Shown in pieces: positions 1-64,000 of a stretch of DNA of 64,000 nucleotides (position 1 is the stretch's first letter; every line of letters begins with the position of its first letter). Source of the stretch: Leidyana gryllorum EB-2025a (taxonomy: Eukaryota; Protista; Apicomplexa); contig JBLWGC010000043.1 in assembly GCA_048772705.1 (NCBI GenBank), positions 124,001 through 188,000 of the forward strand, written 5' to 3'. Below the pieces are notes generated by a model. The model did no database searches. It was not told where the DNA came from and saw only the letters and a program-made list of their open reading frames with translations. Both the position numbers and the translations under genes were made by a program.

Positions 1-31
1 TCTTGCGCTCTACCGACTGAGCTAGGGCGGC
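1..31 (-). tRNA. tRNA-Lys(CTT), 5' part (runs off window start)
   Basis: Reverse complement GCCGCCCTAGCTCAGTCGGTAGAGCGCAAGA matches the 5' half of the Lys gene at 7206. Confidence 0.75.
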
Positions 32-112
32 AGGAATGTAAGGACACAAAACCCGATAGCCTGACATTTTGAGTGGCTCCGCTCCCAGAGCTGGCAGTGC
101 CCTTAGACTGGT

Positions 113-184
113 TGTCCGAGCCAGGAATCGAGCCTGGGTTTGCACGGCAATAACGTGCTGTCCTAACCACTAGACGACTCGGAC
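113..184 (-). pseudogene. tRNA-His pseudogene (anticodon loop mutated)
   Basis: Paralog of His(GTG) at 9872-9942; loop reads TTATTGC instead of TTGTGGC. Confidence 0.7.
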
Positions 185-453
185 AATCTTCAGGTGAGGC
201 TATAAAGGTAGTGAAGGTCACTTAGGATGGGATCCAACAGGAGCATCAGATGAAGTGCGTGGCGATCGGAACACCTCCCACTCCGGCTGGGAGGGAAGCG
301 GACCGCCAATGATCTGATGCCAGCACTATTCAGATGTTGTACCAGCTAACCTACTTCGGTTCGCCCAAGTTCTCTGAGGTTACACGTACCTAACAACCAG
401 GCTAATTCTGAGGATACTTGATTTCAGAGACACACGCCCCTTCCCCAATCCGC

Positions 454-525
454 GCAGCCATAGTCTAGTGGTTAAGACGTCTGCTTCACACGCAGAAGGT
501 CCGAGTTCGATCCTCGGTGGCTGGA
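454..525 (+). tRNA. tRNA-Val(CAC)
   Basis: A-box TAGTCTAGTGG, stem TCTGC/GCAGA around TTCACAC, GTTCGATCC; terminal acceptor mismatch. Confidence 0.75.
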
Positions 526-712
526 GCTCGCACCTTTTAAGTGAGCACCGAACGAAGTCTGAAGCGGAAAGAGCTGTGCTGTAAGACCGGCGATCGTACC
601 GAGGTCTTCTGCGTGACGGGCGGAAATACTAAAGACTTTGGTGGACCTGCCCAATGACTTGCATGGCTCCATTCTAAGGCAAATAGAGTGTAACTAAGTT
701 TAGAGTTTCCTT

Positions 713-785
713 GTCGTCCTAGCTCAGTCGGTAGAGCGCAAGCCTCTTAATCTTGCAGTCGCAGATTAAAGTCCCGTGGGCGGTG
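713..785 (+). pseudogene. tRNA-Lys(CTT) pseudogene
   Basis: TAGCTCAGTCGGTAGAGC and CTCTTAA loop, B-box destroyed. Confidence 0.7.
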
Positions 786-846
786 CGGATCAATAGGCCG
801 GGGAGTAAGAATGGAGTATGTTGCCTACAAGCAAACCCAGCTGCAT

Positions 847-918
847 TTCCGCTGCCGGGACTCGAACCGGGATGGTGCGGCTCGAGCCGCATATACTAGC
901 CACCTAGACTAAAGGGGA
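847..918 (-). pseudogene. tRNA-Glu pseudogene
   Basis: Paralog of Glu(CTC) at 7339-7410 with altered anticodon arm. Confidence 0.65.
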
Positions 919-1894
919 CGGGTCACCACAGTTGCCCTGACGAATGGGGGCAGAAAAGGCCTGAAAATCCTGAGTTCCACATAGGAAACCTGGGCGAACA
1001 CAGTTGCTTCCGACATCAGGCGCCTGGACTGGGAGAGCTTCCGCAGGATGGTTACGAATGAGTTTGAGTCGGACAAGCGGGGAAGCCTAGCGCGGCTGGT
1101 GGAATTGCGCCCAGCGGAGGGAGGCATCCGCCAGTTCGCCATTGCGTTCAGACAAGAGCGGCGTACCGTGCGAAACATCCCGTCGCGACTTCCAAAGGCA
1201 GAGCAGTTGGTGATCCGCGACAGAAACCCACAAACGGTAGCCGAGGCGGTTTCGCTGGTCCTCATCATGTGCCCAAAAGAAACACAATTAGTCAAACGGA
1301 CGTTGGTAGCAACTCACAGAGGAGTGGGGATACAAAATCCGCACACCAGGGAACACTGCAGCAAGCACAACCTGTGCTACCTGTGCGGACAAGCCGGGCA
1401 TCTGTCCACCAAATGCCCGAAGCGGGGAAACCACCCTAAGAACAACCAGCAAAGATGGCGAGCCTTCCCGGCGATGGCGAACTTACCAGAAGACGGAAAC
1501 CACGAAGAGGAGGCCGAAACGGACTGGGATTTTTAGACGAGGCCCAACACGGGCCTAACACATGCTTCACCGCCATCCATTGGCAAGGCACACAACGCAC
1601 GGGTTGGACGGCCACAATGGAGTGGGAGGTAACGAGCCCCAAGGGGGGGGCATAGCCGAAGAACGACAGCCCTGATTGACTCAGGATCGGAAGTCAATAT
1701 CATCACACCAGCCTTGGCAAGGAGCTTAGGTTTGAAAATACAGGATTGCATCACGCAAAGGATTGAAGGAATGGGTCGGCGAAGTGCGAAGGAGAAGTAC
1801 AAGCTTGTCTGAAGACTCAACACAAGCGGTATCCCCCCTTGCGCTTTGCGGTGGTACACAATGACCACTACGAGGCGATAGTAGGCCTCTCGCT

Positions 1895-2591
1895 TGTTGT
1901 ACTTCGTGTTTGCCTGATGGTCAACTTCCTATCGGGTTGCCAAATTCGACTTGCTGAAATTTCCAATCGAATTAACATCCATCTGGATACTTCCCTACAT
2001 ATTTGGCACTCATATAGGGGCATGTATAAGATGGTGAAAAGGCATTATTAACGAACATAAAGCAACTACTACTAAAGCGTAAAGGCTAATGCACCCTAGT
2101 GGTCTGAACTCTCTGTGACAGTGTAACTGTGCAGACACTCGCATGAATGATCAGAGTGTGGTGTCGGGGACAACTACCGTGTGTGGTCAGCGCGAGGCTC
2201 CGCAAGAGTGGGAGCGACTGGCACATGGGTAGAGTGAGAGAGACACTGCAGGATGGCTAGAGATGGACTCAGGAGCAAGGCTGGCGTTGATCCAGAGGAT
2301 GATCAAAGCCCTTCTGTCGACCTCCCAGCAGATCCGGCCGACGATCAACCGGTACAACTAATACCGGTTCAGTAAGTCAGAGTTGGACTAGGCAAGAGGC
2401 GGCCTAAGATAACTTTTGCACTTGGTACAACAAGTCGTAGTTCTTGTTTTGCGCCGTCGTGTGCGACATATTCGTGGTAGACTTGTCGGCAAAAATACTA
2501 ACTTGGTTCCTAAGTCTGACTCGTGGTCGAAAGCATGCAGACATGAGAACTGGGCCTCGTTCCCCTTGAGTAGCGACTTGGGGTTACAACA
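1895..2591 (+). mobile_element. Solo LTR (~700 bp; strand given only relative to the second copy)
   Basis: TGTTGT...ACAACA termini, near-TSD tcgct/ccgct; inverted second copy at 34275-34876. Confidence 0.8.
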
Positions 2592-5488
2592 CCGCTGATT
2601 CATGACATACCGCTCATCTTGGGGACCGACGGAACAGGAAGAATGGTGATAGCCGAAGGAGCGATCCTCGAGGTTAACAAAGCATTCGTTACAAAACCGG
2701 TGAAACTCAACTTACCTCGACCAGTCCCAGAGATCGGGGATTCCATAATTTTCAAATAAAAATTCAGCCGGATGCCAAACCATATGCTGGACGCCCGTAT
2801 GGCGGGAAAGGCGACGTTGGAGAGCTACGTCGACAAGTGGATGACCCAGGGGAAGATCGTCCAATCCAAGTCGGAATGGTCAGCTCCGAGTTTTCTGGTA
2901 CCAAAGGCCGACACCAATGTACCCAGAATGGTCACGAATTACAAGGCACTCAACGATCAAACGGTGAACTATGCATACCCCACGACGACGACAGAAGAAA
3001 ACCTATCGGTCCTGAGGGGCGCACGGGTCTTCTCGAAGATCGACCTGAAGTCTGGATTCCACCAGATCAGGATCGAACCCGAATCCCAAAGGTTCAGGGC
3101 CTTTGTGACCCAATTTGGTAAGTATCAATATACAGTGATACCGATCGGGCTGAAGAACGCCCCATGCGCGTTCATCGCACTGATGACCGAAGTACTGGAT
3201 GAACTGATTGGCGAATGCGTGGTGGCTTACGTGGATGACCTACTGGTATACAGCACAACTGGGAGGAACATCGAGCACACCTCGACGCAGTGTTAAACCG
3301 GCTGAGAAGACATCAACTGTATATAAACGCGAGCAAATCCAAGTTCTACCTCACTGAGGTGTAATTCACAGGTCACAGAGTGACACCAGGAGGATCCAAC
3401 CCGCCAAAACCAAGGTAGAGTTCTTCCGCACTCGTCCACCGCCGGAAAAGGTGAAGGAGCTGTCAACACTGATCGGAGCCATGTCTTATTACTCGCGATT
3501 CATTCCACTGTTCGCAGAGAAAGTACGAATATTCCACGGCCTGATTGCCACCAGTTCAAAGCCGAAGGACAGCATTGAATGGACTCCAGAGAGGACGAGG
3601 GCAGGACCTCACTACTTGCTTTGATGACGAAAGACAGTTAGGACACATGGACCGCAACTTGCCGTTGGTTGTCACGACGGAGGCCTCGAACGAGGCCATC
3701 GGAGCTACGTTGGAACTGCATCAGCCCGAAGGCCGAACACCATTAGAGTCATGAGCTGCAGACTGACCGCAGCACAGAAGGCGTGGCCCGTCCACGAAAG
3801 GGGACTGTACGCGGTTGAAAGAGCGCTCAAGCGTTGGCGTCATTTCTTGGCCACTAAACCCTTCTCGGTCTTCACCGACCACAAGCCATTGGCAACACTC
3901 GCCAAAGCGAAGAACGTGTCAGACCAGGTGGTGAGAACTTGCCGAAGATCTCCCAGTTTCCCTGCAAAATCGACTATCTCAAAGGAAGTGAGAACCAGTT
4001 GGCCGACTTATTGAGCAGGCCGCCACCGAGGCTCTGTCACATGGCCCACTACCAAAGCAGAGAGGGAGAGTTCATGTTACTGCTTCAACGCCTAAGTGGA
4101 CCTCTCCAGCCAACCGGAGACCAGATTAAGCATCAGGGGCTCATATATGACTGCGAGGACCGTATCATAGTATCGGACAACCGCGAAGTAAAGCTTCGCA
4201 TACTGGAGGAGTGCCATAGTTCACCACTAGGAGGCCACATGGGAATCGACAGAACACTGAAGAGAGTGGTCGCTATGTTTCACTGGCCACATGTTGCTCG
4301 GGACGTTCGAGAGCATTGCAAGGCATGCGAAACCCGCCAAAGAGTCAAGAGCACGGATCAAAAAACAATAGGGCTCCTACATCCGATCCCACCACCCTGT
4401 GAGCCGTGGCGCGAAGTCAGCATCGATCTGGTTTGCCTACCGGAGGACCCTACCCACAAGAAAGACTGTCTGATGACTATAATTGACAGGTTCGCTCGCA
4501 GAATGACGCTCATCCCCTGTCGCAGGGATATTTCCGCAACGGATTCAGCACAACTGCTGATAGAAAACCTAATCAGACCCCATGGGTGTCCAGAGTCAAT
4601 TGCTTGCGATCGCGACTCACGGTCGTGTTCAGAAGTATGGACGGAAATGTTACGCATCATGGGAACAAAATTGCGACCGAGTACCGCATTCGACCCCCAG
4701 ACGAACGGGATGGTGGAAAGATGGCACCGCACCGCCTTGCAGGTCTTGCGAACAGTATGCACAGAATTAGGCCCTCACTGGACACAGCTCATCCCCACCT
4801 GGAAATGGCAATAAATTCGGCTATGAACGAGTCAATTGGAATGTCTCCACACGAGGCAGAGACAGGGACCCCCTTCAGAACGCCACTAGTGGCATCCATA
4901 CCCGAACGCCCAGCGTCATCGAAGAAACCGCTGCAGCTGCAAGCGGAGAGACTACAGGAGATCACAGACCGAATACGCACGGCACAGCAAAAGAAGGCAG
5001 CGGACACCAACAGGAGAGAAGAAAGCCACCAAGAAGGCGATTACGTCCTGCTGTCATCAAAGCAGTTGAAAGGCCTGCGCCGAACAAAGCTATCCCATAG
5101 CTGGATTGGACCATTTCGCGTCATCAGCTGCATACCCGGTGATGTTTATGAACTCGAGCTACCTGCTCGATTGCAAGTACATAACCGATTCCACGTCAGC
5201 CGTTTGCGGAAGTATACGGGAACGCCTCCCGAGAACCCGCAACCACTGTACCAAATGGAGGCCGTGACAGGAGAGAAACTAAGGGACGGATCTTACCTCT
5301 GGCTGATAAATTGCAGAGGTTACCCTGACTCAGAGAACACTTGGGAGCCACTAACGGTGATCTAAGAGGGAGACGCCATGGACCTGGTCCTGGCATTCCG
5401 AAGAGAGTACACCAATAGAGAAACCACCAAGGTACGTACACACCGGAGCAACTGGAAGGCAAAGACCTAGAGTCTTGATGGGGAGGTG

Positions 5489-5690
5489 TGTAGCCAGCAC
5501 TTTGTTACCGACGACCCGGGGGCCGGCCGGCAGATCACCCGGAGACGGAGACACGGATCGACAAACACGTGTGCTTACCTTTTTACTTACGTGACAATGG
5601 AACAGAATGGAACCGATGGACTCCGCCTGCGAAACGGGAAGTTACTTGGAGCAATAAGTACTGAACTTACTGACATGCCACCGGGTTATA
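5489..5690 (+). repeat. LTR with PPT upstream and PBS downstream
   Basis: GGGGAGGTG then TGTAGCC...GGTTATA, followed by PBS TGGTAGCAGTG at 5692. Confidence 0.75.
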
Positions 5691-5983
5691 CTGGTAGCAG
5701 TGCGCACAACTTACCTCCGATGGACGAAGATGTAGATACGGCAGCCGAAGCGAGGGACGGAATGAGGGACCCCACCGTTAGGAAGAAGATAGATCACGGA
5801 CGCTAGTAAACACGCCGGCCTCCACCCCCAGAAGTCCTCGCATTATGAGATTTCACGGACAGGAAACGGGTGGAATGGCGAGCCAACAACACTTCGGCAA
5901 GATGGCCGAGTGCTGTGTTTGAGTCGGACAGAAAGCTCACTTCAATCATTGAAGCAAATTGCGTTTTTCTCCGCGAAAGCTAC

Positions 5984-6065
5984 CGACAAGGGTGAGATTC
6001 GAACTCACGCGGGTGAAACCCAACGGCTTAGCGGGCCGCCGCCTAAACCACTCGGCCACCTTGCC
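5984..6065 (-). tRNA. tRNA-Ser(GCT), U33 replaced by C
   Basis: Full cloverleaf with long variable arm, GTTCGAATC. Confidence 0.75.
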
Positions 6066-6544
6066 GAGAGTCGAACGGATTACACCTTCCATCGGGAATC
6101 GCGTGCGAATTGTTAGTGATGTACACCCGCTTCTCGATGTCAGTATTCGGCCTTGGAATGCCTGCTTGGTGGGGTGGACGAAGGTCTGAGTGGCCGCTTC
6201 AGTGCCAATCATGGTGTTTTGCTGAGCACGTCACTCGCTCTTTCGGCTAGTGACTGTTCACCTCAACTCTGAAGCGGTCGCATATTCCAGTCGGTTAGAG
6301 CGTGACCCTGATAACTTCCGAGCCCGCGACTGGAGCCCGGGCGTGACTAAGTGAGTGGATCTCTGATACAGACCCACCCAGTACCCGAGAAAGGCCCAAG
6401 ATTCCACGATCAATACGAATGGAACTCGTTCCTAAGCCCGAGCTTCCTTGCCGTCCCAAGTCAGTCGGCCGCCCGAGCAGTACTAGTCAAGCTTGCTGAA
6501 CCGTATGTGAAAACACTGGCCGCAAAATGCCAAGTCGGACAGGT

Positions 6545-6626
6545 GGCAACTTGCCCGAGTGGTTAAGGGGGTAGACTAGAAATCTACTGGGCCTGGCCCG
6601 CGCTGGTTCAAATCCAGCAGTTGTCG
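6545..6626 (+). tRNA. tRNA-Ser(AGA)
   Basis: All stems pair; GTAGA CTAGAAA TCTAC; long variable arm. Confidence 0.92.
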
Positions 6627-6708
6627 TGCGATGTGATTGGAGAATCAGACACCAACTCACGCCTCAAACCCCACAATGGTGCCTCAATCAACCATCTGCC
6701 ATCTTCTC

Positions 6709-6779
6709 TGCATCTGCCGGGAATCGAACCTGGGTCGTCTCAGTGGCAACGACACAGTCTACCACAAGACCACAGATGC
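6709..6779 (-). tRNA. tRNA-Gly(GCC), partly degenerate
   Basis: GCATCTG/CAGATGC acceptor, TTGCCAC loop; anticodon stem mismatches. Confidence 0.65.
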
Positions 6780-6834
6780 GTGACACCTCCATTCCTGAAC
6801 ACAAGGCGATGAGTCTGGAGCGGGGGATGGTTTT

Positions 6835-6905
6835 GGGCATATGGCGCAACGTAGCGCGTCTGACTCCAGATCACAAGGTCGAGTGTTCGAATCACTCTCG
6901 GCTCA
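6835..6905 (+). pseudogene. tRNA-Trp(CCA), degenerate
   Basis: TCTGA CTCCAGA TCACA arm, GTTCGAATC; acceptor stem mispaired. Confidence 0.65.
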
Positions 6906-7205
6906 ATCCGACTCTTTGTTCTTCCCGTATGAGGCGCAACCTAACAAGAGTGGCCCTTTCGAGCTGCGACTTGGATACAGCGCCTTAGTCCCCTCCGCCA
7001 TCTTACCAGCTCGGTTTCTGTCCCGCCACTCCAAGCGTTCCCTGTCTGTTGAAGGTAGAGAATGGAAAGGCTGGCTCTAAGGTTGGAGGTCACGCGCCTC
7101 CGACATGGTATGAAACTTATATTTCAGCCTGCCAAGCCAACGATCCGGTGGGTGCCAAAGCCACTTCACATGTCAGGCTATCGGGTTTTATGTCCTTGCT
7201 TTACT

Positions 7206-7278
7206 GCCGCCCTAGCTCAGTCGGTACAGCGCAAGACTCTTAATCTTGCAGTCGCGGGTTCGAGCCGCGCAGGCGGTG
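7206..7278 (+). tRNA. tRNA-Lys(CTT)
   Basis: CAAGA CTCTTAA TCTTG arm, GTTCGAGCC; a few stem mismatches. Confidence 0.75.
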
Positions 7279-7338
7279 GGGATCTCTTTCCCTGGGACGA
7301 AGAATGGAACTGTTGCCTACAAGCACACTCAGCTGGAG

Positions 7339-7410
7339 TTCCACTGCCGGGCGTTGAACCCGGATGTACGGGTGAGAGCCGCATATCCTAGCCACTTAGA
7401 CTACAGTGGA
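7339..7410 (-). tRNA. tRNA-Glu(CTC)
   Basis: TCCACTG/CAGTGGA acceptor, CTCTCAC loop. Confidence 0.8.
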
Positions 7411-7513
7411 CAACTCCCTCAGCTGCAGCTTTAGCCGAGAGCCGTACCCTCTTGACAAGACGTGTTCTAGAAAGCGGAGGGTCTCTATACTAACCTCTGA
7501 AACATTGTAGCTG

Positions 7514-7586
7514 GGTCTTGTAGCTCAGTCGGCAAAGCGTGTAGCTGTTCACCACAAAGTCGCACTTTCGAAGCCTGGCACTATCG
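7514..7586 (+). pseudogene. tRNA-Asn(GTT) pseudogene
   Basis: TAGCTCAGTCGG, CTGTT loop, decayed T arm; paralog of 9152. Confidence 0.55.
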
Positions 7587-7645
7587 GGAGCTACGATATC
7601 CGACTCTCTCCTAGAGGTTGCAACTCTGTATTTAACTACTGAGTT

Positions 7646-7717
7646 TGGACGACCTGGGTATCGATCCCAGTTTTCTCGCATGCACAGTCAGCCGTCTAGC
7701 ATCTGAGCTAGCCGGCC
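7646..7717 (-). pseudogene. tRNA-Ala pseudogene
   Basis: 3' end matches the Ala gene at 9342; anticodon arm decayed. Confidence 0.65.
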
Positions 7718-7777
7718 ATCCGCACTACATGGAAGAGCTATTGCATCCAGTGACTGACCGAGTGCCCAGACTACGGC

Positions 7778-7856
7778 TGACAAGAGTGGGATTCGAACCC
7801 ACGCCTTTCGGACTGCGGCCTGAACACAGCGCCTTAGACCACTCGGCCATCTTGCC
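7778..7856 (-). tRNA. tRNA-Leu(CAG)
   Basis: GGCAAGATGGCCGAGTGG...TTCAGGC loop, variable arm, GTTCGAATCC. Confidence 0.85.
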
Positions 7857-8017
7857 GGAGCGTTCTTGGCTCGCCACTTTACAGGTTTTCTGTCCGTGAA
7901 GTTCTCGAGAAGGAAGACTTTTAGGGTTGAAGACGCGCAAGACGCGCGTTCAATGCCCTGTTTTGGAGAGAGCCTGTTTCCTCGCTTTGGTGGGACTCAC
8001 TTCAAAGATTCGAGCGA

Positions 8018-8240
8018 CAGCCACCTGGGATTGAACTCGGGACCTTCTGCGTGTTAAGCAGACGTTGTAACCACTATGTAGTAGTGACAACGTCTCTGTG
8101 TCTCCGGTGCCGGCCGGCCCGGTCACGGAGACACAGAGACACAAGCAGATAGACACACGTGTGCAGATTGTTTTTGTTGCTTGACGACTGACGGAACACT
8201 TACGATGGATCTAAGAAACAGAAGCCTAGACCATGACTGC
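8018..8240 (-). pseudogene. tRNA-Val(AAC) split by an LTR fragment (8077-8225)
   Basis: Joining 8018-8076 to 8229-8240 restores a Val gene like 10153. Confidence 0.75.
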
Positions 8241-8304
8241 ACCAAAGCTTTGCGCAGACCAAGAGAGAAGTTGCGAAGTTTCAACAAGAAGTGGACTAGT
8301 TGCG

Positions 8305-8374
8305 ACGTCGCACCAGGAAGCGAACCCAGGTCGAAAGATTCAATCTCCAGTGCTAACCACTACACCACGGAACT
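8305..8374 (-). pseudogene. tRNA-Gln pseudogene
   Basis: Paralog of Gln(TTG) at 11581 with loop deletion. Confidence 0.6.
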
Positions 8375-8556
8375 ATTCACGACCAAGATTCAAAAGAGTG
8401 AATGAAGCCATTGGGACTGGAAATAAATGCGGTCCAGAACTCGAATGTTTCCGTTCCATTGAGACGACCCGCGCTCGATACGAGGCGGTTTCAAATCTGG
8501 GTAAGTGCAAAAAGATAGCATGACAAGTTCCTCGGCGCTTCGAACTCGACGGAGCG

Positions 8557-8629
8557 TGGGAGTGGAGAGGATCGAACTCTCGAGTTCAGGATTATGAGAC
8601 CTACGCGCTACCGACTGCGTTACACTCCC
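8557..8629 (-). tRNA. tRNA-Met(CAT), elongator type, with point changes
   Basis: CTCATAA loop; near-identical to 10909-10981 but D-stem mutated. Confidence 0.7.
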
Positions 8630-8706
8630 CCTCCGACTTTCTCCAAGGAAATTACCCGAATCCAGAAGCATGCTGACAGGCAGGGTGGGTCAAGATACAA
8701 CAAATC

Positions 8707-8778
8707 GGGCTGTTCTGGGACTCGAGCCCAGACGTACTTTCACCCCAAGGAAAAATCATACCACAAGACCAAACAGCC
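8707..8778 (-). pseudogene. tRNA-Pro pseudogene
   Basis: Paralog of Pro(CGG) at 11058. Confidence 0.6.
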
Positions 8779-9151
8779 AGATGCTGGGTGATGCAACCCA
8801 CCGGACTGTGTAAAGGATCACTGAATGCCATGGGGCTTGGGCACCAGGCGACGAGCTAAGATGCTTTAGCGGTCGCTCAGCGTGCGAAAGGGACTGGGAT
8901 CGATGCCCAGCCCATCGAAACTATATGCATCAAATCTTCGCCAGTTTGAGTACCGTTGGAGCATCAACACTGTTTGCCGAAGCCCAGCATGGATAGTAAT
9001 TTTCAAAGCACACCTCTACTTCCGGTAGGAGGGAGTCGTGGTGAGATGCCGGAAGTTTCCCACCTGTCAGTACCATAGGGAGGCAGGCTGAACAGGCGGC
9101 TGTCTGGTCTAGTGGTATGATCCTTCCTTGGGAGGAAGAACATTTTAACTG

Positions 9152-9224
9152 GATCTTGTAGCTCAGTCGGCAGAGCGTGTGGCTGATAACCACAAAGTCG
9201 CAGGTTCGAAACCTGCCAGAACCG
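9152..9224 (+). pseudogene. tRNA-Asn body with GAT anticodon
   Basis: D, anticodon and T arms pair (TGTGG CTGATAA CCACA); two acceptor mismatches. Confidence 0.6.
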
Positions 9225-9341
9225 GATTCTGCGGCACCCCAGACAGTGACTGCGCTGCTCTCGCAATGGCACTTGTGGTCTGCGACCCTTCACAGATGTA
9301 AGATTAGGTTTGGATCCCGCCACGTGCAGCCGTACGTACTT

Positions 9342-9414
9342 TGGACGACCTGGGCATCGATCCCAGTACCTCTCGCATGCTAAGCGAGCGCTCTACCATT
9401 TGAGCTAGTCGCCC
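9342..9414 (-). tRNA. tRNA-Ala(AGC)
   Basis: Complete cloverleaf; CTCGC TTAGCAT GCGAG; GATCGAT T loop. Confidence 0.92.
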
Positions 9415-9683
9415 TCACTGCAGACCGCATCGCATTTCTTGGTTCTCGACATAGTATGACCACTCTCTCGACTGTACCCAACGCATTGCACCACCGACAG
9501 GCGGCTGTTTGGTCTAGTGGTATAATTCTCCCTTCGGGCAGAACAGCCAACACCGCACGTCTCTTGAAGCCCGGCTGAGATATGCGGCTCTCACTCGCCC
9601 ATCCCGGACAGAGTTCCCGACAGCTAAAGACGAAACCTGGGTTGTTGACTCAACACGCGGGGCTGGAACCCGATCATTTGCCT

Positions 9684-9756
9684 AGACGCTACTGCGACTC
9701 AAACCCAGAATCCCCGGTTCCGTATACCGATGCCATATCCATTCGGCCATAGCGCC
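9684..9756 (-). pseudogene. tRNA-Arg(ACG), mildly degenerate
   Basis: TCGGT ATACGGA ACCGG arm; B-box GTTTGAG mutated. Confidence 0.65.
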
Positions 9757-9871
9757 GACTAATGGAGTCGTCAAAATGGAAGTGTCTAGCGATCAAGAGA
9801 GCGCAGCAAACACCTCGATAACAGCGTTGTCCATTCCAGCAAGAGTTTCCATTCGAGACACCAGGGCATAT

Positions 9872-9942
9872 TGTTCGACCTAGGAATCGAGCCAGGTTTG
9901 CACAGCCACAACGTGGTGTCCTAACCACTAGACCCCTCGGAC
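9872..9942 (-). pseudogene. tRNA-His(GTG), degenerate
   Basis: TTGTGGC loop; A-box and T-arm mutations. Confidence 0.65.
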
Positions 9943-10152
9943 ATTTTCAGCTGAGGGATGCAACAGGAGCATCAGATGAATTTCGTGGTGAACCGAACTC
10001 CGGGTGGGACGACATCCGACCGCCGATGATTTGATACCAGCACTATTCAGATGCTGTACCAACTGACCTATTACAGGCCGCCCAAGTTCGCTGAGGTTAC
10101 ACATTCTGAGGAGACTCGATTTCAGCGACACACGCCCCTTCTCCCAGTGCGC

Positions 10153-10225
10153 GCAGCCATGGTCTAGTGGTCACGACGTCTACTTAACACGCAGAAGGTC
10201 CCGAGTTCGATCCTCGGTGGCTGTA
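10153..10225 (+). tRNA. tRNA-Val(AAC)
   Basis: GCAGCCA/TGGCTGT acceptor, TTAACAC loop, GTTCGATCC. Confidence 0.75.
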
Positions 10226-10280
10226 GCTCCCAACTTTCAGCGAGCACCAAAAAAAGACAATCTCAAGCGAAACCAATGTG

Positions 10281-10351
10281 CTTCGAGACCGGGAATCGAA
10301 CCCGGTCTTCCGCGTGACGGGCGGAAATACCAACCACTATACTATCTCGGA
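10281..10351 (-). tRNA. tRNA-Asp(GTC), slightly degenerate
   Basis: Paralog of 11264; U33 to C and 1-nt deletion. Confidence 0.65.
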
Positions 10352-10445
10352 CGCTCTGAACACGCCGGTCTCCAACCCCAAAAGTCTTTCCATATCCAGA
10401 ATCCAAGAACAGAAAACGCGTTAAGCGGCGAGCCAACCACATTCC

Positions 10446-10525
10446 GGCAAGATGGCCGAGTGGTCTAAGGCGCTGTGTTCAGGCCGCAGTCCGAAAGGGC
10501 GTGAGTTCGAATCCCACTCTTGTCA
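10446..10525 (+). tRNA. tRNA-Leu(CAG)
   Basis: Near-identical to 7778-7856. Confidence 0.8.
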
Positions 10526-10655
10526 GCCGTTGTAGTCAGGATAACCTGCGACTGCATCCCAGCATGCTCGCACGATGGGCGGGACTACCCGCCGTGCACG
10601 TAGCACCCGGCTAACTTTTGTCGATACACCCGAGACATGATTTTCCGGCTAAGTT

Positions 10656-10727
10656 GCCTTCTTAGCTTAGGGGCAGAGCGTTCGCTTCGTAAGCGAGAAG
10701 TCGCCGGTTCGATTCCGGCAGAAGGCT
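10656..10727 (+). tRNA. tRNA-Thr(CGT)
   Basis: GCCTTCT/AGAAGGC acceptor, TTCGTAA loop, GCCGG TTCGATT CCGGC. Confidence 0.85.
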
Positions 10728-10793
10728 TTGATGCATCGATAGGCTAATAAGGAATGGCTGTCACCACGTACAAAATACACAAGATCGTGTTCT

Positions 10794-10864
10794 GCATCTG
10801 TGGTCTAGTGGAAGAGTCGCTCGTTGCCATCGAGATAACCCGTGTGCGATTCCCGACAGATGCA
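10794..10864 (+). pseudogene. tRNA-Gly(GCC) pseudogene
   Basis: TTGCCAT loop; B-box mutated to GTGCGA. Confidence 0.65.
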
Positions 10865-10908
10865 AAATGATAGCATGATGAGTTTGTCGGCGGTTTCGAT
10901 TCCGACCG

Positions 10909-10981
10909 TGGGAGTGGAGAGGATCGAACTCTCGACTTCAGGATTATGAGACCTACGCGCTACCGACTGCGCTACACTCCC
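10909..10981 (-). tRNA. tRNA-Met(CAT), elongator type
   Basis: Complete cloverleaf, GTTCGA T loop (not initiator GATC), T31-T39 juxtaposition. Confidence 0.9.
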
Positions 10982-11057
10982 CCTCCGACTTTCTCCGAAG
11001 GATCACCCGAACCCAGAACCATGCTGCCAGGCAGGTTGGGTCAAGATACAACAAAGC

Positions 11058-11129
11058 GGGCTGTTCTGGGAATCGAACCTAGAACTTCTTCCACCCGAAG
11101 GAAGAATCAGACTACTAGACCAAACAGCC
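11058..11129 (-). tRNA. tRNA-Pro(CGG), partly degenerate
   Basis: GGCTGTT/AACAGCC acceptor, CTTCC TTCGGGT GGAAG; D-loop GG mutated. Confidence 0.7.
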
Positions 11130-11263
11130 GCCTCCCGGTCTTGCAAACCGCTGAGCACAGTCGCGAGAGTGGTCATACTATGCTGAGAATCAACAAAAAT
11201 GCGACGGGCCTGCACAACAAAATGGAAGGACCTTTGGGGTTGGAGGCCGGCGTGTTCAGAGCG

Positions 11264-11335
11264 GCCGAGATAGTCTAGTGGTTAGTATTTCCGCCTGTCA
11301 CGCGGAAGACCCGGGTTCGATTCCCGGTCTCGGAA
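11264..11335 (+). tRNA. tRNA-Asp(GTC)
   Basis: TCCGC CTGTCAC GCGGA, CCGGG TTCGATT CCCGG. Confidence 0.82.
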
Positions 11336-11390
11336 CACAGTTGATTTCGCTTAAGATTCTCCCCTTTGGTTCCCGCTGAAAGTTGCGAGC

Positions 11391-11463
11391 TACAGCCACC
11401 GATGATTGAACTCGGGACCTTCTGCGTGTGAAGCAGACGTCGTGACCACTAGACCATGACTGC
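11391..11463 (-). tRNA. tRNA-Val(CAC), slightly degenerate
   Basis: TTCACAC loop; GTTCAATC; T-stem mismatch. Confidence 0.7.
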
Positions 11464-11580
11464 ACGGAGCTTGCGGACTGGGAAACACGGCGTGTGTCTC
11501 TGGAAACACGTAACCTGATGACCTACTTGAGGGAGCGCTAGTCCGATGGCTCTTCCAACTCTTTTGGGAAGGACTGAATG

Positions 11581-11652
11581 GGTTGCGTGGTGTAGTGGTT
11601 AGCACTGGAGACTTTGAATCTCCCGACCTGGGTTCGATTACCGGCGCTACCT
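11581..11652 (+). tRNA. tRNA-Gln(TTG), slightly degenerate
   Basis: GGAGA CTTTGAA TCTCC arm; TGGTGTAGTGG A-box. Confidence 0.75.
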
Positions 11653-11833
11653 CGAAACTAGTGCTCACTACTTTGTGAAACCTGGCCAATTCTCTTGGTC
11701 TGTGGGACCTTCCGTGCGACCATCCTCTGGTGGTCACGGCGTCTGCTTCACATGCAGAAGCTCCCGACGTCAATCCTCGGTGGCTGTGGCTCGCAACTCC
11801 GCGAGAACCCAATCTTAAGCGAAACCAACTGTG

Positions 11834-11905
11834 CTCCGAGACCGGGAATCGAACCCGGGTCTTCCGCGTGACAGACGGAAATACTCACCACTTTACTATC
11901 TCCGA
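11834..11905 (-). tRNA. tRNA-Asp(GTC), slightly degenerate
   Basis: Paralog of 11264. Confidence 0.7.
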
Positions 11906-12001
11906 CGCTCGCAAACACGCCGGCCTTCAGCCTCAGACGTTTTACCAGTTTCGAGGTTCCACGTACACGAAACGCGTGGAGCGGCGAGCCAACAACACTC
12001 C

Positions 12002-12081
12002 GGCAACATGGCCGGGTGGTCTGAAGCGCTGTGTTCATGCCGCAGTTCTAAATCGCGTGGGCTCTAATCTCACGCTTGTCA
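12002..12081 (+). pseudogene. tRNA-Leu pseudogene (loop reads CAT)
   Basis: Decayed paralog of 10446; B-box lost. Confidence 0.6.
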
Positions 12082-12153
12082 TGCATACTATGTCAAAAAC
12101 CACGGAATGCTACGACGTCTGCACAGCGGGCGACTAGCTCAACGCTGGATTGT

Positions 12154-12224
12154 GCATCTGTGGTCTAGTGGTAGAATGTCTCGTTGCCACCGAGACGACC
12201 CAGGTTCGATTCCCGACAGACGCA
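12154..12224 (+). tRNA. tRNA-Gly(GCC)
   Basis: TCTCG TTGCCAC CGAGA; GTTCGATTC; stem mismatches. Confidence 0.72.
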
Positions 12225-12368
12225 GGAGGCACGCCTCAAACCGCCGTGCCAGATTAACAGAGACGCTCACAAGCTTGGTCGGCACGAGGCCGGGGCATTC
12301 TGACACTTGATGTAACAACCCCCTGACATAGAATCGAATGTGAGTTACGCGGTGGCACGGCGGTGATC

Positions 12369-12442
12369 GCTCCCCTAGCTCAGCTGGTTAGAGCATCGGC
12401 CTTATGTGCCGAAGGTCGAGGGTTCGATCCCCCCGGGGAGCC
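12369..12442 (+). tRNA. tRNA-Ile(TAT), intronless
   Basis: GCTCCCC/GGGGAGC acceptor, TCGGC CTTATGT GCCGA. Confidence 0.85.
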
Positions 12443-13018
12443 AATCCACCCAATGACAGCCGAACGCGACCGCCGAGTACTCCAGCATTTTGACACCTAT
12501 GAGTGCCCTAGCCGGGCAGGCCGACCAGGAGGCTGTTTGACCTTAAGGTATCATTCTCCCTCGCTTGGAAGAACGTTGCAAGTGGGTGTTGTAGCTCAGT
12601 CGGCAGAGTCTACCCCCTAACCACTCGAGCAAGTTGTCGAACTGGGCATCTTGCGCCCAGTGCCGTCACATACTTTTCAGCAAGCTTGACTCGGACTTCT
12701 CGCGCTGCCCGAACCTGCGGTCTCCCATCAAAAGTCTTGCGCTCTACCGACGGACTTGGGGCGGCAACGAAGCTCGGACTTAGTAACAAATTCCATTCGT
12801 ATTGATCGTTGAATCTTGGACCTTCCTCGGGTACAGGGCGAAGCTGTATCAGAGATGCACTCACTTGGTCACGCCCGGGCTCCAACCACGGACTCAGAAC
12901 TTATTAGGCTCACGCTCTGGCCGCCTGAAATACGCGGCCGCTTCAGAGTTGAGGTGAACAGTCACTAGCCGAAGGAGCCGACTGATGTGTTCAGCAAAGC
13001 CTTATGATTGGTACTTAG

Positions 13019-13340
13019 TGAAGAAGGTGTGCGTAGCCCTAGCTAGGTGTGACACAACCCTTAGGATTAAACTAGTGCTTTGGTAGAATTTTTGTTTTTG
13101 GATTGCATGCTATGATATGATATAGTGTTCCGGCCGGGCTAACACGAAGACACCGGGTCGACAAACACGCCCGCGTGCTTGGCACAGATTAAACTAACTT
13201 CTTTGAGTGAGCTGCAGGATGGCTAGAGATGGACTCCGAAGCAAGTCAGGGACCGATCCAGCAGAAGATCACAGCCCTTCTGTTGACCTACCAGTAGATC
13301 CGGTGGCTGATCAACCGGTAGAACTAATACCGGTCCACCA
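13019..13340 (+). mobile_element. LTR with unmatched flanks
   Basis: TG...CA ends, CCGGCCGG module, U5 peptide MARDGLRSK; joins the tRNA cluster to a minus-strand RNase H. Confidence 0.6.
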
Positions 13341-15679
13341 TCTCACAACCTTGGGTGAAAGATTTTTCAGCTTGGCTAATGTGGTCAGCGGTTTGTGGTC
13401 AGTTCGAAGCTTGAACGGCCTATTTATCAGGTAGAAGCGCCATCGTTTCAGCGCCACTTCTATGGCGTGGAGTTCTCGCTCATGGACCGGCCACTTCTGT
13501 TCTGTAAGTCCCAGCATTTTGCTGAAATGTTCAATTACCACCGTAGGTGCTCCTTCCTGTTCTTGGACTAAGGCTGCTCCGATTGCCTTATCTGAGGCAT
13601 CCGTGAGTACGACGAATGTTGCCTTCGGGTCTACCAAACCTAGTCTGAGTTGCGGGTGGAACTGTTCCGTCAGCGTTTTCCACTTGTGCTGCAGCTCGTC
13701 TGTCCATTCGACATGCTCCTTTGGCGCTTTTGCCGCTATGATCTGATGGAAGGCGGTTGTGTGCTCGGCAAATTTAGGTATGAATCGTCCATAATATGTC
13801 ATTCCACCTATTATCCGTCTCAGGTCTCTCACTGTAGTTGGTGGTTCTTTATGTCTGAACACTTCCATTCTTGTCGGGTCCGGTGTGAGCCCGTTCTTGT
13901 CCAATTTGTGTCCTATGAACTCGACTTCTGTTAAAAAGAAGGCTGACTTCTTCACGTGTAATTTCAGTTTGTGCTGTTCCAATATTTCAAGTACCTTGCG
14001 CAAGTGCGCCCTGTGGTCCTCCCAGTTCTTGCTGTAGATCAGTATATCATCTACGTACGCGAATACGTAGTGTCCGATTGCTTCTTGCAGGATCTCGGCT
14101 ATGAAGGCTACAAACGCGCCGGGGGCATTGCGTAAGCCGAAAGGTAGTACGGTATATTCGTACTTGCCAAACGGTGTCACGAACGCCGTAAGCGGTTGTG
14201 ATTCGGGTATGATCCGAATCTGGTTGTAGCCGGCCTGCATGTCAAGCTTCGTAAATACTGTGGATCCTCTCACAGACACCGCTATCTCTTCCACTCGTGC
14301 CAGTGGGTACGGATAGGCTATCGTTTTCTCATTCAATGCCTTATAGTTTACCACCAGTCTCGGTACTGGGGTATCTTTCTTCGGTACCAAGAAACATGGT
14401 GACCCCCATGGGCTCTTGGACCGCCGTATTCTCCCTGTGTTCATCATCTCCCTGATCTGTCGTTTCATCTCTATCATCCCCGTTTCCGTTGTTTGATAGG
14501 GATTCTGATTGACCGGTGCCCCATTCACACGTATTTCGAAATCGTGGAACCCTCTAGATGGAGGTAGTTCCGGGCTCGGTACAAATAGCTGGCCAAAACT
14601 CTCAGTCACCCAGCGTTCTGTAGCTGGTATTCTAATGCCAGTCGGGTCAATTTGGCTTTCTGGTACTCCGACCGCCATGCACTGTGTTGTGTGACGCGGT
14701 GAGTTTAGGTTGTCCCCAGCGGTGCTACCTAGGAGCACTTTACCGTTGCGCAGGATCGTCGAGTCGAGGTTCATGTTCACAAAGGTAAAAGCACACGTGT
14801 GTCCGTGTCTCCGCCCGGCCGGCCGGCCGGTCTCCGAGACACAAACAAGCAGGGCGGATTGACCGAGGTCAAGCGCCGTCAGAAATCCGCCTTTGGCGTA
14901 GGTGGTGTCCACCGCAGAGGACTCCGTCTGCTGGATCGAGGAGTGTGGGCCGATCCAGCAGAGCAAGGGGGGTTCGGGGAGGTGTCATTCCGTTACAGTT
15001 GGCCATTGGCATCTGCCCCTATCATCACTCGCAACTTTGCGAATTCGTTCAGTCCTATGAGTGCGTCATATGCACTCAACGGTGCCACTCTGAAACACAT
15101 CGTTCTGAGTTGGCCTCTCCCGGTAAGTATTGCCAGTGAAAGTCTGCCTTTTGTCGTGCTCTTTCCTATGCCGTCGAGCTTCTCTTCTATTCCATCTCCG
15201 TGGCCTAGTTCATGCCTCTTGGCTGTGGCCTCACTTAGGATATTGATCTCGGCTCCTGAGTCAAGTAAGATTCTTAATGGTATCTTCTTCTTGTTCGTCA
15301 CTAAGTACCACACAACCGTTGCCGCGCTGCCACTTCCTACTCTGAATATTTCCACTTTCTGGTGTCGCTGAGCCTCCTGTACGTGTATCGCCATTTCGCT
15401 GTCGAGGCCCTCAGCTACTGGCAGCTCGGAAAATCCTCCACTTCGATCGGTTCTATCTCCGTAGATTCGCTCATTATCCTTGGTTGGTCTGGCTCTCCCA
15501 CTATGTGGATTGCTCGTCTCTTGTTGCTGAACTTGTCCTGATGTTGTTTCCGGCTTTGGCATGCTGCTGCTAAGTGGCCGCTTCGTCCACAGTTGAAACA
15601 CAATCCTTTCTTCCTACAGACGGCCTTGTCGATTCTTCCTGATCGCATGACCATGAACACCCGTTTGCTGCTTTGTGGG
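13341..15679 (-). mobile_element. Ty3/Gypsy fragment: gag CCHC, protease, RT, RNase H
   Basis: CFNCGRSGHLAAAC, LLDSGA, YVDD, TDASDKAIGA; RT-RH open over 13341-14689. Confidence 0.9.
14690..14997 (-). mobile_element. Solo LTR
   Basis: TGTAACG...CGTCACA termini, gttg on both flanks. Confidence 0.75.
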
Positions 15680-18072
15680 TGTAATACTGAAGAAGACTGA
15701 CGACACCGACTAGCCGAACCCAGGCCGACAGGTAAGATAGCCAGAATGTGAGGCGGTGTCTCCGTACCCGGAGACACCGGCATTTTTAGTTACACACACG
15801 TGCGATAAACCGATCTGTGAACCAACTTACCGTCAATGAACTTACGAAGCGGTAAAGGCCGATGCGCAGCTAACCGTTAAAGGAGCGGTTACACTGGTAG
15901 CAGTGCATTTAGCCCAACGGTTGCCCACGACATGCCGACGGAGGATGGCAGGGCCAAAGCGACAGAAACGAAAGCCGGCACGCGAACGCCGCCAACGGAA
16001 GAGCCCAAAGGACTCACCGACGAACGACAACAGTTGATTGAAGACGTCGTACGGGTCGTACGGGCGCAAAAGGCAACAACCAACGGTCAAGCGGACACTC
16101 ACCAGGACACTAGAGCGGAACTAGCATCAAAGAAGCATACGGCCTTCGACGGTAGAGAGGCGAAAGGAGCCAGAGACTGGCTATACGGCTGTGGAGCGAA
16201 ATTCCTCGCATACGGAGTCACTGACGACTCTGCGAAGGTCAGAGCAGCTTGCGCCTTGCTGACTGGACCAGCGGCGAGATGGCTCTTACAAAAACCTTAC
16301 CTGACACAGGAGTCGTGGAACCAATTCAGCAAACTGCTGATAGCGGAATTCAATACCATCGAAACCATTGAAAACGACATGACGCGACTGCTTCGGCTCA
16401 GAAAGGAAGGATCCATGGAACAATATGTAGCACAATTCCGTGAACTCAGCAGGGGACTGGCGGACCAAGTCGAAAACCAATTTCTGGTGAACCTCTTCTT
16501 CGATGGATTACCAGTGGAGGATAGGGTGGCATTAGCACCGCAAATCTGCTAAAATGCCGAAGTACTCTACCTTCGGGCTCTACAATACACAACAGCAATG
16601 AGAGGCGTCAAACTAAGTGCCACAGAGCACTGCTTCGCAACAGAAGGACCACAGAGGGTCGGACGCAGATGCGAGTTTACACACGAGCAATGGGTGAAAG
16701 AAAATAGATGCTCAGTGCATGGGAAATGCAGATTTCCAGAGATGACAAGAGACCTCGCCGAGAACAGGGCGGAGTAGCGAGACGAATGGACCGGACCACC
16801 CACAAGGTGTACAATACGGAGGCTCATCAGGATTTTCCAGCTACCCCGGTACTGCCCAGCCAGATAGCGGGGGAAATAACGATCGATTAAGCAGATTGCC
16901 AACACTTACAGCCACGTGGACCATCAGCCGACCAAACCAAACCGAACCGCAGCGACAGGCATGCGTTCTCATAGACACAGGAGCGACAATTACTTGCGCC
17001 AATAGTTACAGCAGCAAACATCTAGAATTGCCTCACACAGGAAGAGTCACAACGGTTAAATCGATACATACAACCAACGAAGCACCAAACGTATGGGTAG
17101 TATTGACAACCGCAGGGGGGCAGAGAGTTCGACTTGAAGCAGCAGAAATCGATGACCTGGCTTACGACCTGATCATACCGACCGGGGTCATTGCCTTTTT
17201 GAAGTTAGCCATTGGACTACCACCGGGAGGAGGATTGTGCATCCTGGAAAAATTCATGTTACCCGTGGAGAAACGAGCTCGAAAAGCCGACAGACCGGGT
17301 AGAGGATGGAAGGGAGGATGTCAGAAGGGAGAGGTTCTCAGCACGATGGAGACACTCGAGGAACCCGAAATCGACATACCAGCAGAAGGAAAGCCCTCAT
17401 CATGCAGTTTCCAGAAATAGCGCCAACAATACCGCCGCTCCCACCCCATAAGCAAGGGATTGACCACACCATAGTACTGCGAGACCCCAACACGACTCCT
17501 TTCGTACACCAAGCCTACAAGGTACTTCAGCGATATATGACAGAAATGCGCAAACAGATAACGGAACTTACCGACCAAGGAAAGATAGCGCTCAGTTCGC
17601 CCAGTTGGGGATCGCCTTGCATGTTTGTCCCCAAAAAGGACACTCAGATCCCTCGGCCTGTCTGTGACTACCGACGTCTGAACGACGCAACGGTCAAGGC
17701 GGCTTCACCACTCCCGAACCTTGAGGACGCCCGGCAGTGCTTAGCCGGAGCGGAATGGTTGTCGAAGATAGACCTGAAATCGGGTTATTACCAGATCAGA
17801 GTAGCCCCGGAATCCAGACATCTCACCGCATTTATAACCCCATGGGGTCTTTTCGAATGGCACGTGATGTCAAACGACCTTACCAATGCTCCAGCCACGT
17901 TCATGCTTCTCATGAACACAGTGTTCAAAGACATGATTGGTGCATCAGTATTCGTGTATTTGGATGATCTGCTCATCTACTCCCGCACGAAGGAAGATCA
18001 CAGGAAGGACTTACACGAAGTATTCAAAAGACTTAGCGAAAACCAGCTTATTATCCATCGACCCAAGTCGCA

Positions 18073-18385
18073 TGTAACACACGGTTCCCGAACCCCCTCT
18101 GGAGCCCTTGTTGGACCGGCCTACACTACTCCGTCCGGACGAAGGCTACTACGCCAAAGGCGGATAGATTGACGGCGTTTGGTCGGAACCAATGCACCAA
18201 CGTGTCTATGTTTCCGTCTCGTGCCGGCCGGCACACGGGAGACACAGACACAGATCTAGATCAGGATAGATCACTTGACTTACCTTTTTGTGTGCCCGCC
18301 GATTGACTGTGAACCTACCGATTGTGACGTTACACAACGGACGGGAAGTAACCCCCCCCAACGGTGGACCCGCCGCCGGGTTACA
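18073..18385 (+). mobile_element. Solo LTR inserted in RT
   Basis: TGTAAC...GTTACA, TSD tcgca. Confidence 0.9.
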
Positions 18386-19854
18386 TCGCAGTTCTTCAAA
18401 CGCACTCTTGAGTACGTTGGACACATTATAGGACGAGGGGGCATTCGGCCTATCGGAGAGTAAGTTGACGTCATCGAGAAGATACCTTACCCGGCCACCT
18501 TACGGGAGTTGGATTCTTGGGAGTTGTCAACTACTACCGCAGATTCGTGCCGAACTTCGCTGAGAGAGCCAATGCTCTATATCAACTTAGTCATGGGCTG
18601 CGGCGACCGAACGATAAAGTACCAGACAGAGAAGAAGGACAAAAAGCCCTCAACGATCTAAAAAAGGCACTAAAAGAAGCGCCCAAACTGCATTTTCCAG
18701 AGCTAAATGATTCAACCCTTGTCATCAATGCCGATGCCAGCTTGCGGGCCATCGGAGCGGTTCTTCAGCAGGAGAAAGACGGCCAGATGTGTCCGATTGA
18801 TTTCATGTCCGTCACGCTGAATCCAGCTCAGACAAGGTATGCAACTCATGAAAGAGAGCTGTTGCCAATCGTGACGGCATGCCGCCATTGGAGACACCTC
18901 ATCACGGGACGAAAAGTGAAGATTCTGACAGATCACCGACCACTGACCTACTTATTGAGCCAAAGCCATCTGAGCGAAAAGACAGGTACGATGGCTGATT
19001 TCACTGACTAAGTTCGATCTAAGCATCGAATACATATCGGGAACGAAGAATATAGTTGCTGTCTTACTAAGTCGCCCTCGCAAACCAAGCGTACAAGGCC
19101 AGAACGAGGACACCAACAACCAATGCAACAATACTGAAGACGTAGGGCAACGAGAGGCCACCATGGAGCGGGCCTCATTAGAAGAACGGTTGAGACAAGC
19201 CTGGGCGAATCGCACAGACGAAGCTGGCAAATGCGGAGATATAGAGTGGATTCAAGAGTGCCGGTCACGGCTCAACTCATCGAAGTTCCAGCGAATACAG
19301 ATTTAATCAAAGCTATAATAGCTGAGAATCATGATAGCAGGTTAGCAGGGCACCTTGCGGCGGAGAAAACTGCAGGGAGGATTAAAGCCTTGTTCACATG
19401 GCGCGGACTCATGGCTGACGTTGTCAGCTACTGCAGTAGTTGTGACATTTGCCAACGGGCAAAAAGGCGCAATCATAAGGCATATGGGCTGTTACACCAA
19501 CTCGGGAATCCCACCTTTCCGTGGGTTGAGGTAGGGATGGACTTTTTAGAGTTTCCACTCAGCCAGACCGATCATCTGGACTATCTCTTGGTCTAGTGGA
19601 CCGATTAGCGTTGTACAAATGCAAAACGGATCATTTCAGACCGCGATGCACGCTTTCTGGCGGAATTCTGGAAGACACTCACGCAGGCGCTGCCGCGTAT
19701 CACCCACAGTCCAACGGACTGGTGGAGAGAACCAATCGGTCGATATTACAGATACTCAAGTGCACGCTCAACGGCTACGAAGAAGACTGGCCACACCATA
19801 TCACCGCGGTGGAAATGGCCTTTAACTCAGCTATACAGACGTCCACCCAGGCCT

Positions 19855-20082
19855 TGTAAGACTCCTCTGGGTGCTGCAGTGGAACCTCTGTGGTAGGTTC
19901 TCAGTCCACTGTTCGTTTGGTAGTGGCATTTCGTTTCGTAGTTACTCTATTGGTCATTAGTTGTAGTTAGTCACAGATCACACTCAAAAACTGTTGTCAC
20001 ACGCGTGTGTCCAGTGTCTCCGTTCGCCCGGCCGACCGTCCGGAGACACAAACATGCTTACCGTTGTCAGGTGTTCTCTACA
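19855..20082. mobile_element. Solo LTR inserted in integrase
   Basis: TGTA...TACA, TSD ggcct. Confidence 0.88.
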
Positions 20083-20118
20083 GGCCTCCCCCCTCGAACT
20101 TGACACGGGAAGACCAAC

Positions 20119-23100
20119 TGTGATCTATCAGGTTTACGTGGTTCCCACCGGAACCGCTAGGGATCACCTTGCCGCTGCGCAAGATGGTGGAATCGTCAGA
20201 CATCGTAAGTTCCGTTCGTCAAAAAGATAAGAGAGCACAGACATATTCCGGCGGATTGACTCTGGTCAATCGCCGACAATTGTCCGCCTTAGGCGTAACT
20301 GGTGTCCTTCTCGGGTGGATCCTTCTGTTGGATCGAGTAGTGTCGGTCGATCCAACAGCGCGGGGCGGGGTAGAGGTGGAGGTGTGGCGTTACACCCTTC
20401 CCTTACCAGATCAGAGTACGGGGCCTGTGCATGACTTCGATTCCATTCTTCCTTGAATGCTTCAATGAGTTCGTCGCCCAAACCGTCTTGATCGTGTTGT
20501 AGAGGCTCCCAGTTTGCGTCTTCCATAGGGTATCCCAACCACTTGACCTTATACCAGAGCTGACCACTGTCGTCTCGTCGCTCTCCAACGATACGCTCCA
20601 TCATATTGAGTTCTTGGCGTTGTGGGGTTGCGGTCTCCGATGGAGTGTTCACTCCCGGGCGTTCCTGATACGGCTCCAGCCTGGAAACATGGAATTTGGG
20701 AGGAGGTTCCACGATGGAGGGCAGTCAACAACGTAGGTGTCATTCGCGCAGACTTGGGTGATTTGTAGGGGCCGTAAAAGGGTAGAGTCAGCTTGTTGGG
20801 GGGAACATGTCTCAGTCCTTTTGTTGCCAACGAAACCCCTTCTCCCTCCGTTTTCTTACGCACTGTTCGGTGCCGACCGAATTGTTCCTTCTGCCTTCCG
20901 GAGGCGTCCTCCAGGCAGTCCAGTGCTTCCCGCAAGCGTTGCATGTGGGATACAAAGGCCTTGGAGTGGTGGGAGGGTAGTATGGAGCGTGCAGGCATGA
21001 AAGAAGCCCGTCCCATATTGAGCTCGAAGGGGGAGGTTCGAGTGGAGGCTTGCCGGGATGAATTGTAGGCGATTTCAATGAACGGTAAGTGTCGACTCCA
21101 CTGCGAGGTGAGACCGCCGAGGGTGCATCGTAGTATCTGGACTACCGATCGATTGATTCGTTCGGTTAGCCCGTTCGTCTGGGGGTGGTTCGCCGTTGAC
21201 ATTGCCAGCGTTGTCCCCAAACTTGTCATCAAACTTCTCCACATCGAGGAAGTGAACGTCGGGTCCCTGTCGCTGATGATTCGGGTGGGGACTCCGTGCA
21301 GTTTCGCTATGTTGTCGAGGAGAGGTTGCGGCGCCCTCAGCTGTGATTGTCTTTCGGCAGGCGAGGAGTCGTATGCGTCTGGTGAGGCGGTCCACGACTA
21401 CCATCAGGTAATCGGTTCCAGTTCCAACGTCCGTGGGTAGTTCCAGGAAATCGATAGCCACCTCCTCCCAAGGGAACAAAGGGTTTCGGAGGGGGTTAAG
21501 TAGTCCCGCCGGTGCGTGGTTGCGACGTTTGGCCTTCTGCCAGATGTCGCAACTGTGGCAATACGCGACCGTGTCAGCGTGCAGTCCCCTCCAATTGAAC
21601 ATCGTTCGGACTCTGGCCGCCGTCTTATCTGGCCCCAGATGTCCCGCTAGTCGTGAGTCATGATTGAACGCGATGATGTCTCGTATCACTTCTCTATTGT
21701 TAGGTACTTCGACCGTGCCGTCGTCCAGAATAGGTAAACCTTCGATCCATTCCACCGGACCGACCTTGTCGGCTTCATCTTGGTGCCGTATCCAAATGTG
21801 TTTCAGCCGGTCTTCAATGGTGCCTGTGGTGTCTAGAGCCACTCTCGGGGAGCCTATGGCGTTGCATGACGGTATGGGCGGGTTCGCGGTGCCTCGTTGA
21901 ATCGGCCGACTGAGGAGGTCAGCGATCAGATTGTTAACTCCCTTTATATAACGTATCTCCAGGTCGAACTCTGAGAGGGTGACCATCCAGCGGATATGTC
22001 TGTCAGTCAGGTGTGTTTGTTTCAATATATGAACGAGGGGCTCATGATCTGTCTGAATCATCGTGCGTCGTCCAAGGAGGAGGTGCCTCTAATGGCGACA
22101 TGCTTCCACGACACTCAGGAATTCTCGTTCGTGAGTAGGGTATCGTGTCTCCGGTGCAGTGAGTGTCCTGGAGAAGAATTCGATTGGCCTTGGACCTTCT
22201 GTGGTCGGTTGTTCCAGTACTGCGCCCAGCGCGTATGAGCTGGCATCTGTCAATATCCACAATTCCTCACAGGAGGTGTCGGGGTAGTGTAGGGTACTTG
22301 TAGGCCGGAGGCCACACCGGTAAGTCTGTGTCTCGGTGTCTCCAGTGCCCGCCGCCACCGGGTGAGGAGACACGCAGACACACACATGAGCGGAGTCAGT
22401 GAACATTTTTAGTTACGTGGAACGACGAACAATGCACTTACGAAACCGCTGTATAGCAACAAACCCGGACGTAGATCTAAAGGAAACTTACAGTACTGGC
22501 GGTACGCAATGCCTCTTTTAGTTCCTTTAAGGCTCGTTCGGTGTCTTCAGTGCGGATGACTGCGTCATTTGGGGATTTTAGTCCTTTAGTAGCTGAGTAT
22601 AACGGGTTTGCCCGTTCGGCGAAAGGCGGTATAAACCGGCGGTAAAAGTTGAATGCTCCGAGGACGCTCTGAGTCTCTTTCAGCGTCGTGGGGTGGGGTA
22701 GTGTACATAGGTTGTCCTTGTTTCGTGAGAGGGGTAGTATTCCCTCTGCTGAAGTTTTGTGGCCAATACATTCCACGGTCTCTTAAAAAAAATGGGATTT
22801 GCGTGGATGGACGACTAGCTGGTGCTGCTGTAGCCTTGCTAAAACGGCTCGTAGATGGGTTGCGTGTTCCTCCCGTGTCCTGGAGAAGACGAGAACATCA
22901 TCCAAGTAAACGAACAGGTAATCTCCGATCATTGCTCTAAACACTTTATTCATCAGTTGCATGAAGGTGCCTGGGGCGTTCATCAGCCAGTTGGGCATGA
23001 CCGCCCACTCGAAGAGTCTCCACGGTGTAGCAAATGCGGTGAGGTGCTGTGATGTGGGTTCCATCCCTATCTGATGGTAACCGCTTTTCAGGTCGAGAGT

Positions 23101-23916
23101 ACTGAACCATGTGGACCCTGCAAGTACTTGCAGCGCTTCCTCTGGGGAAGCCAACGGGGCCGCTATTCGGACGGACGCTTGGTTCAACCGGCGATAGTCG
23201 CAGACCAGCCGTGGAACCGAAGTGTCCTTCTTCGGAACAAACAGGCAAGGCGATGCCCATGATGATGCACTCGGTAGAATCTTCCCGTTTCAGCAAGTCT
23301 AACACTTGGGCTTTCATCTCTCCGATGAACCGTTGCGGAATGCGGTAAGGTGCCCGTACACAGGGTTCGCATCTCGGGTCTTTCAGGACTATCTTGTGAT
23401 CTACCTCTGGTCGGCGTGGTGGGAAGGGTAAGCGGTCCACGAACAGATCCGGGTAGTCTCTCTTGATCCACTGGGCTCCGTCCGGTGCATCTATCAGGCA
23501 CTTGATTGCCATTAAGGTGGGTTCATGTTGCGTTGCATCCCCTCCCTTCCTATCTGTGGTACGGATTGATCCGGCGTCGGGTCGTAGGCGTGGCACTTTC
23601 AGGTGGCGGTCCTCCAAGATGCACAATTGTTCATCCGTTCCGGGGGTTAACTTGATGTTGAGCTGTGCTATCGACGTTGTAGACAATATGATGTCGTATG
23701 GCATTGTGGTGAGAATGAGGCAGTTGATGAGCGATCGTCTGCCGGATTCCGTCTCGAGTAAGATCGTCGTTTCTCCAAGCGTGGTCGTGCGCGTGTTCCC
23801 GGCTGTGGTGATAGTGGCGTCGTAATCCCCAGCTGCGTCGTGATCAAGGCCGTGATACAGATCGTATTGCTTCCTGTGTCTAGCAGGACGCAAGCGTCTA
23901 TCGTTTTTGGTGAGTC
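20119..23916 (-). mobile_element. Nested chromodomain Gypsy element, 5'-truncated (3' LTR 20119-20394)
   Basis: Protease remnant, RT YLDD, RNase H, integrase, chromodomain WYKVKWLGYPMEDANWEP, PPT AGGGAAGGG. Confidence 0.88.
22299..22492 (+). mobile_element. Solo LTR
   Basis: TGTA...TACA, TSD gtact. Confidence 0.88.
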
Positions 23917-24142
23917 TGTAAGGTACTACACCACCTCTTAAGCTATGTGAACCCTTTTTATTGTGCATGAACATGAGCAGCGTGTCTCCCAAGGGAGACA
24001 CCGGCATTACAAACACGTGCGATCTACAACGACGGTCGCCACCAAAAGGGATCTACAATGTCAGTCTTACCTAGGTCCCTTACCCAGAGAACCAAGACCA
24101 AGCTCGGCAAGGCACCGCCGGTGGACGAGCCACCAACTTACA
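23917..24142 (+). mobile_element. LTR with unmatched flanks
   Basis: TGTAAG...CTTACA; close inverted copy at 42083-42309; flanks gagtc/acatc. Confidence 0.82.
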
Positions 24143-24425
24143 ACATCATGGAAGCGATCACTGGTTGGCGTCACACGGACAATGGGCTGGAATACCAAGT
24201 GAAGTGGTCCGGATACAATGACAAAACTTGGGAGAAAGCCTGCACAGTACTGGAAGCTGAAGGTGCCGACTTAATACAGAAGTTCATGGAGTCGTGGAAC
24301 AGGCAGAACCCCCGCAATCCCTTCAACTTTGGAGAAGGGGGAGAGGTGTAATACTGAAGAAGACTAATGACACCGACTGGCCGAAGTCAGGCCGACAGGT
24401 AAGATAGTCAGAATGTGAGGCGGTG

Positions 24426-24638
24426 TGTGATGGCGGCGACTTTCCAAGTCCCGGAGTTGCATTTCGGTAAGTTAGTGGTAAGTTTCGGTAAGTCTGAGTG
24501 CGCACACGTGTGTGTCCGCGTCTCCTATTTTTGTTGTATTCATGTCATGTAATTAAACTTATGCTTAAATCTACTCTAACACTGATCTAACTAACTGTCG
24601 CTTCGGGGGAAGGCGTGAGTGGTGATGTCTCCGTTACA
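24426..24638 (-). mobile_element. LTR with unmatched flanks
   Basis: TGTAACGG...CCATCACA termini on the minus strand. Confidence 0.7.
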
Positions 24639-24660
24639 AGTGTCATTTAAGTACCTATGA

Positions 24661-25090
24661 AGTAGCAAACATGTGGCAAACAAGTGTGAAACAACTCGCA
24701 AACAAGTGTCAAGCATGTGGCAAACATGTCACAAACAGGTGCCAAACGAGTGCCAAACAAGTGGCAAACGAGCGTCAAACAAGCGTCAAACAAGTGTTGT
24801 GGCGAGCAACAAGTATCAAAGATGTCGCAAACATATCGCAAACAAGTGTCAAACGAGTGTCAAACAAGTGTGAAACATGTGGCAAACAAGTAGCAAACAA
24901 GTGGCAAACATGTGTGTAACACGTGGCAAACAAGTAGCAAACAAGTAGCAAAGAAGTATGAAAGATGTGGCAAAGAAGTGGCAAGCAAGTGTAAAGCATG
25001 TGGCACAAGCAAGCAAGTAGGAAACAAGTGTGAAACAGGTAGCAAACAAGTATCAAACATGTCGCAAACAAGTCTCGAACATGTTGCAAA
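24661..25090 (+). repeat. Degenerate 11-bp minisatellite (approx. CAAACAAGTGK)
   Basis: Roughly 39 units in phase; inverted array at 44053-44400. Confidence 0.9.
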
Positions 25091-25132
25091 GGGGTATTGA
25101 AGGCGCTGCAAAGAGATGTGTAACACAAGTAC

Positions 25133-28100
25133 ATCTGGTACAAGTTGCACACTGGTGACGAACTTTGCTTTTTTGAAAAATTTGAAACGGGTTAAGGATG
25201 ACGACATGAAAAATTCCGATGAATTTGTAACGAGATAAGGATGACGACATCAAAAAAATGTAATAAATTCCGCTTAGAGACACCCAATAACCTCAGTAGA
25301 CAAGAAAGACGGTAGGGGAGACTGAGAATGACTCAATTAGATGTTAGCTGGGGCGTCACTGGATGCTGGTTGGGGCAGGCAGCGAATGGGGGTCAGTTGG
25401 TTGGGATAAAAACTGCACAACGGGGAGGTGAGGCTCTGGTCGCAAAGTGGCGAAGCTCCTTGGGGGCTTTCTGGGATGTGTGGGGATGAGTTGCGGGAAC
25501 TTACTTGGTGTGGGAACGTGCCAGACCAGTCTGAGTGGCACGAGGTCACGTCTTGGGAACATCTGCGGGGAAGAAAGCGAGCGCGAGCGAGAAGAGGGCT
25601 TTTTGGATCTGAGAACAAAAATAACAGTACAAGTCCCACGTCTCGCACACCAAATCTTGGGAAAGGTGGCTCGTTTGGGCTGCTATCTGTTGCTTGCGAG
25701 CCGCACGAGAGCTAAATTAAGGAGTCTGACGACCCTTGCATCTCGATGGGAGGCTAGTTTGCTGTAGCGAACGAGCCAATTGAAGTTTGGGAAGTCTCAT
25801 TTTTGCAAAAATCAGGCCTTCTCGTGTCTCAGAGAGCTCGAGAGAGTCGCCTATCTCCTATTCTGGCGGTGAGATTTCGCCTAAAATCTGGCTGCCAACT
25901 AATCAGGCCACTACTATTCCTACGGTAAGCGAGAGAGCTAGTCTAGAGCTTCTAATCAAATTCCTATTTCATTAAAAGTCGTTTCTGGTACCCCCTAAGA
26001 ACCCCCAAAAAACCTACGGTAATGGTCGGGCACACCCTTGCGGGTTTCGCCGACCTGCACAACCTGCACAACTCTTACCTGGCTCGTCCACTCATGCAGT
26101 GGCGGGTGATTAAGTGTATCCTTACAATCTGGTACAAGTTGCACACTGGTGACGAACTCTGCTTTTTTGAAAAATTTGGTAAGGGGTTAAGGATGACGAC
26201 ATGAAAAATTCCGATGAATTAGTAACGGGTTAAGGATGACGACATGAAAAATTCCGATGAATTTGTAACGAGATAAGGATGACGACATCAAAAAACACCG
26301 ATAAACTTGTAACGAGATAAGGGTGACGACATCAAAAAAATGTAATAAATTTCGCTTAGAGCCACCCAATAACCTCAGTAGACGAGAAAGACGGTAGGGG
26401 AGACTGAGAATGATAGGGGAGACTGAGAATGACTCAATGAGATGTTAGCTGGGGCGTCACTGGATGCTGGTTGGGGCAGGTAGCGAATGGGGGTCAGTTG
26501 GCTGGGATAAAAAGTGCACAACGGGGAGGTGAGGCTCTGGTCGCAAAGTGGCGAAGCTCCTTGGGGGCTTTCTGGGATGTGTGGGGATGAGTTGCGGGAA
26601 CTTACTTGGTGTGGGAACGTGCCAGACCAGTCTGAGTGGCACGAGGTCACGTCTTGGGAACATCTGCGGGGAAGAAAGCGAGCGCGAGCGAGAAGAGGGC
26701 TTTTTGGATCTGAGAACAAAAATAACAGTACAAGTCCCACGTCTCGCACACCAAATCTTGGGAAAGGTGGCTCGTTTGGGCTGCTATCTGTTGCTTGCGA
26801 GCCGCACGAGAGCTAAATTAAGGAGTCTGACGACCCTTGCATCTCGATGGGAGGCTAGTTTGCTGTAGCGAACGAGCCAATTGAAGTTTGGGAAGTCTCA
26901 TTTTTGCAAAAATCAGGCCTTCTCGTGTCTCAGAGAGCTCGAGAGAGTCGCCTATCTCCTATTCTGGCGGTGAGATTTCGCCTAAAATCTGGCTGCCAAC
27001 TAATCAGGCCACTACTATTCCTACGGTAAGCGAGAGAGCTAGTCTAGAGCTTCTAATCAAATTCCTATTTCATTAAAAGTCGTTTCTGGTACCCCCTAAG
27101 AACCCCCAAAAAACCTACGGTAATGGTCGGGCACACCCTTGCGGGTTTCGCCGACCTGCACAACCTGCACAACTCTTACCTGGCTCGTCCACTCATGCAG
27201 TGGCGGGTGATTAAGTGTATCCTTACAATCTGGTACAAGTTGCACACTGGTGACGAACTCTGCTTTTTTGAAAAATTTGGTAAGGGGTTAAGGATGACGA
27301 CATGAAAAATTCCGATGAATTAGTAACGGGTTAAGGATGACGACATGAAAAATTCCGATGAATTTGTAACGAGATAAGGATGACGACATCAAAAAACACC
27401 GATAAACTTGTAACGAGATAAGGGTGACGACATCAAAAAAATGTAATAAATTTCGCTTAGAGCCACCCAATAACCTCAGTAGACGAGAAAGACGGTAGGG
27501 GAGACTGAGAATGATAGGGGAGACTGAGAATGACTCAATGAGATGTTAGCTGGGGCGTCACTGGATGCTGGTTGGGGCAGGTAGCGAATGGGGGTCAGTT
27601 GGCTGGGATAAAAAGTGCACAACGGGGAGGTGAGGCTCTGGTCGCAAAGTGGCGAAGCTCCTTGGGGGCTTTCTGGGATGTGTGGGGATGAGTTGCGGGA
27701 ACTTACTTGGTGTGGGAACGTGCCAGACCAGTCTGAGTGGCACGAGGTCACGTCTTGGGAACATCTGCGGGGAAGAAAGCGAGCGCGAGCGAGAAGAGGG
27801 CTTTTTGGATCTGAGAACAAAAATAACAGTACAAGTCCCACGTCTCGCACACCAAATCTTGGGAAAGGTGGCTCGTTTGGGCTGCTATCTGTTGCTTGCG
27901 AGCCGCACGAGAGCTAAATTAAGGAGTCTGACGACCCTTGCATCTCGATGGGAGGCTAGTTTGCTGTAGCGAACGAGCCAATTGAAGTTTGGGAAGTCTC
28001 ATTTTTGCAAAAATCAGGCCTTCTCGTGTCTCAGAGAGCTCGAGAGAGTCGCCTATCTCCTATTCTGGCGGTGAGATTTCGCCTAAAATCTGGCTGCCAA

Positions 28101-28265
28101 CTAATCAGGCCACTACTATTCCTACGGTAAGCGAGAGAGCTAGTCTAGAGCTTCTAATCAAATTCCTATTTCATTAAAAGTCGTTTCTGGTACCCCCTAA
28201 GAACCCCCAAAAAACCTATGGTAATGGTCGGGCACACCCTTGCGGGTTTCGCCGACCTGCACAAC
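25133..28265 (+). repeat. Tandem repeat, 1101-bp period, about 3 units
   Basis: Units start at 25133, 26127, 27228; ORF track recurs at +1101; internal 43-44 bp subrepeats. Confidence 0.95.
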
Positions 28266-28696
28266 AGGGCACCTACCTGTGGCTGATAAAATGGAGAGGT
28301 TACCCGGACTCGGAGAACACCTGGGAACCGTTGTCCGTAATCCGAGAAGGCGACGCGGTGGACCTCGTACTGAGGGAGTATAATGCGAGACCGAGCACTA
28401 AGGTACCCTACACCGCGGAACAACTCGAAGCACGAGACTTAGATCTCGGGCCGGGAGGAGTGTAAGGGGTTACACAATTATCAGCGGCCGGCCAGAGCCG
28501 GTCCGCCATTTGTCTGTGTCTCGGTGCCCGGCCGGCACCGGCACGAGACGGAGACGGGATCAGACAGACACGCGTGTGCTTACGTTTTTGAGTTACTTGA
28601 CAACGGAGATGAACGATCAACCAGGATTAGTCCTACGAAATGGAAAGCAGATTAGCCTAGTAGATCCAGCTACAGACTTACCCCCACCGGGTTATA
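28266..28696 (+). mobile_element. Gypsy 3' end: chromodomain, PPT, LTR (28461-28696)
   Basis: YLWLIKWRGYPDSENTWEP; GGGAGGAG then TGTAAGGGG...GGTTATA; homolog at 35211-35558. Confidence 0.82.
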
Positions 28697-28794
28697 AGTA
28701 CAGATATAGGCGCACAGACAAAAACACACACTCAGACGGGACGACACGACGGACTTACGGAACCGTCGTATCCCTACCGTTAACGCTAATTACA

Positions 28795-29448
28795 CTGCAC
28801 AACGGGGAGGTGAGGCTCTGGTCGCAAAGTGGCGAAGCTCCTTGGGGGCTTTCTGGGATGTGTGGGGATGAGTTGTGGGAACTTACTTGGTGTGGGAACG
28901 TGCCAGACCAGTCTGAGTGGCACGAGGTCACGTCTTGGGAACATCTGGGGGGGGAAGAAAGCGAGCGCGAGCGAGAAGAGGGCTTTTTGGATCTGAGAAC
29001 AAAAATAACAGTCCAAGTCCCACGTCTCGCACACCAAATCTTGGGAAAAGTGGCTCGTTTGGGCTGCTATCTGTTGCTTGCGAGCCGCACGAGAGCTAAA
29101 TTAAGGAGTCTGACGACCCTTACATCTCGATGGGAGGCTAGTTTGCTGTAGCGAACGAGCCAATTGAAGTTTGGGAAGTCTCATTTTTGCAAAAATCAGG
29201 CCTTCTCGTGTCTCAGAGAGCTCGAGAGAGTCGCCTATCTCCTATTCTAGCGGTGAGATTTCGCCTAAAATCTGGCTGCTAACTAATCAGGCCACTACTA
29301 TTCCTAAGGTAAGCGAGAGAGCTAGTCTAGAGCTCCTAATCAAATTCCTATTTCACTAAAAGTCGTTTCTGGTACCCCCTAAGAACCCCCAAAAAACCTA
29401 CGGTAATGGTCGGGCTCACCCTTGCGGGTTTCGCCGACCTGCACAACC
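28795..29448 (+). repeat. Partial fourth copy of the 1101-bp unit
   Basis: Aligns to the 3' ~650 bp of the unit with scattered changes. Confidence 0.9.
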
Positions 29449-29456
29449 AGAATGGC

Positions 29457-29836
29457 TGTTAATACCAGATCCGGAACCAGATCTATCTTACCTAAGAAAC
29501 TTACCAAAAGAGCTAAACAGAGCAGCCACCCAGATCAGGAACTTGAGCCCGACACTTACACGTCCGTTACGTAAGATCATTGCTGCGGTGGAGGTAAGCT
29601 CGGGAGTCGGATCGGTCATTCGGAGATCAGTTGTTCAAAAAAGTAAGTTCAAGCACGCGCGTGTGTTCGTGTCTCCGAGTGCCGGCCGGCCTCCGGAGAC
29701 ACAGACACCCCGAAGGTGGACTAACCGAGGTTAGGCACCGTCATTTGTCCCACCCGTCGGGTGACCCATTGTCGGATCGAGAAGTGTAGGTCGGGTCCAG
29801 CAGTGGGGGAAGCTCGGGTAACACTCCAGTGTTACA
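29457..29836 (-). mobile_element. LTR with unmatched flanks
   Basis: TGTAAC...TAACA, GTGTCTC-CCGGCCGG-GAGACAC module, MILRNGR peptide. Confidence 0.7.
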
Positions 29837-30352
29837 GGGACCATCAGAGTACCACCGGACGCGGAACTCAAATGAACCATCATCGCGCCCAACCATGACA
29901 CGAAGTTCGCAGGACACCTAGGACCGGAGAAGACCGCAGCCCGAATCAGAGCTATTTTCAACTGGCGAGGGCTATTTGCCGACACGGTACAATACTGTCT
30001 CCACTGCGACACATGCCAGCGTGCCGAACGGCGCAACCACCCTCCAGCCGGTCTCTTGAACCCCATAAAGGGCCCAGTATTCCCCTGGGAAAAGTGGGAA
30101 TAGACTTCCTTGAGCTACCCAGAGATCCGGATACCGCCAACGATTATGTGATGGTGGTAGTGGACCGACTCACCAGAAGAATACGCCTCGTGGCGTGCAA
30201 CAAGGCGTTCACGGCGGCCGGCGCAGCCACGCTGTTCATCGACAACATAGTGAAGATCCTTGGAGTACCACACAGAATCCTAAGCGACCGCGATCCCCGC
30301 TTTACCTCACAACTGTGGACAGAAACGATGACCCAATTGGGATGCGAACTCA
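29837..30352 (+). mobile_element. Gypsy integrase fragment
   Basis: GIDFLELP...VVDRLTRR...SDRDPRFTS. Confidence 0.85.
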
Positions 30353-33300
30353 TGTAGTGGACGGGCTCGCCCGTCGTGGGTAGCACTGCGCGGCCGCTGC
30401 GTGTAGTAATCGCCATTCGGTTCGCTCGTCGCGTGCCGTCTCTCTCTCTGTTTGTTCACTGTGTCATGTTACGTGTCTCGGAAAACCTAAGTGTGTCTGT
30501 GTAGCTACTTTCGCTGAGTCTAGTCGGGGTCGTGTAATCCTATTACACTCCTTTCCCGCCTATAGTTCCTGTGTCGGTGAATGAGCATCGTGGGTTCTGC
30601 CTGTTCCATTGTTCCCTGAATTTTTCCACTAAGTCCGTTGCGTCCGCTTCCCGTAGTTTTGAAGATGGTTCCCACGTGTGGTCCGTATATTCGGCCCACT
30701 TCACCAGGTATTCGACTCCTGTGGGCGATTGTCGCCATCCGACCACCTCTTGCATGATGTAGTAATTCTCCGATTGTTCTGACGGGGGGTTTTGCCCTTC
30801 TCTTGCTCTGTAGGGTTCAAGGCGGCTGACGTGGAAGTTCGGTAAGATGCCCCAGCTTTCGGGTAGATCTATGAGGTAAGTGTCAGCCCTTGTTGTTCTC
30901 ACCCGCAGTATGTGGGCAACAGCTTGCCTTTGGCAACGTGAGCCAGGTTTCGAGTGTCCAGCAGTACTAGTTGGCCTTCGTGTAGTGTTTGCGATTGCCG
31001 TCTTTTATCGGCGTTCTTCTTCTGCAATTCTGACGTGTGTCTCAGTCTGTCGCTGGCTTCTTGGAGTCTCTGCAGGTAGGTCCGTCGGCATGCAAGAAGT
31101 TCGTGCGGCCGGTGTCCAGCTCCAGTGGCGTCGCTTGAGTGGAGGTCTGAACAGCGCTATTGTACGCCATTTCGGTCGGCGTTATGTGGCTCATCCACTT
31201 CCCTCCGTGAGCCTCCAGTGTGGCCCGCTCGACCAAGCCGTTTGTCTGAGGATGTCGTGTAAGCCGCCTTCTCGGCTGTTGGGGCTGAGCTCATGGACGG
31301 CTGTTGTTGTTCGTGGTTCATTGTGCAGGTCAGTCACTCAAAAAACTAATACTAAAACACGTGCGTGTTTGTACTCTCTGTGTCTCCGTCTCCGGGTCCA
31401 CGTGCCGGCCGGTCTCCGGGTCGCCGGTGATAGATGTTCACCTTACATGTCGTGCGGTTGACATTGGGAGATTGACTCCTAGGGTAGTCATCATGGATCT
31501 CCACATGGCTGACGTGAATCGAACGGCGCGGTACACCGTGAATCCGCGGCCCCTTCCGCGGATATGTTCTTTCTGCAAGGGATGAGTCTTACGCGGCGCG
31601 TGAGCCTGTCCACAACCACCATGATATAGTCGTCGCCCGTTTATGTATCCGGTTGCAGCTCGAGAAAGTCGAGTCCGATCTCCATCCATGGCCGTGAGGG
31701 ATTGTTGAGTGGACGGAGCAGCCCATAAGGTTTATGGTTGCGCCTTTTCGCCTTTTGGCAGGTGTGGCAGCTGCTGCAGTAGGCTATGACGTCGGCCATT
31801 AGACCTCGCCAATGAAAGAGCGGCCTAATCCTCGCAGCTGTTCCTCGCAGCTGTTTTGTCGGCGTCGAGGTGGCCTGCCAGTGCGCTATCGTGATTCTCG
31901 TAGATGATGTCGCGAATCAGTTGGCGATCGTTGGGAACTTCTATAGTACCCTCCGTTGTGATCGGTAGCCCTTCGACCCACTGTACCTCGTTACCTGCCT
32001 CTTCTCTGTGGGTGTTCCAGTATCCGATGTTCTCGGTTTGGGTCGGTAGTTCATCCTCTCCGTCCTCTCTCTCTGCGCGCGTTGTCGTCTCCTGGATTTT
32101 GATTGGTGTCTGCGGTAACGTGTTCACTTGGTGATGCTGTGATGGGCGTGATCGACTGAGTAAATCAGCCAAGACGTTCTGAGTTCCCGGGATATATTCG
32201 ATCGTTAGGTCGAGTTCTGTCAGAGAGATCAACCAACGGACCTCCCGGTCCGATAGGTGGGGTTGTCTGAGCAGAAAGGTGAGCGGCTTGTGGTCGGTCT
32301 TAACCCGCACCCGTCGACCGATCACCAGTGGCGACAGGCGGTGACGATTGCCAGCAGCTCACGATCGTGTGTTGCGTACCGACTCTGCGCTGCGGAAAGT
32401 GTTAAAGACACGAACTCGATTGGTGACACCTCGCCGTCTACCATCTGCTCCAACACTGCTCCGACCGCCGTGAGACTGGCGTCGGCAGTGATGATTAATT
32501 CGGTGGCACGTGGATCCGGCTATTGCAATCTCGGAGCCTGTCGAAGTGCTTGTTTCAGGTCCTCGAAGGCGGTTCGCGCCGTGCTGTCATCCTCGACGGT
32601 GTCGTTTGGCCGCGTCAGCGAGTGCGTCAGCTGGTACAATGGATTGGCTCGTCTTGCGAAGTCTTTGACGAATCGGCGGTAATAATTTAGGACGCCCATG
32701 ACTCTCTGTAGGTCTTTCAGCTTCTTCGGGTACACTAGGCCGTCCAATGCGTCCAGCTTGCTGCGTAGTGGCCTGATTCCTCCTGCTTCGATTCGGTGGC
32801 CCACATAGTCGATGCTATTTTTGAAAAAGTGTGATTTGCGTTTGTGGATCACTAAGTGGTGCTGTTGCAGTCGTTGTAGGGCCATTCGCAGGTGCTCTCG
32901 ATGTTCTTCTTCCGTCTTCGAGAAAATCAGTACGTCATCCAAGTAGACGAAGATACATATCCCTATCAGGTCTTGGAATACATCGTTCACGAGGCGCATA
33001 AAGGTTGCCGGGGCATTGGTGAGCCCGTTAGGCATTACCTTTCACCCGTAGAGGCCCCAGGGCGTCGCGAACGCCGTCAGGTAACGTGACTCGGGTGCGA
33101 CTCTCACCTGGTAATACCCTGATTTTAGGTCCAGTGTCGAAAACCGTTGAGCTGCCGCCAAGCACAAGGTGGCGTCCTCAATCGACGGGAGCGGTGAGGC
33201 GGTTCTCACCGTGGCTTGATTGAGCCGTCTGTAGTGGCAGACCAATCGCGGTGTTGTTGTTTCTTTCTTCGGCACAAACATAGCTGGCGATGCCCAGCTA

Positions 33301-34274
33301 GACTTGCTTGGTTCGATCTGACCGTTCTCAATCAATTCTGTGAGTTGTCTGTGCATCTCGCTGCTATAGTGTTGGGGCACTCTATATGGACGGCTGACGA
33401 ATAGCTTCGTTCCTTCTGTAAGATCTATGGTGTGGTCTATGCCCGCGTTCTGGAGGGGTTGGTATCGATCTGGCATTAGATCCCTAAAATCGTTCAGTAT
33501 CCCTGCCTCTGCCTCGGGAATGTCAATGGCGTGCTCCTCTGGTCAAGTCGGTGAGGTGGTTGCTTCTCCTCCCCTCCGCGCCTCTGTGTTCAGTACCTCC
33601 CTTTCCCCTCCCCCTCGTACTCCCGATGTGTTTCTATGACAACGGATTGTCGCGTTCTCTATCATCTCCAGTCTATGTCCGTCTCGGGTGCCGATGCCGA
33701 GTCGGAGTCGCGCAATCGATTGGGTAGGGAGAATGATACCGTGTGGGAGTGGCTCGAATACCGCTGCTTCCAGCAGAGTATGTTGATCTTTCGCTGTATG
33801 GATGATCACCCGTACCGTGTCGTGTTGGTGCGACGCATGAGCCGATCTTATTGTTGTTTTGTGGCCTGTAGGCTCGAGGTGTAATCTGGGCGCTATCGTC
33901 CGCCGGATGCAGCCGATCGTGGCGCCCGTATCCACTAGGACTTCCACTGGGATTCTCCTTGTCGTTTCATCTGCGCGACTGATGGTCCATGTTGGGTGAG
34001 TACTGGCGCTTATGGTTCGTATCCTCCTGCGGGGAGTCGCCACCTGCCCCGAGGGTGGGAGAAAATCCCGGTCCTCGACCGTGAATACGCACCGTCGGTA
34101 AGTGCCTTGGTTCCGGTCCACTCGTGGAGCCTTTGCTCTGCGGTCGTCGCGAGGGTATTTGCATCTCCAGGCCGGGTGGTCGTCCATTCCACAGTTGAAA
34201 CAGCGTTTCTCCTGAATGCATTGCTCGTAGGGGTATTTGCACCGTCTCCCGACCCGCCCGGAGCTTGTCGAGAT
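30353..34274 (-). mobile_element. Decayed chromodomain Gypsy element (3' LTR 30353-30547)
   Basis: Gag CCHC, LVDTGA, YLDD, RNase H, integrase, chromodomain YLVKWAEYTDHTWEP, PPT GGCGGGAAAGGAG. Confidence 0.88.
31258..31447. mobile_element. Solo LTR
   Basis: TGTAAG...CTTACA, TSD tgtcg. Confidence 0.88.
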
Positions 34275-34876
34275 TGTTGTAACCCCAAGTCGCTACTCAA
34301 GGGGAACGAGGCCCAGTTCTCATCTCTGCATACTTTCGACCACAACTCAGACTTAGAACCAAGTTAGTATTTTTGCCGACAAGTCTACCACGAATATGTC
34401 GCACACGACGGCGCAAAACAAGAACTACGACTTGTTGTACCAAGTGCAAAAGTTATCTTAGGCCGCCTCTTGCCTAGTCCAACTCTGACTTAGTCAACTT
34501 TGCTTGCGTGTGTCTCTCACTCTGGTGTCTCTCTCACTCCACCCATGTGCCAGTCGCTCGCACTCTTGCGGAGCCTCGCGCTGGACCCACACCGTAGTTC
34601 TCCCCCACACCACACTCTGACCATTCATGCGAGTGTCTGCACAGTTACACTGTCACAGAGAGTTCAGACCACTAGGGTGCATTAGCCTTTACGCTTTAGT
34701 AGTAGTTGCTTTACGTTCGTTAATAATGCCTTTTCACCATCTTATACATGCCCCTATATAAGTGCCAAATATGTAGGGAAGTATCCAGACGGATGTTAAT
34801 TCGATTGGAAATTTCACCAAGTCGAATTTGGCAACCCGATAGGAAGTTGACCATCAGGCAAACACGAACTACAACA
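34275..34876 (-). mobile_element. LTR (~600 bp), inverted copy of 1895-2591, unmatched flanks
   Basis: TGTTGT...ACAACA; flanks gagat/tccgt. Confidence 0.82.
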
Positions 34877-35558
34877 TCCGTGTTGACTGCGTTCGCCCAC
34901 GACGACGCTCCCCCCCTGAAGGTCCCACAGGCCACCGCTGTCCAATGCCTGACTGGGAGGCCTGCGTTCCTGAAACACTTCTCGAGTGTGTCGAGGTGAA
35001 CAAGTGGTTCTGAATTGCCATCATAGGGCCCCGCCACCTGAAGGGTCGTGCGTATCCATCCCATAAGACGTAAGCCTGTCTCCGTCGGCTCCAGTGGTTC
35101 ACTAGCCAGGTCGGTTTGCTTGTGAGTGTTCTGCGGCCTGGCGCCTTCGTCCAAATCCGTTGCCGTTTCTGGTTCCTTGCCAAGTGCTGGTTAGGACGCA
35201 CTGCTACCAGTATAACCCCGTGGGGTAAGTCTGTTGCTGGATCTACTGGGCGAATCTGCTTTCCATTTCGAAGGAGGACATCCCGTCCGGGGTCGATTAG
35301 TAAGCGACTGTCCCGGAGAGTGGCCATGCCTATGAGTGTGCGTTGCTGCGGCTGGGCGACGCAGTAGAAGCTCGTTGGGATGGTGACCCGGCTAGGGTGA
35401 CGTCCACAGCCGATGCTGATCCCAACCCCAAAGGTAAGCACACGCGTGTCTGTCTGATCCCGTCTCCGTCTTGTGCCTGGTGCCGACCGGGCACGGAGAC
35501 ACAGACAAATGACGGACCGGCGGGGGCCGGCCGCTGATAATTGTGTAAACCCCTTACA
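34877..35558 (-). mobile_element. Gypsy 5' end: LTR (35211-35558), PBS (35199-35209), gag start
   Basis: PBS TGGTAGCAGTG; gag-like VACGTFRGGASSW. Confidence 0.8.
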
Positions 35559-35899
35559 CCAGGCGAGGACCAAGTAGCAGCACAGCTGCAAGACAAGGCC
35601 AAGTACAAGGATAGACCAGGCGTGCGTACAGGTTCGGGGGACCCACGTCTGCCCGCTCATCGTTCAGGACTGCTGGATTCTAGTCGCCACGACCCACCAC
35701 GGAGCAGTGATTAGAGACGCCCCGTATCGAGACTACGACGCCCGTTGAGTATGTGGTGATCTATTAGGGTTAGCTAGATGGTTTAGATGTTAAGCCCCAG
35801 TCATCACCCCAATTAAGCATAGTTAGGCAGCATTTATTTTTTATCTCCGTGAATTGAATTGAACAATGGTCAAAAAACGGAACTAACAACCAGTGATAC

Positions 35900-38800
35900 C
35901 TTTAGATGAGGAACATTCAGATCAGGGCCAGCTTACCACGCCACGAAGTCATCATCCTACCATGGATGACTTTTCAGATCAATGTGGCCAGGACAGTGTT
36001 CCAGCGGAGGGCATACCCGCCTAAGGTTGAGCTGGAGCTGTTATGTGACACCAGGAAGAGCTCTAGCTCTGGACTGGTTGAGACATAAATGCGATCGGTT
36101 CCGGAGAGTCTCCCGACGGTCGGACTACGTCTCCCCGATAAGCGACGATCGCATGAAGGCCACCTTCGACCTGTGTCTCCCAGGCGATGTCCGCAGGCAC
36201 CTCCACATCCACGCTAGAGCGACCAGCTTCGAGGACTACGTAGCACAAGCAGCCCGAGCTGAAAGCTGCCCGCGAGGCCCTGGGGAGCCCCTCTTTGTAG
36301 GAGAAGACATGGCAGAGACAACGACGCGTAAGCCTGGCGAGTGTAGCGCTTGCGGAGCACAGGGAGAGCATTGGGCCAAAGACTGCCCCATGCGAGGCTA
36401 CCGATGCAACAATTGCGGGCTCATCGGCCACATCTCTAGGGCCTGCCGCAACCTAGCCCGAAAAGACGTGCACAGCCGAGTCTAGCACCGAGTGGAGAGC
36501 AAGCCCAGCGGGCTGCGAGTCACAGCCAAACAGGGCCGTTCTCGGCGAGACGCCACTCTGACAGCAGACGCCATCCTGCGCGGTCTCATCGACGCCATGA
36601 CAAAGTCCTCCCAAAAGCGCACCAGTAGCGCCGAGAGAAGCTGCAGGCAGCAGGCAAGAAGGTAAAGCCCCGAAGGCCCATTACTACGGCGGCGGCCCAG
36701 GCCGCCGAGACTTCATCAGAAGAAGACTCGCCAGACGAGGACGCAGTCGACTCCGAACAAGAGGAGGTAAGAGAGTTAGTGGAACAGGCGCTACTAGCCG
36801 CATTTCCACCAGGAGAGGCTAATACCGCGGTAGTGGAAAACAAGAGGCCCTCAAGGCTGCAGCCCGCATAGGTAGCCGGGATTACGAGGTGCTAGTGGAC
36901 ACGGGAGCCAGTTACAGCCTGTGCGGCGCGGAGCTGGCGGAGGACCTAGGCCTCCAGCCCACGGGCAAGGAGCTGTTCTTCGTCAGAGCATTGGCCTACT
37001 TGTCGGCATCCGACACCTCGATCATGGCTGCTTCTTCGGGTTTGAGAAGGATGTGGTGACCGGCTATGATCCGGGGGCAGATGACCAAAACAAGGAGGCT
37101 GAAGCGAAAGCCACCTTTGCGGCCATCTCCACCCACCTAGCGCCTCAGAGGGCTGAGGAACTCCGTGAGATCTTTTGAAGCCATAAGACCGCCTGGTTCG
37201 AACCACGAGTAGGAGGGGTCAAAACCCAAGCCTCCTTCGAGGTCAGCGGAAAGCCTCTCACAAGGCCAAGATCCGCCCCCTCAGTAGCGAGCTCAATGAG
37301 GAGCTCGAGAAAAACAGATCGTCAGGATGTCGAAAGCAGGGGCGCTACGCCCCTCCAAGAGTCCGTGGGGAGCAGCACCCGTCTTCGTCAAGAAGCAGAC
37401 AGGGGAGTGGGGTATGGCAATAGACTACCGACCGGTGAACGCGCGAATGGTGGAGGACGCGTACCCACTACCCCACGCGTGGGACCTCTGCCAAACGGCA
37501 GCCGGTCACAAGTTTTACACGGCACTCGACTGTGCCAATGGATTTTGGAACATCCCGCTGGCGGAGGAGAGTAAACCATATACAGCGGTAGTGTCCCACC
37601 TCGGAGCCCACGAATTCAATGTCTTACCCTTCGGCATTCGCAATTCCCCCGCCGATTGCCAACGAGCCTTAGACGCGGCCTTCGGTCACATCCGCAACGC
37701 CACCCGTTATATTGACGATATAACCGTATGGGGGGATGACGAAAGCGAGCATGATAAGACCCTGGTAGAAGCCCCCAAAGCTGCCGAAGCGTCCGGATTC
37801 TTCTTCAAGTTGAAGAAGACAGAGCTGTGCAAGCCGGAGATCAATATGCTGGGGCACATCGTGGGGACTCGAGGGGTCAGACCGAGCCCATCGAAAGTCA
37901 AGGCGATCGTAGACGCCCCCATTCCCCGGAACCTGCGAGACCTGCGAGGGTTTCTTGGGATGGCAGGGTACCTCCGCCGGTTCGGAGAATTGGCCGAACC
38001 GTTGACCCGGCTGACGAAGAAAGGAGTGCCTTACAGCTGGGGCGGAGACCAACAAGCAGTTTTCGAAGAGATTCGCACGTGCATAGCAGAGGCTACCATG
38101 CTCGCCGTGCCTATGGCGCAGGCCCTCTTCGTTATCATGACCGATGCGTCCGACATAGGGAGAGGAGGGGTCCTGCTGTAACTACAAAAACATGCGTTGG
38201 TGACCATCGAGTTTGCGTCCAACAAGCTGAGCGACGCCGAGAAGAAATGGTCGACCTCGGAGAGAGAAGTCTTCACGGTGGTGTGGGCTGTCAAACAATT
38301 CCACGACTACATTAGGGCACGACGCACCTACCTGCTCACCGACCACGAGGCACTGAAGTATTTCAACCAGATGCAAACGGGGAAATTTCTGCGGTGGTCA
38401 CTGGTTCTCCAGCAGTATGACCTAGTGTTCCTATACGTCAAGGGAGACTGCAACGTAATCGCAGACTACCTCTCAAGACAGCCTACGCGGCCGAACCGGG
38501 TCGACCGATGGCGCCAGTACCCCGCCTCCCGAGCCTAGAGGAACTCCGCAAGCATCTGAAAAGCGTACCCGTCCTGGAAACGAGTAAGCTGCTTCCGGGG
38601 CCTGAGGGACTAATCATCGACGCACGCACAGCCAAGCTTTACGTGCCTCCGTCACTCCGAGAGACGATCATGTACTGGTTGCACGTCGGCCGACACGGCT
38701 CGCACGTAGGAGTACAGAGAACCATCCGTTGGATGAAACGCTGGGTGTATTGGCCCAATATGGCCCAAGATGTCCGGCAGTACATCGGGAACTGCCTAAT

Positions 38801-39282
38801 CTGCCGACGCGTCCGCAGCCCACGAGTGAGGGGCCTGGTAGGAGCGCTCTCCCAACCCCTTCCGCTCGAAGTAGTGAGCTTAGACCATGTGGGCCCCTAT
38901 ACTTGGAACGGGATCGGCTACCAGGTACTCGTGGTGATAGACCACGCTACCCGCTTCATGACAGCCAAGGCCATGCCGGGCCGGATCACTGCCGAGCAGA
39001 CCATGCTCTACTTCCGTAACCAATGGGTCCACATCTTCCAAGGACCCCGTGCCATTCTCACCGACAGGGGCCCAGCATTTACGGGCGAGTGCTTCACTAA
39101 GTTCGTAACCCACGACCCGGGAGCAGCCCACCTCTTCACCAGCGCGCACTACCCCCAAGGGAACGGCGAAGAAGTCGACTTACATGAGGCGGTGGATGGC
39201 ATCGTGTGGTGCTACAATGCCACCCCCCACGGGACGACCAACCAGTTCCCCTACTTCGCAATGTTCGGCTTCGAGCCGATTC
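35900..39282 (+). mobile_element. Decayed Gypsy element of a distinct lineage (gag to integrase)
   Basis: Two zinc knuckles (incl. CNNCGLIGHISRAC), LVDTGA, YIDD, TDASD, integrase TDRG. Confidence 0.88.
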
Positions 39283-39464
39283 TGTAAGAGTCTGGGCCGT
39301 CCTCGTCTAGGTTCGGCGTTACAGTGGTTTGTCCTGGCGACCTTTGGGTACGTTTCACCATGTTGTTCTATCTCCCCGTTCCCTGTCTCTGTATCCCCCG
39401 TGTCTACTCGCTTTCTAGGAAAACCCGAGTGAGTGTGTGTGTGTACTTTACGGTGTACCTTACA
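39283..39464. mobile_element. LTR with unmatched flanks
   Basis: TGTAAG...CTTACA; joins two different integrase regions. Confidence 0.7.
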
Positions 39465-41141
39465 ACGACAGCAAACGCATCGGAAGGAATGAGCTTAGAA
39501 GCCGAACTGCGGGTTGCATGGAGAGAGCACAAGGACAAAGCGGGTAGGTGCGAAACAGTACAGTGGATTCAGGAACTACCGGTCACGGAAGATGGGTGCA
39601 TTGAGCTACCACCCGTGGAACAACTTATCAAACACATTATTAAGGACAACCACGATAGCAGACTAGCCGGCCACTTGGCGGCTGACAAGACAGCCGGACT
39701 GATCCGAGCCCTATTCAACTGGAGAGGATTGAACACAGATGTCATAAATTACTGCCGAAGCTGCGAGATCTGCCAAAAATCAAAGAAGAGGAGCCATAGA
39801 CCTTACGGACTACTTCATCCGCTGGGGAATCCCACGCTTTCGTGGACAGAAGTCGGCATAGACTTTTTGGAAATGCCAAAAGACGAATCGTCAGGAGAAG
39901 ACTATGTGATGGTCGTCGTCGACCGACTAACCAGACGAGTTCGCCTTGCGGCATGCAACAAGACCATTTCAGCGGCTGAGACAGCACACCTTTTCCTAAC
40001 AAATATTGTGCAGATACACGGCTTACCAAGCAAGATTGTCTCGGATACAGACAGAAGGTTCATGGCAACAGTATGGCAGGAGGTGGCCCGATCATTAGGT
40101 GGTACACTGGCCCCATCCACTAGTCGACACCCAGAAACGAACGGATTAGTGGAAAGAGCTGATCGTTCAATCATACATCAATCATACAAATGCTCCGATG
40201 CGCTTTAATGGGCTATGGAGGCACGTGGGTGGGACACTTGATGGCCACGGAAATGGCTTACAACGCAGCCCCACCAGCCTCAACTAAGTTCTCCCCACTT
40301 GAACTCGACACTCGCCGGATCACCTTTCTACCCAACAACCTCTTAGATCTTGCAGCACAGCGCAGGGTGACTGGCAAAGTGTACCTACAGCCAGAAGCGC
40401 TCCGCGGGCAAACACAGGCTGAATAAGGAGTTCACAGTAGGAGAGCGCGTATCGACTAGCCCACGTACCGACATCCAAGCTCACGTCTCCCTTCTGCGGC
40501 CCCTTCACCATTCTGCAGAGAACCAGCGACGACACGTACCTCCTCGACATACCCAGCTCCTGGGGGATCTGCCCGAAGTTTCACACTAGCAGACTCGAAC
40601 AGTACCACGAGAATACTGGCGACACTGAACCAATCACGATAGAAGAGGACGATGAAGGAGAGCAACCGAACGGACAGATGAAAGAGGACGAGCGCTTATA
40701 CATAATGCAGGAGATTGTGGGATGGCGCGAGACCGATAAGGGACTCGAATATAAGGTGAAATGGGTCGGACAACCCGACCCAGCATGGAAACCAGCCAAC
40801 AACGTCAAGGAGGCCGATGGACAAGACCTCATTGAGAACTTCATGAGAAAGTGGAACAAGAGCTTCCCCAAGAACCCATTCATCTTAGGAGAAGGGGGAG
40901 GAGTGTAGACAAGGACACTTTAGTTTAGTTAGTCACTGACCAGCCGCAGCTGGATCAGCATCATTAGAGGGTGTCTCCGAGGCCGGTAGACCGGGCACAC
41001 ACGGAGACGCGGGATCTACAAACACAGATTAGTCATTACAAAACTTACTAACGAACGTACACATGCCATTGGAGCTACGCAGCAGCCGGCGGCTTAGCCG
41101 TCAACCCGACGCCACGGCAACCTGTGGGAACCGGGGTTACA
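39465..41141 (+). mobile_element. Gypsy 3' half: integrase, chromodomain, PPT, 3' LTR (40904-41141)
   Basis: HDSRLAGH..CEIC, YKVKWVGQPDPAW, AGGAGAAGGGGGAGGAG then TGTAG...TTACA. Confidence 0.88.
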
Positions 41142-41983
41142 CTTAAGAAGGACACCCCAGTTCCTAGACTGGTGGTCAATTATAAAGCCCTGAATGAAAA
41201 GACGATACCTTACACTTATCCGCTCGCCCGAGCGGAGGAAATAGCAGCCTCAGTCCGGGGTTCCACAGTGTTCACAAAGCTCGACATGCAGTCGGGTTAC
41301 AACCAGATACACATTCGACCCGAGTCACAGGCACTCACTGCCTTCGTCACCCCATTTGGCAAGTTTGAGTACACGGTACTTCCCTTTGGCTTACGGAATG
41401 CTCCGGGAGCCTTCGTAGCCGAGATCCTGGAAGAGGCGATAGGACGCCACGTACGTGGATGATATTCTGATCTACAGCAGAAATAAGGAAGAACATAGAA
41501 CTCACCTTAGACAGGTCTTGACAACGCTCAAGGAGCACAAGTTGAAAATACACGCGAAGAAATCAGCATTTTTCCCGACAGAAGTGGAATTTATCGGGCA
41601 TAAGCTGGACCAAAACGGACTCACGCCAGATCCAGAACGAATGGGAGTATTCAGATATAAGCACCCCCCGGACACGATGAAAGAACTGCGGAGGATATTA
41701 GGGAGAATGACCTATTACGGAAGATTTATTCCAAAATTTGCCGAACACACTGCACGATTTCACCAGGTCATCGCGGCCCAAACCCCCAAGGAGAGAATTG
41801 AATGGACAACAGAAACAGAGCGAGAGGAGGATTGGAGGAAACTCACAGGACAATTCCATCCTAACCTCCGATTGGGGCTGGTAGACTCATCGGCCACCTT
41901 CGTGGTACAAACGGACGCATCGGAGAGAGCAATAGTGGCAGCACTGGTGCAGGAGAAGGCCAACTCGGATACAGTGGTGATCG
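41142..41983 (+). mobile_element. Gypsy RT-RNase H fragment (family of 13341-14689)
   Basis: KKDTPVPRLVVNYKALN...TDASERAI. Confidence 0.88.
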
Positions 41984-42082
41984 TGTAACCGATGTTAAGT
42001 TCGGCTAGCAGGTCGGTGCGAGCGCCGCTTCGTACTTGCGTGGTCTAGCTGTCGTACTCTGTCTGTCGTGTTTGCATGGCTG

Positions 42083-42309
42083 TGTAAGTTGGTGGCTCGT
42101 CCACCGGCGGTGCCTTACCGGTCTTGGTCTTGGTTCTCTGGGTAAGGGACTTAGGTAAGACTGACATTTTAGATCCCCTTCTGGTGGTGACCGTCATCGT
42201 AGATCGCACGTGCTTGTAATGGCGGTGTCTCCCTCCGGAGACACGCTGCTCATGTTCATGCACAATAAAAAGGGTTCACATAACTTAAGAGGTGGTGTAG
42301 TACCTTACA
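42083..42309 (-). mobile_element. LTR, copy of 23917-24142
   Basis: Direct sequence similarity; unmatched flanks. Confidence 0.82.
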
Positions 42310-44050
42310 GATGCCAGTACAGCCACTCCGAGTGCATCGCACAAAGGCGATGTTTCAATTGCGGCTCCACCGAACACATAGCGTGGAAATGTACGGAGCC
42401 GAGGGGAACAAAAGGCCCGCTTCGCAAGGAAGACCGAAAGGCGGAGATGAACCACCAAGAAAAGTCTTCGCGACCACAAGTCGGGATCTTCACGGGCCCC
42501 AGGTGTTGCTGGCGACGACACCGAGCAATGGGGAAGCCGAAGTGAAGACGTTCTCACAGATCAATGGACAATAGGACACTCGGAAAGACGACATGCGTAT
42601 ACAACGGTTGAAATACGACTCCGCATAGGAGGTGAAGCCCGAACGTTACAAACGACACCTCCTAAACACACGGGGTGGCTAGCGCAGAGAACGAATAGCC
42701 TATTTACCACGCAAGAGAACACCGACGGAAGGGAAACGTGGTGGAAAGGCTTGGATGTACCGGAAGAAGAAGTCTCAATATTCACCAATTACACGACAAT
42801 CCTGAACCAAAATACATCGTTACCCCCACAACGGTAGGGCATAGATCACATGATCATTCTACAAGGCGGAGAGGTGAAACCGTACGTCCAAGGCCCTTAC
42901 AGAGTACCACAGAAGTATTTGGAGGAGATGAGAACGCAAATCGCGGTACTCACACGGTCGGAAAGATTGTGCAGAGCACCTCGAGTTGGGCAGCGCCATG
43001 TATGTTCGTTCCGAAGAAAGACACTGAAGTACCTAGATTGGTGTGTGATTATAGACAACTTAACGCACTTACCGTGAAGACAGCCTCCCCACTCCCGTCA
43101 CCAGATGACGCGATACAGATGCTTAGTGGCGCTGAATGGCTCTCCACTCTAGATCTCAAGGCTGGGTATCATCAGATACGCATGAACCCGGATCACCAGT
43201 ACCTCACGGCCTTCGCGACTCACTGGGGCTTATATGAGTGGACGGTGATGCCCAATGGGCTCACCAACGCCCCAGCAACGTTCATGCAGCTGATGAATAA
43301 AGTGTTCCATGAGCTAATTGGAAAATGTGTATTCGTTTACCTGGATGACGTATTGATCTTCTCCTGTTCGAAGGAACAACACCGCGAAGACCTGAAAGAA
43401 GTGTTGAAACGACTGGAGGAGCACAAACTCATCATTCACCGAAGAAAGTCACATTTCTTCAAGAGACACCTGGAATACATCGGTCATGAAATAGGAGAGG
43501 GAGGCGTACGCCCTTACCAGCCAAAAGGACGCCCTGGGAGGCATTCAACACCCACGAACATTACGGCAACTCCAAAGTATACTAGGAATGCTAAATTATT
43601 ATAGACGATTTATACCAAATTTTGCGCAGACTGCGAAACCACTCTACGATCTCGGACGCGCCAAGGCGAAGCCACACGACCATGTGGAAACAACGCCGGA
43701 CTCTCAGAATCCACTGGACAGGCTCAAAGCGGAGCTACGGAACGCAGCGAAAACTAACATTCCCAGATCCCACGAAAAACGAACTAAATATGCACACGGA
43801 CGCTACCACGGTAGCTATCGGAGCTGTATTACAGGCAACCGGCATCCCCCCTCCGGTGGGCCGGAGCGCCTACATCTACTAGGAAGTCTGTGTCTCGGGG
43901 GACCGGTCCGGCCGGCCGGGGAGACACGAACACGCGAACACACACAGTTTTTGAGTGACTACGTGCGATACGAACTACTACAAAACATGGACTTACGAAA
44001 CGGCAAGGTGCTAGGCGGCCTGACAACGGACACGGACAAGCCGTGTTACA
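42310..44050 (+). mobile_element. Gypsy fragment (gag CCHC, RT) ending in an LTR remnant (~43835-44050)
   Basis: CFNCGSTEHIAWKC, YLDD, MDLRNGK...GTTACA. Confidence 0.82.
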
Positions 44051-44052
44051 CT

Positions 44053-44400
44053 ACTCGTTTGTCACTTGTTTGTTACTTGTTTGACACTTCGTTCCTAAGT
44101 GTTTAACACTCATTTGCTACTTGTTTCGCAGATGTTTGTCACTTGTTTGATACTTGTTTGGCACTTGTTTGCGACATGTTTTGCGACATACTTGACAGTT
44201 GTTTGACACTTGTTTGCGACATGTTTGCTGCTTGTTTGCTACCTTGTTTGCGACATGTTTGGCACTTGTTTGTGACATACTTGACACTACATGTTTGCTG
44301 CTTGTTTGCCTCTGCTTGTCTGCGACTTACTTGACACTTGTTTGCGACTTGTTTGCCAGTCCTTTGCGAGATGTTTGCTGCTTGTTTGCGACTACTTACG
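44053..44400 (-). repeat. Degenerate 11-bp minisatellite, inverted relative to 24661-25090
   Basis: About 30 ACTTGTTTG-containing units. Confidence 0.9.
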
Positions 44401-47400
44401 AGTAGTTCGTAAGCCATATACTACTTTGATTCTGTTCCACTAAACTCTCAACTTTACTTTCAATTCTCCTCTCCCCCCGCCCATTAACACATTCCATTGT
44501 CGTCGTACATCTTACTCACAACCAATTACTCGTAACATTGATGCCCTTGGTTCGTTCTTGGACCTAACAGATACGTGAAAACACTCGATCTGACTGCTAC
44601 GCTCTCCTGACTCTCTATCTGTATCTTCTTCATCCTCCCTCTCTGGACTCTCCTCTCCACCTCCCTCATTAGCCACGACGCCCCTTTTTGGTATCTCAGA
44701 ACCTTCCACACCCGATTCGAGCGGCCAGACGCCGCCCGCCCCTGCAGCATCTTCTAGCTTCAACGTCCTCAGCTTGTTTCACTACCATGCGTTCCAACCG
44801 GTTTGCCATACTCATCATCATTCTCTTCATCTCCTCTATTTCCCCCTTAAGTCTCCATCCGGCGCCTCTATTCTCGGTCCTTCGTCTCGCCTACTTAGCA
44901 CGAGAGGTCCAACACCAACTTCCCCTTACCCCTTTACAGTCCTCGCACGCTTCGCAACTTGACCCAGCTCCGACTCCCTGATGTTGATTTTGCGCAACCG
45001 GTCATTCATCTCCGCTCTGCGTTTCGCAACCCTCTTCTCTACTTCCTCAGCCATACGAACGAGCTCTTCCGTGTCACGATCCGTCATCGGTTCGAGCTGC
45101 GCGGCTTGAACACATCATTCACGTTCATGCACAGTGCTTGGATATCGATTTGAGTGCCAACTATCACTGGCGCTTGGAAGTACTGGCACGAAGAGATTAA
45201 GTACCAAGCACTCAAGTTAACTCGCCCCCTCACTCCATCGAACACTTCAGCTGCTTCCGCCACCTCCTCTAGAGCTCGCTCCAACGTGTTGTGGTGACGA
45301 TACCTGCAACCATCGCGCAACTTAGACTTCACATCATTTCCCTGATCGAAGAATAAGTGCTTCCTCACGTCTGAGAAGCACGAGATCACAACAGGAGCAA
45401 CAAACTCAGGTGAGCGACCAACGTAAATCGTGTCTTGCAACACCTTATTAATCATTTACTGCATGTTTTGCTTCTTCTCACTCGTCACCACCGCGCTATC
45501 CTCTCGGCGCTCCTCCACTCCACTCTCGCGACTGGCTGTTTGCATCAACATATCGCTCGCGTCCACTCTTGCAGTTTGACGACGGCGGGCGTTGCTGCAT
45601 CAGCCGTTTCAACGCAAGGTAACCCGTCGGAATATCCGAACTTGATGTATTCTTATCCATCTCAACAAGCTTCTCTGTAACAGTGGATGATTTGAGTACA
45701 ACAATCAATATTTGACAAAACAAGCTGTCCTACAAACCACAGTGTTCTGTCTACTGTCGTGTTCATCCTATCCTTTACCCAATTTTGACTACTGTTCCTT
45801 TAGATGAATCAGCCACTCCAAGATGAAACTTTCGAAGAGTTACAACGCATTTGGAGAGTTCAATCATTGCTCATCCAAGCACCAACACTTCAAGACCAAG
45901 CTCATGCGTGGAGCGCAATCAGACAAGCAAGAAATACCTTACTTAAATCATGGGTCGCTGCTGGCATCCTTATAACAGCCGATTCTCCACTTCATTTCGG
46001 CGCTCTGACTATACCCAACCTATCATCCGGTGTGCAAGCAACGTTATCAATCCACTACCCGACCTCTTCCTTCTCAATTTATCCATGATTGAGAAACGAG
46101 CCATCGCCCTCGCACAACCTTGCGTGTGGCTGAAGCATTACTCAGCGATTCACTCAACTATAGCCGTATATCACAAGTATACTGATCTATACGCCTTCTC
46201 CGAGCTCATTCCACTGGCTGAACGCTCCCAAGTCATACCAGCCAAGTTTTACTTCAATACACAGAGTTTCCACCCCCACTTCTGAAAGCTGAACAGCAGA
46301 AACATCATTCACGCGTTCAACCTATTATCTCTCCGAGATTCCCGCTACGGGACCTCCCACATACAACAAAATCTGCCCGACAACCTTCCAGAGCTCGAAG
46401 TCACTGAAACGTCTCCTCATACAGGACAGATTGAACGCTCCACACTCGAGACTACAGCCCCGCCTGAAGCTCCCTCCATACTGATGGGATCCACGGAGGT
46501 CAACTATCAAGCAAATCCGTTCGAAGACAAAATCTACTCTCATCCTAGTGGCGTTTCATCACGGTATTACTTCAAATCTCCGTCTCACGATATAGAGTAC
46601 GACTCGTTCCCACACTTCTTGTACTCGTGTAACGGCAACACGAGTTATCAACAACTCCTCAAGCACTCAACTTCTGCTTCCCGTCGAATACCAATAACGC
46701 AATTCAGCACATACCCAAGAATCTACACCTCTCAACATATATCAAGCAGCGCCTGTCTAGTTATCGTCTCGAATATATTCGCGACCACCTATACGTCTTC
46801 ACTCTATTGTCAGCTAAACTCAAGGGAACAGTATCCAAGAAAGGGCAATTCTGGATTCATTAAGAAGTGCATCATCGCCACATCTCAACCACTCCACCAG
46901 ATGACACTCAAGACCCAGAAACACACTTACACTCCACAAGAGCCACTCGCAAGATACTCGACCGAGAAATTGTACGAGAACTCGTTGACATGGTTCGCAA
47001 TAACAAGAATGTATCACACCATCGCATGATTCGAACGGTTCTTGCTACTATTCCGCAGTTCCCACCCTATTTCGTCAATTCCAGATATCAACTCCAGAAC
47101 ATGATTGCGCCCTTTGGGGTACCGTCAATCTGTAACCTATGCACATGAATAGTCAGCTGAATATGTGCGCAGACTTCAGATACGCTAGAGCTTGCTATAG
47201 TATAGATTTAGGTGCATACGTGGTGTGATGTATTTTGGATGATTTATTGGGGCAGTTGCCCAAATATGACATACATATTATTTAGATGGCTTAAAGTGGC
47301 TAAAGTGGTTCAGTGGCTAGTGGCTCAAGCCATCGACGAGTGTGATAACATACTATGGAGTTACGCAGTCAGACAGAGTTGAAGAAATCCCAGCAGATGA

Positions 47401-47704
47401 CGGAGCCCAATTCTCACAATGGTAGCAGTGCGTCTACAGGAAGTACACAAGAATCGAACAAGGAAAGTACAGACATTGGAACAGACCCGCGAATAGTACA
47501 GTCAACACAGGAATCAGCAGACATAACGAACCTCACGAACTTCATAGTTGAACTCATCAGAAGCAGTCAAACGGAGAAACGAACAGCAGAAGCACCAAAA
47601 AGGGATGCGGCATGGGCACTGCGGACACAAGACCACTTTAATGGATTGGATGAAGTCTCAGTGCGAGACTGGATTCACCATGCGTGTGTACCCAAGAAAG
47701 ATAC

Positions 47705-47946
47705 TGATATTGCAAGGATTACACCTCTTAGATAGCTTGTGAAACCACCCTTTTTTAATATGCATGACCTAACTAACCGCCCGGCCGGAGACACGGTGGG
47801 TACAAACACAGCACACGCACGCAACTAGTTAACTGGACTTACCATGACCAGACGAACCAGCCGGCCCAGTATACTTCCCAGATCATTTGCCTTGAAGGGT
47901 AAGAGAACTGCCAAGGCACCGGCCCCAGAAGAAGCCCAGACTTACA
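47705..47946 (+). mobile_element. Solo LTR related to 23917-24142
   Basis: Interrupts VPKKDT|PRLVCDY; atac on both flanks; ends CTTACA. Confidence 0.7.
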
Positions 47947-48950
47947 ATACCCCCCGATTAGTATGTGATTATCGAAGTCTGAATGCTGCCACTCGGCGAC
48001 TTGCGCCCAACATACCCAGGATGGAGGATGGCCTATCTGGAGTCCGAGGAGTCACTGTGTTCTCGCTCATCGACCTGAAATCAGGGTACTATCAGATTCA
48101 AGTAGAACCGGACAGTCGACACCTAACAGCGTTCGCAACAGCATGGGGAATCTACGAATGGGTAGCCATGCCAAATGGTCTGTACAACGCACCATCAACA
48201 TTCATGGCACTGATGCAGAAGGTTCTGGAGGGCATCATAGGAGTATTCGCCTTCGTATACTTGGACGACATCCTCATTTATTCTCAGTCAGAAGAAGAAG
48301 AGCATACTGAGCATCTCAGAGTCGTACTGGACCGACTAGACAAGCACCAATTGATTGCGCACAAACGCAAATCTCACTTCTACCAGTCAGAAATCCAGTA
48401 TATTGGACACCACGTGTCGGCCACAGGAATAACACCGCTACAGGATAAAGTTGAAGTTCTCAAATCACGGCCACTACCAACTACTCTGCGCGGAATGCAA
48501 CGAGGCCTAGGACTATTCAACTTCTATAGAGGCTTCATCCCGAACTTCGCAAGCGTAGCACACCCACTATACCAAGCCACCAAAGGATTGAAACGCCCAG
48601 CCGATGCCATCACAAAAATGAAATCACACATGCATGGAACCAACTCAAAGCAGAGCTAGTTGACTCACCTGAACTGTGGTACCCCAACCCGGATGCAAGC
48701 GAACTACACCTGACTACGGACGCATCCATCCACGCAATCGGAGCGGTATTGGAAGAGAAAGAGCCCGCCGGACCAAGACCAATCGAGTTCTATTCTCAGA
48801 CACTGTCAGGACCCGAATCAAGAGACGAAACAATGGATCCGCGGAATACCAATCGATGAGGATGGCTGCGTTATTGTACCACCAGACCCCGACATCATCA
48901 TGGATTTGATAAAGGAGCACCACAGCTCAAGATTAGCAGGACACTTTGGC

Positions 48951-49224
48951 TGTAAGAAGACGAACGGTCTTAGCGTGTAGCTGGAAGAGTTAACAAGAAA
49001 CAAGCTCTACTTATCTGTTGTCCAAAAATTCTAACTCTCCTGATGTTTCGCCTGTCCCAACGGTCCCTTTCCATGAATCCCGTTACTAGCCAATTGGGAC
49101 ACTGGGACTTGGGACTATCTCAGGGTTACGCTCCTGAGACCTTCGCTATGCTCATGGTAAGACTTGATATCGCTCCTCGAGACTGTCGTCTCGGAGTAGC
49201 AATCCGGAATATCATGTCCTTACA
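48951..49224. mobile_element. Solo LTR in integrase
   Basis: TGTAAG...CTTACA, TSD ttggc. Confidence 0.88.
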
Positions 49225-49695
49225 TTGGCCCTGAGAAGACACTCGGACGACTACGGTCAAGTTTCAACTGGCGCGGGATTGCAGCGGACGTAGCCCACTT
49301 CTGCAAGAATTGTCGAGAATGCCAACTAGCGAAGCACACAACCCAGAAACAAGCAGGCCTTTTGCACCCAATAGAGAACCCCCCTATTCCCATGGCAGCA
49401 CATCGGAATAGATTTCTTAGAAATGCCGACGGACTCTGCTTCACGACTGAACTACATCATGGTTGTTGTGGACCTAGCAGGCAGGCGCATTAGACAACTA
49501 CCACCCAGCAGGGGTTTCCATGACTTCGAAATCAGAGTCACCCCAGGACCACCCATATGCACACCGCCCTGCCACCTCAGAGAGAAAGAAACCCAAGAAC
49601 TCACCAAACAAATAGATGAACTACTGAGGGCAGGGAAGATTCGCCGATCCAAATCATCATGGGGAGCACCATGCTTCATGGTTCCTGTTGTGGTG

Positions 49696-49768
49696 TACCA
49701 GTTAGTGCAATGGGAAGTGTCTTGTGCTCGCAACCTGGAGGTCGCAGGATCGAATCCACGGCCCTGCA
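49696..49768 (+). promoter_or_regulatory. tRNA-derived unit 1 (initiator-Met-like), putative Pol III type-2 promoter
   Basis: A-box TAGTGCAATGG 49703, B-box GGATCGAATCC 49747. Confidence 0.75.
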
Positions 49769-49820
49769 CTTCGCCCTTGGCTAGCCACCTCGACCGGCAC
49801 ATGGCTGCCCTTAGTATTGT

Positions 49821-49892
49821 GATCCAGTAGTGCAGTGGTAACTACTCGGACTTGGGACCCGCAGGTCGGCGGATCGAATCCCACCTCGGACA
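49821..49892 (+). promoter_or_regulatory. tRNA-derived unit 2, putative Pol III type-2 promoter
   Basis: A-box TAGTGCAGTGG 49828, B-box GGATCGAATCC 49871. Confidence 0.75.
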
Positions 49893-50035
49893 ACTGTGCC
49901 AAGACCCCCAGGTGACGGGTGAGGGCAGGTCGAGGATGGAGGACGGGTGGGGGAGCCCCCAGGAGGCCCCACAGCGTCGTACACGCACGTCTAAGCTGCA
50001 CACTGGTCTGCAGTGCCACGACATGTTCGGCGACT

Positions 50036-50108
50036 GCGCCAATAGCACAATGGTAATGACTACGGACTTATGTTCTGAAGGTCGGTGGTTCGAGTCTCCC
50101 CGCGGACA
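50036..50108 (+). promoter_or_regulatory. tRNA-derived unit 3 (Ile-TAT-like), putative Pol III type-2 promoter
   Basis: A-box TAGCACAATGG 50043, B-box GGTTCGAGTC 50087; CTTATGT..GAAGGTCG shared with the Ile gene at 12369. Confidence 0.75.
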
Positions 50109-50327
50109 AGCCTGACTCCACGGCATTGTCAACGGGACTGGCTGCTTAAGGTAAGTCTTGTCCATACGTGTGCAGGTGAAGGCTGTACACGCGCGCGCCA
50201 AGACATTTGAGGCAAGACCTTAGCTGTAGCACATAGGTAGCGTTAGGTCCAACTTAGATGCTTTTTAGAAAAGGAAAAAAGGGGGGAACGAACTCGACAG
50301 TCGGCACTCACCCTGGAGCACAACAAG

Positions 50328-50346
50328 TGGTGGACGACCTGGGTAT
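50328..50346 (+). other. Primer-binding site complementary to tRNA-Ala
   Basis: TGGTGGACGACCTGGGTAT = anti-CCA plus the 3' end of the Ala genes at 9342 and 7646. Confidence 0.92.
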
Positions 50347-50355
50347 TCATCCAAC

Positions 50356-51354
50356 ATGGCCGACGAAGAATCAAGTAGCGCACCGTCCGAACCGCCCTTC
50401 GACCCAGCCCTGATGGGGCAGATGATGGCGGCCTTCTTAGCGCAGATGAGGGAGACGGGCGTCACACCGGGCTTCCAAGTCGAGCGGGCGCTCAACTGGG
50501 CGGACTTACCCGTGTTCCCGGGGAGGTGCGATCGGGTGGACGCATGGTTCTCCACTCTGGAAACCAAACTCAAAGCGAACCGGCTAAGTGAGGACAAGTG
50601 GGCTAGCAAGTTCTTGGAGTGTCCACGAGTCGGTGACGAGTTGAAGCGGCGAGTCAGCAACATCGAAGAAAATCCGCTAACCTACGCTACCATCCGACGC
50701 GTCTGTCTGGAAGTGTATGGGCCAGCGAATCCCGTGGGTTTTTTCCGGAGCAAAATCTGGCGGGTGAGAGGAAGGACCCGGGAGGAAGTGTTGCCCAAGC
50801 TGGAAGACGCCTTGGCGTTGCACAATCGAGCAGCGAGGGACGAAGACAAACCCGAATGGGAGGACTGGGACCTCATCTACCCGTTTGTGGAAGCTTTCCC
50901 GGCTGAAGTCGGCGAGAAGCTGCGGGCTGAGATACGCTCTGTTATGCGCCTGCCAAACCCCTTTCGAGAATTGGTTGCCCGAGCCCCGAGCCGCGATGAG
51001 GAGGCGACTGAGGAGAACATACCCTTGGTGGCTGCGATAGCCGAGAGCGAAAGGCCTCAAAAGAGACGGCGCTCCACCGAACATGGACTAGTCGCTGTGC
51101 TAAGCAAGCTAGAATCCACCATGGCCACCCTGCGGCCCCAAAAAATGAGTCGGGTCCCTTGCGCTGGCTGTGGCGGAAACTGCAGTGACCGAGCACAATG
51201 CCCCGCCCAAGGCCGGACCTGCCATCAGTGCGGAAAGGCAAACCACTTTGCGAGAGTGTGTCGACGCCCTGGCTCCCGCCCGGCGCCTGAAACCGCCCGC
51301 CGGAGTCCGGACCACCCTTTTCGCCGGCGCTCCGATATGTCTCCGCAGTCGTGA
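50356..51354 (+). CDS. gag: Gag polyprotein, 332 aa
   Basis: ATG just after the PBS; CHQCGKANHFARVC knuckle. Confidence 0.92.
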   Translation: MADEESSSAPSEPPFDPALMGQMMAAFLAQMRETGVTPGFQVERALNWADLPVFPGRCDRVDAWFSTLETKLKANRLSEDKWASKFLECPRVGDELKRRVSNIEENPLTYATIRRVCLEVYGPANPVGFFRSKIWRVRGRTREEVLPKLEDALALHNRAARDEDKPEWEDWDLIYPFVEAFPAEVGEKLRAEIRSVMRLPNPFRELVARAPSRDEEATEENIPLVAAIAESERPQKRRRSTEHGLVAVLSKLESTMATLRPQKMSRVPCAGCGGNCSDRAQCPAQGRTCHQCGKANHFARVCRRPGSRPAPETARRSPDHPFRRRSDMSPQS

Positions 51355-54300
51355 CCACCACGGTTGTCCGGCCAGCTGTCGTCGCCGTCCGTCATGGTCA
51401 CACCTGGTTGGAGGCACTGGTGGACACGGGGGCCCAAGTGTCTGTTGTGCGGCATGCCGTGTTGTCGACCTTGAAGCCAGCACCGGTACCTGTCTCACGA
51501 GAGACCACGTTACGAACGGCCGGTAAAAGTGGACTGTCGGTCGTAGGGGTAGTAGACCTATGGCTAACTCTCGGCCGGAGTACCCGAAAAGGACGGTTCC
51601 ACATCGCAAAAGACTTAAGTCACCAAGTCATCCTAGGGCTGGGCACACTACAGGCCTGGAATGTCACTCCGATGCCCAAAAAAGAAGCTGTGACGGTGGA
51701 CGGTGAAGTACTCCCCTTCCTCCCCGTCCAAACGACTCCCATAATCGCGACTGTGGCCACAAAAGAGTTGAAACTCACCTTCGGCACCCAACTGACTCCT
51801 ACACAACGAGCTAGTGTCGAGGCCCTATTGCGGGAGGACATGTTCGCGTCCGACGCTCGCCCCTATGGCTGTGCCGCCGGATATGAGCATGCTATTGACA
51901 CGGGTGATGCGCGGCCACTCGCTACGGCAGTACGCAGGGTGAGCCCAGCGGAACGCGATATTATCGAGAAGGAAGTAAATCGCATGCTCGCCTGCGGTGC
52001 AGTGGTACCCTCCAACTCCCCTTGGGCGTCTGGCATCGTGCTGGTGAGGAAAAAGGATGGCAGCACGCGGTTCTGTTGTGACTTCCGGCCGCTAAACAAG
52101 GTCACTAAAAAGGACGTTTACCCGTTACCCAACATTGCCGACCTCTTGGGAGCACTAGCGGGTGCACGGTACTTCACGTCCCTGGATGCTGCCGCCGGTT
52201 ACTGGCAAATCCCCCTCAGAGTGGAAGATCGGCCCAAGACGGCGTTCATCTCCCCGCTAGGCTTGTTTGAGTGGACGGTTATGCCTTTCGGTCTCTGCAA
52301 TGCCCCTGCGACGTATCAGCGGATGATGCACGAAGTGTTAGCCGGACTACTATGGCAGGGATGTTTGGTCTACCTCGATGATATCCTAATCTGGGGTCGG
52401 ACGCTGGAAGAACATAATGAGCGGCTCAAAAAAGTGTTGGAGCGTCTCCACCGCCACGGAATACTGCTCAAACCAGCCAAGTGCACCTTCGCGGAGCCCA
52501 AAACAACTTTCCTCGGCTTCGTGGTGTCGGATAAGGGCATCCACCCGGATGAAAAGAAGCTGGCAAAGGTGCGCCAATTCCCGGTCCCCACCGACCGAAA
52601 CGAGGTACGATCCTTTCTGGGACTCGCGGGGTATTACCGGAGGTTTGTGCGGAACTTCGCTACGCTCGCTAAGCCGCTCAGCGACCTCTTGGCCCAGGAG
52701 ACGCCTTGGAAGTGGACGGAGGTGGAGCAGCAGGCCTTCGAGACCATCCGAGCGAGTGTGGCTGCCGACGCTACCCTCGACCATCCCGACTGGTCCCAGC
52801 CGTTCGTCGTGGACACGGACGCGTCGGACTTTGGCATCGGATGCGTACTGAGCCAGGTGGGAGAAGGCAAGGAAGAGCGGATTGTCATGGTTGAGTCACG
52901 CAAACTCACGGCGGGTGAACAGAAGTGGCACATACGGGAGAAAGAGGCCTTAGCTGTGGTCTGGGCGCTGCAAAAGTTCCGGCCGTACATCCTCGGCAGG
53001 CCGTTCGAAGTTCGGACCGATCACTCCAGTCTGCAGTGGCTGTTGGAAGCTACCAGTGGACGCCTGGTACGTTGGGCCCTACTGTTGCAAGAGTACACGC
53101 CATTCGACATCAAGCACCGGAGTGGAAAGCAACACTGCAACGCTGACGCTTTCACACGCATTTCCTACGAGGATGAAGGTATGCCAGACCACGCGTTCGT
53201 CTGTGCTGTGGATTGGCAGGTGCTACCGGACGAAAAAAGACTCAAAGAGGCGCAAGCGACCGATCCCGCGTGTCAGAAGCTGACCCGACTCGGTAAAGCG
53301 GTTCAAAAAAATGGAATCATAGGTCTTAAGGGGTCTCGCGGCTGGAAACCTATCCTACCAGCAGTCCTAGCACCGGAGGTACTCCAAATGTGGCACAAAA
53401 ACCCTTTGGGAGCTCATCTGGGAGCCCGTAAGCTGCTGGGAACGCTTGCGGCCCGCTACGTTATCCCGGCCGGCGCCAGTCTTGCCCGCGCGGTGACTCG
53501 CGGCTGCCTTGCCTGTGCACGGCGCAAGCCGAGTCCGACTCGCTTCGGCCTGTTGGCTTCTTCACCACCCACGAGCCCGTGGCATACTGTGGCGATGGAC
53601 TTCGCGGGGCCTTACGATGTGTCGGATGACGGCAACCGTTACGTGCTCGTGTTCGTTGACCATTTCACCAAGTGGACGGAACTGGTGGCTACGCCTAACC
53701 AGACTGCCTCTACGGTGTTGCGTGCCTTCTATGAACGTATTGTGTGTCGCCACGGCTGCCCTGTCCGGCTGTTGTCCGACAACGGTCCGCAGTTCAGGTC
53801 TGAATTGGTACAGTCTGTCTGCGCCTACTTTGGTATCGCTAAAATATACACGTCTGCGTACTATCCGCAGGGCGATGGGCAAGCTGAACGGTTCATGCGT
53901 ACCCTAAACAACTCTCTTGCCGCGCTGAGTATCCACAGCCCTCGCGAGTGGGACGTATTCTTACCGGGGTTACAGTTCGCATACAACGCGGCACCCCATG
54001 AGGCCATAAAGATGTCTCCGTTCGAGCTGAACACGGGACGTGTCCCTCGCCTGCCCGGGGAGGCGACGTTACCTAACCAAATTCATTCAACACGACATAC
54101 AAACTACATAAAAAAATTACGGAGTGTCGTCAAGAACCACTTACAAAGAGCCACGGAGCGCGCAGAAGCCTATTGGAACACGATGAAGGACGCCTACGAT
54201 GCCCACCACACGGACAAGGAGCTAACTCTAGGCTCTTGGGTGTTAGAGAAGCTCACGGACAAGGAGAGAGCCGAGTATCCGGTGACCAAGCTCGCTCCGC

Positions 54301-54893
54301 GTTGGTCCAGGCCGATGCGAGTCCAAGAACGACTCACTAACGGTGTCACGTACCGTCTGTGTACCGAAGAGGGCCACATAGTCACTTCCCACATTTCCCG
54401 ACTTTTGCCCCTCGATGCCGATTATTGGGAGTTTCAAAAGTGCGAGTACTTTCCAACCAGTACACCTTTTCGCGTTCCGAGTTCAAATGAGAAGACAGTG
54501 GAAACTGAAGAAGACGATGAGCCTATACGTATCACGTGGGGGTGTAGGAATGACATACCTGATTTCGGACCCCAAGTCAACAGGGTGCCACTTCGCCCCG
54601 AACCCGACACGATGTCCGACCCTCCAGCTCAAGCAAGAGGTCCAGGCACCAGGCTCACCTCTTTGACGAGTCGGCAAGCGGATCCGGTACAGTTCTACGA
54701 AGTCAGGAAAATCGTCGCTCGGAAGCGGGAAAATCGAGGGTCTGAGCCCTACTACCGAGTCCGCTGGACGGGATATCCCCCTGAAGAGGACACCTGGGAG
54801 CCACGGTCTCGCCTCTTGGAGGACGTGCCTAGCCTCGTCCGCAGGTTCGACCAGAAGCACCCTCGAGCTAGTGGGACACAAGCTCGCAGGTAG
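51351..54893 (+). CDS. pol: Pol polyprotein (protease, RT, RNase H, integrase, chromodomain), in the -1 frame relative to gag
   Basis: LVDTGA, YLDD, TDASD, H..H..CLAC, MDF/SDNG/AER, YEVRKIV...YRVRWTGYPPEEDTWEP; no stop over 1180 codons. Confidence 0.96.
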   Translation: MTTTVVRPAVVAVRHGHTWLEALVDTGAQVSVVRHAVLSTLKPAPVPVSRETTLRTAGKSGLSVVGVVDLWLTLGRSTRKGRFHIAKDLSHQVILGLGTLQAWNVTPMPKKEAVTVDGEVLPFLPVQTTPIIATVATKELKLTFGTQLTPTQRASVEALLREDMFASDARPYGCAAGYEHAIDTGDARPLATAVRRVSPAERDIIEKEVNRMLACGAVVPSNSPWASGIVLVRKKDGSTRFCCDFRPLNKVTKKDVYPLPNIADLLGALAGARYFTSLDAAAGYWQIPLRVEDRPKTAFISPLGLFEWTVMPFGLCNAPATYQRMMHEVLAGLLWQGCLVYLDDILIWGRTLEEHNERLKKVLERLHRHGILLKPAKCTFAEPKTTFLGFVVSDKGIHPDEKKLAKVRQFPVPTDRNEVRSFLGLAGYYRRFVRNFATLAKPLSDLLAQETPWKWTEVEQQAFETIRASVAADATLDHPDWSQPFVVDTDASDFGIGCVLSQVGEGKEERIVMVESRKLTAGEQKWHIREKEALAVVWALQKFRPYILGRPFEVRTDHSSLQWLLEATSGRLVRWALLLQEYTPFDIKHRSGKQHCNADAFTRISYEDEGMPDHAFVCAVDWQVLPDEKRLKEAQATDPACQKLTRLGKAVQKNGIIGLKGSRGWKPILPAVLAPEVLQMWHKNPLGAHLGARKLLGTLAARYVIPAGASLARAVTRGCLACARRKPSPTRFGLLASSPPTSPWHTVAMDFAGPYDVSDDGNRYVLVFVDHFTKWTELVATPNQTASTVLRAFYERIVCRHGCPVRLLSDNGPQFRSELVQSVCAYFGIAKIYTSAYYPQGDGQAERFMRTLNNSLAALSIHSPREWDVFLPGLQFAYNAAPHEAIKMSPFELNTGRVPRLPGEATLPNQIHSTRHTNYIKKLRSVVKNHLQRATERAEAYWNTMKDAYDAHHTDKELTLGSWVLEKLTDKERAEYPVTKLAPRWSRPMRVQERLTNGVTYRLCTEEGHIVTSHISRLLPLDADYWEFQKCEYFPTSTPFRVPSSNEKTVETEEDDEPIRITWGCRNDIPDFGPQVNRVPLRPEPDTMSDPPAQARGPGTRLTSLTSRQADPVQFYEVRKIVARKRENRGSEPYYRVRWTGYPPEEDTWEPRSRLLEDVPSLVRRFDQKHPRASGTQARR

Positions 54894-54897
54894 GGGG

Positions 54898-55276
54898 TGT
54901 AACCTTCTTGAGGGTTATACGCGGTTGGGTGGACCTCGCGTCCATTGCGGAGTGTCATAGGTACGTGATCTATCGGTTCCATCGGTCTAGAGGTGAGTGG
55001 CAAGGAACAGCAAAAAGGTAAGTCACACTAGGGTAAGTTCTCGATCTAGAATCTATCTTGCTGTCTGTCTTGTCTGTGTCTCCGTATGTGTGCCGGCCGG
55101 CTGGCCGGCACGAGACGGAGACACAGACACGTGGACATATTGGCTGCGGCCAAATGTCGTCATACTATCCGCCTTTGGCGTAGCAGACGGCCTCCGAGGA
55201 CCGTCCCTTCCTCCGGACTGAGTTGTGTCGGTCGGTCCAGTAAAGGGGTTCGGGGTTCGGGTAACGTCGTGTTACA
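54898..55276 (-). mobile_element. Solo LTR inserted into the PPT
   Basis: TGTAAC...GTTACA, TSD ggggg. Confidence 0.9.
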
Positions 55277-55286
55277 GGGGGAGTGT

Positions 55287-55925
55287 TGTTGTGGTGTACC
55301 AGTTAGTGCAATGGGAAGTGTCTTGTGCTCGCAACCTGGAGGTCGCAGGATCGAATCCACGGCCCTGCACTTCGCCCTTGGCTAGCCACCTCGACCGGCA
55401 CATAGCTGCCCTTAGTATTGTGATCCAGTAGTGCAGTGGTAACTACTCGGACTTGGGACCCGCAGGTCGGCGGATCGAATCCCACCTCGGACAACTGTGC
55501 CAAGACCCCCAGGTGACGGGTGAGGGCAGGTCGAGGATGGAGGACGGGTGGGGGAGCCCCCAGAAGGCCCCACAGTGTCGTACACGCAACGTCTAAGCTG
55601 CACACTGGTCTGCAGTGCCACGTCATGTTTTGCGACTGCGCCAATAGCACAATGGTAATGACTACGGACTTATGTTCTGAAGGTCGGTGGTTCGAGTCTC
55701 CCCTCGGACAAGCCTGACTCTACGGCATTGTCAACGGGGCTGGCTACCTACGGTAAGTCTTGTCCATACGTGTGCAGGTGAAGGCTGTACACGCGCGAGC
55801 CAAGACATTTGGGGCAAGACCTTAGCCGTAGCACATAGGTAGCGTTAGGTCCAACTTAGATGCTTTTTAGAAAAGGAAAAAGGGGGAACGAACTCGACAG
55901 TCGGCACTCACCCTGCAGCACAACA
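55287..55925 (+). repeat. 3' LTR with the same three tRNA-derived units (~55297-55369, 55422-55493, 55638-55710)
   Basis: Direct repeat of 49686-50325. Confidence 0.95.
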
Positions 55926-56100
55926 GCTGTGTCAAGACTGTCCATTCGGATGTCAGTTCTGGGGTCCACTTGATCTCCTCCGTTGGTGGTTTGGCCTCGT
56001 TGAGAACTCGGTGAAATGGTTTGGTTAGCGCTGAGAACATAGGTATGAAACGCGAGAAGTACGTCATGGCGCCTATCAGCGACCGCAGCACTCGCATTGT
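55926..56100 (-). mobile_element. Gypsy RT fragment
   Basis: LRSLIGAMTYFSRFIP. Confidence 0.75.
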
Positions 56101-56109
56101 CAGTGAAGT

Positions 56110-59100
56110 TATTTAAGGCCAAGTGGGCCCTGGCAGCAGGCAGCAGGCGGTGGAGATCCGCCATCACCACAGTGACCGGATGCGGAACTTATGAAGAGCT
56201 AGTGATGGAGGTAGCGAACTCACAATTTACCACGATAATTATTTAGCGGAGCTGGAACGACAAATCCTGTACCCTGAAGAACAGAAGACAGTGCAGGACG
56301 CTGTCGATCTCATAGTACTCAAGGCAGAAAGAGCAGTTAGGTTAGCGCGCAGTAGAGGATATGAAGAGATAGAAGCGGCACTGGGGGAGCGAAGGATCGC
56401 TCAAGGGTTAAAAATGGCGTTACCCAAAACTGTGGCAGCCCGGGTCATGATGGAAGCAGAATGGAAGCTGAGCAATGGGCTAGTGGACCGAGCACTGAGA
56501 ACTGAACAGATGAGGTGGGAGTTGATGATTGCGGAGCAATCGTTGTTTCTAGCTAGTGAGAGCACGCACTCAGACAACAGGACGGAGACCAGGGAACTGC
56601 CACGGATGCCTAGGCCAGCACTTCCGGAGAGATTGCCCGCACGCAGATTCTGTTTGCCGCAGATGTGGTAAGAAGGGCCACCTTGCAAGAGCATGCCTGG
56701 TGACAGTGGTGCCTGACTGTATGGGCGGAAAGCAGGTGGGGTAACCATCACCGTGGAGGGTGATGGCACCAAGGCCACCAGTTTGCAGAAGGCACAGCGA
56801 CTCATTCAGCGGAACATTCCCCCTCAGGCACAGCAGATGGTTGATATAAATACGGTGGAAGAACTAAGAGGAGGTCAGCCAGCAGGAGTGAGTGCCAACG
56901 TGCGATGGAAGAGGGCGAGCTGAGTGCTGACGAATACACCGCAGCCGCGATGGATGTTCAAGGTTTTAGGAGTCTGTGATGGGCAAGACGTGCAGATGCT
57001 GATGGATACTGGAGCAGCCAGATCCATGTGTGGACGAGCAGTAGCGAAGAAATTGAAATTGGAAGATACTGCTCAAGTATTGAACTTCGTAGGCCTAGGA
57101 CGAAGGACTGCCAGGCAGCAGAAACCCGTTGAGATGCAAATAGGAGATCGAGTGATTCAGGTGGAGTTTTACCTATTGGATGAGGAGGAGTTCCCTGCAC
57201 TATTAGGATATGCGGAACTAACGAAGCTAAGAGCTCTGATCGACACTGTGAACTTTGTGTTGAAGGATGTGGACTCACAGCGTATAATAGCTCATGCAGT
57301 AGAAGAGCAGCTAGTGGCTGTGATGGAGCCGGAAATGAACACGATTGAGGAAGGTTCTGAATTACAGCTCAAATGGCTGAAAGCAGTTGAACACCTACGA
57401 GATGAAAGCAAGGAGGAGATCTCCACAATCTTCATGGAATATCGAAAGTGTTGGATGGACCCAAAAGCTAGGTGGCATCCGGAATGCAGCAGCTCGACTG
57501 GAAGTTCAGGGGCGCCCCGTCAAGGAGCCGATGCGGAGGTTGTCGCCAGTGCTGAAGGAGGTTCAAGAGAAGGAAATGGATAAGCTACTGAAGGAAAGGG
57601 CAATCCGCCCGAGTAAGTCAGCTTGGGGAAGTGCACCAGTCTTCATCAGGAAGAAGGACGGATCGTGGCGGCTATGCATTGACTACCGCCCGCTCAACAG
57701 GCTGATGAAAGCCGATTCCTACCCTCTGCCACTGATCTGGGACCAGCTTCAGACGATAGCCGGCAAGACGAGGTATACAAGTTTAGATTGCTACTCAGGT
57801 TTCTGGCACATGCCACTAGAGGAGAGTTCGAAGGAGTACACTGCTTTCGTCACACATAGAGGTACATTCGAGTTCAATGTGCTACCGTTTGGGATCAAGA
57901 CAAGCGGGTCAGAGTTTCAAAGGGTCATGGATGATACATTCGGAGATCTATACAACGCAGGCGTCTTTTGTTATGTTGACGACATCGTGATAGCGGCACA
58001 GACTAAGGAAGATCACGACCGAGTACTGAAAGAAGTCCTAAAACGAGCCTGTGAAAGAGGTCTATCGCTGAAAATGGAGAAGTCGGAGACTGATGTTGTG
58101 CTCCAGGGTGAGTGCCGACTGTCGAGTTCGTTCCCCTTTTTTCCTTTTCTAAAAAGCATCTAAGTTGGACCTAACGCTACCTATGTGCTACGGCTAAGGT
58201 CTTGCCTCAAATGTCTTAGCGCCTGCGTGTACAGCCTTCACCTGCACACGTATGGACAAGACTTACCTTAAGTAGCCAGTCCAGTTGACAATGCCGTGGA
58301 GTCAGGCTTGTCCGCGGGGAGACTCGAACCACCGACCTTCAGAACATAAGTCCGTAGTCATTACCATTGTGCTATTGGCGCAGTCGCCGAACATGACGTG
58401 GCACTGCAGACCAGTGTGCAGCTTAGACGTTGCGTGTACGACGCTGTGGGGCCTTCCGGGGGCTCCCCCACCCGTCCTCCATGCTCGACCTGCCCTCACC
58501 CGTCACCTGGGGTCTTGGCACAGTTGTCCGAGGTGGGATTCGATCCGCCGACCTGCGGGTCCCAAGTCCGAGTAGTTACCACTGCACTACTGGATCACAA
58601 TACTAAGGGCAGCCATGTGCCGGTCGAGGTGGCTAGCCAAGGGCGAAGTGCAGGGCCGTGGATTCGATCCTGCGACCTCCAGGTTGCGAGCACAAGACAC
58701 TTCCCATTGCACTAACTGATACACCACAACAACTGACAAGGAGGAGATTGAAGTTTTAGGGCACAAAGTGGGGAGTGCAGGAATTGCCCCGGCACCGAAG
58801 AAAGTGCAAGGGATCATCCAGGCCAGTCCACCGCAGGATAAGAAAGTACTGAAGTCATTTTTAGGCACTGTGAGCTATCTCAGGCGATTCATCCCAAAAC
58901 TAGCAGCCATAGTGGAGCCTCCGACACGATTGATGAAGAAGGGGAGTGCATGGGAATGGGGATAGGAGCAAGATGAGGCATTCAAGTTTCTCAAGCAAGA
59001 ATTGGTTCGAGCTGTGATTCTGCGCGCTCCAACAGGAACGGGCTCCTTCAAGATGATGACAGACGCTTCAGATAGAGGCATTGGAGCGGTACTACTGCAG

Positions 59101-60577
59101 CTACAGGGAGGGGAATGGGTGCCAATAGAGTTTGCGAGCAAACACTGAGTGAAGCAGAACGAAGATGGGACACTCGTGAGAGAGAGGCGTTCGCGATAAA
59201 TTGGGGTGTGGATCACTTCAAAGACTACATCAAGTGCTCACACACTGTGGTGGAGACGGACCACGAAAGCTTGAAGTGGATGCACTCAGCACAGGAAGGG
59301 AAGGTCCAGCGATGGGCCATGTTTTTGCAGCAGTTTGACTTGGAGATCCGACACATCTCAGGTGAAGTTAACATGATGGCAGATTGGCTATCTAGGACTA
59401 CGGAAGATCAGGGCCTGACTGGATCGAGAGCTAGAGATGATGTCTACAGCCTGCTATGTGGGGCAGCTGTATGGAAGGACTCCCTGAATTCCCCAGCTAG
59501 CAGAGATCTTATATTGGTTTCATAGGACACGGTATGGGGGACATGTTGGAATCAACCGTACGATCAACAGGATGAAGCGACGGGTGTGGTGGAAAGGCAT
59601 GGCGCAGGATGTGAGGAGCTATGTCAACGAGTGCCTCATCTGTGCTCGAAAGGCACCGTTGCAACTTCGCAGGGACTGGCAGGGCACATTGGAAGCGGCT
59701 CGACCGCTAGAGACGATTAGTGCAGACTTTGTGGGACCTAGGAGATGGGGGGAACTGCAGGTATACTATCTAGTGATCATCGATCACTGTACCAGGTTCA
59801 TGATGACGCACCCGGTGCGGTGGCCCCCAATGGCGAAGGTCTGCAGAAATGGGTCACGGTGTTCGGGACTCCCACTACTGTGCTGACGGACAACGGAACC
59901 CATTTCAAGGTTGAATTCAAGGACTACGTCCTCAAAGATCTGCTGGCCTATCATGCCCTGACAAGCCCATACTATCCTCAAGGCAACGTCATAAACGAAG
60001 CCAGCCATAAGGGGCTTGAGGCTTGTTTGAAAGTGGCTGAAGCTGAAGCAGCACTGACATTTGAGGAGGCACTGGGAATCGCCACGCAGATCCACAACGC
60101 AACCCCGCATTCAGCGGTGAAGGAGAGTCCTTTCTATGTGTTGCTGGGGTTTGACCTCGTACTCCCAGGGCTACAGGACTGGAGGATGGACAATGAAGAG
60201 TCCATAGAGAAAGCGAAAATGGCTGGAGCTACACTACGAATGATGAAGACGAACCTGCAGGACCAACGAGCATTGGCGGTGCCTGAAGAGTCGATTAAGG
60301 AAGGCGACTACGTGATCGTTCAACTACCAGCGAACAGATGGGGAGCTAAGGAAACTGGGAGCACGGCCCGAGGCGCCTAGGCCGTCAAGTGGAGTCTACC
60401 CGCGAGGGTGATGCAAAAAAAGGGGCAACTGGAAGTTTATTACTACGGAACGCGAAAGAAAGGACTAGTCCCCATTCGAATGTGCAGGCAACTCGTCGGA
60501 CCAGTACCAGCCAGCTTAGCAACAGAAGCAGTGAAACTGCTAAAAACAGAGGCCCCAATGTTCCCAAAGGGAAGGGA
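56110..60577 (+). mobile_element. Decayed Gypsy element (related to 35900-39282)
   Basis: Gag knuckle remnant, LMDTGA, YVDD, TDASD, integrase TDNG; frameshifts. Confidence 0.88.
58094..58731 (-). mobile_element. Solo LTR of the tRNA-unit family (units ~58649-58721, 58525-58596, 58309-58381)
   Basis: Inverted copy of 49686-50325 with perfect TSD actga, splitting an RT. Confidence 0.95.
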
Positions 60578-61481
60578 CTAGTTTGCCTGTAACCTTTGGT
60601 TCGGCGTTTCGGTCGGCTTCGATGGCTGTTGTGACTGCTGTTTGCTTTTGGATTATGTGGTTTATGTGTGTTTATCGCTGCATTGTACTGTGTTTGCGTG
60701 TTTGCGAATGTTTAGCTTTCAATTCTCTACATGTTGCGGTTGCTGTAGCGTGCGCAAGTACGGTCTGATGTGGTGTGTATTGTGCTAATAAAAGACTGTG
60801 ACGATATAGTTGTGTTGCTTAGTATGTTGACAGGTATCGTGCTTGTTATGTATTGATTTGTGAGACTATATGAGCTGGATATGCATGATTGTATGAGTGT
60901 ATGGCGTGTATTTTGGTAACTGTGCTGTGATGTGTAGTGTGCTCAGTTTGCTAAAGTGAATATGGAGCAACTTGGAAGGTTATGTGTGAGTGATATTGGT
61001 TTAGATGGTTTGTCTGTTAGGGTGTGAGGGGTCTAGAGTGAGTTAGCGATTGGCTCGTTTATTGAGGGAGTATTTGTAGACGTATAAAAGCTTGTAATGC
61101 TAGATATAGGGGAATCAAAGAGATTCAAGTTGAATTGAGAGTGTTGAGAAGAATGTCATGAGTCCAATGCGTACCGTGGGCATTATGTATTGGAGTGAAT
61201 GGGAATTTGTAAGAATATGCGGATGGAGTCAAGTTATGCATAGGATTTGAGTGTTGATGCGGACGACATGAATTTGGCTAATGATAGGTAGGTTAATAGG
61301 AGTATATTGACAATTGTGATGTAGTTCGAGGTGTTGTAAGAGGGTGGTGGTCAGTTGTTTGCTATAAAACATTGAGAGAGTGTATATATGCTAAGAGTTA
61401 TGAGTATTCGAATTGTTAGTGTACGAGCGGGATGTTAAGGCTGATATGTACGTTGAGTAATAGTGTGCGTGAAGAAGTATT

Positions 61482-61537
61482 GATGGGGTGTGGGGAGCGC
61501 CCTTGTCGCTTCGCTCGGGCGCTTCCCCGTACCCATC
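61482..61537. other. GC-rich imperfect hairpin with GCGAAGC in the loop (minus strand)
   Basis: GATGGGGTGTGGGGAGCGCCC ... GGGCGCTTCCCCGTACCCATC, ~35 nt after the helicase stop. Confidence 0.7.
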
Positions 61538-61572
61538 TTTCTGCATTCAATGATTGAGCCACGATGTAGTTG

Positions 61573-63879
61573 TCAACGCGTAATCATAGAAATGTAAAAG
61601 GGAGATGGTGGAATGTGGCTAAGGTGAATGAAGTTGTGTGATGCAACTATACGGAGTGTATTTGATCTTGGTGTAAGATGAAGGGCAACTTGCTCGATTG
61701 AATGGTTGTTTAACATGTTGTAACGACCCGATGCGTTGCGCTGATCGATGAGAATGAGAGTGGGTAGAGTTTGCGCATCGATGAACACTGTTCTCGTACA
61801 ACCTCTGCCTTCGACGCGGAGCGAATGGTGGTTTGAGAGTATTGTGGAGCTGAAACGTTTGGCAGTGATGGAGTAATGATTAGCTGCAATTGAGGTGAGC
61901 ATGTTGAGATTAGCATGTTGAGGGTGGATTATGGTGATTATCGGGCAGGTGTTGAGAAAGAAGGGGGCAAAGGAGTTGTGCTTGATATCGTCGTAGTAGA
62001 AGACAACTTGGGGAAGGCGTTGTGGCCAATATGTGAATGGCAGACGATCAGGAGTAAGCCAAGATTTAGCGAGGATGCTTTCGTTTGGTAATTTGCCGAA
62101 GAACTTGATGTGGTCGAGTTTGGTTGCTCGGCTGGCAGCGACGTAGAGGAAGCGATAATCTTGCTTGGACAGGTCAATCCCATAAGGATGATCGAATGTA
62201 CGACCCTGCGCTTTGTGGACAGTTAGGCCCCATGCAAGATCGATAGGGTAGATTCGCTTATTCTTATGTAGCATCGGAGCAACTCGACATAGTTTGTTGC
62301 GATTGAGTTTGATCCACAAGTCGTGTTTGAGGGCTTTATGTAAATGGCCAATGCTTCCATTGGTGTAGCCTTTCTTGACGCTTATGTTGGTCGTTATCAT
62401 GGTCTTGGCGTTGCGTTTGAGTATGAGTTGCGTCCACTTGTGTATGGTTCGTTTCGAGTTGGTTCTAGTGGATATTGTCTTGATAGTATATGAGGTTGTT
62501 ACTTGAATGGGTGTGCCAGGCATATGTTGTACTCTCATCTTGTTATAGCGTGTCCTTTCTTCATTGTGACGGAATAGAACGAAAGGTAAGGTGTTGAGAT
62601 CTTTATCAGTGCCTTTGTGAGCATCTACGAACTTGGTGATGGTGGATTTATCGCCGTGTTGAAGAGCTTCGAGGAAGTTAAGGAGATCTGGATCTCGTCC
62701 GTGTCGTACGTTATCGATGAGATCGAACCTTGTAAAGAGCTTTGTGAAGGATGGATCTTCATCAAGTGGAGTTGCTCTGACAGGTGGGAGCTGATCGAAG
62801 TCACCGAAGGCGATAATAGAGATTCCGCCATATGGTAGGCTCTTGCGAGAATCTGGTTTCGAGTTACCGAGGTTAGTTAACCCTAAGTTTAAGTCGCTTA
62901 GAAGCCGTGGCGCCACCATGGATATTTCATCGATAAGGATCAATTCGACGTGTGACGCGTTGTTATGGAGTGTATTCCACGAGCGTGATTGTGTAGTGAG
63001 TACGCTTCCATGGTTCAAGCCAGCAAAATGATGAATGGTTTGGCCCTTGATTAAATAGGCAGCCGTTCCTGTTGGTGCGATGACTTGGCACATGGGCTTG
63101 TCGAGGGTTGTCTTGCCCTCATTGGTATCAATGACTTGGCAGATATGTCGTATCTTGTTGATGAGGAACGATTTTCCAGTGCCTCCTTTACCATGAATGA
63201 GCCATAACAGCTGTGAAGTCCTGCTTGTGTGGATCCACTTGTAGAACTCTATGAGTACTCGAAACTGCGAGGTAGTAACGGTTGAGTTGGGGTCGAAGGA
63301 AAGGGTAGATTGAAGCTGATTTGTTGCGTCATGGTCATCGTCGTCATCATTGTCAGAGTCGTCCGAAGTTGGAATGTCGAATCCAGGATTGTTGAAATCG
63401 TCGTTGACGTGTTCTGGTTCATCATCTTCGTCAGGGGCGTTATCATCGTCGGTATCGTAGCAAATGGAATTTGGTTGCCATCGTGGTTCGTATGGCCGTG
63501 ATTGATGAGCACGTTCAAGGATCTCTTGCTGAGTTTCCGGTGTGTAATCGTTGAAGCACAAGAGTTGATGGACGTCTCTCCAAGGTAAGAAGTAATAGGC
63601 GAGTGATTTGTCGTCGTCAGCTGGGGGTAATGTGGGTGGGTATTGGCCTGCGACAACTACGGGAGCTTGGCGACGTGTGAGATAAAGTTTCTTAGCCGGT
63701 GGAACTGTCATGGGTATGGATCCTGGTTGCCTCTTCGAAACGACATAGTCTCGCGTGAATTCAAATATGCTTAGAGATTCGAGCATGGAAGGACGATTGG
63801 CGTAAATCGTTGGGTATGGTGTAGGTAGTCGAATCTTGGTTGCTTCATCAACAGATTGTGGGCGGTGTATAGCGACCAT
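61573..63879 (-). CDS. PIF1-family SF1B DNA helicase, probably the C-terminal part of a Helitron Rep-Hel protein
   Basis: GKGGTGKS, APTGTAA, GQTIH, IDEISM, FGDFDQLPPV, TVHKAQG, YVAASRA; upstream YxxRPxxLExLSxxEF linker. Confidence 0.88.
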   Translation of the reverse strand: MVAIHRPQSVDEATKIRLPTPYPTIYANRPSMLESLSIFEFTRDYVVSKRQPGSIPMTVPPAKKLYLTRRQAPVVVAGQYPPTLPPADDDKSLAYYFLPWRDVHQLLCFNDYTPETQQEILERAHQSRPYEPRWQPNSICYDTDDDNAPDEDDEPEHVNDDFNNPGFDIPTSDDSDNDDDDDHDATNQLQSTLSFDPNSTVTTSQFRVLIEFYKWIHTSRTSQLLWLIHGKGGTGKSFLINKIRHICQVIDTNEGKTTLDKPMCQVIAPTGTAAYLIKGQTIHHFAGLNHGSVLTTQSRSWNTLHNNASHVELILIDEISMVAPRLLSDLNLGLTNLGNSKPDSRKSLPYGGISIIAFGDFDQLPPVRATPLDEDPSFTKLFTRFDLIDNVRHGRDPDLLNFLEALQHGDKSTITKFVDAHKGTDKDLNTLPFVLFRHNEERTRYNKMRVQHMPGTPIQVTTSYTIKTISTRTNSKRTIHKWTQLILKRNAKTMITTNISVKKGYTNGSIGHLHKALKHDLWIKLNRNKLCRVAPMLHKNKRIYPIDLAWGLTVHKAQGRTFDHPYGIDLSKQDYRFLYVAASRATKLDHIKFFGKLPNESILAKSWLTPDRLPFTYWPQRLPQVVFYYDDIKHNSFAPFFLNTCPIITIIHPQHANLNMLTSIAANHYSITAKRFSSTILSNHHSLRVEGRGCTRTVFIDAQTLPTLILIDQRNASGRYNMLNNHSIEQVALHLTPRSNTLRIVASHNFIHLSHIPPSPFYISMITR

Positions 63880-64000
63880 GAAGTTGAAAGGCTTGAGATA
63901 TACTGTGTTCCATGTGGTCGTTACTGGAAAGCGGCCTTGGCAGGTGAGTGTTGCTTCTTGTAGACTGAGGCGACGTGATAGGTTTAGGTCTTGTGTTTTG

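Follow-up and report, generated by a model that had tools for sequence, protein, structure and literature searches.

Degenerate tRNA-gene-derived units with retained A and B boxes in the LTRs of an autonomous chromovirus from Leidyana gryllorum

Like the element described here, Helenus TRIMs (TRIMp3) have LTRs with a tRNA-like sequence in which the A and B boxes are conserved; they possess 4-5 bp target duplications, a PBS, and a PPT (Kojima 2024, PMC10886601). They are, however, shorter than 1 kb, noncoding, and dependent, with one tRNA-like sequence per LTR (PMC10886601), whereas the present element encodes gag, pol, and a chromodomain and has three units per LTR. Cassandra and Ajax TRIMs likewise contain a Pol III gene-derived promoter in the LTR; theirs is a 5S type-1 promoter in a non-autonomous element (PMC10886601), in contrast to the tRNA type-2 boxes of the present, autonomous one. 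The describer of Helenus has argued that a Pol II promoter is obligatory for autonomous partners and that these should not have LTRs of this kind (PMC10886601). The preliminary description of the present locus knew of no autonomous element of such a design, and none turned up in the literature consulted, with the nearest—the Helenus TRIMs—being non-autonomous. Pol III-promoter LTRs appear to be known so far only from miniature noncoding elements.

Anatomy of the element and its copies

The DNA analyzed (the window) comprises 64,000 nt of Leidyana gryllorum EB-2025a (GCA_048772705.1, JBLWGC010000043.1:124,001-188,000, forward strand). Window positions 49686-55925 are occupied by an autonomous Ty3/Gypsy chromovirus of 6.2 kb, primed by tRNA-Ala. 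Its features, together with those of a nearby solo LTR, are as follows.

49686-50325, + strand: 5′ LTR, 640 nt, direct repeat with 55287-55925, termini TGTTGTG...CACAACA
49696-49769, + strand: unit 1, initiator tRNA-Met-like relic (A box 49703-49713, B box 49747-49757)
49821-49894, + strand: unit 2, hybrid-looking tRNA-like relic (A box 49828-49838, B box 49871-49881)
50036-50109, + strand: unit 3, tRNA-Ile(TAT)-like relic (A box 50043-50053, B box 50087-50097)
50262-50289, + strand: T5 run followed by a purine tract, TTTTTAG...GGGGGGAAC, candidate 3′-end/terminator region (R/U5 boundary)
50328-50344, + strand: PBS, complementary to the 3′ end of tRNA-Ala(AGC) plus CCA
50356-51354, + strand: gag ORF, 332 aa, with a CX2CX4HX4C zinc knuckle (CCHC)
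51351-54893, + strand: pol ORF, 1180 aa, in the -1 frame relative to gag, encoding protease, RT, RNase H, integrase, and chromodomain
55050-55150, + strand: palindromic hairpin module in the 3′ untranslated region, common to other element families
55276-55283, + strand: polypurine tract AGGGGGAG, ending 3 nt ahead of the 3′ LTR
55287-55925, + strand: 3′ LTR, 639 nt, with three units as in the 5′ LTR (A boxes at 55304, 55429, and 55645; B boxes at 55348, 55472, and 55689)
58094-58731, - strand: solo LTR of the same family, with the 5-bp duplication ACTGA at 58089-58093 and 58732-58736

The two LTRs of the element are 97% identical to each other and have TG...CA ends with short terminal inverted repeats, and most other copies in the genome match the 5′ LTR at 99-100% identity. 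The gag and pol ORFs are both intact, in agreement with the preliminary description of a coding-intact Gypsy element. A Pfam search with the gag ORF returned no match; the pol product matched PF13975, PF00078, PF17917, PF17921, PF00665, and PF00385, in the order PR-RT-RNase H-IN-chromodomain, with the Chromo domain spanning residues 1116-1169. Comparison of the PBS with the 24 tRNAs of the window gave tRNA-Ala(AGC) as the best match, with 18 of 19 end positions, versus at most 13 for every other tRNA. At the other end of the element, the GGGGGAG and TGTT junction between the PPT and the LTR is also present in the relatives L052, L053, L054, and L055.

The LTR boundaries previously given (49686, 55287, and a solo copy from 58094) hold, except that the solo LTR ends at 58731 and not at 58733. 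The first run of four or more Ts in the 5′ LTR had been placed at ~50262, and it does begin at 50262, being the sole such run within this LTR. The T5/purine motif is retained in an old relic 82% identical to the LTR and, among 56 fetched loci, was found only in the present LTR family and the distant relative L052. It had further been stated that these LTRs lack a promoter-like module found in most other LTRs here. The LTR is indeed without the palindromic module attributed to the neighboring LTRs, but the element does have this module, at 55050-55150, where it gives weak miRNA-like hairpin matches; segments of it are 70-89% identical in other families (88-89% at C6) and 98% identical at C26. 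The copies at C6 and C26 may be accompanied by sister LTRs.

The assembly contains one full-length copy and eight independent solo LTRs. The 5-bp duplications are perfect in all eight solo LTRs, and that at 58094-58731 sits inside the RT gene of another element. The full-length copy has no target-site duplication (flanking 5-mers GTTCC versus GCTGT), and its flanks come from two different elements. Five of the nine independent insertions are in tRNA arrays, one insertion is inside a tRNA gene, and the distance to the nearest tRNA is variable, at ~77 to 690 nt. LTR fragments have already been shuffled into a tRNA array. The assembly yielded no miniature derivative having LTRs of this family, the other copies all being solo LTRs. 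The tRNA load of the genome is high, with 11,591 RF00005 candidates and 799 calls in the 233 kb sampled.

Ancestry, fold, and boxes of the tRNA-like units

All three units lie on the same strand in each LTR, with A-to-B spacings of 44, 43, and 44 nt in units 1, 2, and 3, respectively, and AGGTCG ahead of every B box, just as the preliminary description had reported. The A boxes TAGTGCAATGG, TAGTGCAGTGG, and TAGCACAATGG begin at LTR nt 18, 143, and 358, and the B boxes—GGATCGAATC in two units and GGTTCGAGTC in the other—at LTR nt 62, 186, and 402. With a fixed 33-nt gap, the box consensus has six matches in the window, all in these LTRs, versus 0.00 expected (100 shuffles). A looser A+B regex gave, outside the tRNA array (window 1-12.5 kb), matches confined to the three LTRs.

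The units are derived from tRNA genes. Their best-match scores are 21, 18, and 28, with shuffle maxima of 4-5.5: unit 1 is closest to initiator-type tRNA-Met (21 versus a shuffle maximum of 5) and unit 3 to Ile-TAT (28 versus 5.5), with its anticodon loop CTTATGT retained, both being the assignments made earlier. Unit 2 is intermediate, with a 5′ part and B box like those of unit 1, and an anticodon arm and 3′ trailer like those of unit 3. A 5′ flanking word is common to units 1 and 2, and a 3′ word to units 2 and 3, which fits the internal duplication already suggested on the basis of shared flanking words. Two further candidates were rejected, namely a fourth decayed unit at LTR 236-278, which did not score above shuffles (12 versus 13.1), and a minus-strand Ile-like fragment at LTR 595-622, which was marginal (16.5 versus a shuffle maximum of 16).

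Searches of the genome with each unit recovered copies of the LTR, the C194 relic, and a single rearranged fragment of an LTR, and nothing else; for a tRNA-derived SINE, these searches yielded no free-standing copies outside LTR-derived sequence. The tRNA array was also rejected as the source of unit 1, because the array pieces in question (C43:119395-119598 and 122887-123090) together form an LTR fragment, inverted and split, in which LTR spacer is present as well. These pieces are 96% identical to the active LTR, closer than the C194 relic, with which they have one ancestral base in common.

The fold of a tRNA has been lost. Neither ARAGORN nor Rfam (E up to 10) called a tRNA at the units, and only 12, 12, and 11 of 21 stem pairs are formed in units 1, 2, and 3 (35/63 in total), versus a median of 20 in real tRNAs. 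The positions conserved in at least 90% of the genome's tRNAs are, in contrast, all retained (33/33; 11/11 per unit), so the earlier statement that the promoter boxes persist and the tRNA structure does not is borne out. With a genome-specific covariance model, the units score 16-19 bits with structure versus 13-21 bits for sequence only (unit 1, 17.1 versus 20.7; unit 2, 19.0 versus 13.0), and real array tRNAs score 50-80 versus 33-51 bits with the same models, matching the expectation of sequence similarity with a poor structure score. For the units, structure adds nothing to the score. They do not have the paired acceptor, D, anticodon, and T stems of a functional tRNA gene. Furthermore, when compared with 542 unique tRNAs, every non-box 14-mer of the units differs from all of them by 3-4 mismatches, indicating units that are old and diverged rather than fresh chimeras; a recent chimera of extant tRNAs was, on this ground, rejected as the purely mutational source of the pattern of kept boxes and broken stems.

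Retention of the boxes and its explanations

We propose, with middling confidence, that the TFIIIC/Pol III boxes are kept in the LTR as a cis-regulatory platform of the autonomous chromovirus, whose genomic RNA would be made by Pol II. The 5′ two-thirds of the LTR, presumably U3, hold the three degenerate tRNA-gene-derived modules, each retaining a putative type-2 Pol III internal control region—that is, an A and a B box at tRNA spacing—and each without the acceptor, D, and T stems that a tRNA transcript would need. The boxes would be selected as DNA sites for TFIIIC, and then for TFIIIB and Pol III, and the platform may hold the LTR open or insulated within the tRNA arrays and transposon nests at its landing sites. 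The 5.6-kb genomic RNA would be synthesized by Pol II from a start downstream of unit 3, with its end close to the T5/purine motif. Without the acceptor and T-stem helix, the U3 part of this RNA may also escape cleavage by RNase P and RNase Z. A Tau95 (TFIIIC) homologue is encoded in the genome (E = 1.4e-12; prokaryote controls gave no match), and a B-block TFIIIC domain match is marginal, with its model firing in prokaryote controls too. With A and B boxes that match the consensus in a genome encoding TFIIIC, the units are candidate TFIIIC sites by sequence. Promoter boxes retained without the fold suggest that factors for tRNA transcription are borrowed from the cell by the element.

The first alternative, which we regard as rather unlikely, is that the units are neutral passengers: U3 would have taken up tRNA debris from flanking arrays or from particle tRNA cDNA, and the intact boxes would reflect luck, ascertainment, and the youth of the family. 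Capture is easily envisaged in a genome saturated with tRNA sequence (over 10,000 tRNA-like copies), where five of nine independent insertions in arrays provide ample opportunity, and copies that are 97-100% identical leave little time for decay. Nevertheless, the stems of the units are near-random (35/63 pairs) and the conserved positions are not (33/33), and the non-box segments have diverged strongly from every sampled tRNA. In addition, the array fragments matching unit 1 come from the LTR, not vice versa.

Retention of the boxes is also unusual by the standard of decayed tRNA copies in the same genome. Among 192 uncalled tRNA-profile matches at 10-30 bits, seven (3.6%) have both boxes at tRNA spacing, so array relics of equal score rarely look as the units do. 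At locus L028, a 10-kb array stretch, none of nine low-scoring class-I relics retains both boxes, and among 478 class-I array units positive for the boxes, no more than 3 are down to 12 pairs or fewer. Across 14 LTR copies, 5 variation events were counted in the 225 nt of the units versus 38 in the remaining 415 nt (p = 4.5e-4); lineage-shared variants numbered 2 versus 26 (p = 9e-4), and private variants 3 versus 12, which is not significant. The 3.6% retention in decayed tRNA copies and the lower variation of the units argue for selection on the boxes. The variation test is, however, not significant for LTR 1-275 alone, and units 1 and 2 may vary little partly because the divergent copies have a mosaic or recombinant origin. 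The three units may also be paralogous, in which case box retention in the three is not fully independent. Within the units, 1 change in boxes and 4 in non-box positions are indistinguishable, and a comparison of boxes with stems across copies is without power, given 97-100% identity and 5 changes in all. In the one old relic (82% identical), boxes have changed at ~9/55 positions versus 18% overall (a hand count on the alignment), that is, they have decayed like the rest of the LTR, as a neutral passenger would; the three-unit layout is nonetheless older than this 18%-diverged relic, which speaks against such a passenger. Overall, comparison with the decaying tRNA copies of the genome suggests that retention of the boxes with loss of the fold is selective and not plain decay.

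Relatives of the element bear on neutral capture in both directions. A similar layout is found in the distant relative L052 (metagenome; Pol 44% identical), in which three same-strand A+B units follow the PPT/TGTT junction, together with a T5AG...G5AAC motif; its LTR is deduced from a single end, and the units are weak, two scoring 12.7 and 14.3 bits and the third found by regex only. In L054, an 82% identical sister of L052 from another sample, the unit-1 A box is retained where the flanks differ. Most relatives, on the other hand, are without units (9 of the 12 checked), including the sister of L052 and L056, which has the tRNA-Ala primer site in common. Two metagenome scans with the two-unit box pattern gave no match, and a scan of viral contigs with the Pol alignment found no relatives.

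The second alternative holds that the units are active Pol III genes yielding LTR ncRNAs of ~235-570 nt that end at T5, with the RNA itself, not factor binding, being selected; its extreme form is a genomic RNA made by Pol III. This we judge improbable. The near-consensus boxes at tRNA spacing are compatible with such genes, as is the single conserved T5 run downstream of all three units, which recurs in the relic and in L052, and this mode of action has been proposed for Cassandra and Helenus TRIMs (PMC10886601). Only 3.7% of the genome's tRNA genes have a T4+ run within 15 nt downstream, so Pol III may read far here, and a missing terminator at the units is not special. The sense strand of the element, however, has 7 T4+ runs versus 7.2 expected by composition, including a T6 run at element nt 1054; Pol III-style avoidance of T runs was, therefore, rejected, and this argues against Pol III synthesis of the full-length RNA. 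Moreover, hardly any U3 would remain if a transcript began at unit 1, and the units fold into no stable tRNA-like product.

A third alternative, in which the units would work not as promoter boxes in DNA but within the 3′ part of the genomic RNA (for instance, through tRNA-binding proteins, packaging, or primer placement), is very improbable: the units do lie on the sense strand in the LTR part expected at the RNA's 3′ end, and variation is low across whole units and not in the boxes alone, but there is no conserved pairing, the CM score gains nothing from structure, the conserved part is exactly the Pol III control region and not a fold, and units of the same sense as tRNAs cannot pair with the primer 3′ end.

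Returning to the proposed cis-regulatory platform, a broader version of it is possible, although we advance it tentatively. In this chromovirus lineage of gregarine-like protists, the tRNA-gene Pol III/TFIIIC promoter may be a standing LTR control part, recruited repeatedly or long kept; its members would be the first self-sufficient "p3"-type LTR elements, in which boxes bound by TFIIIC serve the element itself as enhancer or insulator where tRNA arrays crowd the genome, with loss of tRNA structure itself selected for guarding the genomic RNA from tRNA-processing enzymes.

Comparison with known systems

If the proposal is correct, a full retrotransposon can co-opt the TFIIIC/Pol III machinery, probably for chromatin access or insulation rather than RNA synthesis, which would counter the reasoning of the Helenus describer that autonomous elements cannot share the Pol III-promoter LTR design. 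The units may also be viewed as a natural experiment parting the promoter (DNA-level) function of conserved tRNA positions from their fold (RNA-level) function, and the finding is relevant to how the mobile elements of this genome and its extraordinary tRNA arrays influence one another.

The mouse B2 SINE has been described as a chromatin boundary (PMC8136502). Association with Pol III genes is shared by the present element with Ty3 and with Dictyostelium DGLT-A and TRE5-A (PMC6101501, PMC5006619). The present element differs from these three in its variable distance to tRNAs (~77 to 690 nt) and in carrying Pol III boxes of its own. Ty3, DGLT-A, and TRE5-A recognize the Pol III complex on their targets, and the distance at which they insert is fixed. 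In yeasts, tDNA/TFIIIC sites are chromatin barriers. Drosophila gypsy contains the Su(Hw) insulator, an array of sites for a zinc-finger protein, in its 5′ UTR. Gypsy is thus an autonomous Ty3/Gypsy element that carries its own insulator, but not, as in the element described here, Pol III boxes in U3.

Anatomy of the element and its copies

The window contains one full-length LTR retrotransposon, 49686-55925, which is the sole full-length copy in the 15.5-Mb assembly. The features of the element, and of a solo LTR nearby, are as follows.

Both ends of 49686-55925: LTRs of 640 and 639 nt, 97% identical, starting TGTTGTG and ending CACAACA
LTR nt 18, 143, and 358: starts of the A boxes of units 1-3
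LTR nt 62, 186, and 402: starts of the B boxes, with A-to-B spacings of 44, 43, and 44 nt
50328-50344: primer-binding site, 2 nt past the 5′ LTR, complementary to the tRNA-Ala(AGC) 3′ end plus CCA
50356-51354: gag, with a CX2CX4HX4C knuckle
51351-54893: pol, in the -1 frame, with protease, RT, RNase H, integrase, and C-terminal chromodomain
55276-55283: polypurine tract AGGGGGAG, ahead of the 3′ LTR
58094-58731, minus strand: solo LTR, with 5-bp duplication ACTGA

The LTRs, priming sites, gag, and chromodomain-bearing pol therefore identify the element, as read from its sequence, as a coding-intact chromovirus, and the gag and pol domains bear out the preliminary description of an intact Gypsy element. 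Among the 24 tRNAs of the window, tRNA-Ala(AGC) plus CCA was by far the best partner of the primer-binding site. Comparison of the flanks of the full-length copy revealed no target-site duplication, and these flanks belong to two different elements in opposite orientation; the copy probably arose by rearrangement between copies. Solo LTRs make up all 12 of the other full LTR copies; they trace to eight independent insertions, all flanked by perfect 5-bp duplications, and four of these eight were later duplicated along with their surroundings. One tRNA-like gene is interrupted in its anticodon region by a solo LTR with the duplication ACTCT; a later duplication copied this insertion, flanks included, onto another contig (L011, C68:13964-14603, and L012, C187:9365-10004), and three more insertions behaved alike. 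The transposon nest of the window also contains two tandem arrays (24614-25140 and 25209-29250), one with an 11-nt period and one with a 1101-bp unit in 3-4 repeats, 99-100% identical.

tRNA parentage and loss of the fold

Each LTR contains three same-strand units, with AGGTCG preceding the B box in every one. The box consensus proposed in the preliminary description has six matches in the window, all within these LTRs (0.00 expected), and a looser A+B pattern, with the tRNA array at 1-12.5 kb excluded, has no matches beyond the nine units in the three LTRs. Comparison with 542 unique tRNA sequences from 233 kb of the genome's own arrays showed unit 1 to be nearest to initiator-type tRNA-Met and unit 3 to tRNA-Ile(TAT), with an identical anticodon loop, and unit 2 to be hybrid-looking, between the other two; match scores were 18-28, against shuffle maxima of 4-5.5. 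Units 1 and 2 have a 5′ flanking word in common, and units 2 and 3 a 3′ trailer. The original observation, including box spacing, tRNA parentage, and shared flanking words, is thus correct in every part. Minus-strand positions 50280-50307 (LTR nt 595-622), presumably in U5, show marginal similarity to the tRNA-Ile(TAT) variable loop and T arm, with a score of 16.5 where shuffles reach at most 16. Each non-box 14-mer of the units lies 3-4 mismatches from any sampled tRNA, which makes the units old, diverged sequences and not a recent patchwork of extant tRNAs.

Neither ARAGORN nor Rfam (E up to 10) called a tRNA at the units. With a covariance model trained on 20 class-I tRNAs of this genome, the units scored 16-19 bits, and with a sequence-only model from the same alignment 13-21 bits, so structure adds nothing; independent array tRNAs scored 50-80 bits with structure and 33-51 without. 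All 11 positions conserved at ≥90% in an alignment of 440 class-I tRNAs (T8, G10, A14, G18, A21, T33, G53, T55, C56, A58, and C61) are kept in each unit (33/33), whereas of the 21 stem pairs only 12, 12, and 11 remain possible in units 1-3, compared with a class-I median of 20 and about 8 by chance. The expectations of sequence likeness with poor structure scores, and of persisting boxes with mostly failing stems, were accordingly confirmed.

Box retention and candidate functions

The likeliest reading, with about an even chance of being right, is that the A and B boxes are retained as DNA sites for TFIIIC, which would keep the LTR open or insulated within arrays and nests. Pol II transcription would start downstream of unit 3 and end near the T5/purine motif. 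With its acceptor and T stems broken, the U3 portion of the genomic RNA would escape cutting by RNase P and RNase Z. TFIIIC genes of the genome include a clear Tau95 homologue and a marginal B-block domain match.

Appreciably less probable is that the units are neutral passengers. The genome contains about 11,600 tRNA-model candidates (11,591 for RF00005), with arrays holding approximately one tRNA per 290 bp (799 ARAGORN calls in the 233 kb sampled), and its many decaying copies served as an internal control for neutral decay. Both boxes occur at tRNA spacing in 7 of 192 (3.6%) uncalled tRNA-profile matches (10-30 bits, no ARAGORN call), a profile on which the three LTR units score 11-20 bits, and in 0 of 9 low-scoring class-I relics from one 10-kb array stretch; conversely, at most 3 of 478 box-positive class-I array units have ≤12 pairs. 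In array copies, therefore, boxes and stems disappear together; the LTR units—not fully independent observations if paralogues—are missing only the stems. The pattern of variation across the 14 LTR copies likewise points beyond neutral decay: 5 events were found in 225 nt of units versus 38 in the remaining 415 nt (Fisher p = 4.5e-4), counts that are small and in which boxes are inseparable from the remaining unit positions. The deficit concerns variants that either occur in more than one insertion or are confined to the two divergent copies (2 versus 26, p = 9e-4), which arose in replicating lineages, and is not significant for variants private to 99-100% identical copies (3 versus 12); a mosaic history of the divergent copies may lie behind part of its 5′ portion. 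An old copy on contig C194, 82% identical, already holds the three units, so the layout is older than the recent burst, and its boxes decayed at the pace of the rest, as expected of a dead copy.

Active Pol III genes yielding LTR ncRNAs are improbable. A T4+ run lies ≤15 nt downstream of just 3.7% of array tRNA genes, canonical terminators being mostly absent, and terminator-less units are therefore normal for this genome. T4+ runs on the element's sense strand equal the number predicted from composition, making Pol III synthesis of the genomic RNA unlikely under canonical termination. An RNA-level cis element, on units whose structure adds nothing to their scores, is very improbable.

tRNA genes are extremely dense at 1-12500 of the window and in the array loci L026-L047. 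Five of nine independent insertions lie within tRNA arrays, one inside a tRNA gene, and the others in transposon nests; if arrays make up 10-22% of the genome, this is an enrichment, with a binomial P of ~0.001 to 0.03 (hand arithmetic), to which survival bias may contribute. An LTR fragment (nt 14-123, unit 1 plus spacer) occurs in the array, a short distance upstream of the window, as follows.

C43:122887-123090 (L017 1501-1704): array LTR fragment
C43:119395-119598 (L018): array LTR fragment

A break in the unit-1 anticodon stem divides the fragment, whose 5′ part lies inverted ~100 nt downstream, and the fragment was duplicated together with a 3.5-kb array cassette. It came from an LTR, rather than the LTR unit from the array; LTR pieces thus get shuffled into tRNA arrays.

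These LTRs had been described as free of the neighbors' promoter-like module. This holds for the LTR itself, but the element carries the module, which is palindromic, ahead of the polypurine tract, within the 3′ untranslated region. Other control sequences must then serve the LTR, and the units are the obvious candidates. The module, a long GC-rich hairpin with 70-98% identity across otherwise different element families, is better conserved than the pol genes of its carriers.

55050-55150: palindromic module of this element
8090-8175, 18073-18271, 28510-28555, and 35462-35508: other copies in the window
C26:14673-15060; C6:20367-20619 and 25211-25465: copies on other contigs

Homology stops at GTGTTACA, just ahead of the polypurine tract. 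The match to the 98% copy on C26 covers precisely the interval between the pol stop and the LTR junction, yet no match to the LTR of this family was found on that contig.

Relatives and known elements

The nearest Pol proteins, 45-53% identical, come from metagenome or run assemblies, and twelve contigs of such relatives were read. In nine, no tRNA-like unit was found wherever an LTR is visible; these include L053, with a complete 413-nt LTR followed by a primer site, and L056, which has the tRNA-Ala primer site in common with this element. Three contigs contain units. L052 (Pol 44% identical, chromodomain, same GGGGGAG + TGTT junction) has three same-strand A+B-box units, starting at ~25, 225, and 1135 nt of a putative LTR inferred from one end only; a T5AG...G5AAC motif near the end of this LTR is limited, among 56 fetched loci, to L052 and the family described here. 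L054, from another sample (Pol 82% identical to that of L052), carries the unit-1 A box in the corresponding position, with diverged intervening sequence, and stops soon after the junction. L049 has one unit, then a purine-rich tract, ~900 nt past pol. All these units are weak (7-14 bits) and do not align with those of the window's element beyond the boxes. A quick Pol tree requires at least three gains or losses of the trait; repeated gain, or an old origin with losses, would be more in keeping with a useful module than with a chance event.

The closest Pol relative (53%; L023 460-998, an ENA metagenome contig) immediately follows three tRNA or tRNA-like genes, with R1 scores of 44, 32, and 27 bits, and relatives may therefore also inhabit tRNA-rich genomes. 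L056, a Logan run assembly (Pol 50% identical), has a near-identical tRNA-Ala primer-binding site at 69-85, TGGTGGACGACCTGAGT, and its 3′ LTR shows no more than B-box-like remnants in the initial 200 nt. The unit-less LTR of L053 (3921-4060), from the sister family of L052, opens with four TAGATCGG-type words, one of them preceding AAGTCGGTTCAAG; the words could represent a distinct repeated control motif, or else units in an advanced state of decay.

Newly shown here are the array-relic controls, model scores, lone full-length copy without duplication, LTR-to-array fragment, and distant relatives. Unlike Ty3, with its precise spacing to tRNA genes, this family inserts at varying distances from the nearest tRNA, and so lacks such precision. 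A survey of apicomplexan mobile elements reported Gypsy-like elements as the only LTR elements in gregarines, without such a feature (PMC9141347), and, in keeping with the preliminary description, the literature searched yielded no autonomous element of this design. Among known elements, the Helenus TRIMs come closest: their LTRs likewise contain tRNA-like sequence with conserved boxes, and their autonomous partners, it was argued, must use Pol II promoters (PMC10886601). However, Helenus TRIMs are miniature and non-coding (PMC10886601), whereas the present element is a coding-intact chromovirus.
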